The notes under the pieces are model-generated. The model saw nothing but the letters and a program-made list of their open reading frames with translations. It was not told the DNA's origin and searched no databases. DNA of 63,917 bases, counting the filler. It is 5 parts of 5 records of this genome, joined end to end, with 100 filler letters (N's around TTAATTAATTAA, not from the genome) between each part and the next. Parts side by side here need not be neighbours in the genome. Positions count along the whole stretch, not along the records: positions 33,649 to 50,207 come from SRR20825019_122; 4 more parts are not named here. One strand, given 5' to 3'. A program made the translations under genes and the position numbers. Below are positions 1-63,917 of the stretch, piece by piece. The first letter of the stretch is position 1; each line of letters starts with the position of its first letter.

Positions 1-57
1 GATCGCGGCGGTATAGCCGGCCGGGCCGGAGCCAATGATGATGACTTTCGCGTGCAT
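1..57 (-). CDS. trxB: Thioredoxin reductase, N-terminal fragment (runs off window start)
   Basis: Reverse strand reads MHAKVIIIGSGPAGYTAAI, the FAD-binding N-terminus of TrxB. A GGAGAGG RBS lies upstream. Not in the ORF track because it is short. Confidence 0.88.
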   Translation of the reverse strand, partial: MHAKVIIIGSGPAGYTAAI

Positions 58-136
58 CGCGACGCCTCTCCAATAGGTCAGGATAACTCCCTCGCCTTTA
101 CTTAAGAGGCGAAGGTGCAAGGTTTCAAGGCAAACT

Positions 137-167
137 CACTCCCGCAGGCGAGATGCCCGCGGGAGTG
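137..167 (-). terminator. Hairpin downstream of greA, possible intrinsic terminator
   Basis: Inverted repeat CACTCCCGC...GCGGGAGTG, followed on the minus strand by only a weak U-tract (AGTTTG). Confidence 0.45.
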
Positions 168-213
168 GACAGGAAAGACACAGGAATTTCGGCTGGTGCC
201 TAAAGTTTAGGCG

Positions 214-687
214 CTAGACGTAGCGGATCTTGACGATCTCGTAGCTCTTGGAACCACCAGGAGCGGCGACCTCGAACGAATCGCCCTCTTCCTTGCCAAT
301 CATGGCGCGGGAGATGGGCGAGGAAATCGAAATGCGTCCGGCCGAGGCATCGGCCTCGGGATCGCCCACGACCTGATAGGTCTTTTCTTCCTCGGTGTCC
401 TCGTCAATGAAGGTCACAGTCGCGCCAAACTTGACGGTGGCGCCGCTCAGCTTGGTGACATCAATGATGTCGGCCAGCGCCAGGAGCGTTTCGAGCTCCT
501 TGATGCGGCCTTCATTGAGGCTCTGCTGCTCCTTGGCAGCAGAATATTCTGCGTTTTCAGACAGATCGCCGTGGGCGCGGGCTTCAGCAATGGCGTCGAT
601 GATACGACGGCGTTCATTGCTGGTGCGGTGTTCGAACTCAGCAGAAAGGGCCTTGTGGCCCTGAACCGTCATCGGAACCTTGTCCAT
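214..687 (-). CDS. greA: Transcription elongation factor GreA (157 aa)
   Basis: Motifs [13 protein letters not shown] and [14 protein letters not shown]. Start trimmed to MDKVPMT at 687, which has a GGAGG RBS upstream. Confidence 0.97.
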
Positions 688-1053
688 AATCGTGCTGCCT
701 CCAATCGGCTCGGCATAACAAATGCCGCCGCGTGGCCGGATTTCCGGTCCGCGACAGGCTATCAATTGATGTTGGCCCTGCCCGGGGCGCTTCGGCCACC
801 TGGCATGGTCTCCCCCTGCCAAACTCCGTTCGGCCAATGCTTCACGACAAGTTTAAGTGGGAGATCACACCAGCTTGCCCAACCGCCGCGTTCCGGTCAA
901 GCCGGTGTGCTTCAAGCACATAGTGCGTGTGCACAAGCTGGCAAGGGCTGTGACCAAAGAAAGCCGGTTTGGCGCATTTGGGACAGCTCGCCGTGACGGG
1001 GCAGTGATGCCTTCGGGCACGGACCGACCAATGATAATGCAAGGAGATCATTT

Positions 1054-2187
1054 ATGCGGGACCGGATCAGACTACTCTCGGGCGTGTTGCTGGCCAGCGT
1101 GGTCGCCGGGGTGCCGGTGATGGCGCAGGAAGCCAGCCAGAGCAGCGCCGGGACGCTGACGGCCACGACGATTGCCGATGGGCTCGAACACCCCTGGGCG
1201 TTGTCGGTGCTGCCCGATGGGCGCTTTCTGGTGACCGAGCGTCCGGGGCGGTTGCGGGTGATTGCCGATGGGGTGGTGGGCGAACCCATAGAGGGCGTGC
1301 CTGAGGTGGTGGGGCGCGGGCAGGGTGGCCTGCTCGATGTGACGCTGGCCCCCGATTTTGCCGAAACGGGGCAGCTCTATCTCAGCTATGCCGAGCCGGG
1401 CGAGGGCGGTACGGGCACGGCGGTGATGTCGGCGCGGCTGGCGCTGGAGGGCAATAGCGGGCGGCTGGTCGACCAGGCCGTGATTTTCCGGATGAATAAT
1501 TTCGACAGCTCGACGCGGCATTTCGGTTCGCGCATCGTTGTCGGCAATGACGGGAACCTTTTTGTGACCCTGGGCGAACGTGGCAGCCAAAGCCGGGCGC
1601 AGGATGCGGCAGACCTGGCCGGCGGCGTCGTGCGCATCGCCCCCGATGGTTCCGTGCCTGAGGACAATCCGCAGATTGATGGCTGGGCACCGGAATTCTG
1701 GAGCATCGGACATCGCAATCCGCAGGGTGCGACGCTGCGCGAGAGCGATGGGGCGCTGTTCGCAGTCGAGCACGGCGCACGCGGGGGTGACGAGGTCAAT
1801 CTGGTCGAGGCCGGCAAGAATTATGGTTGGCCGGAAATCGCCTATGGCACCAATTATGACGGTAGCTCTATCGGCGTGGGCGAGACGCAGCCGGGCATGG
1901 AGCAGCCGCTGCACTTCTGGGACCCTTCGATCTCGCCATCGGGGCTGGATTTCTATGAGGGTGCGCTGTTCCCGGAATGGGAGGGCGATCTGGTGCTGGG
2001 TGGCTTGAGCGGGACCGTGCTGGTGCGGCTCGACATGGATGGCAATGCCGTGGTGGGCGAGGAGCGGCTGTTCGAGGGTGTGCTGGGGCGCATTCGAGAT
2101 GTGACAGCCGGGCCGGATGGTGCGCTCTACCTGATCACCGATGCGGTCAATGGCCGGTTGATCCGGGTGGCGCCGGAAGGGACTTAA
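1054..2187 (+). CDS. Periplasmic PQQ-dependent sugar dehydrogenase (GSDH/YliI family)
   Basis: Signal peptide; motifs LEHPW, GQGGLLDV, GHRNPQG, GGDEVN, NYGWP and GRIRDV; AGGAG RBS. Confidence 0.92.
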   Translation: MRDRIRLLSGVLLASVVAGVPVMAQEASQSSAGTLTATTIADGLEHPWALSVLPDGRFLVTERPGRLRVIADGVVGEPIEGVPEVVGRGQGGLLDVTLAPDFAETGQLYLSYAEPGEGGTGTAVMSARLALEGNSGRLVDQAVIFRMNNFDSSTRHFGSRIVVGNDGNLFVTLGERGSQSRAQDAADLAGGVVRIAPDGSVPEDNPQIDGWAPEFWSIGHRNPQGATLRESDGALFAVEHGARGGDEVNLVEAGKNYGWPEIAYGTNYDGSSIGVGETQPGMEQPLHFWDPSISPSGLDFYEGALFPEWEGDLVLGGLSGTVLVRLDMDGNAVVGEERLFEGVLGRIRDVTAGPDGALYLITDAVNGRLIRVAPEGT

Positions 2188-2188
2188 G

Positions 2189-2225
2189 CAAAAAGAAGGG
2201 GCGCGCCCGGCCTCGGGCACGCCCC
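2189..2225 (-). terminator. Intrinsic terminator of cspA, between convergent genes
   Basis: GGGGCGCGCCCG/CGGGCACGCCCC stem followed on the minus strand by TTCTTTTTG. Confidence 0.75.
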
Positions 2226-2246
2226 AATCTGTCTCCGATCAGTAGA

Positions 2247-2456
2247 TCAGGAGGGCGTCAGATTGTCGGCGGCGGACTTGCCGGTCCGCTTGTCCTTGAC
2301 GATCTCGTAGGTCACCTTCTGGCCTTCATCCAGACCGTTCAGACCCGAGCGCTGGACAGCGGAAATATGGACGAATACGTCCGCCCCGCCTTCATCGGGC
2401 TGAATGAAGCCATAACCTTTTTGGCCGTTGAACCACTTAACGGTGCCAGTTGCCAT
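2247..2456 (-). CDS. cspA: Cold-shock protein (69 aa)
   Basis: [20 protein letters not shown] and DVFVHISAV (RNP1/RNP2 motifs). Start trimmed to 2456. Confidence 0.95.
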
Positions 2457-2970
2457 GTTGCGCGTTCCCTCGTGCATTCGCTGCTGGTGCGGTCCCGGCC
2501 GTGCACCCGGCCAGAACCTAGTTGATATCGAAATATCGGAAGATGACGTCAGCAATTGCGAATGGAATTCGCGTCTTCAGATCAGTCGGCCGCAATATTC
2601 GATGGCGCGAAGCCTAGCCTGAAATTCGGGAGGCATCAATATGCCGTGTGGCCAAGCAAAAACACCCGGCAGAACGGCAAGTTCTGTCAGGAAAACAATG
2701 CTTTGGTCTCAAAGATATCCGGCATCTGGATGATGGCCGGACAGGCTGGCGCACGCGGCGCTGCCACCAATTGGCAAAGGCGACTTGGGTCGATCGCCAT
2801 TGGATAGAGGGCATTCTAGTCGAGTCGCGGCGATTGGAAAGTGAACAATTGGTCACAGCGGGCTGGGGTCGGCACGCATCCGCTGTCAAATCGCTTGCCT
2901 TTGGGCGCGCTTTGCGGCAAATCCCGCGCGCTGCGCCAAATGGGGCCGGTTTTCTCGAAAGCACTTCGTC

Positions 2971-3948
2971 TTGACCAAGGCGTTCTTTTCTTCCGGCGAT
3001 GTGATCGCCGACCGACGCGCGGATTATGCCCGCATGCTGGACGAGCAGGGTGACAGCGCTGCGGCGGCTGAACTGATGGAGCAGGCGCTGGAGATGGTGC
3101 CGGACTGGGCCGCCGGCTGGGATCTGGCGGGCAGCTTTCACGAGAAGTCGGGTCATGTCGCAAGCGCCATAGCGTCCTGGCGCCGGCTGGAAGCGCTGGA
3201 CGATGCCGGCGTATTCGGTGCGCGGCTCAAGCTGGCCGCACATGACGCGGGTCCGGCGGGCGAGGGCACGGCGGTCGGCTATGTAGAGGCGCTGTTTGAC
3301 CAATATGCGCCGCAGTTCGAAGAATCGCTGGTGGGCAGACTGGGCTATCGCGTGCCGGACCTGCTCGATGCGCTGGTGGCCGAGGAAATGGCGCGGCTGG
3401 GGCTTTCCAGCTTTGAGCGGGCACTGGATCTGGGCTGTGGCACCGGGCTGATGGGCGAGCGGCTGCGGGGCAAGGTCGGGCATCTCGAGGGGGTGGACAT
3501 TTCCGCAGCGATGATTGCCGAGACCGCGCGCAAGGGGATTTATGACAGCCTGGCCAAGGCCGAGCTGGTGGCAACGCTCAATGCGCGCCGGGCCGACGTC
3601 GATCTGGTGACGGCCGCCGATGTTCTGATCTATTGCGGGGCTTTGCAGCCGGTGCTTTCAGCGCTGATGCCGGCCATGCGCCCGGGCGGGCTGGTGGCGT
3701 TCTCGCTGGAGGCGCATGAGGGCGAAGAGGCCCTGTTTCTGCAGCCCAGCCTGCGCTATGCGCATGGCGTGCAGGCGACCCGCGATGCGCTGGTCGTCGC
3801 CGGGCTTGAGGTGCTGCGCTTCGAAACCGCGGTGCTGCGGTTCGATCGCGGGGCGCCGATTACCGGCATTCTGGTGGTGGCACGCAAGCCCGCTGTGGAT
3901 CTGACGGCGGCTAATGATGAAGCCGAGGGCGGCGACGTCGCGGCCTAG
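2971..3948 (+). CDS. TPR-like N-terminus plus class I SAM-dependent methyltransferase (COG4976-like)
   Basis: YVEALFDQYAPQFEESLVGRLGY, LDLGCGTG and DLVTAADVLIY; helical TPR-like N-terminus; TTG start. Confidence 0.88.
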   Translation: MTKAFFSSGDVIADRRADYARMLDEQGDSAAAAELMEQALEMVPDWAAGWDLAGSFHEKSGHVASAIASWRRLEALDDAGVFGARLKLAAHDAGPAGEGTAVGYVEALFDQYAPQFEESLVGRLGYRVPDLLDALVAEEMARLGLSSFERALDLGCGTGLMGERLRGKVGHLEGVDISAAMIAETARKGIYDSLAKAELVATLNARRADVDLVTAADVLIYCGALQPVLSALMPAMRPGGLVAFSLEAHEGEEALFLQPSLRYAHGVQATRDALVVAGLEVLRFETAVLRFDRGAPITGILVVARKPAVDLTAANDEAEGGDVAA

Positions 3949-3997
3949 CTTTTTGTGCCCGGGCTTGGCAGAAGGGCACTCCTACAAGGAGCCTGCC

Positions 3998-5017
3998 ATG
4001 AACGCCATTCACCACGATTTCCGATCCGATACGGTCACCAGGCCCAGCGCCGGGATGCGTGCGGCCATGGCGGCCGCTGAGGTGGGCGATGATGTGTTCG
4101 GCGACGATCCTACGGTCAATCTGCTGGAAGAGAAAATGGCCGGGATGCTGTGCAAGGATGCGGCGCTGTTCGTGCCCTCGGGGACGATGTCGAACCTGTT
4201 GGCGCTGATGAGCCATTGCGGGCGGGGCGACGAGTTCATCGCCGGGCAGGATGCGCATTGCTATAAATACGAGGCGGGCGGGGCTGCTGTGCTCGGGTCG
4301 ATCCAGCCGCAGCCGATTGCGCATCAGGCCGATGGCACGATGGCGCTGGCCGACATCGAGGCCGCGATCAAGAGTGGTGACAGCCACTTTGCAACGACGC
4401 GAGTGATTGCGCTGGAGAACACTTTTGGCGGTCGGGTGCTGCCGGTGGACTACATGACGGCCGTGGCCGGCATTGCAGAGCGGCATGGACTGGGCCTGCA
4501 TCTGGATGGCGCGCGGGCGTTCAACGCCTGCGTGGCGCTGGAGATGGATATCGTGGACTTTGTCGCGCGGTTCGACACGGTCTCGATCTGCCTGTCGAAG
4601 GGATTGGGCGCGCCGGTCGGGTCGGTGCTGGTCGGGCGGCAGGATCTGATCGAGACAGCGCGGCGTCATCGCAAGATGCTGGGTGGCGGGCTGCGGCAGT
4701 CGGGCATCCTGGCGGCAGCGGGGCTCTATGCCCTGGAACACAATGTGGCCCGGCTGGCCGAGGATCACCGGCGGGCCACAGCGCTGGCCGAGGGGCTGGC
4801 GCGGCATGAGGCGCTGCGGGTCACAATGCCCGACACCAATATATTGTGGGTCGATATGGCGGCCGAACTGGGCGAGCGGTTCACTGCCTATCTGGGCGAG
4901 CATGGCTTCGGTATCACCGGCCGCTATGGCCAGCAGCGCTGGGTGACGCATCTTGATGTTGGCGACGAGGACGTCACCCAGGCGCTGGCTTTGGTGGACC
5001 GGTTCTTCGCTCCCTAG
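3998..5017 (+). CDS. ltaE: Low-specificity L-threonine aldolase
   Basis: DFRSDTVTRP, GDDVFGDDPTV, PSGTMSN, HLDGAR and the PLP-Lys motif CLSKGLGAPVGS. AAGGAG RBS before ATG 3998. Confidence 0.95.
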   Translation: MNAIHHDFRSDTVTRPSAGMRAAMAAAEVGDDVFGDDPTVNLLEEKMAGMLCKDAALFVPSGTMSNLLALMSHCGRGDEFIAGQDAHCYKYEAGGAAVLGSIQPQPIAHQADGTMALADIEAAIKSGDSHFATTRVIALENTFGGRVLPVDYMTAVAGIAERHGLGLHLDGARAFNACVALEMDIVDFVARFDTVSICLSKGLGAPVGSVLVGRQDLIETARRHRKMLGGGLRQSGILAAAGLYALEHNVARLAEDHRRATALAEGLARHEALRVTMPDTNILWVDMAAELGERFTAYLGEHGFGITGRYGQQRWVTHLDVGDEDVTQALALVDRFFAP

Positions 5018-5028
5018 AAAGGCTGCGC

Positions 5029-5946
5029 TTATCGCGGTGTGGCGGCGCGGAACCAATAGGTTGTTCCGGGCAGTTCGAGCCGACGGAAGGCCATGGCAGA
5101 CAGGGAATCGTCCATGAGCTGGGTTTCCTGCCAGACGGTGTCGATCGAAGCTTCCTGTCCCAGATTGCGGTCGATGCCGATAAAGCGCCAGGGGTGGAAA
5201 TAGTCAGCCGATTCCGGGCGCTCCCCACCGGTCCATTGATAGGCACCCGATTCCACATTGGCCGACCAGCTGATGACCGCCAGTTCGGCAGCGGCATGGG
5301 CGGGCGTGGCGATCAGTCCGTCGCTTTCGGGATGTTCGCGCGGCCAGAGAGGGGCGGACATGTCGGCTTCTTCCCAGTCGGCGATGGCGTCGAAGGGATA
5401 ATCGAGGTCCATGCAGGGCCGGCCCGTACAGTCCTGGTCGTAAGCGATGTCGGGGTCGATGACGGTTCGGGCGGCATCGACCAGAACGGCGGTGTTGCCC
5501 ATGAGCGGCATGAAGACAAAGCGCCAGCCGAGATGTTCGCCCTCGCCAAATTCAGAGGGGTCCGCTGTGTTCTCCGCGCCATAGGCGTCAATCGCCATGT
5601 CGCGGATTGCCGGCCCCATATTGTAGTGGCGAAGCTCAATGAAGCTGAGCCTGCCATGCTGTTCGTCGTGCAATTCGCCATAGGCAAGGGCGGTCCGGGT
5701 CCGCTCGGACGGGATTGCGCCAGTGGCAATCAGCAGGGCCTTTTCGATGGGCCCGACCGCGCCGCCGGGGCTGATGGTGGTGGTGTCGAGCCAGTATTCC
5801 TGCAGGGATTGTTCCAGTGCCCCGATATCGACCCGCTCATAGCCCGGCGGGGCGAGAAACTGATCGATGGCAGTTTCGATGTCGTTGGCGGTGGCGAAGC
5901 CGGTACTGGCGAGCAGCAGGGCGGATAGAGCGAGCATGCGGTTCAT
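5029..5946 (-). CDS. Secreted hypothetical protein (305 aa)
   Basis: Long ORF with a Sec signal peptide (MNRMLALSALLLASTGFATA) and GAGGGG RBS. No family recognised. Confidence 0.8.
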   Translation of the reverse strand: MNRMLALSALLLASTGFATANDIETAIDQFLAPPGYERVDIGALEQSLQEYWLDTTTISPGGAVGPIEKALLIATGAIPSERTRTALAYGELHDEQHGRLSFIELRHYNMGPAIRDMAIDAYGAENTADPSEFGEGEHLGWRFVFMPLMGNTAVLVDAARTVIDPDIAYDQDCTGRPCMDLDYPFDAIADWEEADMSAPLWPREHPESDGLIATPAHAAAELAVISWSANVESGAYQWTGGERPESADYFHPWRFIGIDRNLGQEASIDTVWQETQLMDDSLSAMAFRRLELPGTTYWFRAATPR

Positions 5947-6020
5947 GGGGTCCCCTCAGATGTGATGCGGCTTGGTAGCAAGATCAGTCTGAACCGCAGA
6001 TGACCGTAGAGGGAAGTGGG

Positions 6021-6060
6021 TTGACAGAGCTTTTCAGAAATGAGTTAGTTGACTTACTAA
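6021..6060 (+). promoter_or_regulatory. Sigma70-like promoter overlapped by an imperfect palindrome (probable TetR operator)
   Basis: TTGACA at 6021-6026. AT-rich near-palindrome TGAGTTAGTTGACTTACTAA over the -10 region, upstream of the SDR-TetR pair. Confidence 0.5.
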
Positions 6061-6081
6061 ATTTCTTTGGGAGTGGATTGA

Positions 6082-6897
6082 ATGCAGAATGAGAGATGGT
6101 TGACACGGCTCGATGCGAAGCGGTTCGGGCCCTGGGCGGTGGTGACGGGAGCCAGTTCGGGGATCGGGCATGAATTTGCCCGGCAGATTGCGGCCTCGGG
6201 GATCAATCTGGTTCTGGTGTCGCGGCGGGCGGAGGCGCTGGAGGAAACCGGGCAGGATCTGAGGCGCCGCCATGGCATCGATTATCGGGTCATCGCGGCT
6301 GACCTGAGCGTGCCGGGCGAGGAACTCAAGGTAATGGAGCAGACGCAGGATTTGGAACTGGGCCTGTTTATCTCGAGTGCGGGCACAGGGCAGCCGGGCG
6401 CGTTCCTGGCATTCGAGCGCGAGCAATTGCTGCGCCAGACCCAGCTCAATGGCGTTTCCTACATGCTGCTCACACACCATTTCAGCCGGCGCTTTGTCGC
6501 GCAGAAGCGGGGTGCGACGCTGCTGGTTTCCGCCTTGGGGGCGGATAGCGGCATACCCTTCCACGCTAATCCGGCGGCGGCCAAAGGGCTGGTCAATACG
6601 TTGGGGAGAAGCTTGCATGCCGAGTTCAAGGCGCGCGGGGTGGGGATCACCACGCTGATCGTGACGCCGACCGAGACGCCGCTGATCAAGAAGATGGGCC
6701 TGGACGCATCGCCCATGCCGCTCAAGCCGATGCCGGTGGCCAAATGCGTTGCCGAGGCCCTGGAGGGGGTGAAACGTGGCAAAATGATCGTCATGCCGGG
6801 GCGGCTGTACCGGATTATGAACGCCTTGATGCCGCACAGCTTGGTGCGGGCGATGACCGCGAATATGATGCGGCAGAGTACGACTTTTGTGGGTTAG
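6082..6897 (+). CDS. Short-chain dehydrogenase/reductase
   Basis: WAVVTGASSGIGHEFA Rossmann motif. The catalytic YxxxK position reads PAAAK (Tyr absent). Confidence 0.9.
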   Translation: MQNERWLTRLDAKRFGPWAVVTGASSGIGHEFARQIAASGINLVLVSRRAEALEETGQDLRRRHGIDYRVIAADLSVPGEELKVMEQTQDLELGLFISSAGTGQPGAFLAFEREQLLRQTQLNGVSYMLLTHHFSRRFVAQKRGATLLVSALGADSGIPFHANPAAAKGLVNTLGRSLHAEFKARGVGITTLIVTPTETPLIKKMGLDASPMPLKPMPVAKCVAEALEGVKRGKMIVMPGRLYRIMNALMPHSLVRAMTANMMRQSTTFVG

Positions 6898-6906
6898 GAG
6901 CGTTCC

Positions 6907-7491
6907 TTGGCTGACACGGACAAACCGGCTTCTCGCGGCAAGCGCGAGCGGCTGACTCAAGCGGCAATGGACCTTGCGCATCGCCGGGGCTATCGCAACA
7001 CGACGCTGTCTGACCTGGCCGAAGCCTCGGACGTGCCGCTGGGCAATATCTACTACTATTTTAAGAGCAAGGACGATATCGGCCGGGCTGTTCTGGAACA
7101 GCGCCTGGATGAGGTTGCGACTATGGAACAGATGCTGGCGGACCTGCCGACGCCACTGGAACGCCTGCTGGCTTTTGTCGAAAATTCGATCGGCAATGCC
7201 GCGCTGGTGGCGGAGCTAGGATGCCCGCTGGGGTCGCTGAGCGCCGAACTCAGCAAGGATGGCGGTGACTGGACTTCGCCAGCCAAAGGTCTATTGGGCC
7301 GACCGATGGCCTGGATGGAAAGGCAGTTTGCGGAGATGGGGCGGGACGAGGATGCTGCGGACCTGGCACTGCAGCTTCAGTCCTCGCTGCAAGGCGCATC
7401 GATCCTGGCAAACAGCATGGGTGATCCGACCCTGCTGGTGCGCGAGGGACGGCGTTTGCAGGGGTGGTTGCGCGGGCTCGCCAGCGGCTGA
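6907..7491 (+). CDS. TetR/AcrR family transcriptional regulator
   Basis: HTH GYRNTTLSDLAEASDVPLGNIYYYFKSK and GCPLGSL motif. TTG start with AGGAG RBS. Confidence 0.93.
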   Translation: MADTDKPASRGKRERLTQAAMDLAHRRGYRNTTLSDLAEASDVPLGNIYYYFKSKDDIGRAVLEQRLDEVATMEQMLADLPTPLERLLAFVENSIGNAALVAELGCPLGSLSAELSKDGGDWTSPAKGLLGRPMAWMERQFAEMGRDEDAADLALQLQSSLQGASILANSMGDPTLLVREGRRLQGWLRGLASG

Positions 7492-7493
7492 AT

Positions 7494-7522
7494 CGCCGGA
7501 CAGATCTGCGATCTGTCCGGCG
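7494..7522. terminator. Perfect 13-bp inverted repeat between convergent tetR and catB
   Basis: CGCCGGACAGATC-tgc-GATCTGTCCGGCG; no clear U-tract. Confidence 0.6.
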
Positions 7523-7530
7523 CGGTGGCT

Positions 7531-8154
7531 TTAGTCTTTTTGCCAGAAGGCGTAGAGGCCGGCGATGTCGGTGGAGGTGAGCAAGGGCATTGCTGCGCTC
7601 AGGCGTTCGAGCGGCCAGTCCCACCAGGCCATTTCGAGCAGCATGTCGATTTCGGGATCAGCCAAGCGCTTGCGGATCGGCTTTGCGGGATTGCCGCCGA
7701 CGATGGTGAAGGGCTCGACATCCTTGGTCACAAGGGCCCGTGTGCCGATGGCGGCACCGTGGCCGATGGTGACGCCAGGCATGATGACGGCTTCCGAGCC
7801 GATCCAGACATCATTGCCGATGACGGTATCGCCGGCTGGCTGGAAGGCATTGTTTGCCGAGGAGAATTCGGGCGCATCGGGCACGAAGGCGAATGGGAAT
7901 GTGGAAACCCAGTCATTCCGGTGGCCCTGGTTGCCGGCCATGATGAAGGCGGCGCCGGAGCCGATAGAGCAGAAGGCGCCGACGATGAGCCGGTCGACGC
8001 CGGGCTCGGCCATCAAATAGCGGGCGCAGTCGTCAAAGGAATGACCGTGATAATAGCCTGAATAATAGCTGTAGCGGCCAACCAGGATGTTGGGATTGGT
8101 GACCTGACGGTCGAGCGGAATGCCCAAAAAGGGGCTTTCGAAGAAATTGGACAT
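7531..8154 (-). CDS. catB: Type B chloramphenicol / xenobiotic O-acetyltransferase
   Basis: [42 protein letters not shown], hexapeptide repeats IGNDVWIG, and WWDW. Confidence 0.92.
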
Positions 8155-8278
8155 GATTGATCCATGAAGAGGCGCCGGGTTGGCGCGAAAAAGCAGTGAA
8201 CCGGATGCGCAGCAGCAATCGCCGGCGCGGCGGCCGGTGGAAGGGCGCTTCCTCCCGCTTGTCTTGCGGGCAGAAGCG

Positions 8279-8308
8279 CTATGCGCTGGTTCGGTCTGCG
8301 GACTTCAT
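8279..8308 (-). CDS. Putative 9-codon leader peptide MKSADRTSA upstream of catB
   Basis: ATG AAG TCC GCA GAC CGA ACC AGC GCA TAG. K-x-A-D core resembles cat/cmlA leaders; the stop codon abuts a hairpin at 8245-8279. Confidence 0.65.
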
Positions 8309-8317
8309 GGTGGAGTG

Positions 8318-8346
8318 GTTTTAGGTGAGCTGATGGGGCGTGTCGA
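8318..8346 (-). promoter_or_regulatory. Putative sigma70 promoter for the catB leader transcript
   Basis: TCGACA (8346-8341), 17-nt spacer, TAAAAC (8323-8318), 9 nt before the leader ATG. Confidence 0.5.
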
Positions 8347-8379
8347 GCCTTTGGGCTCACCCCTACTGAGCATTGTTAC

Positions 8380-8436
8380 GGCCCTTCGGGCCTAGCGACG
8401 TCTCCTCCCCCTGAAGAAGGGGAGGAGACAGGTCGA
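8380..8436. repeat. GC-rich palindromic element downstream of carB (terminator or REP/RIME-like repeat)
   Basis: Perfect 11-bp stem GTCTCCTCCCC/GGGGAGGAGAC (8400-8429) plus a GGCCC-ttc-GGGCC hairpin (8380-8392). Confidence 0.5.
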
Positions 8437-8445
8437 GGGTCGGTC

Positions 8446-8688
8446 CTAAGCCGCGAAGTAGTCCTGGAGGGCGCGGACCTGGAGGCTTCCCTGCTTGAGG
8501 GCGACGATGCCTTCGACGGCCGCGAGGGCGCCGTCGATGGTGGTGTAGTAAGGGATCTTGGACAGGAGTGCGGTGCGACGGATGTCGCGGCTGTCGGAGA
8601 TCGATTTGAGACCATCGGTGGTGTTGATGACCAGCTGCACGCCGCCATTTTTCATCGAGTCGACGATATGCGGACGGCCTTCGAGCAC
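8446..8688 (-). CDS. carB: Carbamoyl-phosphate synthase large subunit, C-terminal MGS-like fragment
   Basis: [24 protein letters not shown] and IPYYTTI; truncated by the contig end. Confidence 0.93.
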
Positions 8689-8788
8689 NNNNNNNNNNNN
8701 NNNNNNNNNNNNNNNNNNNNNNNNNNNNNNNNTTAATTAATTAANNNNNNNNNNNNNNNNNNNNNNNNNNNNNNNNNNNNNNNNNNNN
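8689..8788. other. Artificial contig spacer
   Basis: N-run, TTAATTAATTAA (stops in all six frames), N-run; 100 bp. Confidence 0.99.
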
Positions 8789-8790
8789 CC

Positions 8791-11613
8791 GTTCTCAGCC
8801 GGGTCAGCCAGGTGGTGCTCTGTGTCCATAATCCCAGCGAATTTTACTGGGCCGACATCATCAGCGACCGTGACCTGCTGACGGCGGACCGCAAGCGCGG
8901 CAAGACCCACCCGGAACTGGCGGCACTGACCGACCCTGATGCTCTCCACCAGCACGCTAACCCCCTGCTGGCGGCGTGGGGCAAACAGGGGCGGGACTAC
9001 ATTCGCCTGCTGGACGAATTCGACAACCCCGAGGCGTACCAGGGCCGCGTGGCAACTCCGGAGGGCCGGATCGATATTTTCACGCCCCACGGAGATCCGG
9101 ATAAGCCTGCGCTGTTGCATCAGATCCAGAACGACATTCGTTCGCTCACTTCCCAGGCAGAGATGCTGGGGCAGGCACGGACCCTCGATCCGTTCCAGGA
9201 CGATTCCGTGGTGTTTCACAATGCCCACAGCCCGCAACGGGAAGTGGAGATTCTTCACGACCAGTTGCTAGCGGCATTCAACAGCAACCCGCAGCTTCGG
9301 CCCCGCGACGTGATCGTCATGGTGCCAGACGTCGACACCTACGCACCTCACATCCAGGCGGTGTTTGGCCGTTACCCGTCGTCGTCCCGGCGCTACATCC
9401 CGTTCACCATTTCCGACCAGGGCCAGCGGCATCGTCAGCCGGTGCTGATTGCACTGGACACGTTGATGGCGCTCCCCGAAAGCCGTTTTGGCGTCAGCGA
9501 GATCATCAGCCTGCTGGAAGTGCCGGCCGTACGCAGCCGGTTCGGTATCGCCGAGGGCGATCTTCCATTGGTACGCCAATGGGTGGACGGCGCCAACATT
9601 CGCTGGGGCCTGCACAGCGAACATCGCAGCAGTCTCGACTTGCCTGAGGGGCTGGAACGCAACACCTGGCAGGCGGGGCTGCGGCGGATGCTGTTGGGCT
9701 ATGGCGCTGGCCGCGACGATCCCTGGCAGGGCATTGAACCGTTCGAGGAAATCGGCGGCCTGCAGGCAGGTGTGGCGGGCAATCTCTACCGCTTTGTGGA
9801 TCGGTTGGAAGAGCTCTGGCACGAGCTCAGGTCCGCTGCAACGCCGGCCGGCTGGCTCGATCGGCTGCAGTCCATCCTCGAACGCTTCTTCGCTGAACTG
9901 TCTGACGACGATTTACTACTGGTGAATCGGTTACGCCGGCAGGCAGAGCAATGGCTCCAGGATTGCAACAGTGCGGGCATGGAAGACGTGGAACTGCCCC
10001 TGAGCATCGTGCGGGAAATTCTGCTGGAAGGGTTGGAAGAAGGCGGCCTCAATCAGCGCTTCCTGGCCGGCAAGGTCAATTTTGCAACCCTGATGCCCAT
10101 GCGCGCCATCCCCTTTCGACGGGTGTGCCTGTTGGGCATGAACGACGGTGACTACCCGCGCTCGCGACCGCCGGTGGATTTTGACCTGATGGCCGTGGAT
10201 TACCGACCGGGCGACCGTTCCCGCCGTGAAGACGACCGCTACCTGTTTCTGGAGGCATTGCTCTCCGCGCGGGAGCAGCTTTACATCAGTTGGGTAGGGC
10301 GCAGCATCCGTGATGATTCGGAACGGCCACCCTCGGTACTGGTCAGCCAGCTCTGTGACCATCTTGATGCGGTGTGGCAGGTGGAAAAGTCGGACCGAAA
10401 AGCCTCTCCGACCCTGACGATCAAACACCCGCTGCAGCCGTTCAGCCGTGAGTATTTTCCCGCCGGAAATCGCGGAGCCGGGCACAATGGCTCGCCCGAC
10501 GTGAACGCAGTGCTGGCAACGCGGCGCCTGTTCACCTATGACAGTGAATGGCTCAGTGCGCACCAGCAACGGGAAACCGACGTGGTGGGCGTCGAACTGC
10601 CTTTCCTGCGACCGGCGGAGCCACTGACGATTGCTGATATTGGCGCTTTCCTCAAGCGACCAGTGGACACCTTTTGCCAGCGCCGGCTGCAGGTCCGGTT
10701 TACCGATGTGGAGAGTCTGGACACCGACAACGAGGCATTCGCCATGGACGGCTTGCACCACTGGCGCCTGGAGGACGAACTGATCCGTCATGCGGTGATG
10801 AAATCGGGCACCGAGGACGAGCTGCATCAGCGGCTGGAGGCTGCCCTGGCGAGCATGGCCCGGCGAGGTGAGTTGGGCATGGGAGTGACGGAAACCGCCC
10901 TGACCCGGCAGTTGGAAAGCCGCATGCCAGACCTGTACCGGCGTTATCAGGAGGCCGTGGCGCTCTGGCCTGAGCCGGTGGAAGATATCTCAGGCTTTGA
11001 GTACCGCCATGAGCATGGCGACGCGGCGGTCACTGTTAACGACAGGCTGGGCAACCTGCGGACCCGCCCGGGCGGTGATCTCTGCCGGGTAGTGATCGCC
11101 AGTAGCAATCTGCTGGAAGGGTCCGGAAGCGCTCGCCAGCTAAAGTTCCCGGCCCTCTTGGAACACTGGGTTGCACACCTGGCAGGTAATATACGCTACG
11201 ACGCTTTCCACACACTGGTGATCGCCAAAGAGGAAAAGCGTGTCGTCAACCTGTTGCCTCTGGACACCGACCAGGCCAGGGAATACCTGGCTGGCATCCT
11301 GGGCTACTGGATTCAGGGCCAGACGCGGCCGCTGCCGATAGAGTCGGGTGCGGCCTTCGGCTATTTGCGGGGCCTTTTTCCCGCCAGGGGCGAGGGCAGT
11401 GAAGACAAAGCACTGCTGAAGGCGACGGACGCCTACGGCAAGGCTCTGGAGCGCGACAGTGGTTACCTGCGCCGGGCCTATCCGGAGGTAGAACAACTGC
11501 TGGCGGATGACGAATTTCCGCTGTTGGTGTCGGCACTGTATGAGCCACTCTGGCACGCCGAACAGGCCGGTCGGGCTAAGCCTGGCGGTGCGGGACGGGG
11601 GTCGACAAAATGA
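8791..11613 (+). CDS. recC: Exodeoxyribonuclease V gamma subunit, 5'-truncated
   Basis: NPLLAAWGKQGRDY, HSPQREVEILHDQL, TLMPMRAIPF, LLGMNDGDYPR and HPLQPFS. The frame is open back to the contig edge. Confidence 0.96.
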   Translation, partial: VLSRVSQVVLCVHNPSEFYWADIISDRDLLTADRKRGKTHPELAALTDPDALHQHANPLLAAWGKQGRDYIRLLDEFDNPEAYQGRVATPEGRIDIFTPHGDPDKPALLHQIQNDIRSLTSQAEMLGQARTLDPFQDDSVVFHNAHSPQREVEILHDQLLAAFNSNPQLRPRDVIVMVPDVDTYAPHIQAVFGRYPSSSRRYIPFTISDQGQRHRQPVLIALDTLMALPESRFGVSEIISLLEVPAVRSRFGIAEGDLPLVRQWVDGANIRWGLHSEHRSSLDLPEGLERNTWQAGLRRMLLGYGAGRDDPWQGIEPFEEIGGLQAGVAGNLYRFVDRLEELWHELRSAATPAGWLDRLQSILERFFAELSDDDLLLVNRLRRQAEQWLQDCNSAGMEDVELPLSIVREILLEGLEEGGLNQRFLAGKVNFATLMPMRAIPFRRVCLLGMNDGDYPRSRPPVDFDLMAVDYRPGDRSRREDDRYLFLEALLSAREQLYISWVGRSIRDDSERPPSVLVSQLCDHLDAVWQVEKSDRKASPTLTIKHPLQPFSREYFPAGNRGAGHNGSPDVNAVLATRRLFTYDSEWLSAHQQRETDVVGVELPFLRPAEPLTIADIGAFLKRPVDTFCQRRLQVRFTDVESLDTDNEAFAMDGLHHWRLEDELIRHAVMKSGTEDELHQRLEAALASMARRGELGMGVTETALTRQLESRMPDLYRRYQEAVALWPEPVEDISGFEYRHEHGDAAVTVNDRLGNLRTRPGGDLCRVVIASSNLLEGSGSARQLKFPALLEHWVAHLAGNIRYDAFHTLVIAKEEKRVVNLLPLDTDQAREYLAGILGYWIQGQTRPLPIESGAAFGYLRGLFPARGEGSEDKALLKATDAYGKALERDSGYLRRAYPEVEQLLADDEFPLLVSALYEPLWHAEQAGRAKPGGAGRGSTK

Positions 11614-14600
11614 CGGAAGAGATCCGCAAGCTCGATCCCCTCACACTGTCGTTGCGTGGCAGCCAGCTGATCGAGGCCAGTGCCGGCACCGGCAAGACCT
11701 TTACCCTGGCGTTGCTGTACGTGCGCCTGGTACTGGGCCATCGCACCGTGGAGGAGCCACTCGGTGAGGGCATCATGCCGCCCAACCTGTTGGTGGTGAC
11801 CTTTACCGAGGCCGCCACCAAGGAACTCCGGGACCGGATTCGCGCCCGCCTGACCGAAGCAGCGGCGTTATTCGCGGCTGAACCGGACACTGTCGACACC
11901 GCGGCGATGTCAAAAGACCCACTGGTGAATCTGCGCAATGCCTGCCCAGCGACCGACTGGCCAGCCTGCCGCCGCAAACTGCTGTTGGCCGCGGAATGGA
12001 TGGACGAGGCTGCCGTGTCCACCATCCACGGCTGGTGCAATCGCATGCTCAGCGAACATGCCTTCGACAGCGGCAGCCTGTTCCGTCAGACCCTGGAGAC
12101 CAGTCAGACGGACCTGCTGGATGACGTTGTGAGGGATTACTGGCGTACCTTTATCTACCCCATGCCACCGGAGTTGATGGGGGAGGTGCTGGACACCTGG
12201 AAAACCCCGGAAAGCCTGCGCCAGTCAGTGCGCAACCTGTTGCCACACGTTGATGCCCTGCCAGTGCCGGAACGTGACCCACTGGCCGCTGCGGAGGAAG
12301 CGAAACGCCTGCGGGAGGTGGAACTGCAGGCTCTGAAAGCCCCCTGGCCGGCCTGGTGCGACGAACTGGAAGAGCTGTTGGCGGAAACCACGAAGCGAAA
12401 GCCGAAACCGCTGCATGGCACCACCAAAAACTCCCTTCAAAAAGCCGTGGAACACCTTCGAGAATGGGCCACAACCGATGCGGCTGAACCGCATGAGTTC
12501 TTGTCGAGCAAGCGCACCAAGGGTTTCGATACCCTGGAGGCGGACGCGTTTGCCGAAAAATGGACCGGCGAGGATGAGCCTCCGCATCATCCTGCCATGG
12601 ACGCCATCACCGAACTCAAACCGGCATTGAAAACCATGCCGGTGGCGAAAGCGGACATTCTCAACCATGCCGCCTGCTGGATCGCCCGTCGCCTGGACAG
12701 CGAAAAACAGCGCCTGGCCAGTATGGGCTTTGACGACCTGCTCACGCGACTGGATGCCGCGTTGGGCGGCCCCCAGGGCGAACGCCTGGCAGGCACTATT
12801 CGTCGGCAGTTTCCGGTGGCGATGATCGATGAATTCCAGGATACCGACCCGGTGCAGTACCGGATTTTTGACCGTATATACCGGGTGGCCAGCAACGACC
12901 AGGACACCAGCCTGTTGATGATTGGCGACCCCAAACAAGCGATTTACGGTTTCCGTGGCGCTGATATCTACACCTATCTGGATGCCCGTCGGGCGGTCAG
13001 CAGCCGAACCTACACGCTGGGGACCAACTACCGCTCAGCTGTCGCCATGGTAGACGGCGTCAACCGGGTATTCGCCCAGGCCGACCAGTCCCTGCCCGAA
13101 GGGGCCTTCCTGTTTCGAGCCGGGGACGACAACCCGTTGCCCTTCAGCCCCGTGGAGGCCAAAGGTACCGGCCAGCAATGGCTTGTTAACGGGCAGCCGC
13201 GACCACCACTGACGTTCTGGACCCTGACCGATGAGCGCCCTATCGCCAAGGAAACCGGCAGGGAGGCCATGGCCGAGGCCTGTGCGGCGGAGATTGCCCG
13301 CCTGTTGAATCTGGGGCAGAGCGGCGAGGCGGGCTTTGGGGCCGAGGGCACGCCGTTTGAGCCCGTGCGACCGGAGCACATTGCTGTGCTGGTCAACAAA
13401 CGTGACGAGGCGAATGCCGTCCGGCGATCATTGGGCGCCCGGGGCGTTCGCAGTGTGTACCTCTCAGACCGTAATTCCGTGCTGCAGTCGGTCCAGTCGG
13501 TGGAGATGTTGCAGTGGCTGCAGGCCTGCGCCGAACCGGGCCAGCTTCCGCTGATTCGCGCGGCACTCGCCACGCCCACCATGGGCCTGGCTTATCAGGA
13601 GCTGGACCGTCTGTTCAGTGACGAAAATGCGCTGGACCGCGAGATCAACCGCTTTCAGGGCTACCGTGAACTCTGGCAGCAACAGGGCGTACTGCCGATG
13701 CTGCGGCGCCTGCTGATGGACTATGACGTGCCGGCGAAGCTGCTGTCCGGGCCTGACGGCGAACGCGGCCTGACCGACATTCTGCATATTGCCGAACTGC
13801 TTCAGCAGGACAGCCAGCAGCTGGACGGCGAACATGCGCTCATTCACCACTACACCGAGATGTTGCAGGATTCCGACGATGAGGACGAACACCGCACCAT
13901 GCGCCTGGAAAGTGATGCCGGGCTGGTCAAGGTGGTTACTGTCCACAAGTCCAAAGGCCTGGAGTACCCGTTGGTGTTCCTGCCGTTTGCCACCGAATTC
14001 CGCGAGGAAAAGCCGAACCAGTCGTTTATCAAGTACCACGACGACGAGGGCCGGCTGCAGATTTCCCTGGAGCCGGATGAAGACACCCTGGCAAGGGCCG
14101 ACCGCGAACGACTGGGTGAGGATATTCGCAAACTCTACGTTGCCCTGACCCGATCCCGTCACGCCACCTGGGTTGGCGCCAGCGGCATCAAAGGCTGGCG
14201 GCAGAGTGGTCTGGGGCACCTGATTGGCCGCTCTGCCAGCGATGAAGACACGGACCTGATGCCCTTCCTGCAGTCCGTGGCCACCGGCGAGCCCGCAATC
14301 GATGTGGCGCCCATGCCTGAGCCAGGAGACGACGTTTACGCGGGCGACGAGGAGCCGGAGCTTGGCAACGCCCTGGAGCCAGTGCGGGAAGCCCGGGAAA
14401 ACTGGTGGATCGCAAGCTATTCCGCGATCACCTATGGCGCCCGCGGTGGCTACGGGAACGACTTCGCACCGGCCAGTGAGGATGCGGAGCAGGAGAACCT
14501 GCGTGACGAGGACGAGCCCGTTGTGGCCGATACCCTGGCCGCAATGATTCCCGACTGGCAAGGGCCGCAACCGGTCAACCAGCATGCTTTCCCGAAAGGC

Positions 14601-15317
14601 TCCGGCCCCGGCACCTTCCTGCATGATATTCTGGAGTGGTGCGCTGGAGAGGGGTTCCATAAGGTGGCTGATGCGCCGGAGGATCTCCACGAGCTGCTGG
14701 AGCGACGCTGCCAGTTACGCAACTGGAGTGATTGGACTGACACCCTGAAAACCTGGATCTACACCCTGATCACCATGGACATCCCGCTTCCGGGCAGCAG
14801 CAGGACATGCTCCCTGGCGGGCCTTGAAACCTTTCGGCCGGAACTGGAGTTCTGGTTTGAAAGCCATGAGGTGAACACCCTCGCCATGGACAGACTGGTC
14901 CGCCGGCATACGCTGGGTGGTGATCCGCGTCCCGAGGCTCAGCAAGCCACCTTCAATGGCATGCTGAAAGGGTTTATCGACCTGGTGTTTGAACACGAAG
15001 GCCGCTACTACGTGCTGGACTACAAGTCGAACTTCCTGGGGGAGGACGATCAGGCCTATATCCCTGACGTGATGAAAGACAAAATCCTTGAGAAACGGTA
15101 TGACCTGCAGTACGTCATCTACCTGCTGGCGTTGCACCGCCTGTTGAAAGCGCGCCTGCCGGACTACGATTACGACAGCCACATGGGAGGTGCCGTCTAC
15201 CTGTTCCTGCGTGGCTGCGATGCACCGGGCGCCGGCGCTTTTACCGAACGACCGGACAGGGCCCTGATTGAGGAACTGGACCGGCTGTTCAGCGGCCAGG
15301 GGGAGAAAGCAGCATGA
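11610..15317 (+). CDS. recB: Exodeoxyribonuclease V beta subunit
   Basis: IEASAGTGKT, IDEFQDTD, IGDPKQAIYGFRGAD, HKSKGLEY and nuclease GFIDL...LDYKSN. ATGA overlap with recC. Confidence 0.97.
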   Translation: MTEEIRKLDPLTLSLRGSQLIEASAGTGKTFTLALLYVRLVLGHRTVEEPLGEGIMPPNLLVVTFTEAATKELRDRIRARLTEAAALFAAEPDTVDTAAMSKDPLVNLRNACPATDWPACRRKLLLAAEWMDEAAVSTIHGWCNRMLSEHAFDSGSLFRQTLETSQTDLLDDVVRDYWRTFIYPMPPELMGEVLDTWKTPESLRQSVRNLLPHVDALPVPERDPLAAAEEAKRLREVELQALKAPWPAWCDELEELLAETTKRKPKPLHGTTKNSLQKAVEHLREWATTDAAEPHEFLSSKRTKGFDTLEADAFAEKWTGEDEPPHHPAMDAITELKPALKTMPVAKADILNHAACWIARRLDSEKQRLASMGFDDLLTRLDAALGGPQGERLAGTIRRQFPVAMIDEFQDTDPVQYRIFDRIYRVASNDQDTSLLMIGDPKQAIYGFRGADIYTYLDARRAVSSRTYTLGTNYRSAVAMVDGVNRVFAQADQSLPEGAFLFRAGDDNPLPFSPVEAKGTGQQWLVNGQPRPPLTFWTLTDERPIAKETGREAMAEACAAEIARLLNLGQSGEAGFGAEGTPFEPVRPEHIAVLVNKRDEANAVRRSLGARGVRSVYLSDRNSVLQSVQSVEMLQWLQACAEPGQLPLIRAALATPTMGLAYQELDRLFSDENALDREINRFQGYRELWQQQGVLPMLRRLLMDYDVPAKLLSGPDGERGLTDILHIAELLQQDSQQLDGEHALIHHYTEMLQDSDDEDEHRTMRLESDAGLVKVVTVHKSKGLEYPLVFLPFATEFREEKPNQSFIKYHDDEGRLQISLEPDEDTLARADRERLGEDIRKLYVALTRSRHATWVGASGIKGWRQSGLGHLIGRSASDEDTDLMPFLQSVATGEPAIDVAPMPEPGDDVYAGDEEPELGNALEPVREARENWWIASYSAITYGARGGYGNDFAPASEDAEQENLRDEDEPVVADTLAAMIPDWQGPQPVNQHAFPKGSGPGTFLHDILEWCAGEGFHKVADAPEDLHELLERRCQLRNWSDWTDTLKTWIYTLITMDIPLPGSSRTCSLAGLETFRPELEFWFESHEVNTLAMDRLVRRHTLGGDPRPEAQQATFNGMLKGFIDLVFEHEGRYYVLDYKSNFLGEDDQAYIPDVMKDKILEKRYDLQYVIYLLALHRLLKARLPDYDYDSHMGGAVYLFLRGCDAPGAGAFTERPDRALIEELDRLFSGQGEKAA

Positions 15318-17485
15318 CCGGAGAAAGCGGAACCATTGCGGACCTGTTCGACGCCGTTGAGCCCGAACCGGCACCACGGTTGCCCCAAACCGCTGCCGAC
15401 GCTCTGGCCCTGCTGGATGAGTGGGTGGAGCGCGACTGGATTCGTGCCCTCGATCATGCCTTCGCGACGTTTGTTTGCACGATGGTCCGTGAACAGGGAG
15501 AGCAGCCGGTGGCCATGCTTGCGCTGCTGTCAGCGATGGTGTCACACCAGGTGGGGCGGGGGCACGTTTGCCTGGATGTGCGTCATCTCTGTCGTGCCAC
15601 GGAACCAACGCTGGTGCTGCCGCCGGAAGGCGTCGGTTCTCTACCTGAAAACAGCCCTAGGCCGTCGGATCTGTTTGCCAGTGTCGACGCTGACCAACTG
15701 ATTGGGATGCTGGGACAAAGCTGCGCTGTCAGCAACGGCGAGCAGGCAGCACCGCTGGTATTGGATGGCTCGCGGCTGTACCTGCGTCGATTCTGGCGCT
15801 ATGAGCAGGCTATTGCCGCCGGTATTCGGGCACGTCTCGACAACCGTGTGGCGTTGACGGATACCGCTCCGTTGAAAACGGCACTGGATACCCTGTTCGG
15901 CACGGAAAACGATTCCGATGGCCCGCCGGATTATCAAAAAGTGGCCTGTGCCCTGGCAGCACGGAACCGCTTCAGTGTCATTACCGGCGGTCCCGGCACC
16001 GGTAAAACCACCACGGTAGTCAACCTGCTGGCGGCTTTGCAGTCGATGGCTTGTGAATCGGCTGAGACCGCCGGTGCCAACCCTTACCTGCGCATCCGCC
16101 TCTCGGCGCCAACCGGAAAAGCGGCCGCAAGGCTCAGTGAGTCCATCGGGGGTGCCGTTGACCGTCTGCCGCTGGAAAGCCTGCCGGGTGCACCGGATAA
16201 ATCCGCCATTCCAACCCAGGTCACTACATTACACCGGCTGTTGGGCAGTCGCCCGGGTTCACGGAGTTTTCGTCACAACGAGGACAATCCGTTGCCATTG
16301 GATATCCTGGTGATTGATGAAGCGTCCATGGTGGATGTGGACCTGATGGCGTCGGTCTTTGCCGCCCTGCCCGACAAGGCCAGGCTGATTATGCTGGGGG
16401 ACAAGGATCAACTGGCGTCGGTGGACGCTGGTGCGGTGTTGGGGGAGCTCTGCCAGCGCGCCGAAGGCGCACACTACCCGCCGCAAACGGCGCAATGGCT
16501 GCAAGCGGTGACCGGATGTCAATTGCCATCAGAGCTGCTGGACTCCGAAGGCCTGGCCCTGGACCAAGCGGTTGCTATGCTGCGAAAGAGCTATCGGTTT
16601 GACGAGCATAGCGGTATCGGTGTGCTGGCGTCGGCCACCAATGCGGGCCAGCTCAGCAGGGAATTGATCGGCCAATGCCGCAACCAGGGCTTTGAGGATG
16701 TGGCCTGGCTGACTGGTGAGAACGACATGGGGTGGTTGGCAAATCACGCCCTGACCGGCAGCCCGGAACGCTTCCACAACCAGGGCATGCAGCGCGTGGT
16801 TGGCACTGCGCCGGTTGATCCTCCGGTTGGCTACGGCCACTATCTAAAGCTGATTCGTGACCGCAAACCTGTCATCGACGTCGAGGCGGATGGGCGTGAA
16901 TCATGGGACGCCTGGGCAACCGAAGTGCTCACGGCGTTCAATCGCTTCAAGGTGCTTTGCGCGTTGCGTCAGGGACCGTTCGGAGTGGAAGGGCTGAACC
17001 ATGACATTGCCGGGCGTTTACATAGTGCCGGGTTGATCGAGCGCACCGACGGTTGGTACGCCGGTCGTCCGGTACTGATCACCGGAAACGACTATAATCT
17101 GGGCCTGATGAATGGCGATATCGGTATTACCCTGAGCGTGCCCTGGGATCGTAACGACGCGGGTGAGCCGGTTGAGACCCTGAGGGTCGCCTTTCCGTCC
17201 AGTGACGGTAGCGGAGGTGTCCGATGGATATCGCCCAGCCGTTTGCAATCGATGGAAACGGTCTACGCCATGACCGTGCACAAGTCCCAGGGTTCGGAAT
17301 TCACCCACGCCTGCCTGGTGATTCCGGACCGCCTGACCCCGGTGTTGACCCGGGAGCTGGTATACACCGGCATCACCCGGGCACGCCACTGGCTCAGCCT
17401 GGCGGTATGCCAGGACGGTGTGCTGAAAGAGGCAGTGGGGCGTAGCGTGATCAGGGCGTCAGGGCTGGCTGGGTTGTTGGCTTGA
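15314..17485 (+). CDS. recD: Exodeoxyribonuclease V alpha subunit
   Basis: ITGGPGTGKTT, APTGKAAARL, DEASMVD, YAMTVHKSQGSEF and YTGITRA. Confidence 0.97.
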   Translation: MTGESGTIADLFDAVEPEPAPRLPQTAADALALLDEWVERDWIRALDHAFATFVCTMVREQGEQPVAMLALLSAMVSHQVGRGHVCLDVRHLCRATEPTLVLPPEGVGSLPENSPRPSDLFASVDADQLIGMLGQSCAVSNGEQAAPLVLDGSRLYLRRFWRYEQAIAAGIRARLDNRVALTDTAPLKTALDTLFGTENDSDGPPDYQKVACALAARNRFSVITGGPGTGKTTTVVNLLAALQSMACESAETAGANPYLRIRLSAPTGKAAARLSESIGGAVDRLPLESLPGAPDKSAIPTQVTTLHRLLGSRPGSRSFRHNEDNPLPLDILVIDEASMVDVDLMASVFAALPDKARLIMLGDKDQLASVDAGAVLGELCQRAEGAHYPPQTAQWLQAVTGCQLPSELLDSEGLALDQAVAMLRKSYRFDEHSGIGVLASATNAGQLSRELIGQCRNQGFEDVAWLTGENDMGWLANHALTGSPERFHNQGMQRVVGTAPVDPPVGYGHYLKLIRDRKPVIDVEADGRESWDAWATEVLTAFNRFKVLCALRQGPFGVEGLNHDIAGRLHSAGLIERTDGWYAGRPVLITGNDYNLGLMNGDIGITLSVPWDRNDAGEPVETLRVAFPSSDGSGGVRWISPSRLQSMETVYAMTVHKSQGSEFTHACLVIPDRLTPVLTRELVYTGITRARHWLSLAVCQDGVLKEAVGRSVIRASGLAGLLA

Positions 17486-17520
17486 AGCGTCTATTGTTAA
17501 CCCTTATAGGGAGAAAGCAC

Positions 17521-17979
17521 ATGAGAGGAGTCGTGTCGGTACCTGGGCATGTGGCAATTCTGTTTGCTCTGCTTTTCCTGGCCGGTTGCGTCGGGTCACC
17601 TGCTACCAGCCGTTCAGCCGATGACATCGTGGCGATGCCGTTGACCAACACCTATTGGCAGCTGTTGAGCATCGGGGGTGAACCGGTGTCAGAAACCAAC
17701 GCCGACCAGAAACCCCACATTCTGTTTCTGGACGACGGCCGGGTAAGTGGCTTCAGTGGCTGCAATCAATACATGGGTAACTATCAGGTCACGGGTGAGA
17801 ACCTGCTGTTTGATTCCATGAGCAGCACTCGCAGGGCCTGCCCGGATAATCAGACGGAACAGTTGCTGTTCGCGGCCCTGGCGAAGACCGTTGGTGTCAA
17901 TCTCGAAGGCATCGAGCTTCGGTTGTTGGGTGAAGCCGGCGAAGAGTTGGCAGTGTTCGAAGCCTCACGGATGAAATAA
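17521..17979 (+). CDS. META-domain (HslJ-like) lipoprotein
   Basis: Lipobox LAGC; GFSGCNQY and STRRAC. GGGAG RBS before ATG 17521. Confidence 0.88.
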   Translation: MRGVVSVPGHVAILFALLFLAGCVGSPATSRSADDIVAMPLTNTYWQLLSIGGEPVSETNADQKPHILFLDDGRVSGFSGCNQYMGNYQVTGENLLFDSMSSTRRACPDNQTEQLLFAALAKTVGVNLEGIELRLLGEAGEELAVFEASRMK

Positions 17980-17990
17980 GGCGCCGGTCG

Positions 17991-18521
17991 TCAGGCGTCA
18001 GACAGACAGTCGGCCATGAAGCCCCTGAATTCGATCACCAGCCGCGCCAGGCTGTTTTCCAGGCGGTGTCCGTCCGGAAGTACCAGCAACGGCAACTTCT
18101 GCTCCCGTGCCAGCTCAATCACCGGCATCGGCAGCACCACATCGTCGTCCCAGCCGTGAATGATCTGGGTGTGCCGGGCCTGAATCCGGGGGCTGGATTG
18201 CGGATAGGCCGACATCGCCAAAGCCGGCGCCAGAAGGAAGCACCCCAGTACCGGTGTTTCTGCACTGGTGCGAGCACACACCCAGCCTCCCATGCTGGAC
18301 CCGGCCAGGATGGTCCTTTCCGGGTCGGCACCCGCCTCGGAGATGGCTTCTCTCATCTGTGTGAGGCGTTCGGCGGGATCTTTCGTGCTGCGATGATCCA
18401 CGGCAATCGCGGTGACACCGGGTAAGGTTTCCGCTTCGGCTTTCAGCGCCTGTACTTTGGTGCCTCCAGGGCCACTTTCCAGGCCGTGGGACAGGAAAAC
18501 ATGAAATTCGGGCGTGGCCAT
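17991..18521 (-). CDS. Small alpha/beta hydrolase
   Basis: SHGLES, nucleophile elbow GSSMGG, IHGWDDDVV and DGH. Confidence 0.88.
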   Translation of the reverse strand: MATPEFHVFLSHGLESGPGGTKVQALKAEAETLPGVTAIAVDHRSTKDPAERLTQMREAISEAGADPERTILAGSSMGGWVCARTSAETPVLGCFLLAPALAMSAYPQSSPRIQARHTQIIHGWDDDVVLPMPVIELAREQKLPLLVLPDGHRLENSLARLVIEFRGFMADCLSDA

Positions 18522-18540
18522 GGTTGTCTCCGGTAAGAGG

Positions 18541-19545
18541 TCAGTGTCGGGTGGCGGCCAGGATATCCAGCGCGTGCCGCCGTTTCTCGGGGTCGTACAG
18601 ATCCACGGTAAACATCAGTTCGTCCACGTCCACAGTCTGCAATAACCGATCCAGCTGCTCCCGGAGAGTGTCCTCACTGCCCAGCAACTGCAGCGACAGG
18701 AAGTCCTTCACGCCTGCCTGCTCACCGCTGTTCCATAAACCTTCCATGGACTTGACCGGGGGCCGCATCCACAGTGGTTGGCCCCGGAACAGGGAAAGAA
18801 TGCGCTGGTAACTGGTGGTGGCCAGGAACTGGGCCTCCTCGTCGGTGTCCGCAGGCACGGCCGGAACGGCCAGAATCACATAGGGTTTGTCCAGTTGGTC
18901 CGAAGGCTGGAAGTTGTCCCGGTAAGTCTGGATCGCCTCGCGGTAAAGCCGGGGCGCGAAGTGGCCGGCAAAGGCGTAGGGTAGCCCCCGCATCGCGGCA
19001 AGCTGCGCGCTGTAAAGGCTGGAGCCCAGCAGCCAGATGGGCACATTGGTGCCGGCGCCGGGAATGGCCTTGACCGGCTGTCCCGGCTGGAGTGGCCCCA
19101 GCAAAGACTGCAGACGCGCGACATCCTCGGGGAACTGTTCTGCCCCGAGACCGTCCCGGCGCAGCGCCCGGCTGGTTATGGGGTCGGTGCCCGGAGCTCG
19201 GCCCAGGCCAAGGTCAATCCGGCCGGGATAGAGGCTTTCCAGGGTGCCGAACTGCTCGGCGATCACCAGCGGCGGATGGTTGGGCAGCATGATACCCCCG
19301 GACCCTACCCGGAGAGTGCTGGTAGCACCGGCAATGTGCCCGACCAGTACGGCCGTTGCGGAGCTGCTTATGCCTTCCATGTTGTGATGCTCGGCCAGCC
19401 AGAAGCGGTTAAAGCCCAGGTTTTCCGCATGGCGGGCGTAGGCGACGCTGTTGGCCAGGGTCTGCCCCACGGAATCGCCTTCGCGAACGGAGGCCAGCTC
19501 AAGAAGGGAATAGGCAGGGAATTGGGCGCTGGAATTCTGCGACAT
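18541..19545 (-). CDS. Luciferase-like monooxygenase (LLM, YhbW-like)
   Basis: [32 protein letters not shown] and WLLGSS. GGAG RBS before ATG 19545. Confidence 0.92.
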
Positions 19546-19580
19546 TGAATGCTCCGGGTTTGAACTATCCGGCAGCATAA

Positions 19581-19608
19581 CAAAAACCGGCCCGCTATGA
19601 AGCGGGCC
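19581..19608 (-). terminator. Intrinsic terminator after the nucleotidase gene
   Basis: GGCCCGCT/AGCGGGCC stem followed by GGTTTTTG on the minus strand. Confidence 0.75.
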
Positions 19609-19623
19609 AGGGGATGGTTGCCG

Positions 19624-21459
19624 TTACGGTGCTGGTGGCGTGTAGGACTGGGTCGAGTAGTCATCCATCGCGGGTTTGCTGATGGTGCCCTGCTCGCTGA
19701 CGTAGTCCACGAAGGACTGGGCGTAGTCGAGGAAGGTGTCCTCCGAGCGGCCGTCGTCGGTGACGGTGCCGAAGGTCACATAACCGTCCCGTCCGCCACC
19801 GGTGAAACTGTTGGTGACCACGTTCAGGGTTTCACCATCGGTGAGGGCGCGCCATTGGGTCTCGTCGCGGCCTTTCACTTCGATGTTGTACAGTTGGTCA
19901 CCCTCGGCGCGGCTCATGTCCACGTTCCAGCGTAAGCCGGCGGCGTAAGGGTAGGCACCGGTGGAGCCATCGGGCGCATGGGCAAAGGCGACAGCTTCGT
20001 TCAGCACCTGGCGGATTTCGGCGCCTGTCATGGTCAGATCGACCAGGGTATTGGCAAACGGCAACAGGGTATAGCCGTCGCCGATGGTGATGTCGCCGGC
20101 CTCAATGTCCGTGCGTACGCCGCCAGCGTTCTGGATCGACACATCGGCATTCTTGCTCTGGAACAGGAAGGCCTGGGCTACCACATTGGGGATGTCACCC
20201 CCACGCGCTCCTGTCGTGCCTGCACAGCTGGGCAGACTGCTGGTGCCCTGGCCGGGAATGCGATCCAGGCAGAGGTCTTCGGTTGCGGTACCCACCACCT
20301 CATTGCGGAAAGTGTCCAGTTGCTGGGTGTAATTGGCCAGGGCGTTTGCCACTGTGGCGTCTTCGGTGACGATGCTCAACTGCGGAGCAGATTCGACGGC
20401 GTCCATGATCGCCTGTAATTCCGCACCTTCGGGTGTGTATTCGTTACCACCGCCGTCTTCACGGACAATGTCGTCGCCCAATAGCAGGTGAGGCACACCG
20501 ACACAGGATTCCACCACGCCGTCTGCGTTCCATTGAACATTGAGTTCACCCACCACCTGGGAATACTGCCAGGCCTGCGCGACACAAACCTTGTCACCGT
20601 CGGCGTTGGTCAACTCGGTGGGATAGGCTCCGGAGGACGTCAGGCCGAAGTCGTCGAAGTCACCCAGCAGGGAGTGGGAATCGCCGCCAATGATCACGTC
20701 CACACCGGACAGGGCTCCGGCCAGTACCAGATCATTTTCGTACTGGTAGTGAGTTAGCAGGATGATCTTGTTGACGCCATCGGCCTCCAATTCGTTAATG
20801 GCTTCCTGGGCGCTCTCGGTTTCGTCTAGAAATTGTGTGGTGTCCAGCGGGCTGGAGCTGTTCTGGGTCTTGTTGGCGATGTCGATGCCGACAATACCCA
20901 CTTTCTGGCCGGCGACCTCCTTCACCACATAGGGTTTGATGTAATCGTCAACAGCGGTCGGGGCCAGGGGAGTGCCAACCTGGGGCACTACGTTGGCTGC
21001 CAGAACCGGCGTCTGGCAACTGCCGCTGGCGAGGAAATCCAGGAACTTCTTCAGGCCTTCATCGCCACGGTCGAACTCGTGGTTGCCCAGCGCAAAGGCG
21101 TCGAAACACACCAGGTTCATCAGCTCGGCATCGGCTTCACCTTCGTAGGAGGTGAAGTACAAAGTGCCGGTGATGGCATCGCCGGCGTGCAGTTTCAGCA
21201 CATTGTCCAGGGCCATCTCACGCTCGGCAATCTTGGCGGCGACACGGGGGAAGCCCCCGGCGGAGAACTCGGTTTCCTGCCCTGCGATGGTCAGGGACTG
21301 CGAGCCGCTTTCAAGGTGTGAGTGGTGATCGTTGATGTGGAGAACGTTCAGGCTCAGCGGGCTGGCGGTGTTATCGTTGCTGCTGTTGTCGTCATCGTCG
21401 CTGTCACAACCGACCAGTGCGACGAGAGGGAGTACTACCCAGGCTGACTTACGGATCAT
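19624..21459 (-). CDS. Lipoprotein 5'-nucleotidase / NAD nucleotidase (NadN/UshA family)
   Basis: Lipobox LVGC; metallophosphatase motifs INDHHSH, AGD, GNHEFD, LTH and GGDSHS; C-terminal NAGGVR...LPFANTL. Confidence 0.92.
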   Translation of the reverse strand: MIRKSAWVVLPLVALVGCDSDDDDNSSNDNTASPLSLNVLHINDHHSHLESGSQSLTIAGQETEFSAGGFPRVAAKIAEREMALDNVLKLHAGDAITGTLYFTSYEGEADAELMNLVCFDAFALGNHEFDRGDEGLKKFLDFLASGSCQTPVLAANVVPQVGTPLAPTAVDDYIKPYVVKEVAGQKVGIVGIDIANKTQNSSSPLDTTQFLDETESAQEAINELEADGVNKIILLTHYQYENDLVLAGALSGVDVIIGGDSHSLLGDFDDFGLTSSGAYPTELTNADGDKVCVAQAWQYSQVVGELNVQWNADGVVESCVGVPHLLLGDDIVREDGGGNEYTPEGAELQAIMDAVESAPQLSIVTEDATVANALANYTQQLDTFRNEVVGTATEDLCLDRIPGQGTSSLPSCAGTTGARGGDIPNVVAQAFLFQSKNADVSIQNAGGVRTDIEAGDITIGDGYTLLPFANTLVDLTMTGAEIRQVLNEAVAFAHAPDGSTGAYPYAAGLRWNVDMSRAEGDQLYNIEVKGRDETQWRALTDGETLNVVTNSFTGGGRDGYVTFGTVTDDGRSEDTFLDYAQSFVDYVSEQGTISKPAMDDYSTQSYTPPAP

Positions 21460-21540
21460 TTCCTTGCTCCTGTGTTTGATTTATCCCCCGCATGTTCCGC
21501 TTCCCGGATGTCAGTGATGTGATGCTTTTGTTGCCGAAAT

Positions 21541-21568
21541 AAGAAACGCCCGCTCGGAGGCGGGCGTT
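21541..21568 (-). terminator. Intrinsic terminator after the ExeM-type nuclease gene
   Basis: AACGCCCGC/GCGGGCGTT stem followed by a T-tract on the minus strand. Confidence 0.75.
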
Positions 21569-21586
21569 AACGGGTACAGCTCGTTG

Positions 21587-23578
21587 TCAGCGCGTGCGAG
21601 CTGCTTCCAGAATGGCCTTCAAATCCTGAAAGTTAACCTGCCCGTCCATATTGACGTCATAGTGCTCAACGGAGGCCTTGCCGAACAAGCGTGCCAGGAT
21701 GAACCGGGCAACGTCGCGGCCGTTGATGCGGCCATCGCCGTTAAGGTCGGCTCGGTCGAACAACGAAGCGGAGTCCATGTTCAGGGCGATAATTACCGGG
21801 TCATGATCGGAGGCGCGATAACTGTCTGGCGCATAGAAGCTGGCCTGCTGTTCCGGCGACTTGAAGTCGGTGTTGTAGTCGAGGGCTCGGGGCTCATCCG
21901 CGTTAATGTGCCACACCTCGGTGTCGGCCACTTTCGGCGCCAGTGAGGTGTTGGCAAGGCTGTGGTCGAGGTAACCGGCCTGGCCGAAGAACACGTAGGA
22001 ATATGCGCTTTCCCCATCCGCCTGAGCGACCAGATCGGTATAGCCGTTGTTGGCGAGTGCGCGGATCGGGTCTTCCTTGGCGTAGGCATTCAGGTCACCG
22101 ATGATCAGTACGTCTTCCTCGCCAGTACCGGTGGGGTCTGAGGCCAGCCAGCTTGCCAGTGCGTTTGAGGCCTGGGTGCGAGCCGGGTTCCAGCACCCCT
22201 GTCCGTCACCCTGATCAGCGTTGGCACCGTCGGCGCTGCCACAGCCCTTGGACTTGAAGTGGTTAACGGCAATGACCACCGCATCGTTGCTGTCGGTAGC
22301 GCGGAAAGTCTGGGCCAGCGGCTGGCGGTTCAGATCGTCAAACGGCGCGGTGGCGAGCGTTGCTGCGTCACCAACGGTTTCCACCCGGTCGGCGTTATAG
22401 AGGAAGCCCACCGCGATGGCGTCTCCGCCCAGCTGTGGCAGACCCGGGTCAACGTAGGACCAGTTGCCGCCGAGGCTGTCTGCCAGTTGCGCAATCGCGC
22501 TGTTGTCGCCGTAGCCGTCGTTTTCAATTTCCATCACGCCCACGATGTCGGCGTTCAGCGCGTTGATGGCACTAACCAGCTTGGCTGTCTGACGGCTCAG
22601 CTCTTCAGCATCATCGGCGCCGCGTGCGGTGGGGAAGCCACCGCCCATGCCGTCACCATTGAAATAGTTCAGTACGTTGAAGGAGGCGACCACGAGGTTG
22701 CCGCTGGCTTCCAGTTCGGGGCTGGATGTGCGCGGGTTGCTCTGGGCGAAGCTGGGAGCTGACAGCGGCTGCAGGCGCCACTCGGAGAACCGATAGTCGA
22801 GCACCCCGATCAGGTCGTTCACGGTGTCACCGGCGCGAACGGTGGCGGTTGCACTCAGTTCTGGTGATGGATAGGGCACCACTGCCGGGTTCTGGCGATT
22901 GCTGCCGTCATCCAGGATCAGCCGGTCCAGGGCATTGAGCTCTTCCACGATTGCGGCGTCTTCCCCGGGCTCTGCGATGCTGGTTGGAATGAAGTGCCGG
23001 CCACTTCCCAGGGTCAGGCTGCCAAAACGGCCCAGATCGTAGTTGTCGTTGACGGTCAATGGCTCGTCAAACTGGACGCGCATGGACTCGAAGGCTTCCG
23101 GGGCACCAGCGGAGGCCCAGGGCAGTGTGATGCTGACGGGTGCCGGAAGTGTTGCGGTGCCACAGTCGGCCAGGTTCGTCACATTGGTGAGTTCGGTCAG
23201 GTTGCCGAACTCGGTCACTTCGCCAGCGATCCTCAGGCGCTGGCCGACCGTGACGCTCTCGCCCGGCGCATAGACAAACAGACCTTCCGACGTGCTGGGG
23301 TTGCTATCGCGCTGGTTCACCGCGGCTTCAATGTAAAAACCACCCAGACCGTCATCGCCGTTGAATGCGGCGGTTACGATGGCCTCTACAACGAGACTTT
23401 CACCGGCAAGCGGGCTGACGTCACCGGTGCCCTGGATATCGGAGATCAGGCTTGCGGGATTACCACAGGCCATATCCGGCAAGCTGGGGTTGCCTGGTTC
23501 CGCACTGGCCACCGGCCCGGCATAGGTGGCGATGGCACTGGCAATGGCGGTAGCAAATGCACACTGTTTTATCGTCAT
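21587..23578 (-). CDS. ExeM/NucH/Xds-family extracellular endonuclease with a C-terminal dockerin-like domain
   Basis: Signal peptide; ISDIQG...SPL and SEGLFVY OB region; EEP motifs ASFNVLNYFN, NHFKSKG, GDLNAY and SDHDP; two Ca-loop-like repeats at the C-terminus. Confidence 0.93.
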   Translation of the reverse strand: MTIKQCAFATAIASAIATYAGPVASAEPGNPSLPDMACGNPASLISDIQGTGDVSPLAGESLVVEAIVTAAFNGDDGLGGFYIEAAVNQRDSNPSTSEGLFVYAPGESVTVGQRLRIAGEVTEFGNLTELTNVTNLADCGTATLPAPVSITLPWASAGAPEAFESMRVQFDEPLTVNDNYDLGRFGSLTLGSGRHFIPTSIAEPGEDAAIVEELNALDRLILDDGSNRQNPAVVPYPSPELSATATVRAGDTVNDLIGVLDYRFSEWRLQPLSAPSFAQSNPRTSSPELEASGNLVVASFNVLNYFNGDGMGGGFPTARGADDAEELSRQTAKLVSAINALNADIVGVMEIENDGYGDNSAIAQLADSLGGNWSYVDPGLPQLGGDAIAVGFLYNADRVETVGDAATLATAPFDDLNRQPLAQTFRATDSNDAVVIAVNHFKSKGCGSADGANADQGDGQGCWNPARTQASNALASWLASDPTGTGEEDVLIIGDLNAYAKEDPIRALANNGYTDLVAQADGESAYSYVFFGQAGYLDHSLANTSLAPKVADTEVWHINADEPRALDYNTDFKSPEQQASFYAPDSYRASDHDPVIIALNMDSASLFDRADLNGDGRINGRDVARFILARLFGKASVEHYDVNMDGQVNFQDLKAILEAARTR

Positions 23579-23767
23579 GGTTCTTTCCCTGATTGGTCAT
23601 TGAAGTTGTCGGGGGCGATCGGCGCCGCCTGTTCCAGTCTGGGAAAGGACTGTGACGAGGGGATTTTGGTTTTATGAATCAGTCATTAATGATATCGATA
23701 TCCATTTGCATTTGAGGCACAATTATCCGCTTTCGAAAAGGCTTCTACGCATCATCAAGGAACATAT

Positions 23768-24964
23768 GTGACGACATCCACGCTTGCCAAACGACAGCTA
23801 CCCACGGGCATCTGGATCCTCGGCTTTGTCAGCCTGCTGATGGATATTTCATCGGAGATTATTCACAGTCTGTTGCCGATCTATCTGGTTTCCGTTCTCG
23901 GCGCCAGTGCTCTGATGGTGGGGCTGATCGAAGGCGCGGCGGAAGCGACAGCGCCTATCATCAAGGTGTTCTCGGGCGCGTTGAGTGACTACCTCGGTAA
24001 GCGCAAGGGGTTGGCTGTTATAGGGTATGGTCTGGGCGCACTGACCAAGCCAGTATTTGCCCTCGCACCAGGGCTGGGATGGATTCTGGCGGCCCGGCTT
24101 ACTGATCGTGTGGGAAAGGGGATCAGGGGTGCGCCTCGAGACGCCTTGGTGGCCGATCTCGCACCCCCTGAAATACGAGGGGCGGCCTATGGCCTGCGTC
24201 AATCCCTGGACACCGTGGGGGCGTTTCTCGGCCCCCTGCTGGCGATCGGCCTGATGCTGCTTTGGCAAAACGACTATCAGGCGGTGTTCTGGGTGGCAGT
24301 GGTACCCGCCGCGTTGGCAGTGTTGTTGTTGGTGGTTGGTATTCGCGAACCGGAAAAGCCCATCACCGAAAGGCGTACCAATCCCATAAGCCGTGCGAGC
24401 CTGAAGCAGCTGAGCCGTGCCTACTGGGCGGTGGTGGCAATTGGTGCCGTGTTTACCCTGGCGCGGTTCAGCGAGGCCTTCCTGCTGTTGCGGGCGGAAG
24501 ACGGTGGCCTGGACGTTGCCTGGCTGCCCGTCATTCTGGTGGTCATGAACATTGCCTATTCTTTGTCGGCTTACCCGTTTGGCAAACTTTCTGACCGCAT
24601 GGACCATCGCCAGCTACTGATCATGGGACTGGTGGTATTGTTCGTAGCGGACCTGGTGTTGGCGCTGGGTAACCACTGGCTTTGGACGCTTGTCGGCTCT
24701 GTTATCTGGGGTCTGCACATGGGGATGACACAGGGGCTGCTCGCGACGATGGTTGCTCACACTGCACCGAAAGCGCTGCGAGGCACAGCGTTTGGCTTTT
24801 TCAATCTGGTTGGCGGTGTTGCCCTGTTTCTGGCCAGTGCGGTTGCGGGACTGCTATGGACCTGGGCTGGCCCCGCGCTTACGTTTTACGCTGGCGCCGC
24901 CTTTTGCCTGCTGACCATTGGCTTGATGATGTGCCAGGGGAAGACTGCCGTGGAACCGACCTAG
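23768..24964 (+). CDS. MFS transporter
   Basis: About 12 hydrophobic segments; SGALSDYLGKRK, DRVGKGIRGAPRDAL and GKLSDRM. AAGGA RBS, GTG start. Confidence 0.92.
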   Translation: MTTSTLAKRQLPTGIWILGFVSLLMDISSEIIHSLLPIYLVSVLGASALMVGLIEGAAEATAPIIKVFSGALSDYLGKRKGLAVIGYGLGALTKPVFALAPGLGWILAARLTDRVGKGIRGAPRDALVADLAPPEIRGAAYGLRQSLDTVGAFLGPLLAIGLMLLWQNDYQAVFWVAVVPAALAVLLLVVGIREPEKPITERRTNPISRASLKQLSRAYWAVVAIGAVFTLARFSEAFLLLRAEDGGLDVAWLPVILVVMNIAYSLSAYPFGKLSDRMDHRQLLIMGLVVLFVADLVLALGNHWLWTLVGSVIWGLHMGMTQGLLATMVAHTAPKALRGTAFGFFNLVGGVALFLASAVAGLLWTWAGPALTFYAGAAFCLLTIGLMMCQGKTAVEPT

Positions 24965-27213
24965 GCCCACCAGGCTGGCAGCAGGTTGCGGATCTGCGGT
25001 TGCAGGAAGCGGTCATCGATCAGCCAGATCACGCCGGTGTCCTCCGGCGTTCGGATAACCCGGCCGGCGGCCTGGGCGACTTTCTGCAGGCCGGGAATCA
25101 GGTAGGTATAGGCGTGGCCGGCACCGAAGCGTTGCTCGAGCCGCTGGCGCAGAATTTCATGCCAATTGTCGAAGGGCGGCAGGCCGAGCGTTGCCACGAA
25201 AGCGCCGATGAGGCGGTCGCCGGGCAGGTCGATGCCTTCACTGAACACACCTCCGAGTACGGCCAGGGCGACGCCGGTATTGTTCTCATGGAAGGCCTTG
25301 AGGAACGCCGTGCGCTCATCGGTGGACATGCCGGGGCGCTGGGCTCGAAGCGGCAGGTCGGGCGCCTGTTGCAGAAGAGTCTCTTGTACCCGGTTGAGAT
25401 AGGAAAAGCTGCTGAAAAACGCCAGGTAGTTGCCGGGCCGCTGCTGGTATTGCCGGTGGATCAGTTCCGCGATGGGCGTCAGCGAACGTTCCCGGTCCGG
25501 CCGCCGGGTGCTGATGTCCGGGGTGAAATTCACCTCAAGCTGGTCGCAGGTAAAGGGGCCTGGCAGGGAGCGGAAGCAGGTGTCCTCCGGCATGCCCAGC
25601 AGGTCCCGGTAATAGACACCAGGCGACAGGGTCGCGGAAAACATCAGCGTACTGTCGGCGGCTTCGAAGCGCGGGGCCAGGAAGTCCGCCGGGATCAGGT
25701 TCTGGATGGTGAGTCTGGCCTTTCCTTTCGCCGGCCTGATCAGCTCGCACAGGGAATGATCGCCAAACACCTCCGCCAGCTTGGTAAAGGCCAGGCTTTC
25801 GAACATCAGTTCCTGCAGGATAAGGTCCGGCGGATGGTCCGCCAGGTAGTCGGTAATGGCGGAGACCAGTCGATTCAGAGCGCCGGTCAGTGAACCTGGA
25901 AGATTGTCCAGTATCACCGGCTCACGGCTGATGTCGGGGCAATGGTCGCGGATCACCGATTGCCACGCCCGGGACACGCCATCGAGTTTTGATTTCAAAG
26001 CCTTGGGCGACTGTTTCCGAACCCGCAGCAGATGTGCCTGGCTCAGCTCCACGGAGTACATGCCGCGGGCGCGGTCCACCAGGTTGTGAGCCTCGTCGAC
26101 CAGCAGGCTGGCTTTCCAGTCGTTCTGCCGAACCAGGGCATGGAGCAGGGCGGACTGGTCGAACATCCGGTTTACATCGGCCACCACCACATCGCACCAG
26201 CGGGCCATTTCCTGCGCCAGAAAATAGGGGCAGATACCGTGCTGGCGGGCAATGTCCGCCAGTACCACCTGGGTCAGGGCGCCGCTGTGATTGGCGGCGT
26301 CCTTACGGGCCGCCGGCAACCGGTCGAAGAAGCCCTTCGCCAGCGGGCAGGCGTCCCCATGGCACGCCTTGTCCGGGTGCTCGCAGGCATGATCCTTGGC
26401 CACCAGTTCCAGGGTTCGCAGGGGCAACGGGCCGGGTTGCTTTTCCCGCAACAGGTGAACGGCATCGACGGCCAGTTGCCGGGCGGTATTGCGGCTGGTC
26501 AGGTAGAACAGGCGGTCCTGTCTGGCCGTGGGCATCGCCATCAGGGCCGGGAAAAGGGTGCCAAGCGTCTTGCCTAGGCCGGTGGGTGCTTCCAGCAACA
26601 ATGTCTGTTGACGGACGCTGTTCCTGTAGACGGTTTCCGCCAGGGCGCGCTGCTGAGGTCGGAAGTCCGGGAAGGGAAAGGCCAGGTTTTTTAGCGCCAG
26701 ATCCCTTTCATGCCGGTGATTGGCTTCCTGTTCAGCCCAATCGCTGTAGTGTTCACAGAGCTGTTCCAGCTCCTGCCACAGTTCCTCTGTGAGGGCGGTT
26801 TCGGTGATGGGGGTTTCCTTGTCCTTGCCGACATCGTAGTAGATCAGGGCGAGATCGATCTGGCTCAACTTTTCCTGTCGGCACAGTAGTGCTCCATAGG
26901 CCCGCAATTGTGCACGGTGTAGATTGCGCTGGGCTTCCCGTACCCGGGACAGGTCACCGCGGTGGGTCTTGATTTCCTCCAGGCGGCCGGCGATCGGGTC
27001 ATAACCGTCGGCCCGCCCGCTGACCATCAGTTTGCCGCATTGGCCGGCCAGCGCCACTTCGCTTTGATACCTCGGCCCGCGACGGGCCTGCACCGCACCG
27101 TGGCCGGCAATGCCTTCTTCCGACGTGGGCGCCGGGGTGTAGCGCAGGTCCAGATCGCCCTTGCGGGCGGCGAATTCACACAGCGTTCGTACCGCGACGT
27201 TGAGGTCGGTCAT
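24961..27213 (-). CDS. XPD/DinG/Rad3-like FeS helicase with an N-terminal PD-(D/E)xK nuclease-like domain
   Basis: GRADG...EEIKT; Walker A APTGLGKT; four Cys (CEHPDKAC...CP...CPY); DEAHNL; SATL; EGIDLPG; QAAGRVIR. Confidence 0.9.
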   Translation of the reverse strand: MTDLNVAVRTLCEFAARKGDLDLRYTPAPTSEEGIAGHGAVQARRGPRYQSEVALAGQCGKLMVSGRADGYDPIAGRLEEIKTHRGDLSRVREAQRNLHRAQLRAYGALLCRQEKLSQIDLALIYYDVGKDKETPITETALTEELWQELEQLCEHYSDWAEQEANHRHERDLALKNLAFPFPDFRPQQRALAETVYRNSVRQQTLLLEAPTGLGKTLGTLFPALMAMPTARQDRLFYLTSRNTARQLAVDAVHLLREKQPGPLPLRTLELVAKDHACEHPDKACHGDACPLAKGFFDRLPAARKDAANHSGALTQVVLADIARQHGICPYFLAQEMARWCDVVVADVNRMFDQSALLHALVRQNDWKASLLVDEAHNLVDRARGMYSVELSQAHLLRVRKQSPKALKSKLDGVSRAWQSVIRDHCPDISREPVILDNLPGSLTGALNRLVSAITDYLADHPPDLILQELMFESLAFTKLAEVFGDHSLCELIRPAKGKARLTIQNLIPADFLAPRFEAADSTLMFSATLSPGVYYRDLLGMPEDTCFRSLPGPFTCDQLEVNFTPDISTRRPDRERSLTPIAELIHRQYQQRPGNYLAFFSSFSYLNRVQETLLQQAPDLPLRAQRPGMSTDERTAFLKAFHENNTGVALAVLGGVFSEGIDLPGDRLIGAFVATLGLPPFDNWHEILRQRLEQRFGAGHAYTYLIPGLQKVAQAAGRVIRTPEDTGVIWLIDDRFLQPQIRNLLPAWWA

Positions 27214-28910
27214 CGGTCGGTCCAGCGCACATAGCAGACGGAGACGGGAATGCCGTGGTCAACGCAGAACTCAAGCCATCGGGTCTGATGATCCTGCAGG
27301 CGGTCGCCAGGGCCTTTGACCTCGATCATTTCATAGCGCCGGTTTGGGTCGTTGTGGTCGGGCCGAAAGCGGATCAGGTCAGGAAAGCCGCTGCGGTGTT
27401 CGCGCAGGTTGCCCAGCAGGCGCCGGAACATCCGCTCCAGGTGTTGGGCCGGGATGCACGTCAGCGCCATTTCAAGCAATTCCTCCGAGAGTATTGGCCA
27501 GATCACAAACGGCGACGCGATGCCCTGTTTTTCCTGCCAGGTATCGCGGATTCGGGTTTTGTAATTGTCAGAGGCCAGCGTGCCGAGGCAGTCGTCAAAC
27601 AGTGCCTGACGACGTTCTACAAAATCCTCCCGGTACAGGTCCACCGGCCCGGTGTGAAAGGGATGGAAGAATGCGCCGGGCAATGGTTCGAACAGGGCGG
27701 GCCAGCAGAGCAGGCCAAACAGGCCATTGATGAGGGTGTTTTCCACATAGGCAACGGGGGTGTCGGGTTCGCTCAGGTGTTGCATGGCCGCCCACTCCAC
27801 CGAGTGGCCGTCCGGATTGTCCAGTTCCAGGGTGAACGCTGTCAGTTGCGGGCGTTCGCTTTGCTGGGGTAGCGCTTCTCCCAGTTTCTTCGCCAACCGC
27901 GCCAGGATGCGTTCGAGTCCGCGTTCCTCGGCGCCAAACCTGGGTTCGTCGGTGGCGGCCTGGGCAATCTTCCAGGCCTCGTGGTGTTGCTTCAGCCGTT
28001 CCAGAAGGCGCAGCTGGCGTAGCCGTGATTCGCGGTGTCCACTGAGGCGATGGGCCTTCAACGCCAGCTCTGTGTTACCGCCGCGCTCCGCCAGCTTGCC
28101 CAGTTCGAACAGCAAGCGGCCGCGCCGGCTTTCCAGCCAGGCATTCTCATTGGCCGTGGGGATGTCCTGCCATACGGTTTCTGGCGCCTCGCCCTGATCC
28201 AGGCGTTCACGGCAGTGATGCATCACCAGGTAGCGATCCACGTCGTCACGTTCGTCGAAAGCCCGGGACTCGGCAGAAAGCGGTACCTGTTCATACTGCT
28301 GGTGGCCCAGCTCCACCAGTACGAAATCGGACCAGCTCTGGCGCAGGTTGCCGAAAAACATCAGCCGCAGTCGGTCGAACAGGGCCATGTGGTTCAGGCG
28401 GATTACCTGTGTGGAGACGTCTGGTAGCCAGAGGTCCACAGGAGCGATGTCGGGATGCAGTGGAATCAGGGTGTCTTTCAGAAGACCCTTGGCGGCCGTC
28501 GCTGGCAGGCCGGCCGCGGAGATCTGGTTAGCGAGGGCAGTGCGAAGCTCGCCCAGCGTGAACAGGCGAAACAGCTCGGCAAGGGGAACGCTCGGATTGT
28601 CTTCAATCCAGCCCTTGGTGGCGAGCGCGCTCACGGCGTCATTCACCGGTACACCGATCTCCGGGTAGTTGAACTTCTCCACCCGGAACAGGTCGCCGGT
28701 GCGCATGACCATACGAGCCAGTAGTGCCCTTGCCGGCTGATCCAGGCTCAGCAGGCCATCTACCTTTCCGATTTCATCGGCGGTCAGCAGATCGCTGTGA
28801 AAACGCCGGACCCAGCGCACCACTGTCTCGAAGTTCTCGAGATAGTACAGCGGATTGTCCAGGTCCGCGGTGCCGGGAATGTGAGTCTGCTGGTCTGATG
28901 CGAGGGGCAT
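27210..28910 (-). CDS. VRR-NUC domain nuclease, bacterial FAN1-like
   Basis: YYLENF N-terminus, VENTLINGLFGL and GFPDL...EVKGPGDRLQDHQ. ATGA overlap with the helicase. Confidence 0.92.
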   Translation of the reverse strand: MPLASDQQTHIPGTADLDNPLYYLENFETVVRWVRRFHSDLLTADEIGKVDGLLSLDQPARALLARMVMRTGDLFRVEKFNYPEIGVPVNDAVSALATKGWIEDNPSVPLAELFRLFTLGELRTALANQISAAGLPATAAKGLLKDTLIPLHPDIAPVDLWLPDVSTQVIRLNHMALFDRLRLMFFGNLRQSWSDFVLVELGHQQYEQVPLSAESRAFDERDDVDRYLVMHHCRERLDQGEAPETVWQDIPTANENAWLESRRGRLLFELGKLAERGGNTELALKAHRLSGHRESRLRQLRLLERLKQHHEAWKIAQAATDEPRFGAEERGLERILARLAKKLGEALPQQSERPQLTAFTLELDNPDGHSVEWAAMQHLSEPDTPVAYVENTLINGLFGLLCWPALFEPLPGAFFHPFHTGPVDLYREDFVERRQALFDDCLGTLASDNYKTRIRDTWQEKQGIASPFVIWPILSEELLEMALTCIPAQHLERMFRRLLGNLREHRSGFPDLIRFRPDHNDPNRRYEMIEVKGPGDRLQDHQTRWLEFCVDHGIPVSVCYVRWTDR

Positions 28911-28919
28911 GGCTGGGCG

Positions 28920-29540
28920 TCAGATATCCACGACAATCGGTGGGTTCAGCGGCTTGAACTGGCCGGTGCAGGTGCTGGCGTTGACATGCAGGCAGTCTTT
29001 CAGCATTTGCTGGCCATAGCTTTCGTGGATATGCCCGAAGATGTGGAGTTTGAGCGTGAGCCGTTCCAGCTCCCTGGCCAGATCGCTACAGCCTACCGCC
29101 AGTGACTCGTTCACTTTATCGAGGATGCCTGCTGGCGGACCATGGGTGATAAGAACGTCAGTGTCTGACGGTATCTGTGCCCAGCGCTCCGCAATGGGCG
29201 CTCCACGCTCGAGGTTGAATGCCCAGTCGAAAAAGATCGGTGTCCAGGGGCTGCCCCAGAATTTCAGCCCTTCGATGTCGATACTTCTGTCCCGAAGGTA
29301 AACGGCGTTCCTGATCAGTGCTTCGGCGTCCGCAGGCTCATCCTGCAGGCACCAGTCGTGGTTGCCGGCAATCAGGATCTTGTGGCGGTGGGGCTGTTCG
29401 GAAAACCAGTTGTCCAGGTCCTCGAGTTCCTCAAGGGTGCCCACTCCCAGGCAGTCGCCGGCGTGGATCAGCACGTCGCCATCGGGCACCACCACCTGGC
29501 GGTGCATGCTGTGGGTATCGGATATGCAGACCAGTCTCAT
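28920..29540 (-). CDS. Calcineurin-like metallophosphoesterase (239FB/MPPED-like)
   Basis: ISDTH, IHAGD, AGNHD, THGPP and FGHIHE. Confidence 0.92.
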   Translation of the reverse strand: MRLVCISDTHSMHRQVVVPDGDVLIHAGDCLGVGTLEELEDLDNWFSEQPHRHKILIAGNHDWCLQDEPADAEALIRNAVYLRDRSIDIEGLKFWGSPWTPIFFDWAFNLERGAPIAERWAQIPSDTDVLITHGPPAGILDKVNESLAVGCSDLARELERLTLKLHIFGHIHESYGQQMLKDCLHVNASTCTGQFKPLNPPIVVDI

Positions 29541-30343
29541 GATGGCTCGCCGGGTTCGTCGGGACTATAAAAAACACCATGGCGTCCGGCACCAGCGGAA
29601 AACCGGCCGGCGCCCTCGATGGCTTCCTCGAACACCACAGGATAGCCGCCAGCGCCTTCCGCCGCCAAGGCTTCGGACAGTTCCAGGTCCCACTGGTGAA
29701 TGGCGGAGTGTCGGTCGGCGCGCAGGCACTTCTGCGGGAACGCTGCAATGTCGGCGGCAAAAGCTTCTGCTGCGGATCGCGCCTGTCCATCAGGCACCAC
29801 CCGATTTGCAAGCCCCATCGCCTTGGCTTCTTCCGCATTGACCGGTCGACCGGTCAGAATCATATCCATGGCGTTGCCGTGGCCAACAATGCGTGGCAGG
29901 CGTACGGTGCCTCCATCGATCAGCGGTACCCCCCAGCGGCGGCAGAACACGCCGAAGGTGGCGGATTCCTCTACGACTCGCAGGTCACACATCAGTGCCA
30001 GCTCCAGCCCCCCGGCCACGGCGTAGCCGGATACGGCAGCGATCACCGGCTTCGACAATGACATGCGGGAAGGGCCCATTGGGCCGTGGGCTGTTCCGGT
30101 TGCCTCGATCTCGTTGCGGCGCTCCGGATCGCCGACGGCTTCCAGATCGGCGCCGGCGCAAAAATTGCCACCCTCGCCCCAGAGCACAGCCACCTTGAGG
30201 GTGTCATCAGCCTCAAAGTCGGTGAACGCCTGGCGCAGGGCGTTGGCAGTTTCGCGGTCGACGGCGTTTCGTTTCTCCGGGCGGGCGAGAACAATGGTCA
30301 GCACATGACCGCTGGCTTGAGAGTATACGGGTGGGGGTGTCAC
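29537..30343 (-). CDS. Crotonase / enoyl-CoA hydratase family protein
   Basis: FCAGADL, KPVIAAVSGYAVAGGLELAL and RRWGVPLIDGGTVRLPR. Confidence 0.93.
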   Translation of the reverse strand: MTPPPVYSQASGHVLTIVLARPEKRNAVDRETANALRQAFTDFEADDTLKVAVLWGEGGNFCAGADLEAVGDPERRNEIEATGTAHGPMGPSRMSLSKPVIAAVSGYAVAGGLELALMCDLRVVEESATFGVFCRRWGVPLIDGGTVRLPRIVGHGNAMDMILTGRPVNAEEAKAMGLANRVVPDGQARSAAEAFAADIAAFPQKCLRADRHSAIHQWDLELSEALAAEGAGGYPVVFEEAIEGAGRFSAGAGRHGVFYSPDEPGEPS

Positions 30344-30377
30344 ATGGCCTCCAACGAATTATTGTTGTCGGGCCGTT

Positions 30378-31577
30378 TCAGCTAACGCTGGTCTCCGGCG
30401 TCAGTCTTCCGAATTCTGCCCGGTTCCGGCCCTTGTCCTTGGCATTGTATAGCGCCGCGTCGGCTTCGATCATCATATCTGCGAAGGTTTTGTGATGGCC
30501 GGCTTTTTCAACACCCCCTATGCTGGCGGAGATGTACAGTGGCAACCCGTCTATTTCCTGGCCGTTGGTGGCGATGGTGTCCAGCAGACGGCGGGTGATG
30601 ATGCGCACGTCGTCATCACCGGTGATGCGAAGCACCATCGCAAACTCTTCTCCCCCGACACGGCCAATGATGTCGTTATCCCTGAGTTCGTTTTTCAGCG
30701 TGCGTGCGACCAGGCGGAGGGCGTCATCTCCGGCTGCATGTCCCCAGCGGTCGTTGACTTGTTTGAAGTGATCCAGGTCCAACATCAGTACGGCCAACTG
30801 CGTCTGGGACTGTGTCGCCTGGTCAAAGGCCCGGATGCCTTCCCGGAACAGGGAGCGGCGGTTATAGAGCCCGGTCAGGCCGTCGCGCTCCGCCATCACT
30901 CTCAGGCGCTGTTCGGAATGGGTAAAGGCCAGCAATGGCAGTGCGAGGGTCGTCGCGGTAGCCAGCAGGATATGGTTGACGAGGATCAACCGCAGCACGA
31001 AACCGGTATTGGCCTGGTTCAGGCCAAGCCCGTCCATGCCGATCACCAGTGCCTGGGACATCATCAGTACCCCATGCATCGTAAACAGCACTTTCAGAAT
31101 CCTGACGGGCAGTGACGGTGTGGTATCCAGTTTCGACAGGGTGTAGACCGCAAAAATGAAAATGGCGGCCGAGAACAGGGCTGTTAGCAGGCGGGCATTC
31201 AGCGGATCGCCTTGGAAGGTGAGCAGCAGGATCAGCAGATAACAGGCCGCGGATAAGCGCAGAGCATGGCGGGAGCGGCGGGTTTTACGCGATGCACTGC
31301 CGGAGAAGCGCTGCAGGCCCGCCAATACCAGCAACGGGGAAAGGCCGAGAAACAGGTGAGCCAGGAACACGGTGATCCAGGGCGTATCGATAAAGGCGCG
31401 TGTACCTGCGAACAGGGTACCCACCGCGAAGGTCATACACGCCAGTGCCCACAACCGGAAACAATGCTGGCGGGAACGCAGCCGGAAAATGGCCCACAAT
31501 AACCCACCGATCAATAGATTGATCGCGACAGAAAGCAGCAGCAAAGTCGGCAGGTGAACGGTAAATCCCATAGTCAT
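30378..31577 (-). CDS. Membrane-bound diguanylate cyclase
   Basis: About 7 TM segments; DGLTGLYNRR, DLDHFKQVND and the GGEEF active site with an intact RxxD I-site (RDND). Start at 31577 or 31571. Confidence 0.92.
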   Translation of the reverse strand: MTMGFTVHLPTLLLLSVAINLLIGGLLWAIFRLRSRQHCFRLWALACMTFAVGTLFAGTRAFIDTPWITVFLAHLFLGLSPLLVLAGLQRFSGSASRKTRRSRHALRLSAACYLLILLLTFQGDPLNARLLTALFSAAIFIFAVYTLSKLDTTPSLPVRILKVLFTMHGVLMMSQALVIGMDGLGLNQANTGFVLRLILVNHILLATATTLALPLLAFTHSEQRLRVMAERDGLTGLYNRRSLFREGIRAFDQATQSQTQLAVLMLDLDHFKQVNDRWGHAAGDDALRLVARTLKNELRDNDIIGRVGGEEFAMVLRITGDDDVRIITRRLLDTIATNGQEIDGLPLYISASIGGVEKAGHHKTFADMMIEADAALYNAKDKGRNRAEFGRLTPETSVS

Positions 31578-31690
31578 CCCTGGTGACGGATTTTCGCAGT
31601 TTCACAGAGTACGCCCCCAGGGACGTTACGATCAGTAAGCTTTGTGTGTCGTTTCTTAGTGCATAAGCTAACAGGGAGCAGCCGCAGCCG

Positions 31691-31726
31691 CAGCCGCCAG
31701 CGCCGGCAGAGCGTGGCTGGCGGCTG
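31691..31726. terminator. 11-bp inverted repeat just downstream of the alcohol dehydrogenase stop
   Basis: CAGCCGCCAGC/GCTGGCGGCTG, preceded by tandem CAGCCG units; no U-tract. Confidence 0.4.
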
Positions 31727-31735
31727 GCCGTTTGG

Positions 31736-32791
31736 TTATGCGGCTTTCAGTGTCTTCATGTCGATCACGAAACGGTACTTCACATCGCCTTTCTTCATGC
31801 GCTCGTAGGCTTCGTTGATGTTTTTGATGTCGAGCATTTCCACGTCACAGGTGATGCCGTGATCGGCGCAGAAATCCAGCACTTCCTGGGTTTCGGGCAT
31901 ACCGCCGATGAGAGAGCCTGCCAGCACGCGGCGCTTGAATACCAGGCCGCCGGCTTCCAGGGGCGGATCGACCGGTTCCAGTAAGCCCACGAGGATGTGG
32001 GTGCCGTCGAACGTCAGGCAGTTCAGGTACGGATTCAGGTCATGCTGTACCGGCACGGTATCCAGCATGAAATCGAAGGATTCGGCGGCCGCTTCCATCT
32101 GGCTGTCGTCGGTGGAGACGACAACATGGTCGGCGCCCTGTTTCTTCGCCTCGGCCACCTTGCTTTCGGAGCGAGTGAAGATGGTGACCTCCGCGCCCAG
32201 GGCCTTGGCGAATTTCACGCCCATATGGCCGAGGCCGCCCATGCCGATAACGCCCACTTTGTCGCCAGGTCGAACGCCGTAGTGGCGTAGTGGGGAGTAG
32301 GTGGTAATGCCTGCGCAGAGAATGGGGGCGGCGGAGGCTGGGTCCAGCTTTTCCGGGACTTTCACCACAAAGCGCTCGCTGACCACAACCCGGTCGGAAT
32401 AACCGCCGTAGGTGATGGAGCCGTCATAACGGTCCTCGCCATTGTAGGTGGCGGTCATGCCTTCCAGGCAATACTGTTCGAGGCCGGATTCGCAGGCGGA
32501 ACAGCTACGGCAGGAATCCACCATGCAGCCTACGCCGACCGTATCGCCCACCTTATAGTCTGTCACGTCGGAGCCAACAGCAGTGACACGGCCAATGATC
32601 TCGTGGCCGGGAATTACCGGAAACTGCGTGACGCCCCAATCGTTCTGGGCGAAGTGGATATCGGTGTGGCAGACCCCGCAGTAGTCAATCTCAATGGAGA
32701 CATCGTCCGGGCGCGGTTCGCGCCGTTCGAAGCTGATGGGGGCCAGCTTTGAGTCGGCTGATTCAGCTGCGTAGCCTTTTGCAGTCGCCAT
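31736..32791 (-). CDS. Zn-dependent NAD(P)H alcohol dehydrogenase (YahK/CAD family)
   Basis: CGVCHTD, GHEIIG, structural Zn CRSCSAC...C, CAGITTYSPL, GMGGLGH and YRFVID. Confidence 0.94.
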   Translation of the reverse strand: MATAKGYAAESADSKLAPISFERREPRPDDVSIEIDYCGVCHTDIHFAQNDWGVTQFPVIPGHEIIGRVTAVGSDVTDYKVGDTVGVGCMVDSCRSCSACESGLEQYCLEGMTATYNGEDRYDGSITYGGYSDRVVVSERFVVKVPEKLDPASAAPILCAGITTYSPLRHYGVRPGDKVGVIGMGGLGHMGVKFAKALGAEVTIFTRSESKVAEAKKQGADHVVVSTDDSQMEAAAESFDFMLDTVPVQHDLNPYLNCLTFDGTHILVGLLEPVDPPLEAGGLVFKRRVLAGSLIGGMPETQEVLDFCADHGITCDVEMLDIKNINEAYERMKKGDVKYRFVIDMKTLKAA

Positions 32792-32902
32792 GGTCCGTGT
32801 TCCTTCTTTGTCGGTAAATGTTCAAACCTATACGCAGTAACTCCGGGTGTGAGTCAGTTTTTCAACCGCAAGTTCCTTTTATGAAAGGAATATCATCAAG
32901 GG

Positions 32903-33548
32903 TTAATGACGATGGGTGTGGCGGTAGTCGGTGGGGGACTGGCCCATGACCTTCTTGAACAGTCGCGAAAAATAATAGTTGTCGTCATAGCCCAGAAGGC
33001 TACTGATCTGGGTAAAGGAGTGGTCCGTGGTGTCCAGTAACTGGCAGGCCTGTTCCACTTTCAGGTGCAGGAAATGCTGGATCGGGGAGACGCCGGTCAG
33101 GGCCCGGTAGCGGGTGGCAAAGTGTGCGGGTGAGAGCCCCGTCAGGTCCGCCAGTTGATTGAGCGTGATGCGCTCATCCAGATGCTCGCGCATGAAGTTA
33201 TGAATGATGTCCAGGTCTGGCTGCTGCGCCTGGCCGGCCTCGCCGACGCTCAGCGGAACGGCCGCCAGCAACTGGCGTAGCCGGTTGGCCACATGGACCA
33301 GGCCGGGGGTGCGGAAACCGGTCTGCCGTACCGAAAGCAGGCCGTTGAAGTCCACCAGCAATCGGGGTTGCCGACCGATGTGCTGAACGCGGATGCCGTC
33401 GGTAAATCCCATGTGTTCCCGAAAGTGTTCCGCCAATGGGCCTGCATAGTGCACCCAATGAATTGTCCATGGGTTCTCCGGTGCGGCGGTGTATCGGTGG
33501 GCGGCGCCGGCCGGTATCAGCACCAGGTCGCCCGCCCGTATCAGGCAG
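32903..33548 (-). CDS. AraC-family regulator (MmsR-like), 5'-truncated
   Basis: Cupin HRY...PWTIHWVH and C-terminal double HTH LGYDDNYYFSRLFKKVMGQSP. Confidence 0.88.
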
Positions 33549-33648
33549 NNNNNNNNNNNNNNNNNNNNNNNNNNNNNNNNNNNNNNNNNNNNTTAATTAA
33601 TTAANNNNNNNNNNNNNNNNNNNNNNNNNNNNNNNNNNNNNNNNNNNN
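33549..33648. other. Artificial contig spacer
   Basis: N-run, TTAATTAATTAA, N-run. Confidence 0.99.
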
Positions 33649-34215
33649 GTCATCGTCGTCATCGTCGTCATCGTCGTCCTCCTCCTCACTATCCGAGGCC
33701 TGCGCAGGCTTCAGCCACTTCTTGTTTTCATCAGTGAATCCCTTCTTAGACTTCGGCGCGGGCTCCTCCGAGTCGTCTTCTTCGCTGTCAAAGAGTTCAG
33801 CCTTGTTCGCCTTTTTCTTTGGGGTGCGGCGGACTTCGACCTCATCATCAACCTGTTCATATTCGTCATCTTCCTCACTATCGCTTACTTCATCCTCATC
33901 CTCATCTTCATCCTCATCCTCGCCTTCGCTATCACTCATTTCCATACCCTCAAGGTCTCCTTCATCAAACTCATCCTCATTAAGATCTTCGAAATCGCTG
34001 TCGTCCTCATCGCCCAACAACTCCTCTTCCTCTGAGTCGCTGATCTCCTCAGGCGCAGGGCGTTTCTTACCTTTCTTTTGATCAGACCCTTTTGCCTTCC
34101 CAGCCAACTTTCCCTTAGCGGGTGCAGGCTTGGCTGGTGCAGATTTCTTCTTGACCGGGGCCGGGGCAGGGGCCTTCATGGCTCCCTTCTTTGCGGCAAC
34201 ACTCTTCTTTCCCAT
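33649..34215 (-). CDS. Eukaryotic nucleolar protein N-terminus, probably NOP2/NOL1 rRNA m5C methyltransferase; 3'-truncated
   Basis: K/A/P-rich start and long D/E tracts with SDSEE sites. The GFTDENKKWLKP motif is recalled from NOP2 N-termini. The catalytic domain is not in the window. Confidence 0.55.
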
Positions 34216-35103
34216 GGTACCAACACAACAAATGGTTCCGAGGGACTCCGCTATAGATATACCGGTCCGGGTTCGAAAGAGGGAACTTGACTGGTCTCGC
34301 CTTGTCTACGTTCACATTGAGCGGCCGGAGCCCCCCGATGGGCTGAGCTGGCCATGTCGGCGTCTGCCTGGAATGGCATGCATCAGGTCACGGTGGCCTA
34401 AGAAGTTAAGGCCATAGTGTTCCGTCGATTATTATCGGAGAGTGGCCTATGAGGAATGAAGACTTAACGGAACACCATACAGCGACACTTGTGACAGTTG
34501 AATTAAATGGACCAGGGTGGAACAAGTGCTGACCGATATTTATGGGACAGCCTGAAATGACATAGCCTCTCCTCGACTTACAATTGGCCACCCTCAAGTC
34601 ATTCAGCTAGCGGGCGTCACTTTCTGGTGTAACTGGCTCACGAAATCAAAGCAACAGGCCGCTGGGCGAGCCGCTTCTTCCCCACTCATCCGTATGCGGG
34701 GGCCGCTTCTTGCTGGGTGGCGGGACGTCAACCCGGGGACGGTCGTGCCGCCCCCAGGTGCGCGCCCACGTGCGGGCAGGAGGGGTCGTGGTGGGGGGCT
34801 GACCCACTGTGGTCGCGGCCCGACTGACTCACTGGCCGTGCTGTGAGTCCCGGCCCACCAAAGGCACTTTGGCACCGGCGGCAGCCACTCCGCCACACCA
34901 GCCCCGGGATGCTGGAATACGTGCCCGTGAGGCCTGGACGAGTACGAGACACCTCTAGGGTTACGGCCGGGCTTCCTTTCCGCTCCCTGCGATCGGTTTC
35001 GGTTGAACAGGACACGGAGCACCCAGGTCACGAAAGAAAAGGCGAAGGCGATGTTACATATACATCAGCGCCTACATGGCAAAGCACTCGTTGAGACTGA
35101 GGC

Positions 35104-38100
35104 ATGGAGACGAAGAAGGGAGTTTCATTCGACCCCGCCTTAGCTTTGACCTCGATTGGGGCAGGGGCGCCTAAGCCCACTCGTAAACTATCCCGGGCTG
35201 AAAGTGCCATTTCAGAGGATGACACCACCACGGTTAGTGGCGGCGAGTCCAGTAGAACAGCATCAACATCGCGACGTTTGGGAGAGGGTTTGCTTGCTCC
35301 AGCGGAGGAGTCAAAAATGCGGAGACTCCTAGCCAAGTCAGTGATCACCAAGGATTCCGCTATGGTGTTACGGTTGGTGAAAGATCGGTCAAAGCAAAAG
35401 AAGGTAAGGCCATAGTGGAGAAGTCTGTTGTGCCAAAAAAACTGAAAGCGACATAGGAATTCCTCTTCAAAGTAATCAAAAAGTTTAAGTTGTCAATCTC
35501 TGCCAATCAACTACAAAAGAGAAAGTATCTCGTAAACCCCAACATCGTATTTAGCGTTAAAGAGAAAGAAGCGGTGGGCGACAGGGAGAGGGTGACCATT
35601 TTTGGCGAAAAAGTTGACGCGGAGCCCGTGATTAACTTTGCGGTGCGCACGTCTAGTCCCGCGGTGATTCGGGCTCTCCTGGACCATGGCGCCAATCCGT
35701 CTGCGCCTTCTCAGAAACTGCATCGAACATCTTTGCATGATGCTTGCGAGTATGGTAACGACTACGCTGTCGATCACCTGATAGAAGCAGGTTGCACGTT
35801 GAGTGCACGCGATTGGAGAGGGCGGACGCCACTACATATTGTTGTTGGGGTTCCATCGCATACCAAAAAGAACATTTGCATACCTGTGCTGCGGGCACTA
35901 CTCCTGCATGCCACCAAGGAAGATCTTGAGACGCCAATATTTACAAAGAACACTCCAACTCCAAGTCGAATTCTTGAGTATCCATTAAGTAGTGATGAGG
36001 CGTGGTTTGATGACAAAATCAAGATAGCAGAGCTAGAACAGGAGGGGAATTTCGTGTTTGAAACATCGTTCGAATCGCAGCGGCCTCGGCCACTGCACTT
36101 GTGTGCATGGAATGGCCACATTCCTGGGTGTAAGTTGTTGTTGGAGGCTGGCGCCAATATGGAGGGTGTTGACCTGGAGGGAGATACCCCGCTCTTTGTT
36201 GCTCTGTCGCGGAATCACCAGAAGGTAGTGGAGTACCTGATACGAGAAGGAGCAAACCTATCTCACGTATGCCGGCGCCGCGAGCCCATGCTGAACTTGA
36301 TAGCTCGTTCCAGCAACACAAACGTCTTTCGAAAGTTCCACGAGTCCTTCGAAACTGTCGATACGAAAGATATTGACGGAAACACCCCACTGTTCTGGGC
36401 GGCGTACAATGCAAATCTCCGAATTGCATCGATCCTCGTGCAAGCCAAGAAGGCCGATGTGAGACTGAGCAATAAGAAGGGCCAGACAGCGCTGCACGCT
36501 GTGTCCATGGGGAGCGCGTTGCCGCTTGCCCGCGCAGGTATTGTGACATTGCTATTGGAGAATGGTGGTGACGGCGCGGCTCTGTATGCTGAGGACAAAG
36601 CTGGGCGGACACCTTTGTCCCAGGCAGCAATGAATGGATTTGTGAAGGTTGTCGAACTGCTTTTGTTCCAAATACCTGGTGGTTTGGTGTCTTACAATTC
36701 GAAAAACATTTCCCCGATGCACTTTGCCGCAGGGGAGGGCAAGTCAGCTGTGGTCAAGATGGCAATAGAGAAAGGGATTCCCCAGGGGTGGAACCCACTA
36801 GATAACGACTTGATGACCCCGCTTCTGTGGGCAGCCAGAGGGTGGCATGTTTCCACATGCCTGCTCTTGCTCCAATTCTATCCGCAGTGGGCGTTTATCC
36901 CTGACCGGAAAGGCAATACTGTATTGCAGTATGCTGCCATGATGGGGAGTATGGAGCTGGCGCAGGAGGTTTACACAATAATTTCAGCCTACAAGTATCC
37001 GCCCCAAGGTAGTTACAGCTTCCAGAGGGATTATCAAGAGACCGTATATCAGGCAATCGCATACTGTAATACTGAGATTGCTTTGTTCATCATCGAAAAA
37101 GAGAGAGCATTCGCGGTTGAAGCAAGCGATGCTCTCCGTGTGGCCGTGGAGCATAGCCTGGTTGATGTGGTGAAGGCTCTGCTTACTAAGAGCAACCCAG
37201 ATGATCCCTTCTGCGTCGATACACCAGAATATGATGAATTTGGACGACCAACTACTGCATTGCACTCCGGCATTCGCCTTGGACGTTCTATTGTGCTGAA
37301 CTTGTCTGTCTCGAAGAATCATCGGATGGACCATGTGTTTGCAACAATACAAAGCAGCATTGGGATGAGCCTCGACAGGATTAGGATTAGCGTTGGTGGG
37401 ACCCCTTTGAAGCGCTTTAAGGAGGCATCCATCCCTGGCTATAGCCATATTGGAGAATTTATCAAATCTCTTTCCTACACAGACGGCTCGCCGCAGAAGA
37501 TGAATTTTGTTCTTCGCTCTCGAGGCACCGACGTCCTCCCGCGACCTTCTCCTATTACCGACTACGACAAAGGCCTTACGCTACTGACGGGCCAATATTG
37601 TGATATGGTTGACAAAGGGTTTTTGAATCGGACCGACGTGAACGGGGACACGCCGCTTCATTTTGCGGCAAGGAGAGGGTTACCACGCCTACTCGAGAAG
37701 ATTTTGCGAAAGAAGGTGGAGGACAGGTTCGACAAGAAGTATGTGCATATTGAAAATTCATTCAAGGAAACCGCACTGCTGGCAGTGGGCCAGAATTACT
37801 GCGATTGTATGTGCCAGAATTGCAACGGTTTTCGTGTGGATGCAGTGGGTCAGGCCGCGGATGAACTAGAGGGATGCTGCCGGTGTGACTGCTGCAATTT
37901 TTGTCACAGAGAAGGCGCCGTTCATGGAGAGGGCGTAGATGGAGTATTCAATAAGTTCTTAACATTTGACGGAAACCATGCGTATAGCGAAGGCCACCGC
38001 CGCTGCATTGAACTCCTCGTAATCTATGGATCCAACATCAACGTCACGAACCAATGGGGTTCGTCCCCTCTGTTATATGCGATCCGGGCCGGATGTTCTC

Positions 38101-41100
38101 AGTCCACTAAGCTATTCATTGAGAAAGGAGCAGTTGCGTTCCAGGTCGACAAGAACGGCAGATCAGCTTTCCATGAGGCAGCAAGGATGGGCAATGCCCA
38201 AGTTCTGAAGGTTCTGATCCAGCACCTAGACATTGTTCTGAAAAGTGGAGACGAAGAAAATAGGCAACACGTGATTGACGTATTCACGGGGGTAGACAAG
38301 CTGGGAATGACTCCCCTCATGATTGCCGTCTTGGCGAAGCGACATGAGTGCACGCATCTATTTTTGTCTCATCCGTTGTGCAATCTTGCTATTGACAGTG
38401 AACGAGGATCCCTTCTGCACCTTCTCATCGAGATGTGCGCCGAACATGGGGAAGATGAAGGATATTTATATGTCTTATCCGTGCTGTCTGCTCATGCACG
38501 AGGGCGGTCAATGCGAAATGGTCAGGGCCAAAGCCCGTATGAAATGGCACTTCAACACGGCCTTCATAAATGCCAATCCGTGCTTCTGGAGTCGCAGACA
38601 GGGGATAGGGAAGTATGGATCACTGGCCTCTCCGGGCCAGGTCTTCATGAGGCTGACAAGATCCGCGTGGAGGAAATACTTGAGGAGAGAGTGCGTGTCA
38701 AACAAGAAGAAATCGAGATGAATGATGCCGAACAGGAAAAACTCCAGATGGACAACGTCATGTTCAGCGTTGAAGAAGCGGGGCCTATCACAGGACGTAG
38801 TACACGATCTGATAGAACCTCGGAGTTTGGTACTGAAGAAGATGACGAGAATTGGATGTTCACATTGGATGATGATTTTGGTTTCTCAAAAGACGATATT
38901 TCGGCGATTGTCTCGAAGTCTCGTAAGAAGAAAGCAAAGGTTGCCAAGAAAACCGAAGGAGCGACGCTGGAGGAAGTCGAAAAGGAGGAAGACCACCGAG
39001 AGATAACAGAGGACCCAGAGTTGGTGGCAATAGAAGAAGCTCGGGACCCCGTTAACTTGGCTTTTATGCTCATCGACGAGGAACTTCAGGACCATGTTGC
39101 TTTGGGGATGATGATAGAGCACAACCCGCATCTAGACATCAAGAATAGCTCTGGTGATACCATCTTCCACCTTGCTGTTAAATATGACGCCATCGACTTC
39201 CTGTGCGTCTTGGTAGGAGCAATCAATGACTTCAAGGTTCCCCTCGATCTTGTCGACGAACCCGATGCCGATGGAAACACGCCCTTTTTTATTGCTGTCA
39301 AAAATAACAGGCATGAAGCGGTTGTTGCTCTGCTCGACTGCCCGGGTGTAGACATGAACAAGTATTTTGACCACGGCCGGACTGCTCTTCATTATGCGCT
39401 AGCTGAGGGCTACGTTGATCTTGCTTCGAATATCATGGACTACATCCATCGGGAAAAGTTGAGATTTGACCCATGTATCAAAGACCAGTCGGGCGATACC
39501 GCTCTACTTGCGGCAATTCGCGCGGGCGAGAGCGCTATCGTGGCGAAAATGCTCTCAGTTCGTATCCCCCACCCCCCTGATCTTACACATTGCGGACCGG
39601 ACCAATTTAGTGTTCTCCACACCGCGCTAAAATGCTCGCCAGAATTAGTGGAGCTCATTCTTTCCATGACGTTAAAGTGGAAATTGGAAATAGATGTGAA
39701 CTCTAGAAACCCGGAGTCATACACACCCCTGGCCATGCTTGTTGACAAGAATCTATCGCAGTGCATCAAGTACATATGCCGCTTTGAGGGAATCAAGGTC
39801 AATGTGCAGAACGGCCCCATGATGCCAGGGAATGCACTGCAGTACGCTTTAAAAACGTGGGACGACGACAGTCGATGTGCATGCGCTCTTCTCGATGCGT
39901 GCCTCGCGAATTCACTTTTCATAGATGTCCGCATGCTCGACCCAGATGGTGTTGTTCCGATCGTACGTGCGATAATGAACAATCAGCCTGAAGTCCTTTT
40001 GAAGATTCTGAAGTTCAACGTAAACCTTGATGAGGCCCTGGATGAAGCCTCCATCCTTGAAGTAGCAATCAAGACAAATGAAGATCCTTATTGCGCGGTA
40101 CATCTTCTTGAGGAGGCTGCCAAGAATCGCCTCTCCATTGACGTGGAACTAAGGAATGCGGATGGGGTGACCCCTCTGGGGTTGTGTGTTGAACTAAATC
40201 AACCCAAGATTGCAGCGGCATTGATGATCCACAACCCGGATGCGGAGGCCTCTGTCAACCTGGAGACCTCCTTGTGCCCTGCACAGGCAGCCATGCTGGA
40301 GAGAAAACCTGAAGTTGCTGCTGCTATCTTCCGCGAGGCAGCAAAGAAGAGGATTGCTGTGCTGGACCCGAATCGGTACGATGAGGAGGGGTACACATAT
40401 CTTCACCGCGCGGTTGAATGGGACCATGTGGTGGTTATAGATGCCCTTGCTGGTTTTGGTCCTAGGTTGAACATCAATGCCCCTCTTCAAGACAGTGCGA
40501 AAAGTCTCACGACACCGTTACAGATGGCTATTATGGCTTGTGATCCCCAGAAGCCGCGAGAGGAATGGAGGGAGGCGGCAGCTGTGGCTATAATGAACGC
40601 GTCTTTAAGGAATCGCATCCCATTGAATCTCGGCATCAAGAATAGATCCGGGCTGAAGCTAATCCATATGGCGGCCGCTAACAATCTTGACAAGCTAATG
40701 GAAAAATTATTAGACTTTAACGAAATCGATGTTAATGCGTACACCAGTGATGTTCGCTCGGCTCTTCAAATTGCTGTGTGCGCGCACGAAAATCCAGTTT
40801 GTGCTCTTGCCATGCTGCAGCGCTGCCTTGAGCGGAAGCATGCCCTCCATGTCAACCAAGTCTGCATTGCTCCTGGGTTCGAAAAACAGTCGTTGATACA
40901 CTATGCTGTAGCCAAGAATTATGTGGAGATGGTGTCGTTGATGTTGTGTTTCAAGATCCGGATTGACGGTGACACTGACGATGCGTCGCCGATACATGTT
41001 GCACTGCGATGCCATCCCAAGGACGATCGTTGTGCGAAAACGATCTTGCGTAGAGCACTAAGTTTGAAGCTTGCTGTCAGCAGCAATCTGTGCGACCGAG

Positions 41101-44100
41101 ACGGATATACCCCTCTTCACCTTGCCATCAAGAATAATCAAGTCTCTGTGGTAGAGCTTTTACTGAAATTGCCTAACATTGAGGTCAACAAACAGGACGA
41201 GGCAATTACCAAGAATACCCCGTTTTTGCAGGCCTTGCTTCGGGCGTCTTCGGACCAGGACTGCGCCATCAAGATGATAGAGGCCGAACGGCTAGAGAAT
41301 TCCCGTGTTCACATTGGCTATAACATTGAGAATGCCCAGAAAGTTAGACCAATTCACGCTATCATTGAAAATGAAAGAGCCGATGTTCTCGCCTCTATTC
41401 TCGAGACGCGCAAGGTGGAGGTGAATTGCCCGCACCCGGTTTCGGGCAAGCCGCCTCTATTCATGGCTCTGACTGAATGCAACAAGCCTTTCTGTGCTGC
41501 GACTCTGCTCAATCGAGCTATCAACAAAGGGATCGACATAGATGTGTCGACATTTTTCGACGGAATGGCACCCCTTCATCTTGCAATGAAACGCAAATGG
41601 AAGGACGTTGTGACTTTGTTGCTACGCTTCAGAGACACAGACCCAGACGCGTACAGTGATGAGAAGGGGTACAGTGCGATGCACTTTGCCGTGTTCTCGG
41701 ACTTCCCCGACGGAATATCTGCAATGTATAAGCGGGACCGAGGTGTAACTCGGGGGAGATTTCCTTGGCATGACCCACCGACACCCTACCAAAGTTCTTT
41801 TGGGTTTCGCCTACCTAAGAAATCAACGTTAGAAAAGGTGTTCTTTGACAAAAAGTGCGTCGACTTGAATCAATACGACTTCTTTGGGCAGTCGCCGCTG
41901 TATTATTCCATCGTTCAAGGGAAATTTGATTGCATGGGGAGGCTGCTTGACTTCACGCGCACCATTGATATCGAATGTGTTGATGAGGAAGGCAAGAGTG
42001 GATTGCAGGTCGCATGCAGTGATGTCAAAGGAGATAACTCCGTGCATATACGTGAATTCATCGAGAAAGCATCCCGCCGCGGTCTCATAGTCAATGTCAA
42101 CAAGAAGACTCACACTGGAGAACCTCCTTTGAACAGAGCTGTGCGATTGGAGCAGATATCTGTTATCAACGTTCTCCTCAACTTCCAAGGAATTGACATT
42201 TCTGCCTACGACGCCCTTGGCCGCACCGCGCTGGAGGTTGCTCTCAGAATCCGAGAGTACCGAACGGTTAGCATAGACCGCAATCGGGAAAAGGCCGAGC
42301 AGCACATTAAGCAACTTGCTAATGTTGAGGAATTTTCACATTGGTTTGCAGATGCTATTTTGGAAGAATCTTTGGATATTGTGAATCAAGAAGAAGTCCA
42401 TGAAAGCACCTTTGCAAACCTTATTCTTACTGCAGTTGGCAAGGGGAAGTTGTCACTTGATGTCAATGCACGTGACAGTGAGGGCCTGTTCCCACTCACA
42501 CGCGCCATCAGAAACGGGTGGACGGAGACTGTGAAAATTCTCCTCGAGAACAGAACAATCATTATACAACAACCTGATCGTTTCCGCATGACTCCACTGG
42601 AGACGGCTATGCACGATGAGCATGGAGATGAAAGTTGTGCCATTGCCATTATCAAACTCTCAATTGCAAGTCCCTACTTGAAAATCGACATCAACCAACT
42701 AGACGAGAAAGGAATCCCGCCAATTCTCAATGCTGTCTATTGCCGCAAACCCAACACTCTCAGGGAGCTCCTCCTCTATCCCAACATTGATGTAAACGTC
42801 AAGAGCAATGGCGGAAAGACCCCTATTTTCGAAGCTGTTAAGATGGATGGGAATGAGTTGGATGATGAATGTGCACGGACTATTCTCGAAGAGGGCCGAG
42901 CAAATGTGAAGCTTGGCCTTGACGTCAATACCCGTGACCGCCACGATAATACTTTGCTGCACCACGTTATTCTCTGTAACAAGATGGCTCTCCTTCATCC
43001 TCTCCTGGAGTTTCCGGAGCTGGATGTAAACGCGCGAAACGGGGAAGGGCTTCCACCCTTAGAGATAATGCTCTTGAAGCCATCATCCTCTGTTGATGTC
43101 ACGAAAGGCAATGCAAACTTCGCGCTTGCCATTGATTTCTTGAAACTTGCAAATCAGAAGAAGCACAACCTGGATCCGAATATCACCCTGTCAAACGGAT
43201 CCACAACCCTGATACACTCCATACACTGCCGTCAGCTTGAGGTCTTCAAGCTCTTGATGAATGTGAGGGGGATCGACATCAATAAGCAAAATTCTTCTGG
43301 TGAGACTGCTTTACATGTTGCGATCTGTATTCCAGACCCTGCAGAAGCTGTGGCGTTTGCTTGCGCGGCACTTGAAAAAGGCTATGCTGATTCCCACATC
43401 AACCTGGACTACAATATGCGAATGCCATCCGGCGATGCTCCTATTCACATGGCGACACGCTTGAGGTACTATTCTGTGATTACCTGCCTCCTACGATTCG
43501 GCGGCATTGAGGTGAACACAAGGGACCAGGATGGCTACCCCCTCTTGTTCCTGCCGGTGTTCAATTCGGATCAAAAAGCACTTGAAATGATCATGGCCAA
43601 TGACCTACTCGACCTCAACTTGGTCGACGGTAGCGGTTATAGCGTCCTACACAGGTGTGTTTTGCACAAGGATGGAGTGCAATACGAAATGATTGAGGAG
43701 ATCCTCCGGCGCGGTGACCACGAAGATGCTTACCTCCGCTTCAACGTGAATCACCCCGACCCAGACGGTCACCCATGTTTGTATTATGCCATCATGAACA
43801 ACGACTTCAGGCTGGTACAAACTCTTTTAGCGTATAGATCCATTGATTTGCAACGACAGGACGTCAATGACCAAACTGCTTTGTCTCTAGCAGTACAGGC
43901 TCAGAATGTAGGCGATGTTCGAATTGTAGAGGCTGTACTGGACAAAGCAATAGAAGGGCTCCCTTGCAACCCCAACCGTGCCAATTATGATGGATGGACG
44001 CCACTACAAAAGTATATGGCAAACAAAGAAAACGAAGAGGAGGAGACTATACTTCGACTCTGTGACAAACTCTTGAATCTGAAGGTGGATCTGTCTGTGC

Positions 44101-46781
44101 CAGATCCTGATGGACGGTCGGCGTTGACTATAGCAATACTGTGGTACCCAGATAAGAGTCTCGCTGAAAGGATTGTACGTCTAATGCATGAAGCAAAGCA
44201 AATTCCTCTCAGCATCAACTCAATGTTCCATCATGCTATTAAGGGAAATCATTTAGAGCTTGCACAGGCTCTCTTTGATGTGGGCCGCCTCGACAAAGGG
44301 ACGACTGAACAGTGGAGGCAGCTGGTGTGGATGTCGTGCGAGTTTTCGGACGATCCTCGTATGTTCTGCCTGGTTATGAAGAAACTATATAGTGACTATG
44401 GCACACATCTCAACATGGACTTCCCCGCTTGCAAGGGAGCGCACATATCGCTTGGTCGGATGGCGGCGATGTATGCCGTCTTGTTGAACCTGCCGGAGAC
44501 TTTGAGCATTTGTCTGAAATCATTTGGCGCCAACAAGCGAAACAACAGAGTGAAAGATTATTCTACTGGTTTGTCTGTCGATGATGCCAATAATGGCTTC
44601 ATCTTTCTTCCTCCAGGACAAGAACCTGCTGAACTCCCTGTGAGAACTGATGTGGGTTTGCTTCAAATGGCAGTAGACACGGAATTCGAGGAATGCGCCA
44701 AAATTCTTATTATTGATGGACGCGAACTGCTCAAATCAGATTCGACCGGTGACACGGCGCTCCATGTTAGTGCAACAAGGAAGCGCCTTTTCTCCCTTAC
44801 AGTAATGGAACATGCCTTAAAGCAAGGCGAGGATGTCCTGGATTCACAGTTAAAGAAATGGAACGCAAAGGGATATGCTGCTATCCATTTAGCAGCTAAG
44901 GACGCCAACACAATAACTGTCATAGATATGATCGAGGCTGGAGCCGAAGTAGACATGTTGGATCGCCGAGGGGATACTCCACTAATTCATGCAAGCAAAA
45001 GGGGAAGCTACGGAACAGTGAAGGCTCTTCTCGAACGAGGTGCCGCAGTCAACCATCAAAACCATCTCGAAAGGACCGCTCTGCATGTGGGAGTGCTCAA
45101 CGAGAATCAGCGCATTGTAGACCTTCTCATTGACTACGGCGCCGATCCATTTATTTACGACTACAAACTAGAGCCCCCCGTCTTCTATGCTACGAAAGAG
45201 ATCAAAGAATACCTCCGATTCAAGATGTTTGAGGATCGCCTTCCTATGTGTGTGACCATCGTCTATTGTAGCGAGTGCGAGAAGCACCATGATTGGCACA
45301 CACGCCATACGAGCAAGGAGTATCTCGACCGTGCCAAGCTAACAGAGGAGCGAATCCGCGAGGAGTTTCCTTATATCGATGTAATCCTACAACCTCTTAT
45401 TGAGGCTGATCTATTGCGCCTTCCTCCCGACACCCGATTCGGGGCCTTTGAGTTGTACTGGGATGACAATCAAGGCGGCCACCGCTGCTTGTTCAAGGCC
45501 TCGGCCAAAACGAGCAAGTTTGTGAGCCTGAAGAACCTCCCAGATATTCTGGTGAGGGCGCTGGTGGCGATTCACCACGGGGGGGAGCTTGTAAGTAAGG
45601 CTGCGGAAGACATGCTGAGTGACGAAGAAAGGGAGGAGCAGGAAAGGAAGCTCAAGAAAGATTTCTTCAATCCGAATAAGAAGGCCGTTGAGCCGCCTCC
45701 TACCGGAAAGCGATCGTGCAAGTGCGCGGAGCTTGGCTGCAAGAAACCAACAGTCGCTGATATTTTGGGAAAGAACAAGGAGAAGAATATCGATTACTCT
45801 TACAACTATGGTGTGGAGGACTCAACGCTTTCAGGAGAGTATCTACCCGACAACTTGGTCAATCCCAGCCATGCTGATGCCGATGATCTGCCGCCTGTGG
45901 TGGGTCCGGGTGGCCGCCCTGTATCTGTTCAAGGTTCTAAGGAGAGTGTAGGACACCTTGAAGATATGTCGCTGAGTACCATAGGGGCCGAACCTCCCGA
46001 CTTGCGTCCCAGCAGCCGCCAGGGGTCGCCCCAGGGGCGTGTTAGGGCGCATAATGCCAGAATTTTCGATCCGACTGTCCTTTCGAAGGAGTTTTCCGTG
46101 CAGGAGCCTAAACGCGTACTGTCACCGCCGCAGCGGTTGCCGGCGTTCCACAAGAAAACCGACATTTTGGATGGGATCAGAGACAGTGGCAGCATGCTGG
46201 CACTCCTGGAGACCATAATGTCCAAGGGAACTGAGAAGGCATTCAAGCAGGCAGACAAGATGCGGAAAAAGAACGCAGAGAGACAGAGCAGCATGGATGC
46301 GACTCAGGAGGTTGAGCGCCCATCTGAATTGGAGGGAGGTGTTCGGGAGTCTCGCAAAAGTGGGAATGAGATGATTGTTCAGCCGCCACGAAGTGTGAGA
46401 AAAGAGATGAAGGGTATCTACCAATTATCAGCCAAGTCAGCAACATACCAGGCAGTTCCTTCGGCAATGCGTAACCTCGTTACAGAACGCGGTGGTCTGA
46501 CATGGATCAACAAGAAGATAACGGACAAGGGCGCACTAGGCGTGATCCCAATGGAAAGCGATAGGCGTGAAAGACTGAAGAGTGCATCATCGTCCCGGTC
46601 TGGGGCGCGGAGCGCAAAATCCACGCGAAGCTCCCGTTCCAGTAGGTCAGGTATAGGAAGAGAGACGTCAACTGCATGGGGAGAGAACTCCCAACCTAAT
46701 GTGAAACAGGCAGCCTCTGCATTCCCATACAATGTTCCGAATGCAAAGTCCGCAATGAGGCAACACAACACTGTCGAATAA
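35104..46781 (+). CDS. Giant ankyrin-repeat protein, predicted join(35104..35403,35520..46781), ~3853 aa
   Basis: 11.3-kb stop-free frame with dozens of GxTPLH/TALH...DVN repeats. The upstream 100-codon ORF ends at AAG|GTAAGG and splices in frame. Confidence 0.88.
35404..35519 (+). other. Predicted phase-0 GT-AG intron (116 nt)
   Basis: Donor GTAAGG; AT-rich with in-frame stops; acceptor AAG at 35517-35519 restores the frame. An alternative in-frame AG lies at 35525. Confidence 0.65.
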
Positions 46782-46796
46782 ACCTCCTTTAAGCGT

Positions 46797-49700
46797 TTAC
46801 TGCTGTGGCTGCATGAATTGGTCTTCCTCGACGAATGCCTGAGCAATCCGAAATTCGGCTGGTGTTAAGAGGGCATACATCCTATTCGGGACCAAGTTGG
46901 ACCCGGCAAGTGAAGCAGGTGCCAGCGATCTGAAGAGATACTCACGGGCATCCGGAGATGGGAAGACTCTCCCCTCCTTACCCTGACTAGAGGATTTCCC
47001 CATACAGAAAATCTCGCGGAGACATCGCCTTTCCTCCTCCGTCTTAACAGCAGCTTCTGTCGAATCCATCAGGTCGTTTACAATGCGGAACTCTCCTCGT
47101 AGCTGCAGTCACAAGTCAAATCTCAGTCAAACCGCATACACACCATCGTACCTTCTCCAGTAGCGACATGGCTCTCATGCTCATGCACTCAGTTTCGGCC
47201 AAGGCGTCGGTGAATTCCTCTGCAACAGCTGCGGCCGGCACTTCCTCGTCCAGTGCCCTCATGACATCTGCGAGGCCGCTCGTGTGCCTGGCCACAACGG
47301 GAAGCTTGTTAGATGGCAGATTCGTCAAGAAATTGACGGTGGACCGCAGAACAATATCCAGCAGCTGATCCAATAATTCCTCGGGAAAAATATTCTCGAG
47401 GAAGTGGAACACGACTTCCGCTTCTTTCTCGTGATCAAATAGCGGCCTTTGAAGAACCGCCATAAGCGGAACAGCAGACTCCCAACATTGCTTCCATATG
47501 TTATTGTCTCCGCGCATCCTGTTGCTTACATAGCCTAAGCCGGGAATATCAAGCTCATCATCCGGGACATCGGGCCACGGAGAAGCACTCCAGTCGCGAG
47601 GAGAGTGCCACCGGATGAAGTCGTGGATGCAACAATCAGGATTAGCTCCCTTGAATGCCTGCATATCAGAAACCAACTGCGCGCTTTGCAACCTGGCACG
47701 AATTTGAGCAGCTTCTGCAGATTCCCCCAGCTGAGTGAAGGCGTCTTGCTGTTGCCGTATGGTGTCCATAGTCATCGGCACGTCTCCCTGAGTCCTGGGC
47801 TCCCATAAAAGGTAGTTGGTATTTACGCTGAACAGCCCTGGCAATGGTTTCATGTGACCTTTTCTCCTATTGAAATACTCATCAGGTTCCGCCACCTTCT
47901 TCTCAAGGGGAAGCTCATAGATGTGTTGGTGTGCTCGTGGAGTATCGGCGGAGGGAGTTGCAAAGTCGGCTGGGTTGCATTGCGGTGATTGCTCTGGTGT
48001 TGCAATCACCGGGGTTGCGTCACGATCCTCCAATTTTCTTGCGGGGGTGGCTTGAACAGATTCGGTCTCGCTGGCAGTGCCGGCATCATCTTCGCAATCA
48101 AAAAAGTCGTCTTCTTCACTGTCCCCGCCGGATTTACCTCCAGCACGAGGAGATGCTTCATCTCCAAATATATCGTCATCTCCAACATCCCACCCTTCCC
48201 CGGCCTCTCCGTCCATTCCCAGGTCAGCCGCCGCATCCGCAATTGACGTTGCTTTTGCTTCCTCAGCGCCGATATTTTCCCCAAATCGAACTACCCTCCC
48301 TGGTGGCGATGTCGACGCTTCCCCTTGATCCTCGTCTTCGCTAGCTTTTTTCTCCTCGGAGGCTTCGTCGGACTCCTTGGGAACGTTCTGTTTGTAAAGC
48401 AACATACGCGAAATGCAAATATTTAGCATAGTCACTTTTTGAAATAGAAGGTTTGTGCTAAGGTCCAACTTCAAGGCGCAACGGCGTAGCGGAACCCCAT
48501 TCTCCCAATGCCACCTCAATTCTTTCACAAACTCCCTCCACAACACAGCCATAGGCCGGATATTACCAAGAGATCCCATTTTCATTGCAAATACAGCTAG
48601 TAAAGAATTGTCATACATTCTCCATCTTGGCCTGGATTCTGAATCATCCTCTGTAGATTCATCGTGTTCGTCCATTCCAAAGTTCGAATCAAATATTTCC
48701 CCCATTGTTTCATCAATTCTTGCGGCGGTGGTCCGTCGTTTCAGAAGTTGGCTTTGCATCGTCCTTCCAATAGACCCTAGTGCGTGAAGAAACTGGGACT
48801 GAGGATCCTCACCTGCCCCCAGAAAATCGTTCATAGACGCAGCACCCTTAGAACTCGAAATTGCACCTCGTAGAGCATCTATGCAGCCGGCATATGCGCA
48901 AGAGATTTCTTTGTAATATTTGCAGCGCAAGGCCCAAAATGGGGCCGTCCCACTCTCTAGTTGTGTATACACAGAATTCTCGACAAGCGATGGCGAGGGG
49001 AAGTGCAACCACGACGTAGCAAGGTTAATGGTCTCGACCGGATCATCGTCCGGTTCCCATAAACACCCGCCAACTGTTGGCACCCAGTTAATTCGATGCT
49101 GGCGCTTCCGTAGCAGTGTACCAAGGTCTTCTTCTTCTTCATACATCTCTCCGTCATACTCGTCAGCTTCGGGCAAGGAATACTCGCTCTTATATGTGAA
49201 TCTCACGGACACACTTACTTTCTCTTGGAGAGCATTCGATAGGCCTAGTTTGGAGGAGAACAAGTCGAGCAGGCCAGATAAGTGCTGGTATGAAGGAGAC
49301 GCGGTGTCTAGACTGTCAGAACGGTATCGGATGCCCACTGATGGCGCGTCAAAGAACCCTAATATTGTGCCATCCTGCTCCTCAAAAACGTGCACAAAGC
49401 ACGGAAGGGGGAGGTGGCAGTTCTGGCAAGCCACGTTGAGAGCCCCGAGGAGCATGGAGGCCTCGCCACGTTCCACAGCTGCGGATCCCAGCGGCTTCAA
49501 CATGACATAGCTTGTTACACCAAACCACCTCTGCAGGCGCCCCAGCTGGGCACTGAAGTCTGTGAGTTGCCCATATGTTTCTAGTCGACCGTTAAGTCCT
49601 TTCTCATCAATGAGAAGGGTGGTATCATCCACGTGTCCAATCAGCTCGTATGACTGTCCTCCGTGAGAGACTACCTCCTTTAGAGAGTTTGCGAGCTTTC

Positions 49701-49902
49701 CGTCCATATTTCCGTCCTCATCTTCAACACTTCTCCCCGCTTCTCCAAGCTCAGCCCAGCTATCGCTCCACTGTCTAATTGACTCCTCGAGCTTTGCACA
49801 AAATCTTTCCCAGGGCGTTGCAGTGGTGAAGTCGTTGATCTCGAAAACCTCGTCGTCGTCGCCCTCTTGGGGAAAGTTATCGAGGGCTGCACCTCCTGAC
49901 AT
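46797..49902 (-). CDS. RAB3GAP1: Rab3 GTPase-activating protein catalytic subunit, complement(join(46797..47102,47152..49902)), ~1018 aa
   Basis: VFEINDFTTATPWERF, LWREFVKELRWHWE, SDMQAFKGANPDCCIHDFIRWHSPRDW and C-terminal REYLFR...NRMYALL...FRIA. Two ORFs are joined by one intron. Confidence 0.93.
47103..47151 (-). other. Predicted phase-0 GT-AG intron (49 nt)
   Basis: AAG|GTACGA...TGCAG|CTA joins SLLEK to LRGEFRIVNDLM in frame. Confidence 0.88.
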
Positions 49903-50207
49903 GCTTTCACAGGTATAACTGCAAAGGATATGGGGACCCTAGAAATATTTAGGATACGCAAGCCAGTTGTTGGCTTCAGGCAGGTAGTCTACCGCAGTTC
50001 AACTACTGCTGTCTGGCATATGCCTAAACCTGCCTTGCTCCAAATGTCGGTTTGGTATGGTTGCACCTGACGAAATTCGTCGAAGCGGTTACGTGACTGC
50101 GTGGACCTGTTCAGTTGCCATGTGCACATGCCACCAGTGGGCCCATAGCTGATAAGCAAGGCTACCTGTGGCAAGTGCCCGGCGGGTTGGGAGGGGGGGG
50201 GGGGGGG

Positions 50208-50307
50208 NNNNNNNNNNNNNNNNNNNNNNNNNNNNNNNNNNNNNNNNNNNNTTAATTAATTAANNNNNNNNNNNNNNNNNNNNNNNNNNNNNNNNNNNNN
50301 NNNNNNN
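50208..50307. other. Artificial contig spacer
   Basis: N-run, TTAATTAATTAA, N-run. Confidence 0.99.
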
Positions 50308-50808
50308 TGGATTGTCGACTTCCCGTTCTATGAATGGAATGAAGACGAAAAACACATCGATTTCGCCCATAACCCGTTCTCAATGCCGCAGGGTGGACGG
50401 GAAGCGCTGGAGGCCGCGGAAGGTGATGAAGGTCTTCTGGCACTGAAGGCTTTCCAGTACGATATGGTTTGTAACGGCTTCGAAATCGCTTCAGGCGGTA
50501 TCCGTAACCACTCGCCGGAAACCATGGTCGCAGCTTTTGGCCATGCCGGGCTGGGTGCAGAGGTCGTGGAAGAGCGTTTCGGTGGTCTTTACCGCGCGTT
50601 CCAGTATGGCGTTCCGCCACATGGCGGCATGGCTGCCGGTATCGACCGTATTGTGATGCTGCTCGTCGGCGCGAAGAACCTGCGCGAGGTTACGCTGTTC
50701 CCGATGAACCAGCAGGCCCAGGATCTGCTGATGAGTGCACCGGCAGAGGCAAGTCCGGCGCAGCTGCGTGAACTTGGCCTGCGCATTCTGCCACAAAAGA
50801 AAGACTGA
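50308..50808 (+). CDS. aspS: Aspartate--tRNA ligase, C-terminal fragment
   Basis: [29 protein letters not shown] and motif 3 [12 protein letters not shown]. Confidence 0.96.
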
Positions 50809-50829
50809 TTTTTCTGTCTTTGATCCATT

Positions 50830-50867
50830 AAAAAAGCCCCGGCGGTTCGTTCTGCCGGGGCTTGTTT
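50830..50867. terminator. Bidirectional intrinsic terminator
   Basis: AAAAAAGCCCCGGC...GCCGGGGCTTGTTT between convergent genes. Confidence 0.85.
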
Positions 50868-50886
50868 GAATTTTCCGGTATCAATC

Positions 50887-52125
50887 TCAGTCGTTGGCTT
50901 TCACTTCCAGATTGAGAAGCTGCGGCACAGACTGAGGTGCAGCAGCTCCGGCCATGATGACGGCGAGGATCGGCATCTGCATCTGCGGCGCGATCGAGAC
51001 CGTGAAGTTCTGCGGGTCTTTGAGGTAGGTATCGACAGCTGTCGTCACCATATCTGCCAGATCAGGCACGTTCAGCGCCGTCAGGCCTGAATTGATGTCG
51101 GTCTTAATACCTTCAGCGAAGGCTTCAGCCGTAACACCTTCTTCGTCCGCCAGCATTTTCAAAAGGCGATTGGTAATCGAAGCGTCTTCGAAACGGATGC
51201 TGAGGCCGGAAACGCCGATCTGCTGACCAAGCTCCATCATCTGTGCCTGATAGGGGTCCATTCCGTCGTCGCCTGTCGTATCGTCTTCGCTGGCCATGTC
51301 TTCAGGCATATCCTGCATGTCGCGAAGGGTTTCGAGCGTTTCAAGCGTAAAGCCGGTGACGCCGAGGCTGATCTTCAAAGTGCCGGCATCCTTGACGGAA
51401 AAATCGTAGGACGACATGTCGAAATCACCGGTTACGATATTCCATGTGCCTGCCAGATCGAAAGTCGATGTCGACTTCAGCAGCTCAAGCGTTTCAAGGC
51501 CGTTTCGGAAGTCGTCATCCAGATCGTCTACATTTGTCAGGTCCAGTGTGATATCGCCGGTCGACGCCGTGAAGCCTGCCGTTTGTGTTTCCGCATCGAA
51601 GGTTTGCGTACCTTCTGCGGAGGGCATCGTCATAACCGTCTTGCCTTCGTATTCCAGTGTGACATCTTCGAGATGGCTTTCTTCGCCATAAAGCCAGCCT
51701 GAGGGATTGTTTACGTCCGGGGTCGCCGGAACATGGAGATTGCTCTCTTTGAAAGTCCCGATGGTCCAGACCATGTCTTCGGCAGCGAATGCCGCCTTTT
51801 CAAGTGAGAGTTTGCCAACCACATAGCTTCCGTCATCGTTCTCTTTGATGCCCGAGAGGTTGATGGTCAGTGGCTCTTTCTGTTGAAAATCGTCAAGTTC
51901 GGGAGACATGTCTTCGGCCGGCGCAAAGACGACACCCTTGATGACAAGGCCGTTCTTACCGCTTTTTTCGACATCTCCATGTGTGAAGGTGATGCCCGAA
52001 TAGGTTTCGTAGGCGTTCTTCACCTTCGAAATGAAATCTGCACTGTCGAGCGCGAAGGCCGGAGCCGAGGCTGCAATGAAGAAGGTTCCGGCGAGGAAAA
52101 ATGTTTTGATAGGCGCTTCGCGCAT
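50887..52125 (-). CDS. Exported acidic hypothetical protein
   Basis: Signal peptide ending APAFA; GGGAG RBS before ATG 52125; beta-rich body; family not recognised. Confidence 0.8.
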   Translation of the reverse strand: MREAPIKTFFLAGTFFIAASAPAFALDSADFISKVKNAYETYSGITFTHGDVEKSGKNGLVIKGVVFAPAEDMSPELDDFQQKEPLTINLSGIKENDDGSYVVGKLSLEKAAFAAEDMVWTIGTFKESNLHVPATPDVNNPSGWLYGEESHLEDVTLEYEGKTVMTMPSAEGTQTFDAETQTAGFTASTGDITLDLTNVDDLDDDFRNGLETLELLKSTSTFDLAGTWNIVTGDFDMSSYDFSVKDAGTLKISLGVTGFTLETLETLRDMQDMPEDMASEDDTTGDDGMDPYQAQMMELGQQIGVSGLSIRFEDASITNRLLKMLADEEGVTAEAFAEGIKTDINSGLTALNVPDLADMVTTAVDTYLKDPQNFTVSIAPQMQMPILAVIMAGAAAPQSVPQLLNLEVKAND

Positions 52126-52341
52126 GGCGTCTCTCCCGATTGTGAAGCTTTTTAAGGATTGCTTTGAAGCAAACACTAACAATGTTGTGTTGCGAAAATA
52201 AAATATTTTGTTCGTCTCTATTTAGTGCGCACTACCCGTCAGTGCAAATCTGTCGTCAAAAAACGATGGAGGCCTTTATTTTCAGGGGATTGCAGGGCCT
52301 TATGCCTTGTCGCGGGCGGTTGTATCGTCTAACAGGACACC

Positions 52342-54624
52342 ATGGCAAATGATATCCTGCCGCCCTCTGAAGGTGGCGACAACAACGATACCGTCGATCT
52401 TCGTAAAGCGCTTGAGGAGCGTTACCTCGCTTATGCGCTATCGACGATTATGCATCGTGCACTGCCGGATGTGCGTGACGGTCTGAAGCCGGTGCATCGC
52501 CGTATCATTCACGGTATGAGCGAGATCGGTGTCCGGCCGAATTCCGCATACAAGAAGTGTGCCCGTATCGTCGGCGATGTCATGGGTAAATTTCACCCGC
52601 ATGGCGATGCCTCGATCTACGATGCGCTGGTGCGTCTTTCGCAAAATTTTGCCCAGCGTTACCCGATGGTCGACGGACAGGGAAACTTTGGCAATATTGA
52701 CGGCGACAGCGCTGCTGCGATGCGTTACACCGAGGCGCGGATGACCGAGGTCGCGGCGCTGATGCTGGAAGGCATCGATGAAGATGCCGTCGACTTTCGC
52801 CTGACCTATAACGAAGAGGACGACGAGCCTGCTGTTCTGCCCGGCGCGTTCCCAAACCTCCTGGCCAATGGTTCCACAGGCATCGCCGTCGGCATGGCAA
52901 CTTCGATTCCGCCGCATAACGCACATGAGCTTTGCGAAGCTGCGATCCACCTGATCAAACACCCCGATGCGCCAATTGAGGACCTGCTGACAAAGCCGGG
53001 TGCCGAGGGGGCAAAAACCAACATGATCCAGGGACCGGATTTTCCAACCGGTGGCATCATTGTCGAAGAATTCGACTCCATGGTCGAAACCTACAAGACC
53101 GGGCGCGGCGGTTTCCGCGTTCGTTCCCGTTGGGAAAAAGAGGATCTCGGGCGCGGCAATTATCAGATCGTCGTCACGGAAATTCCCTACAGTGTCCAGA
53201 AGTCGCGGCTGATCGAGAAAATCGCCGAATTGCTGATCGCGCGCCGTTTGCCGCTTCTCGAAGATATTCAGGATGAGTCGGCAGAAGATATCCGCATCGT
53301 GCTGGTGCCGAAAAGCCGCACCGTCGATCCGTCACTCTTGATGGAGTCCCTTTTCAAACTGACGGAACTGGAACAGCGTTTTTCGATGAACATGAACGTG
53401 CTTTCCCACGGGAAAGTGCCAAAGGTCATGGGCCTCGTCGATGTTCTCAAGGAGTGGCTCGGCCATCGCCGTGATGTGCTCCAGCGTCGTTCGCGCCATC
53501 GTCTGGCGGTCATCGAGAAGCGTCTGGAAGTTTTGGGCGGGCTTCTTGTCGCCTATCTCAATCTTGACGAAGTCATCCAGATCATTCGCGAAGAGGATGA
53601 GCCTAAAAAGGTGATGATCGCGCGCTTCGAGATCACCGATGTTCAGGCTGAAGCCATTCTCAACATGCGTCTTCGCGCTTTGCGCAAGCTGGAAGAAATT
53701 GAAATCCGCAAGGAGTTCGACAAGCTGACAGCCGAAAAGGCGGATATCGAGGCATTGCTGGCCTCTGATGAAAAGCAGTGGCAGACCGTGGCCTGGGAAA
53801 TTGGTGAGGTAAAGAAGACCTTTGCCAAGGCCACTGAAATTGGCCGCCGCCGCTCAACCTTTGATCATGCCCCGGATACGGACGTTGAAGCGATCCATCA
53901 GGCTATGATCGAAAAAGAACCGATTACTGTCGTAATCTCCGAGAAGGGGTGGATCAGGGCGCTGAAAGGCCATGTCGATACGTCAGGCCTCTCATTCAAG
54001 GAAGGGGACAGCCTGAGGTTGTCATTCCCGGCCCAGACGACCGATAAGCTGGTGATTGTCACGACCGGCGGTCGCGCTTTCACAATGGGTGCGGACAAGC
54101 TGCCCGGTGGCCGTGGTCATGGTGAGCCGCTCAGGATCATGGTTGACATGGAAGCCGATCAGGATGTGGTGACGGCGTTTGTGCACGAAGAAGGCCGCAA
54201 GCTTCTGATAGCCTCTACACTTGGTAATGGATTTATCATTGAAGAAGATGCGATGGTCGCGAATACCCGCAAGGGCAAGCAGGTGATGAATGTTTCCGGT
54301 ACTGCCGAGGTTAAGCTGGTGAGGCCGGTTCGCGGCGATACGGTCGCCGTGATCGGTGAAAACCGCAAGCTGCTGGTCTTCCCGATGGCACAGGTCGCCG
54401 AAATGACCCGCGGCAAGGGCGTGCGCCTGCAACGCTACAAGGATGGCGGGCTGTCAGATGCGAAATGCTTCGCCATGGAAGACGGCTTGACATGGGAGGA
54501 TAGTGCCGGGCGCACTCATACGCGCTTAAAGGATGAGCTTCTGGAATGGCGTGGCGACAGGGCAATGGCCGGACGTATAGCGCCAAAGGGCTTTCCGCGC
54601 TCCGGTAAATTCACCAATACATAA
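52342..54624 (+). CDS. parC: DNA topoisomerase IV subunit A
   Basis: [21 protein letters not shown] and catalytic AAMRYTE; 760 aa with a short C-terminal domain and no GyrA box. Confidence 0.95.
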
Positions 54625-54672
54625 TTTCGCAAACAACCCGGGTTGAAAGCGGCGTCTTACCGTGTCCGCTTT

Positions 54673-55425
54673 TCAGTCTCCGCCGGTCATGGGCACACGC
54701 TCCCAGCCGTGGCCGGTCAGATGTTCCTGCGGTTGAAAGCGCTTCTTGTAGTCCATCTTTCTGGAGCCTTTGACCCAGTAACCGAGATAGACATAAGGCA
54801 GGCTCAGTCTTTGAGCCCGCATGATATGGTCGAGAATCATGAAGCTGCCGAGCGAACGTTTTTCAAAGGCCGGATTGAAAAACGAATAGACCATGGAAAT
54901 TCCGTCGACCATGACATCGCTGAGCGCAACGGCGATCAGTTCTCCGTCGCCTTCTTCTTCGCTGTCCGGGACGATCCTGTATTCAAAAACCCGTGTTTCA
55001 ACATGGGTCTCCTCCACCATAACCGCGTAGTCATCGATGGTCATGTCGGCCATGCCGCCCTGTTGGTGCCGGCTGTCGAGATAGGTGCGGAAAAGATCGT
55101 ATTGTTCTGCTGTTGCCGTGGCGGGGCCTTCGTCGGAGATAATATCCCGATTGCGTGACAGTGTGCGTCGCATGGAGCGCTGCCAGTCAAACTCTTCGGC
55201 GAGGATACGCACCGAAACACAGGCCCGGCAATTCTCGCAGGCCGGTCGATATGCAATGTTCTGGGAACGGCGGAAGCCGCCCTGCGTCAGAAGATCATTC
55301 ATCTCACTGGCCCGCGGGCCGACGAGATGCGTGAATACCTTCCGTTCGCGCTGGTCCTCAAGGTAGGGACACTGCGAGGGTGCGGTCAGATAAAACTGTG
55401 GCGAATGAGTGGCTTGCGTGTTCAT
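54673..55425 (-). CDS. bpt: ATE1-like aminoacyl transferase (Asp/Glu leucyltransferase, often annotated arginyltransferase)
   Basis: [32 protein letters not shown] and [17 protein letters not shown]. Confidence 0.9.
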
Positions 55426-55522
55426 GTTCGGCGCACCATGCTTACGTCCTGTCGGCTTTAGCATGGCGTAATCGAGAGAAAGGTCAACCGCGCTGATCAA
55501 GGTACGGCAGTAAAATAAGAGG

Positions 55523-55987
55523 TCAGATGGTTTCTGAGCGCACCATGACCGCACCGATCAGAAAATCGTGAATGAGGCGCTTGCGATCGGTAAAAATGCC
55601 GACAAGCAGGATAAGCGGCGTCAAAAGCGAATTGAACAGCCAGAAAAGAGCCAGATGGGCAATCGCGGTGACAAAATCCATCGGCATTCCATTGGTTCGC
55701 ACGACCGCAATTCCCATCGCCCGCATTCCGGGGGATGCCTGTGCCGGCCCGCCCATTGTCAGGCCAAAATAAAACACCGCAACGATGAAATAGAGCACCG
55801 GGTAGAGCAGAAACGCCAGACCCAGTGTTGCGATACCGACGAAAAACAGGACAACCGCAGCGGGGATCCAGAGAATAGCGATGATGAGGTAGTCGACGAG
55901 AAATGCCAGAACGCGCCTGGAGAGCACACCCGAATAGGCCGGACCCGATGCCGGCGCAAAATACTGCATATCGCGATCAAGGCTCAT
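55523..55987 (-). CDS. RDD family membrane protein
   Basis: [19 protein letters not shown] and RLIHD. Confidence 0.9.
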
Positions 55988-56069
55988 GTCTCAACATCTC
56001 CATTCCACACCTCAACACCGCTAAAAGTGGGGTTCTCTTCTGCAATTGCAACGCCTTGATGTTCGAGGG

Positions 56070-57092
56070 TCAGGCTTTTGCGAGCTTTTCTGCGACATCA
56101 AGTGCAAAATAGGTCAAGATGCCGTCACATCCTGCGCGCTTGAATGACAAAAGCGTTTCCATCATCACCCGGTCACCGTCAATCGCGCCTTTTTCTGCTG
56201 CCAGGCGAATCATCGCATACTCCCCGGAAACCTGATAGGCGAAGACAGGAAGGCTGAATGCTTCCTTCATGCGCCAGCAGATATCCAGATAGGGCAGGCC
56301 TGGCTTGACCATCAGCATATCGGCACCTTCCTCCACATCCAGAGCCGCGTCACGCAATGCCTCGGTGCTATTGGCTGGATCAATATAGTAGCTGGCCTTG
56401 TCGCCTTTCAGCAGATTACTGGTGGAAATCGCTTCGCGGTATGGACCGTAGTAACCGGAGGAAAACTTCGTGGCGTAGGACATGATACCTACGTCCTGAA
56501 AGCCCGCCGCATCCAGTCCGTGTCGAAGCGCGCCGATGCGTCCGTCCATCATTTCGGACGGAGCGATGATATCCGATCCGGCTTTTGCCTGCAGGATTGC
56601 GGCTTCAACGATCTGCTCGACGGTCTCATCGTTGATGATCTCACCGTCGCGAAAAATACCGTCATGACCGTGGCTGGTGAAGGGGTCGAGAGCAACATCG
56701 GTAATCACCCCGATATCGGGGGCGGCTTTCTTGACTGCTGCCGTGGCCTGATTGAGAAGATTGTCGGCGTTCAGTATTTCCGACCCGGTTTCATCGCGCT
56801 TTTCCATTTCAATATTGGGGAAAGTCGCAATGGCCGGAATGCCCAGGTCGGCTGCTCTTTTCGCAGCCTCGGCCAATCGGTCGACACTCATGCGGGAAAC
56901 GCCGGGCATTGCCGCTATCGGCTCTTCGATATTGGTGCCCGGGATCACGAATACCGGCCAGATCAGATCATCAACCGTCAACCGGGTTTCGCGCACCATG
57001 CGGCGGGTCCAGTCGGCCTTGCGGTTCCTCCGCATTCTGCGATGCCCGGTAATGTGATCTACAATATGTGTTTTGTTTTCACGTTCAGTCAT
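56070..57092 (-). CDS. hemB: Porphobilinogen synthase (Zn-independent, Asp-rich type)
   Basis: DVALDPFTSHGHDG, APSEMMDGR, MVKPG and YQVSGEY. Confidence 0.97.
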   Translation of the reverse strand: MTERENKTHIVDHITGHRRMRRNRKADWTRRMVRETRLTVDDLIWPVFVIPGTNIEEPIAAMPGVSRMSVDRLAEAAKRAADLGIPAIATFPNIEMEKRDETGSEILNADNLLNQATAAVKKAAPDIGVITDVALDPFTSHGHDGIFRDGEIINDETVEQIVEAAILQAKAGSDIIAPSEMMDGRIGALRHGLDAAGFQDVGIMSYATKFSSGYYGPYREAISTSNLLKGDKASYYIDPANSTEALRDAALDVEEGADMLMVKPGLPYLDICWRMKEAFSLPVFAYQVSGEYAMIRLAAEKGAIDGDRVMMETLLSFKRAGCDGILTYFALDVAEKLAKA

Positions 57093-57255
57093 GATGTCGA
57101 TCCGTGATTTTTAAGGTTTTCCGGGTTTAGCACGGGCCGTGCCTGCGTCAAATGCGACATCTGCAACCGGCTGGCAGACAACGTTGCGCATAAGGGGCCG
57201 GGAAATGCGTATGCAAAGGCTTTGTCAGCTGGAGCGAAGTCGCTATAAGAGAGGG

Positions 57256-57666
57256 ATGATGATAAATGAGCGCTCTATAACGGTTCGCCGCAGCTTCTCG
57301 CAGGATGCCTTTCTGGTCTTCCAGCGGTGCGCTGCCGGGTATCTGCTCATCATTGGCCTGGGCTGCTGGGCCGCTCTGATCGGCCTGTCCATGGATGGCG
57401 CATGGCGCTTTGATCTCTTGCAGCCGAATGCAAGGGCGGTTGAGGCGGTTCTCGCTGTTGTCTTTCCGATTGCAGCGACCGGATTGTGGTTTGGCGTTGG
57501 CTGGGGTTTTGTGCTTTGGGTCGTCGGTGCGGCGATACAGGTCAGTGCGCATGGCGGCTATAGCCAGACATTCGGCGTGGCGCCCTGGATGACAACACTG
57601 CATGTTGCGGGCATTGCCAGCTATATCGCCTTCTGGTTTTACCTTGTGTTCATTCGTCGTCACTAA
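57256..57666 (+). CDS. Small 4-TM membrane protein (DUF6163-like)
   Basis: WRFDLL and AATGLWFGVGWG; divergent from hemB; GAGGG RBS. Confidence 0.7.
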   Translation: MMINERSITVRRSFSQDAFLVFQRCAAGYLLIIGLGCWAALIGLSMDGAWRFDLLQPNARAVEAVLAVVFPIAATGLWFGVGWGFVLWVVGAAIQVSAHGGYSQTFGVAPWMTTLHVAGIASYIAFWFYLVFIRRH

Positions 57667-57806
57667 AGTGTGATGGCGCCTGCCTCGCGTGGACTGGTAA
57701 GCTGACAATAATTGGCCACATTGGTGTGGCAGCGCTTGGAGCAACAGAAAGGCCATTTCTTATTCCTTTGGAGTGGCTTGAGGGATCGACACAAGATTTG
57801 GATTTC

Positions 57807-58589
57807 ATGAGCAATAACGAGATCAAAAAGCCTCAGGGCAGAACTTTATCGCGCCGTAACCTGCTGGCTGCCGCCGCCGGAATTCTGGCAATGCCCAAAA
57901 TCGCCTCCGCACAATCTGCCGTCGAGGCGTTGATCAATGCGCCGGGGCGGGGTGACTGGGACGATCAGTTTGACGCGGTCACATCGCGTTCGCAGGCCAG
58001 TGTTGCATCAAATCAACCAATCCTCGGTCCGAATGCCTCTTCCAATCTGATGCAGGCCATTGCTGATTATCAGCGTATCGTCACCACCGGCGGATGGCCG
58101 GAAGTGCATCCCAATGTGCCGCTTCAGTTCGGCGTGTCTGATCCTTCCGTGCGTCAGTTGCGCCAGCACCTGATTGTTTCCGGCGATCTGTCGCAGTCTG
58201 CCGGCGTGTCCGACTCCTACGATTCTTATGTTCAGGGTGCAGTGAAACGTTTTCAGGCTCGCCATGGTTTGCCTGAGACCGGTTATATCGATGAGTATAC
58301 GCTCAGAGCGCTCAATGTCAGTGCCCGTGTCCGGCTTGCTCAGCTTGAAACCAACCTGACCCGCGTTGAGGACTACGGTTCCAAACTCGGCCAGCGCTAT
58401 GTTCTGGTCAATATTCCGGCGGCCTATGCCGAAGCTGTCGAGAACAATACCGTGGCCCTGCGCAATGTGGCTATTGTCGGGCGTCCCTCGCGTGCGACCC
58501 CGATCCTCAATTCGAAGATCTTTGAAATCATCTTCAATCCGCCGTGGACCGTGCCGCGCTCGATCATCCAGAAGGATATCATGCCGCTG
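57807..58589 (+). CDS. L,D-transpeptidase (YcbB/LdtP-like) with a PG-binding domain, 3'-truncated
   Basis: Tat motif SRRNLL; AVKRFQARHGL, VNIPAA, IVGRPSRATP and FNPPWTVPRSI. Confidence 0.9.
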
Positions 58590-58689
58590 NNNNNNNNNNN
58601 NNNNNNNNNNNNNNNNNNNNNNNNNNNNNNNNNTTAATTAATTAANNNNNNNNNNNNNNNNNNNNNNNNNNNNNNNNNNNNNNNNNNNN
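58590..58689. other. Artificial contig spacer
   Basis: N-run, TTAATTAATTAA, N-run. Confidence 0.99.
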
Positions 58690-58690
58690 G

Positions 58691-59551
58691 ATCAAGCTGA
58701 TGGTCGAGGCGCTGACGGAGGTCGGTGACGAGGCGATTTATTTCACGCCGGCCTGGCCCAACATCGTTGCGGCTCTTGGCGTTTCCGGTGCAAATCAGGT
58801 CGGGCTGCCGCTGTCCTTTATCGGCGGACGCTGGACACTGGATATCGAACGCGTTGAAGCGGCAATCACCCCCAAAACGCGTGTCATTTTCGTCAACACA
58901 CCCGCCAACCCGACCGGCTGGACCGCAAGCCTGGACGATCTGCGCGCACTTCTTGAGCTGTCACGCCGCCATGGCATCTGGATCATGGCTGACGAGATCT
59001 ACGCGCTTTATCATTTTGCAGGCGGAAGAGCGGCATCCTTCCTCGACATCATGGAAGATGGCGATCGGATCGTTTTCATCAATTCATTCTCGAAAAACTG
59101 GTCTATGACGGGCTGGCGTGTTGGCTGGATCGTCGCTCCGCCAATCATGGGGGACGTGATCGAGAACCTCGTTCAGTACACGACGTCAGGTGTAGCTCAA
59201 TTCATGCAGCAGGGTGCACTGGCCGCAGTGCGCGACGGTGATCAGGTCATCGCGGAAAACATCCGGCGGGCCGCAGAAGGCCGTGACATTCTTTGCGACC
59301 GGCTTCTGGCAACCAACCGTGTGGAAACGCTGAAACCCGATGGTGCACTTTATGCGTTTTTGAAAATTGATGGCCTGACAGACAGCCGCAAAGCCGCCTT
59401 CGATATCGTAGACAAGACCGGAGTCGGCATGGCACCCGGCACCGCCTTTGGTCCAGGCGGCGAACCTTTCATCCGCGCCTGTTTCCTGCGCAATGCCGAT
59501 CAGTTGCGCGATGCGGGCGACCGGCTGGCTGATTACATCAGCAAGCTTTAA
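58691..59551 (+). CDS. Class I/II PLP-dependent aminotransferase, 5'-truncated
   Basis: NTPANPTG, ADEIY, SFSKNWSMTGWRVGW and PGTAFG. Confidence 0.93.
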   Translation: MKLMVEALTEVGDEAIYFTPAWPNIVAALGVSGANQVGLPLSFIGGRWTLDIERVEAAITPKTRVIFVNTPANPTGWTASLDDLRALLELSRRHGIWIMADEIYALYHFAGGRAASFLDIMEDGDRIVFINSFSKNWSMTGWRVGWIVAPPIMGDVIENLVQYTTSGVAQFMQQGALAAVRDGDQVIAENIRRAAEGRDILCDRLLATNRVETLKPDGALYAFLKIDGLTDSRKAAFDIVDKTGVGMAPGTAFGPGGEPFIRACFLRNADQLRDAGDRLADYISKL

Positions 59552-59564
59552 TGCAGCGGAAAGC

Positions 59565-59595
59565 AAAAGGCCCGCCAGACAGCAGCGGGCCTTTG
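59565..59595. terminator. Bidirectional intrinsic terminator
   Basis: AAAAGGCCCGC...GCGGGCCTTTG between convergent genes. Confidence 0.8.
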
Positions 59596-59623
59596 AATAA
59601 ATGCGTATAGGCAGAAAATGACT

Positions 59624-60688
59624 TCACTGCCCCATTTCAACAGCACGCTCGGCATTCACTGTGCTTTCGGCCTCTTCAACAGCAGATGTGAAGCTTGCGA
59701 AAATATCTTCGCCGCCGGGGACGGATTGCTGAAACCATTCAAACACCGGCTCAACAGCAGCCTTGAATTCAGCCTTTTCGGCCTCGCTCGGCACGTAGAT
59801 TTCACCGCCATCATTCAAGAACGCCTCGTAAGCGGCGATTTCCTTGCGCTTGGGGCTGGCAAAAGTGGCCTGTTGTAAAGCGTAAAAGCCGTCGATGACG
59901 ACCTTTTTCTGCTCATCGGTCAAGCCTTCGAAGCGGGCATTCGACATCCACCAGAAAGCAGCCATATAGGAGTGCCGGTCAAGCGTGACGTATTTCAGGC
60001 CGGCATCGGGAAACTTCATGTTCATGATATCGGTAATACCATTGGCCGTCCCTTGCACCACACCGGTTTGCAAAGAGGTGAAAAGTTCCGGCCAGGCGAT
60101 TGGCGTCGGCGCGGCTCCCAAAGATTTCACCAACTCCTGTGGCAGCTCGGCTGGAACCGTGCGCAACTTCATGCCCTGCATGTCCGCAGGCGTTTTGATG
60201 GTGTGTTCGGTATTGGCGAAATTGCGCCAGCCACCGGTATTGCCGATCGTCATCAAGCGGATTGTGTCGCCGCTGTCTGCCAGCGCCAGATCGCGCAATT
60301 CGGCAGTAAACGGCCCGCTCAGCACGTCTTCAGCCACGCGGTCATCATTCATCAGATAGGGCAGATCGAGGATCTGAAGATAGGGAAACAGACCGGCCGC
60401 TCCGCCGGATGTAGACATGTAGATATCGATCGAACCATCAGCGATGCCTTGCAGGCATTCTTCGCCGGTGGCGCATATCTGTGTACCCATAAAGATATCG
60501 ACCGCAATCGCTCCGTTGGAGGCGTTCTCGACGAAGTTCTTGAAAACAACCAGACCATCATAGTCCTCGTCATTCTCATTGGAATTGGCCGTCGCTCTCA
60601 AGGTAATGTCCGCGGCAGCGGCAAACTGGCTTGCCGACATGGCAAGTGCCCCGGCCAGAAAGGCCGTTTTCCAGATCCTGTTCAACAT
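59624..60688 (-). CDS. dctP: TRAP transporter substrate-binding protein
   Basis: Signal peptide; DLPYL, DMQGMKLRT and ELFTSLQTGVV; GGGAGG RBS before ATG 60688. Confidence 0.92.
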   Translation of the reverse strand: MLNRIWKTAFLAGALAMSASQFAAAADITLRATANSNENDEDYDGLVVFKNFVENASNGAIAVDIFMGTQICATGEECLQGIADGSIDIYMSTSGGAAGLFPYLQILDLPYLMNDDRVAEDVLSGPFTAELRDLALADSGDTIRLMTIGNTGGWRNFANTEHTIKTPADMQGMKLRTVPAELPQELVKSLGAAPTPIAWPELFTSLQTGVVQGTANGITDIMNMKFPDAGLKYVTLDRHSYMAAFWWMSNARFEGLTDEQKKVVIDGFYALQQATFASPKRKEIAAYEAFLNDGGEIYVPSEAEKAEFKAAVEPVFEWFQQSVPGGEDIFASFTSAVEEAESTVNAERAVEMGQ

Positions 60689-60721
60689 AGTTGTCCTCCC
60701 TTGGATGTAACGTTTTATCAT

Positions 60722-62011
60722 TTAATTCAAAAAGCCGAAAAGACGCGGCAAAGTCAGGCTGATCGCAGGAACATAAGTGATCAGGAAGATAACAGCCACT
60801 TCAACTGCCAGAAAAGGCAGGACCGCACGTGCGACACTTTCGACCGAAAGCCTGGACACCGATGAGGTGACAAACAGCACCAGCCCCATCGGCGGCGTCA
60901 GCAGGCCCACCGTGAGATTGACCGCCATAATGATGGCAAAATGGACCGGATCGATCCCCATATCGAGAAAGATCGGCCCGAGGATCGGCCCCAGAATGAT
61001 GATTGCCGGTCCGGCATCCAGAAACATGCCGACAACCAGAAGCAGGACATTGATCAGAAGCAACAAAAGCAGCGGATTTTCTGTAAGGCCCAGCATAAAG
61101 GACGCCAGCAGTTCCGGTGTGTGTGCAAGGGCAGCAACCGTTTTAAAGGCCATGGCTGCACCAACCAGCAAAAGCACGACGGATGAAGACAGTGCCGCAC
61201 GGGTGAGGATCGCCGGAACATCACGCACATGCAATGTACGCAGTACAAAAAAGCCTATGAAGAAAGCGTATCCGACAGCAATCGCCGAAGCTTCGGTTGG
61301 CGTAAACACACCGCCTAAAATGCCGCCCAGAATAATCACCGGTGTCAAAAGCGGCCAGAAAGCCTTGAGGCTGGCCTGTCTGCGTGTGTTCCAGTCGGCT
61401 TTGGCTGTCGCCGGTGGCAATCCTTCGCGGTCGGCCATCAGCCGCACAAGTACCATCAGCGAAACGCCGATCAGGATACCCGGCACGATACCAGCCAGAA
61501 ACAGCGCGGCAACGCTTTCACCCATGACATAGGCATAGATGATCATGATGCCCGAAGGCGGAATGATCGGCCCGATAATGGCAGATGCTGCGGTGATAGC
61601 GGCGGCAAAACGCCGGGAATAGCCTTGCTTTTCCATGGCCGGGATCATCATCGCACCGAGCGCAGAAACATCCGCGACGGCAGAACCTGAAAGCCCGGCA
61701 AACAGCATGGATGAAAAGATATTCACATGCGCCAGACCGGCACGAAAATGACCGATGACAGCCTGCGAAAATTCTACGAGGCGCTCGGTAATGCCCGCCC
61801 GGTTCATCAACTCGCCAGCCAGCATGAAGAATGGCACCGCCATCAGCGGAAAACTGTCCATGCCATTATAGATATTGCGGTAAAGCAGAACGATGTCGCG
61901 TTCCTGACCATTGACCCAGAGCAAGAGTGCAGGTGCGGCGATCAACGCAAACAGGATCGGCAGTCCCAGAAAAAGGAAGACCAGAAACAGAGGCAGGAAC
62001 AGGCTCAGCAT
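60722..62011 (-). CDS. dctM: TRAP transporter large permease
   Basis: AVPFFMLAGELM, SGSAVAD, IIPPS, FTPTEA and TPPMG. Confidence 0.95.
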   Translation of the reverse strand: MLSLFLPLFLVFLFLGLPILFALIAAPALLLWVNGQERDIVLLYRNIYNGMDSFPLMAVPFFMLAGELMNRAGITERLVEFSQAVIGHFRAGLAHVNIFSSMLFAGLSGSAVADVSALGAMMIPAMEKQGYSRRFAAAITAASAIIGPIIPPSGIMIIYAYVMGESVAALFLAGIVPGILIGVSLMVLVRLMADREGLPPATAKADWNTRRQASLKAFWPLLTPVIILGGILGGVFTPTEASAIAVGYAFFIGFFVLRTLHVRDVPAILTRAALSSSVVLLLVGAAMAFKTVAALAHTPELLASFMLGLTENPLLLLLLINVLLLVVGMFLDAGPAIIILGPILGPIFLDMGIDPVHFAIIMAVNLTVGLLTPPMGLVLFVTSSVSRLSVESVARAVLPFLAVEVAVIFLITYVPAISLTLPRLFGFLN

Positions 62012-62601
62012 TACTCGGTCTCCAGTCCGGCGACCGGCTTTAGCGGTTTCAACCTCTCTCCTGCGCCGAAAAGGTCAGCAAGAAGACGCAACAGAAGTTC
62101 GCAATTGACCGAAAACATCAATGTGACGCCCGTGGCCAGCGAGGCCATCATCGCCGCCCGCGGAACTTTCATCCAGATTGACAAGTCAAGCGAGGCCGGC
62201 ACTTTGAGCGCTGGCATTGCGAAACGGCCTCCAATGCCGGTGACCTCATTCCAGCCGATCCGAAGTGCCCACCACAACACCACCACCGATATCAGCAAAA
62301 GCACCATATTCAGAACAGAGGCAACAGTTTTGGGCAGAAGGCGCCTTATAGTCTCGATGCTGATAAAGCCGCCATGGCGAAAGGCCGTCGGCGCCATCAG
62401 GCTGACCATCCATAACATCATGAAGCGGGCCAGTTCCTCCGTCCATGGCAGGGCATCATTCAGGCCGTAGCGGAAAAACACCTGGACCAGTATCACGATC
62501 ACCATCAGCCCCATCAGGATCGCGGCAAGCCAGCGGCCCAGAGCCAGAAGTGGCGTATTGATAAACGAGAAACATGCGGCCACAGCCAGTAACAAACCCA
62601 T
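62011..62601 (-). CDS. dctQ: TRAP transporter small permease
   Basis: QVFFRY...WTEELARF; 4 TM segments; TAATG overlap with dctM. Confidence 0.92.
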   Translation of the reverse strand: MGLLLAVAACFSFINTPLLALGRWLAAILMGLMVIVILVQVFFRYGLNDALPWTEELARFMMLWMVSLMAPTAFRHGGFISIETIRRLLPKTVASVLNMVLLLISVVVLWWALRIGWNEVTGIGGRFAMPALKVPASLDLSIWMKVPRAAMMASLATGVTLMFSVNCELLLRLLADLFGAGERLKPLKPVAGLETE

Positions 62602-62748
62602 ATGATGACCTATTCAAAGCCAGCACAGAGACAAGCCCTGCGGCAGATTGGCAATTGCCTATCGCTTTTCCGGTACGGGGGAAAGTCCGAACAAGGATTT
62701 TTCCGCCCATTGATCCCTTTCACCAACGACACAACCAGAGAACCTTCT

Positions 62749-63705
62749 TCAATGTCCCGGGCTTTCAGGCACATATTCCTCTTCCAGCCGCATAACCTCC
62801 TCCGTTTCTTCCTCCATATTCAGGCTCATGATGCTGGCCGCAAGGCCAATCTGACGAAACTCGGTCGGGTTAACACGAAAATAGCGGCGAAACACTTTGG
62901 CGAAATAGTTAGGGTCGGAAAACCCGGCCATACCCGCCACTTGCTTGATCGTATAGTCACTGCTGGAAAGCAGGCGCGTGGATAACCGCAAGCGTCGCAA
63001 AAGCACATATTCGGCAGGTGGCATACCTTCCGATTGAGCAAACAGACGCGAAAAATGCGCGCGCGAAAAGCCGGAAACCGCTGCCAGTTGTTCCACCGGA
63101 AGCGCACCTTCCAGATTTTCATCGATATAGTGGATCACGCGCTGCATAGCTCGCGTCTCGACCGGCGGGATGGAACGGGTGCCAAAGACATCATCATAAA
63201 GCAGCATCGTTACCTTGTAGGCGATCATCGAGGCACGCGCCGGCGTTTCGGCACGTGTTGAAAGCAGTTCCTCCAGACACAGCGCCATTTCATCAATCGT
63301 TTCCGGTTTCAATTTTAACACCGGGCCAGACGTTTCAAGAACCGCCTGCTGAATGCGCATCGCCTCTTCGCCATTGAGAGAAATCCAGAAGAATTCCCAT
63401 GATCCGCCCTCTTCCACCCAATAGCGATGATTGTGCGGAATGCAGGTCAGCATGGTTTCACCGGGGTGAAGCCGGAAAGTGCGGTTCTCAAAACGCAAGT
63501 TTCCATGACCGGCGATCGTATATTGTATCACCGAAAAAGGACTGCGCCCGCGACGCCTGCCATCCCAGCTGTATTGCGGATCGGTGCGGATTTCATAACC
63601 GGCACTGACAGGCATGGCATGAAGATCCTGATGCCCCCGCGGCAAGGAAATGAGCCGCCCGATCGGTGCACGGGCACGTAAATCGCGTAGCACAGAATTA
63701 CCCAT
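62749..63705 (-). CDS. AraC-family regulator, AgpT-like
   Basis: SLPRG, YSWDGRRRG, PHNHRYW and WEFFWIS; C-terminal double HTH; divergent from a GH4 start. The start codon is uncertain. Confidence 0.85.
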   Translation of the reverse strand: MGNSVLRDLRARAPIGRLISLPRGHQDLHAMPVSAGYEIRTDPQYSWDGRRRGRSPFSVIQYTIAGHGNLRFENRTFRLHPGETMLTCIPHNHRYWVEEGGSWEFFWISLNGEEAMRIQQAVLETSGPVLKLKPETIDEMALCLEELLSTRAETPARASMIAYKVTMLLYDDVFGTRSIPPVETRAMQRVIHYIDENLEGALPVEQLAAVSGFSRAHFSRLFAQSEGMPPAEYVLLRRLRLSTRLLSSSDYTIKQVAGMAGFSDPNYFAKVFRRYFRVNPTEFRQIGLAASIMSLNMEEETEEVMRLEEEYVPESPGH

Positions 63706-63888
63706 AAAAGCACAATCCCTCTCTGTTGCTGGCAATTTCACTTGGCATAATGCTTACCGATATCAGGAAACACAAGCAGAGATGGCGAGTGCAAGCGAGT
63801 GGAGCGTTTTCTTTTGAAATGGCTAAAGCACTATTTTCTGCATTTAATTTTACCCAATAGATAAAGACACTAAAACAGGGAGGTGGAT

Positions 63889-63917
63889 ATGAGCGCTTTC
63901 AAAATAGCCATTATCGG
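63889..63917 (+). CDS. melA: Probable GH4 alpha-galactosidase (MelA), N-terminal fragment
   Basis: GGGAGG RBS, then MSAFKIAIIG (start of an NAD-binding fold). The call rests partly on the divergent AgpT-like gene. Confidence 0.6.

What the first reader, a model, noticed from the sequence alone, without database searches (positions are those of the whole stretch)
35104..46781. ~3850-aa ankyrin scaffold with ubiquitin-like, Cys-rich and Rdx-type modules
Seen: one 11.3-kb exon encoding dozens of ankyrin repeats, interrupted by a ubiquitin-like segment, a Cys cluster and an acidic coiled linker, and ending in a CxxC domain and a disordered S/R-rich tail. It lacks the ZU5/death domains of ankyrins, the TM region of TRPA/TRPN channels, and any kinase or NACHT motif. 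Inference: an architecture I do not recognise, plausibly a redox- or ubiquitin-linked giant scaffold. This is the best candidate for an undescribed system in the window.
Basis: partly seen in the sequence, partly recalled or inferred. Interest (0 to 1): 0.7.

Follow-up and report, generated by a model that had tools for sequence, protein, structure and literature searches.

The report
Giant ankyrin rod with zinc-type Rdx
An unidentified single-celled eukaryote has a very long gene for a rod of more than 60 ankyrin repeats that ends in a selenoprotein-W-like domain whose redox site has gained two conserved histidines and so likely binds zinc, while the proposed ubiquitin-like part stays unproven.

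Summary
The gene is real. A stop-free 3,774-codon frame (35457-46781), probably preceded by a 100-codon exon, gives about 3,874 aa. It lies on a 16.6-kb eukaryotic contig concatenated between bacterial contigs. It holds 37-63 detectable ankyrin repeats, depending on model and threshold. The centre is 20 diverged copies of a ~77-aa two-ankyrin unit; no DNA repeat suggests misassembly. The C-terminal CxxC domain is Rdx-like (SelW/T/H) but belongs to a eukaryotic subgroup with CxxCxxH-x5-H: 140 of 140 examined relatives that have the domain carry it, 0 of 23 bacterial Rdx do. I read this as a likely zinc site, not a plain redox site (untested). The 10-Cys cluster is real and sits inside one ankyrin repeat. 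The ubiquitin-like call was not confirmed: only the predicted strand/helix order fits. No orthologue was found, and no RNA run was listed. The scan noted a similar ankyrin+Rdx giant (with SAM and dead caspase) on other DNA of this assembly (e1-7189075, unchecked). Verdict: an unusual, lineage-specific, probably non-enzymatic scaffold, a new variant of a known kind, not a new system. The His-extended Rdx subgroup is the most testable novelty.

The parts
35104..35403 (+). Predicted exon 1 (100 codons; low-complexity Ser/Thr-rich start, then a helical-looking stretch)
   Evidence: ATG at 35104 and GT donor at 35404 in phase 0; no Pfam family; inferred, no RNA
35404..35456 (+). Predicted 53-nt GT-AG intron
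   Evidence: Sequence; contains in-frame stops; a ~49-nt GT-AG candidate interrupts the neighbouring Rab3GAP gene
35457..46781 (+). Exon 2: 3,774 codons plus stop (residue numbers below count from its first codon; add 100 for the spliced protein)
   Evidence: codon usage of three parts correlates 0.89-0.91
35607..37256 (+). N-terminal ankyrin block (aa 51-600, at least 12 repeats), with a ~75-aa insert at aa 128-204
37263..37592 (+).
   Evidence: Single-sequence model strand-strand-helix-strand-strand-helix-strand, pLDDT 60; no ubiquitin-type row in fold searches; weak ubiquitin similarity only
37626..38591 (+). Second ankyrin block (aa 724-1045), carrying the Cys insert
37800..37907 (+). Cys cluster (aa 782-817; 10 Cys and 1 His; CxCxCxxC then CCxCxCCxxCH), between the two helices of one ankyrin repeat; predicted metal-thiolate knob
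   Evidence: no family match
38592..39041 (+). Acidic linker (aa 1046-1195)
   Evidence: 42 D/E, 21 K/R in 150 aa
39252..44222 (+). Central array (aa 1266-2922): 20 copies of a ~77-aa two-ankyrin unit (short A ~35 aa, long B ~45 aa) plus single repeats
   Evidence: Autocorrelation peaks at 74-78 aa; 20 units, mean identity 21%, max 32%; leave-one-out 34 of 40 halves prefer their own class
44637..45191 (+). C-terminal ankyrin block (aa 3061-3245, 4-5 repeats)
45240..45572 (+). Rdx (SelW/SelT/SelH-like) domain with His-bearing insert; predicted zinc ligands Cys at 45267 and 45276, His at 45285 (or 45288) and 45306
   Evidence: Pfam Rdx 18.9 bits, E 0.0017, cut-off 22.6; 6 of 6 nearest relatives pass the cut-off
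45609..46778 (+). 390-aa tail rich in disorder-promoting residues (67%), with a basic S/R patch at 46554-46676; no SAM, caspase or other family found
34700..34999 (.). GC-rich block (63-78% per 100 nt) between the two divergent gene starts; candidate promoter region
46797..49902 (-). Convergent neighbour: Rab3 GTPase-activating protein catalytic subunit, two exons; its stop lies 15 nt from the giant's stop
   Evidence: Pfam Rab3-GTPase_cat and Rab3-GAP_cat_C
33649..34215 (-). Divergent neighbour, cut by the contig end: Lys-rich then acidic N-terminus, NOP2-like (name recalled, from no call)
   Evidence: no Pfam family

Best explanation
This is a single eukaryotic gene for a ~3,870-residue ankyrin-repeat protein that likely works as a long, non-enzymatic cytosolic scaffold, ending in an Rdx-fold domain whose CxxC is predicted to bind zinc together with two histidines. 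Shown: the open frame, the repeats, the two-repeat super-unit, the Cys cluster, the Rdx kinship and the conserved C-C-H-H set. Inferred: (1) the repeats stack into a solenoid that binds partner proteins; at 24 repeats per ~150 A turn (PMC7314423) about 63 repeats would span roughly 40 nm if continuous; (2) the centre grew by old tandem duplication of a two-repeat unit; (3) the inserts (aa 128-204, 603-712, 776-850) bulge from the loop between the helices of single repeats and act as side knobs, the Cys cluster probably as a second metal-thiolate site; (4) the acidic linker is a hinge between two rods; (5) the Rdx domain has turned its thiol-exchange site into a structural zinc site and serves as a docking module, as it would in its ciliate relatives, where it heads large carboxypeptidase-regulatory-like and WD40 proteins; (6) the basic S/R patch is a phosphorylation-controlled contact. 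Partners and location are unknown.
For: Ankyrin content. No membrane, kinase, NTPase or other catalytic family. Super-unit. CxxCxxH-x5-H in 140 of 143 proteins; the 3 without it are fragments lacking the domain. C, C, H, H are 4 of 8 invariant columns in a 44-sequence alignment at 21-32% identity to the window domain. 0 of 23 bacterial Rdx have the histidines, which lie in an insert between CxxC and helix 1. The window domain scores 64.7 bits on a profile of the eukaryotic relatives and 5.2 on a bacterial one. Cys2His2 sets with such spacing are typical zinc ligands (established knowledge, from no call).
Against: Zinc binding was not tested, and no model of the Rdx domain was made. The relatives were found with a profile that already holds the four residues, so their conservation is partly selected; the set is redundant (13 clusters at 70% among the 126 that one pattern caught); P, G, E, I and L columns are as invariant as the histidines; 95 of 215 hits were not listed. 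The window's spacing is H-x6-H (or x3 then x5), one residue longer than in all relatives. The CxxC stands where the redox-active CxxC of MIEN1 does (PMC3527542). No orthologue exists to show that the inserts are under selection. Named relatives are only three Paramecium proteins, so no cellular role can be borrowed.
Confidence: 0.55

Rival explanations
1. The CxxC is a working thiol-disulfide site as in SelW or MIEN1, and the ankyrin rod brings substrates to it; the histidines tune or shield the site.
For: CxxC after strand 1 and a GxFE motif, the two marks of the Rdx family (PMC10650576; alignment); TIGR02174 hit by 7 of 7 aligned domains, at E up to 0.1; MIEN1 is the top, though insignificant, PDB row (E 1.4).
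Against: Two invariant histidines in an insert next to the cysteines, in 140 of 140 domains and 0 of 23 bacterial Rdx; both codons are Cys, no selenocysteine.
Confidence: 0.2
2. The aa 603-712 insert is a true ubiquitin-like fold, and the protein works like SHANK (ubiquitin-like SPN domain plus ankyrins) or a proteasome shuttle, binding a small GTPase or ubiquitin machinery.
For: Predicted strand/helix order fits a beta-grasp in two independent models; 4 of 5 PDB sequence hits at E up to 10 are polyubiquitins, aligned without long gaps over 43 aa. The SPN precedent is in PMC6090658.
Against: Each ubiquitin copy scores only 2.7-3.6 bits; the E of 0.07 comes from summing tandem copies. No Pfam or NCBIfam ubiquitin-type hit. 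A profile of four Pfam-ubiquitin domains gives no hit; global alignment z 1.4, reached by 49 of 500 shuffles; hhalign probability 0.1%. No terminal Gly-Gly; no E2, E3 or DUB domain.
Confidence: 0.12
3. The ankyrin array is the sensor of an innate-immune or cell-death-type signalling protein, one of a family of ankyrin+Rdx giants with exchangeable C-terminal modules.
For: Earlier unchecked notes on this assembly report an ankyrin+Rdx+SAM+dead-caspase giant (e1-7189075) and several NLR-like giants; these are leads only.
Against: No NACHT, TIR, death, SAM or caspase family here. The repeats are old and diverged (mean 21% identity, no DNA repeats), unlike recently shuffled sensor arrays.
Confidence: 0.1
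4. The frame is an assembly chimera or a non-expressed relic.
For: No orthologue; the sequence comes from a metagenome-type concatenation.
Against: 3,774 codons without a stop; no internal DNA match at E 1e-3, no tandem array, longest direct repeat 29 nt at 76%; even codon usage and GC3 along the gene, closer to Rab3GAP (0.72-0.80) than to two bacterial genes (0.60-0.70); intact eukaryotic neighbours on both sides.
Confidence: 0.03

Closest known systems
Rdx family: SelW, SelT, SelH, MIEN1/Rdx12 and bacterial SelW-like proteins (Pfam PF10262, TIGR02174; PDB 2LJK)
   Same: CxxC after the first strand, GxFE motif, same order of predicted elements in the alignment.
   Different: A 12-14-aa insert with two conserved His after the CxxC; no selenocysteine; the domain is fused to about 3,300 aa of ankyrin rod, whereas the known members are small proteins.
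Uncharacterised CxxCxxH-x5-H Rdx proteins of ciliates and unnamed eukaryotes (e.g. Paramecium tetraurelia A0CMB7 / GSPATT00008413001, P0076; P0001-P0143)
   Same: Nearest relatives of the C-terminal domain, 21-43% identity, all four predicted ligands kept.
   Different: Domain lies near the N-terminus, followed in some by carboxypeptidase-regulatory-like or WD40 regions; 0 of 143 have ankyrin repeats.
Long ankyrin arrays built from super-repeats (PMC7314423; PMC1553488)
   Same: Period-two duplication with conserved phase, long arrays in eukaryotes, and whole domains inserted into repeats are all reported.
   Different: Here the unit is ~77 aa with one lengthened repeat, very diverged (21%), and three large inserts occur in one protein; the paper finds long inserts mostly in arrays of 3-10 repeats.
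Canonical ankyrins (ANK1-3, unc-44) and TRPA1/TRPN channels
   Same: Long ankyrin solenoid; generic ankyrin similarity only (20-38% identity for most hits).
   Different: No ZU5, UPA or death domain, no channel domain; far more than 24-29 repeats.
SHANK1-3 (ubiquitin-like SPN domain plus ankyrin repeats)
   Same: Precedent for a ubiquitin-like fold next to ankyrins in a scaffold with a long disordered part (PMC6090658).
   Different: The ubiquitin-like fold is unproven here and would be internal; no SH3, PDZ or SAM. A likeness of design, not kinship.

Membership tests
Ankyrin-repeat proteins (Pfam Ank, Ank_2) | Tandem ~33-aa repeats above the curated cut-off | tested here: met
   Ank_2 596 bits against 27.3; Ank 352 against 21.1
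Canonical ankyrins (ANK1-3, unc-44) | ZU5-UPA and death domains after 24 repeats | tested here: not met
   No such Pfam family at E up to 0.1 or in tail pieces
TRPA/TRPN channels | Six-helix ion-channel domain after the ankyrins | tested here: not met
   No Ion_trans; TIGR00870 74 bits against 498.75, best stretch in ankyrins; highest 19-aa hydropathy 1.65
NLR/STAND or ankyrin kinases | P-loop NTPase or kinase domain | tested here: not met
   No family; no Walker A; a lone DFG in the acidic linker
Rdx (SelW/T/H) | CxxC/U after strand 1 | tested here: met
   Aligns with the CxxC of 11 bacterial Rdx; Cys codons
Rdx (SelW/T/H) | tGxFEI(V) motif (PMC10650576) | tested here: met
   G, F, E kept, last residue L
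Rdx (SelW/T/H) | Pfam PF10262 above the cut-off | tested here: inconclusive
   18.9 bits, E 0.0017, cut-off 22.6; 6 of 6 nearest relatives pass; Atlas top clusters at 0.87-0.88 carry Rdx in 21-30% of members
Rdx (SelW/T/H) | Thioredoxin-like fold | not tested
Rdx (SelW/T/H) | Thiol-disulfide oxidoreductase activity | not testable with these tools
   Needs an assay; the histidine pair argues for a metal site
His-extended Rdx subgroup (defined here) | CxxCxxH-x5-H in an insert before helix 1 | tested here: met
   All four residues align, with one extra residue; 64.7 bits against 5.2
Ubiquitin-like (beta-grasp) domains | Significant match to a ubiquitin-type profile | tested here: not met
Ubiquitin-like (beta-grasp) domains | Beta-grasp fold | tested here: inconclusive
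   Element order fits, but the model is low-confidence (pLDDT 60, pTM 0.51, no alignment); fold searches gave nothing clear
Conjugatable ubiquitin-like modifiers | C-terminal Gly-Gly | tested here: not met
   The only GG of the segment lies mid-domain

The most novel reading that the evidence does not exclude
Eukaryotes hold an undescribed branch of the selenoprotein-W/Rdx fold in which the redox CxxC has been rebuilt into a Cys2His2 zinc site. It is a mobile module on large scaffolds (ciliate WD40 and carboxypeptidase-regulatory-like proteins; a family of ankyrin giants in this protist) and acts as a zinc-release redox switch that controls what a ~40-nm ankyrin rod binds.
Probability: 0.25. 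Interest if true: 0.65.

Novelty: new variant of a known kind. Interest (0 to 1): 0.42.

Why it matters
Giant ankyrin proteins with shuffled extra domains are common, so the architecture alone is a curiosity. What is worth follow-up is the C-terminal domain: the Rdx family is treated as thiol oxidoreductases whose exact functions are unknown (PMC10650576), and here a eukaryotic branch keeps two extra histidines beside the CxxC. If it binds zinc, it would be a clean case of a redox site turned into a metal site or a zinc-release switch, testable on a 120-residue domain and, genetically, on the Paramecium relative. It would also correct the automatic 'selenoprotein domain' reading of these proteins.

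Tried and rejected
Own genome: none held; the nearest genome G001 has no match to the eukaryotic contig (0 of 1), so its kinship comes from the bacterial pieces. Sequencing runs: none was listed, no RNA holder listed; no reads were laid. Orthologues: none for the Rdx region among 237 candidates of 2,075-6,605 aa; only 6 hits, best E 3.8e-6, among 1.84 billion representatives; region 560-1060 gave generic ankyrins (120 of 225 listed), none matching an insert (best E 0.27) or the Rdx profile; no related loci in metagenome contigs for Rab3GAP or the insert region or in viral contigs; 0 of 10 exact look-ups found (starts were guessed). These searches can miss long, diverged relatives. Structure: the 440-aa single-sequence model was unusable (pLDDT 40). 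For the 101-aa insert, Foldseek gave no match at E 0.001 and VIA-align a best Z of 5.8 with no ubiquitin-type chain among 50 rows; with such a model this does not exclude the fold. The Atlas gave no lead for the insert region. PDB sequence searches with the Rdx relatives found no member in any solved structure; the RIIa-domain row (E 0.12) was dismissed as chance. A two-copy complex job on the Rdx domain with zinc gave no answer (score 0.00, alignment not used); it is no evidence either way. NCBIfam matches to Legionella Ank effectors are far below their cut-offs and reflect generic repeats; a bacterial origin was rejected on the intron, neighbours and codon usage. Palmitoylation of the Cys cluster was considered (recalled likeness to cysteine strings) and ranked below metal binding because the flanks are polar. 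The paper that defined the Rdx family (PubMed 17503775) is not held.


Full report
Setting. The window is a concatenation of contigs joined by N44-spacer-N44. The flanking pieces are bacterial (RecBCD, GGDEF, topoisomerase IV, TRAP transporter). The piece 33649-50207 is eukaryotic: it carries a two-exon Rab3GAP catalytic subunit and a NOP2-like start (name recalled). No genome is held for it, and the organism stays unidentified. The giant gene starts back-to-back with the NOP2-like gene across a GC-rich block and ends 15 nt from the Rab3GAP stop.

The frame. 35457-46781 is open for 3,774 codons. An ATG at 35104, a GT at 35404 and the AG just before 35457 give a 100-codon first exon in phase and 3,874 aa in all; a GT-AG candidate of about 49 nt lies in Rab3GAP. 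The splice is inferred. Misassembly is unlikely: no internal blastn match, no tandem array in the gene, no direct repeat longer than 29 nt, and even codon usage. Residue numbers below count from exon 2.

Ankyrins. Pfam scores 596 bits. A profile iterated on 120 outside ankyrin proteins finds 37, 43 and 55 repeats at 10, 5 and 2 bits (5 shuffles: 0, 0-1, 0-2; reversed: 0, 2, 3). With models of the protein's own repeats the count is 63 (circular for 40 of them). Period-two ankyrin arrays and domains inserted into repeats are known (PMC7314423, passages and section 10; PMC1553488, passages). The same paper gives 24 repeats per ~150 A turn and natural arrays up to about 100 or more repeats, so this array is long but no record.

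Inserts. The sequence shows the Cys cluster between the TALL helix and the second helix of one repeat, and the 603-712 segment right after a TALH motif. Ten Cys in 35 aa is far beyond chance (0 of 2,000 shuffles above 7); no family matches. A metal-thiolate cluster is my inference from the CxCxCxxC spacing. For the 'ubiquitin-like' segment, two single-sequence models give the strand/helix order of a beta-grasp, and polyubiquitins top a PDB sequence search, but only by summing copies of under 4 bits. Pfam, NCBIfam, a profile of four Pfam-ubiquitin domains, global alignment (49 of 500 shuffles as good) and hhalign all fail. Fold searches on the pLDDT-60 model were inconclusive. I put the chance of a true ubiquitin-like fold at about one in three; with no terminal Gly-Gly it is not a conjugated modifier.

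The C-terminal domain. Pfam Rdx hits below its cut-off. The six relatives found among 1.84 billion representatives all pass it. A profile search added 215 hits, 120 listed. Of the 143 proteins then in hand, 140 have the domain and all 140 carry CxxCxxH-x5-H; the other 3 are fragments. None of 23 bacterial Rdx proteins from 121 genomes has the histidines; they sit in a 12-14-aa insert between the CxxC and helix 1. In a 44-sequence alignment at 21-32% identity to the window domain, C, C, H and H are four of eight invariant columns. The window domain belongs here (64.7 against 5.2 bits), with one extra residue. Caveats: the profile selects for these residues, the set is redundant (13 clusters at 70% among 126), and some fold residues are equally fixed. 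The GxFE motif and CxxC match the family definition (PMC10650576, passages), and MIEN1's CxxC is redox-active (PMC3527542, passages), so the redox reading is not excluded. The relatives place the domain near the N-terminus, some ahead of carboxypeptidase-regulatory-like or WD40 regions (10 scanned); none of 143 has ankyrins; the only named ones are Paramecium proteins.

Tail. 390 aa, 67% disorder-promoting residues, with one 41-aa S/R patch; no SAM, caspase or other family.

Mechanism. Most likely (0.55) a cytosolic, non-catalytic solenoid scaffold with side knobs, an acidic hinge and a zinc-bound Rdx-fold docking domain. The scaffold part is well founded on composition; zinc binding is a prediction from conservation (about 0.7); partners and location are unknown. 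Rivals: redox enzyme on a scaffold (0.2), ubiquitin-like or GTPase-binding scaffold in the manner of SHANK (0.12; PMC6090658, passages), immune-type sensor (0.1), artefact (0.03).

Novelty. No full-length relative was found, but these searches can miss long diverged proteins. An earlier unchecked note reports an ankyrin+Rdx+SAM+dead-caspase giant on other DNA of the same assembly (e1-7189075); a sequence look-up did not link the two, and I could not test it. Paper searches (listings only) showed no description of an ankyrin+Rdx protein or a zinc-type Rdx; most subscription journals are not held, and proteomics supplements, where such proteins could be listed, were not searched. Verdict: real, unusual, a new variant of a known kind, not a new system; interest 0.42.

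Noticed in passing
window 8689-8788, 33549-33648, 50208-50307, 58590-58689: N44-12 nt-N44 spacers join unrelated contigs; the window mixes at least four bacterial pieces with one eukaryotic piece, so neighbours across spacers mean nothing.
   Followed up: yes
window 34700-34999 and about 50150-50207: GC-rich blocks lie upstream of gene starts; the three genes alternate in strand, and the two 3' ends meet only 15 nt apart (46782-46796), so their 3' UTRs would overlap.
   Followed up: partly
window 45711-45746 (aa 3419-3430): A small CxC-x4-C motif follows the Rdx domain; no family match.
   Followed up: partly
P0001-P0143: A sizeable uncharacterised eukaryotic family, named only in Paramecium, starts with the His-extended Rdx domain and continues with carboxypeptidase-regulatory-like and sometimes WD40 regions; no member in the PDB.
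   Followed up: partly
L024-L027 (genome G024): One unnamed bacterial genome holds four frames with Pfam ubiquitin domains above the cut-off (1 of 41 genomes).
   Followed up: no
window 19624-23596 (-): Bacterial pair of an exported ExeM/NucH-like nuclease (name recalled) and a 5'-nucleotidase; ordinary extracellular DNA use.
   Followed up: no
window 24961-28919 (-): Bacterial VRR-NUC/FAN1-like nuclease next to a DinG-type helicase, near recBCD.
   Followed up: no
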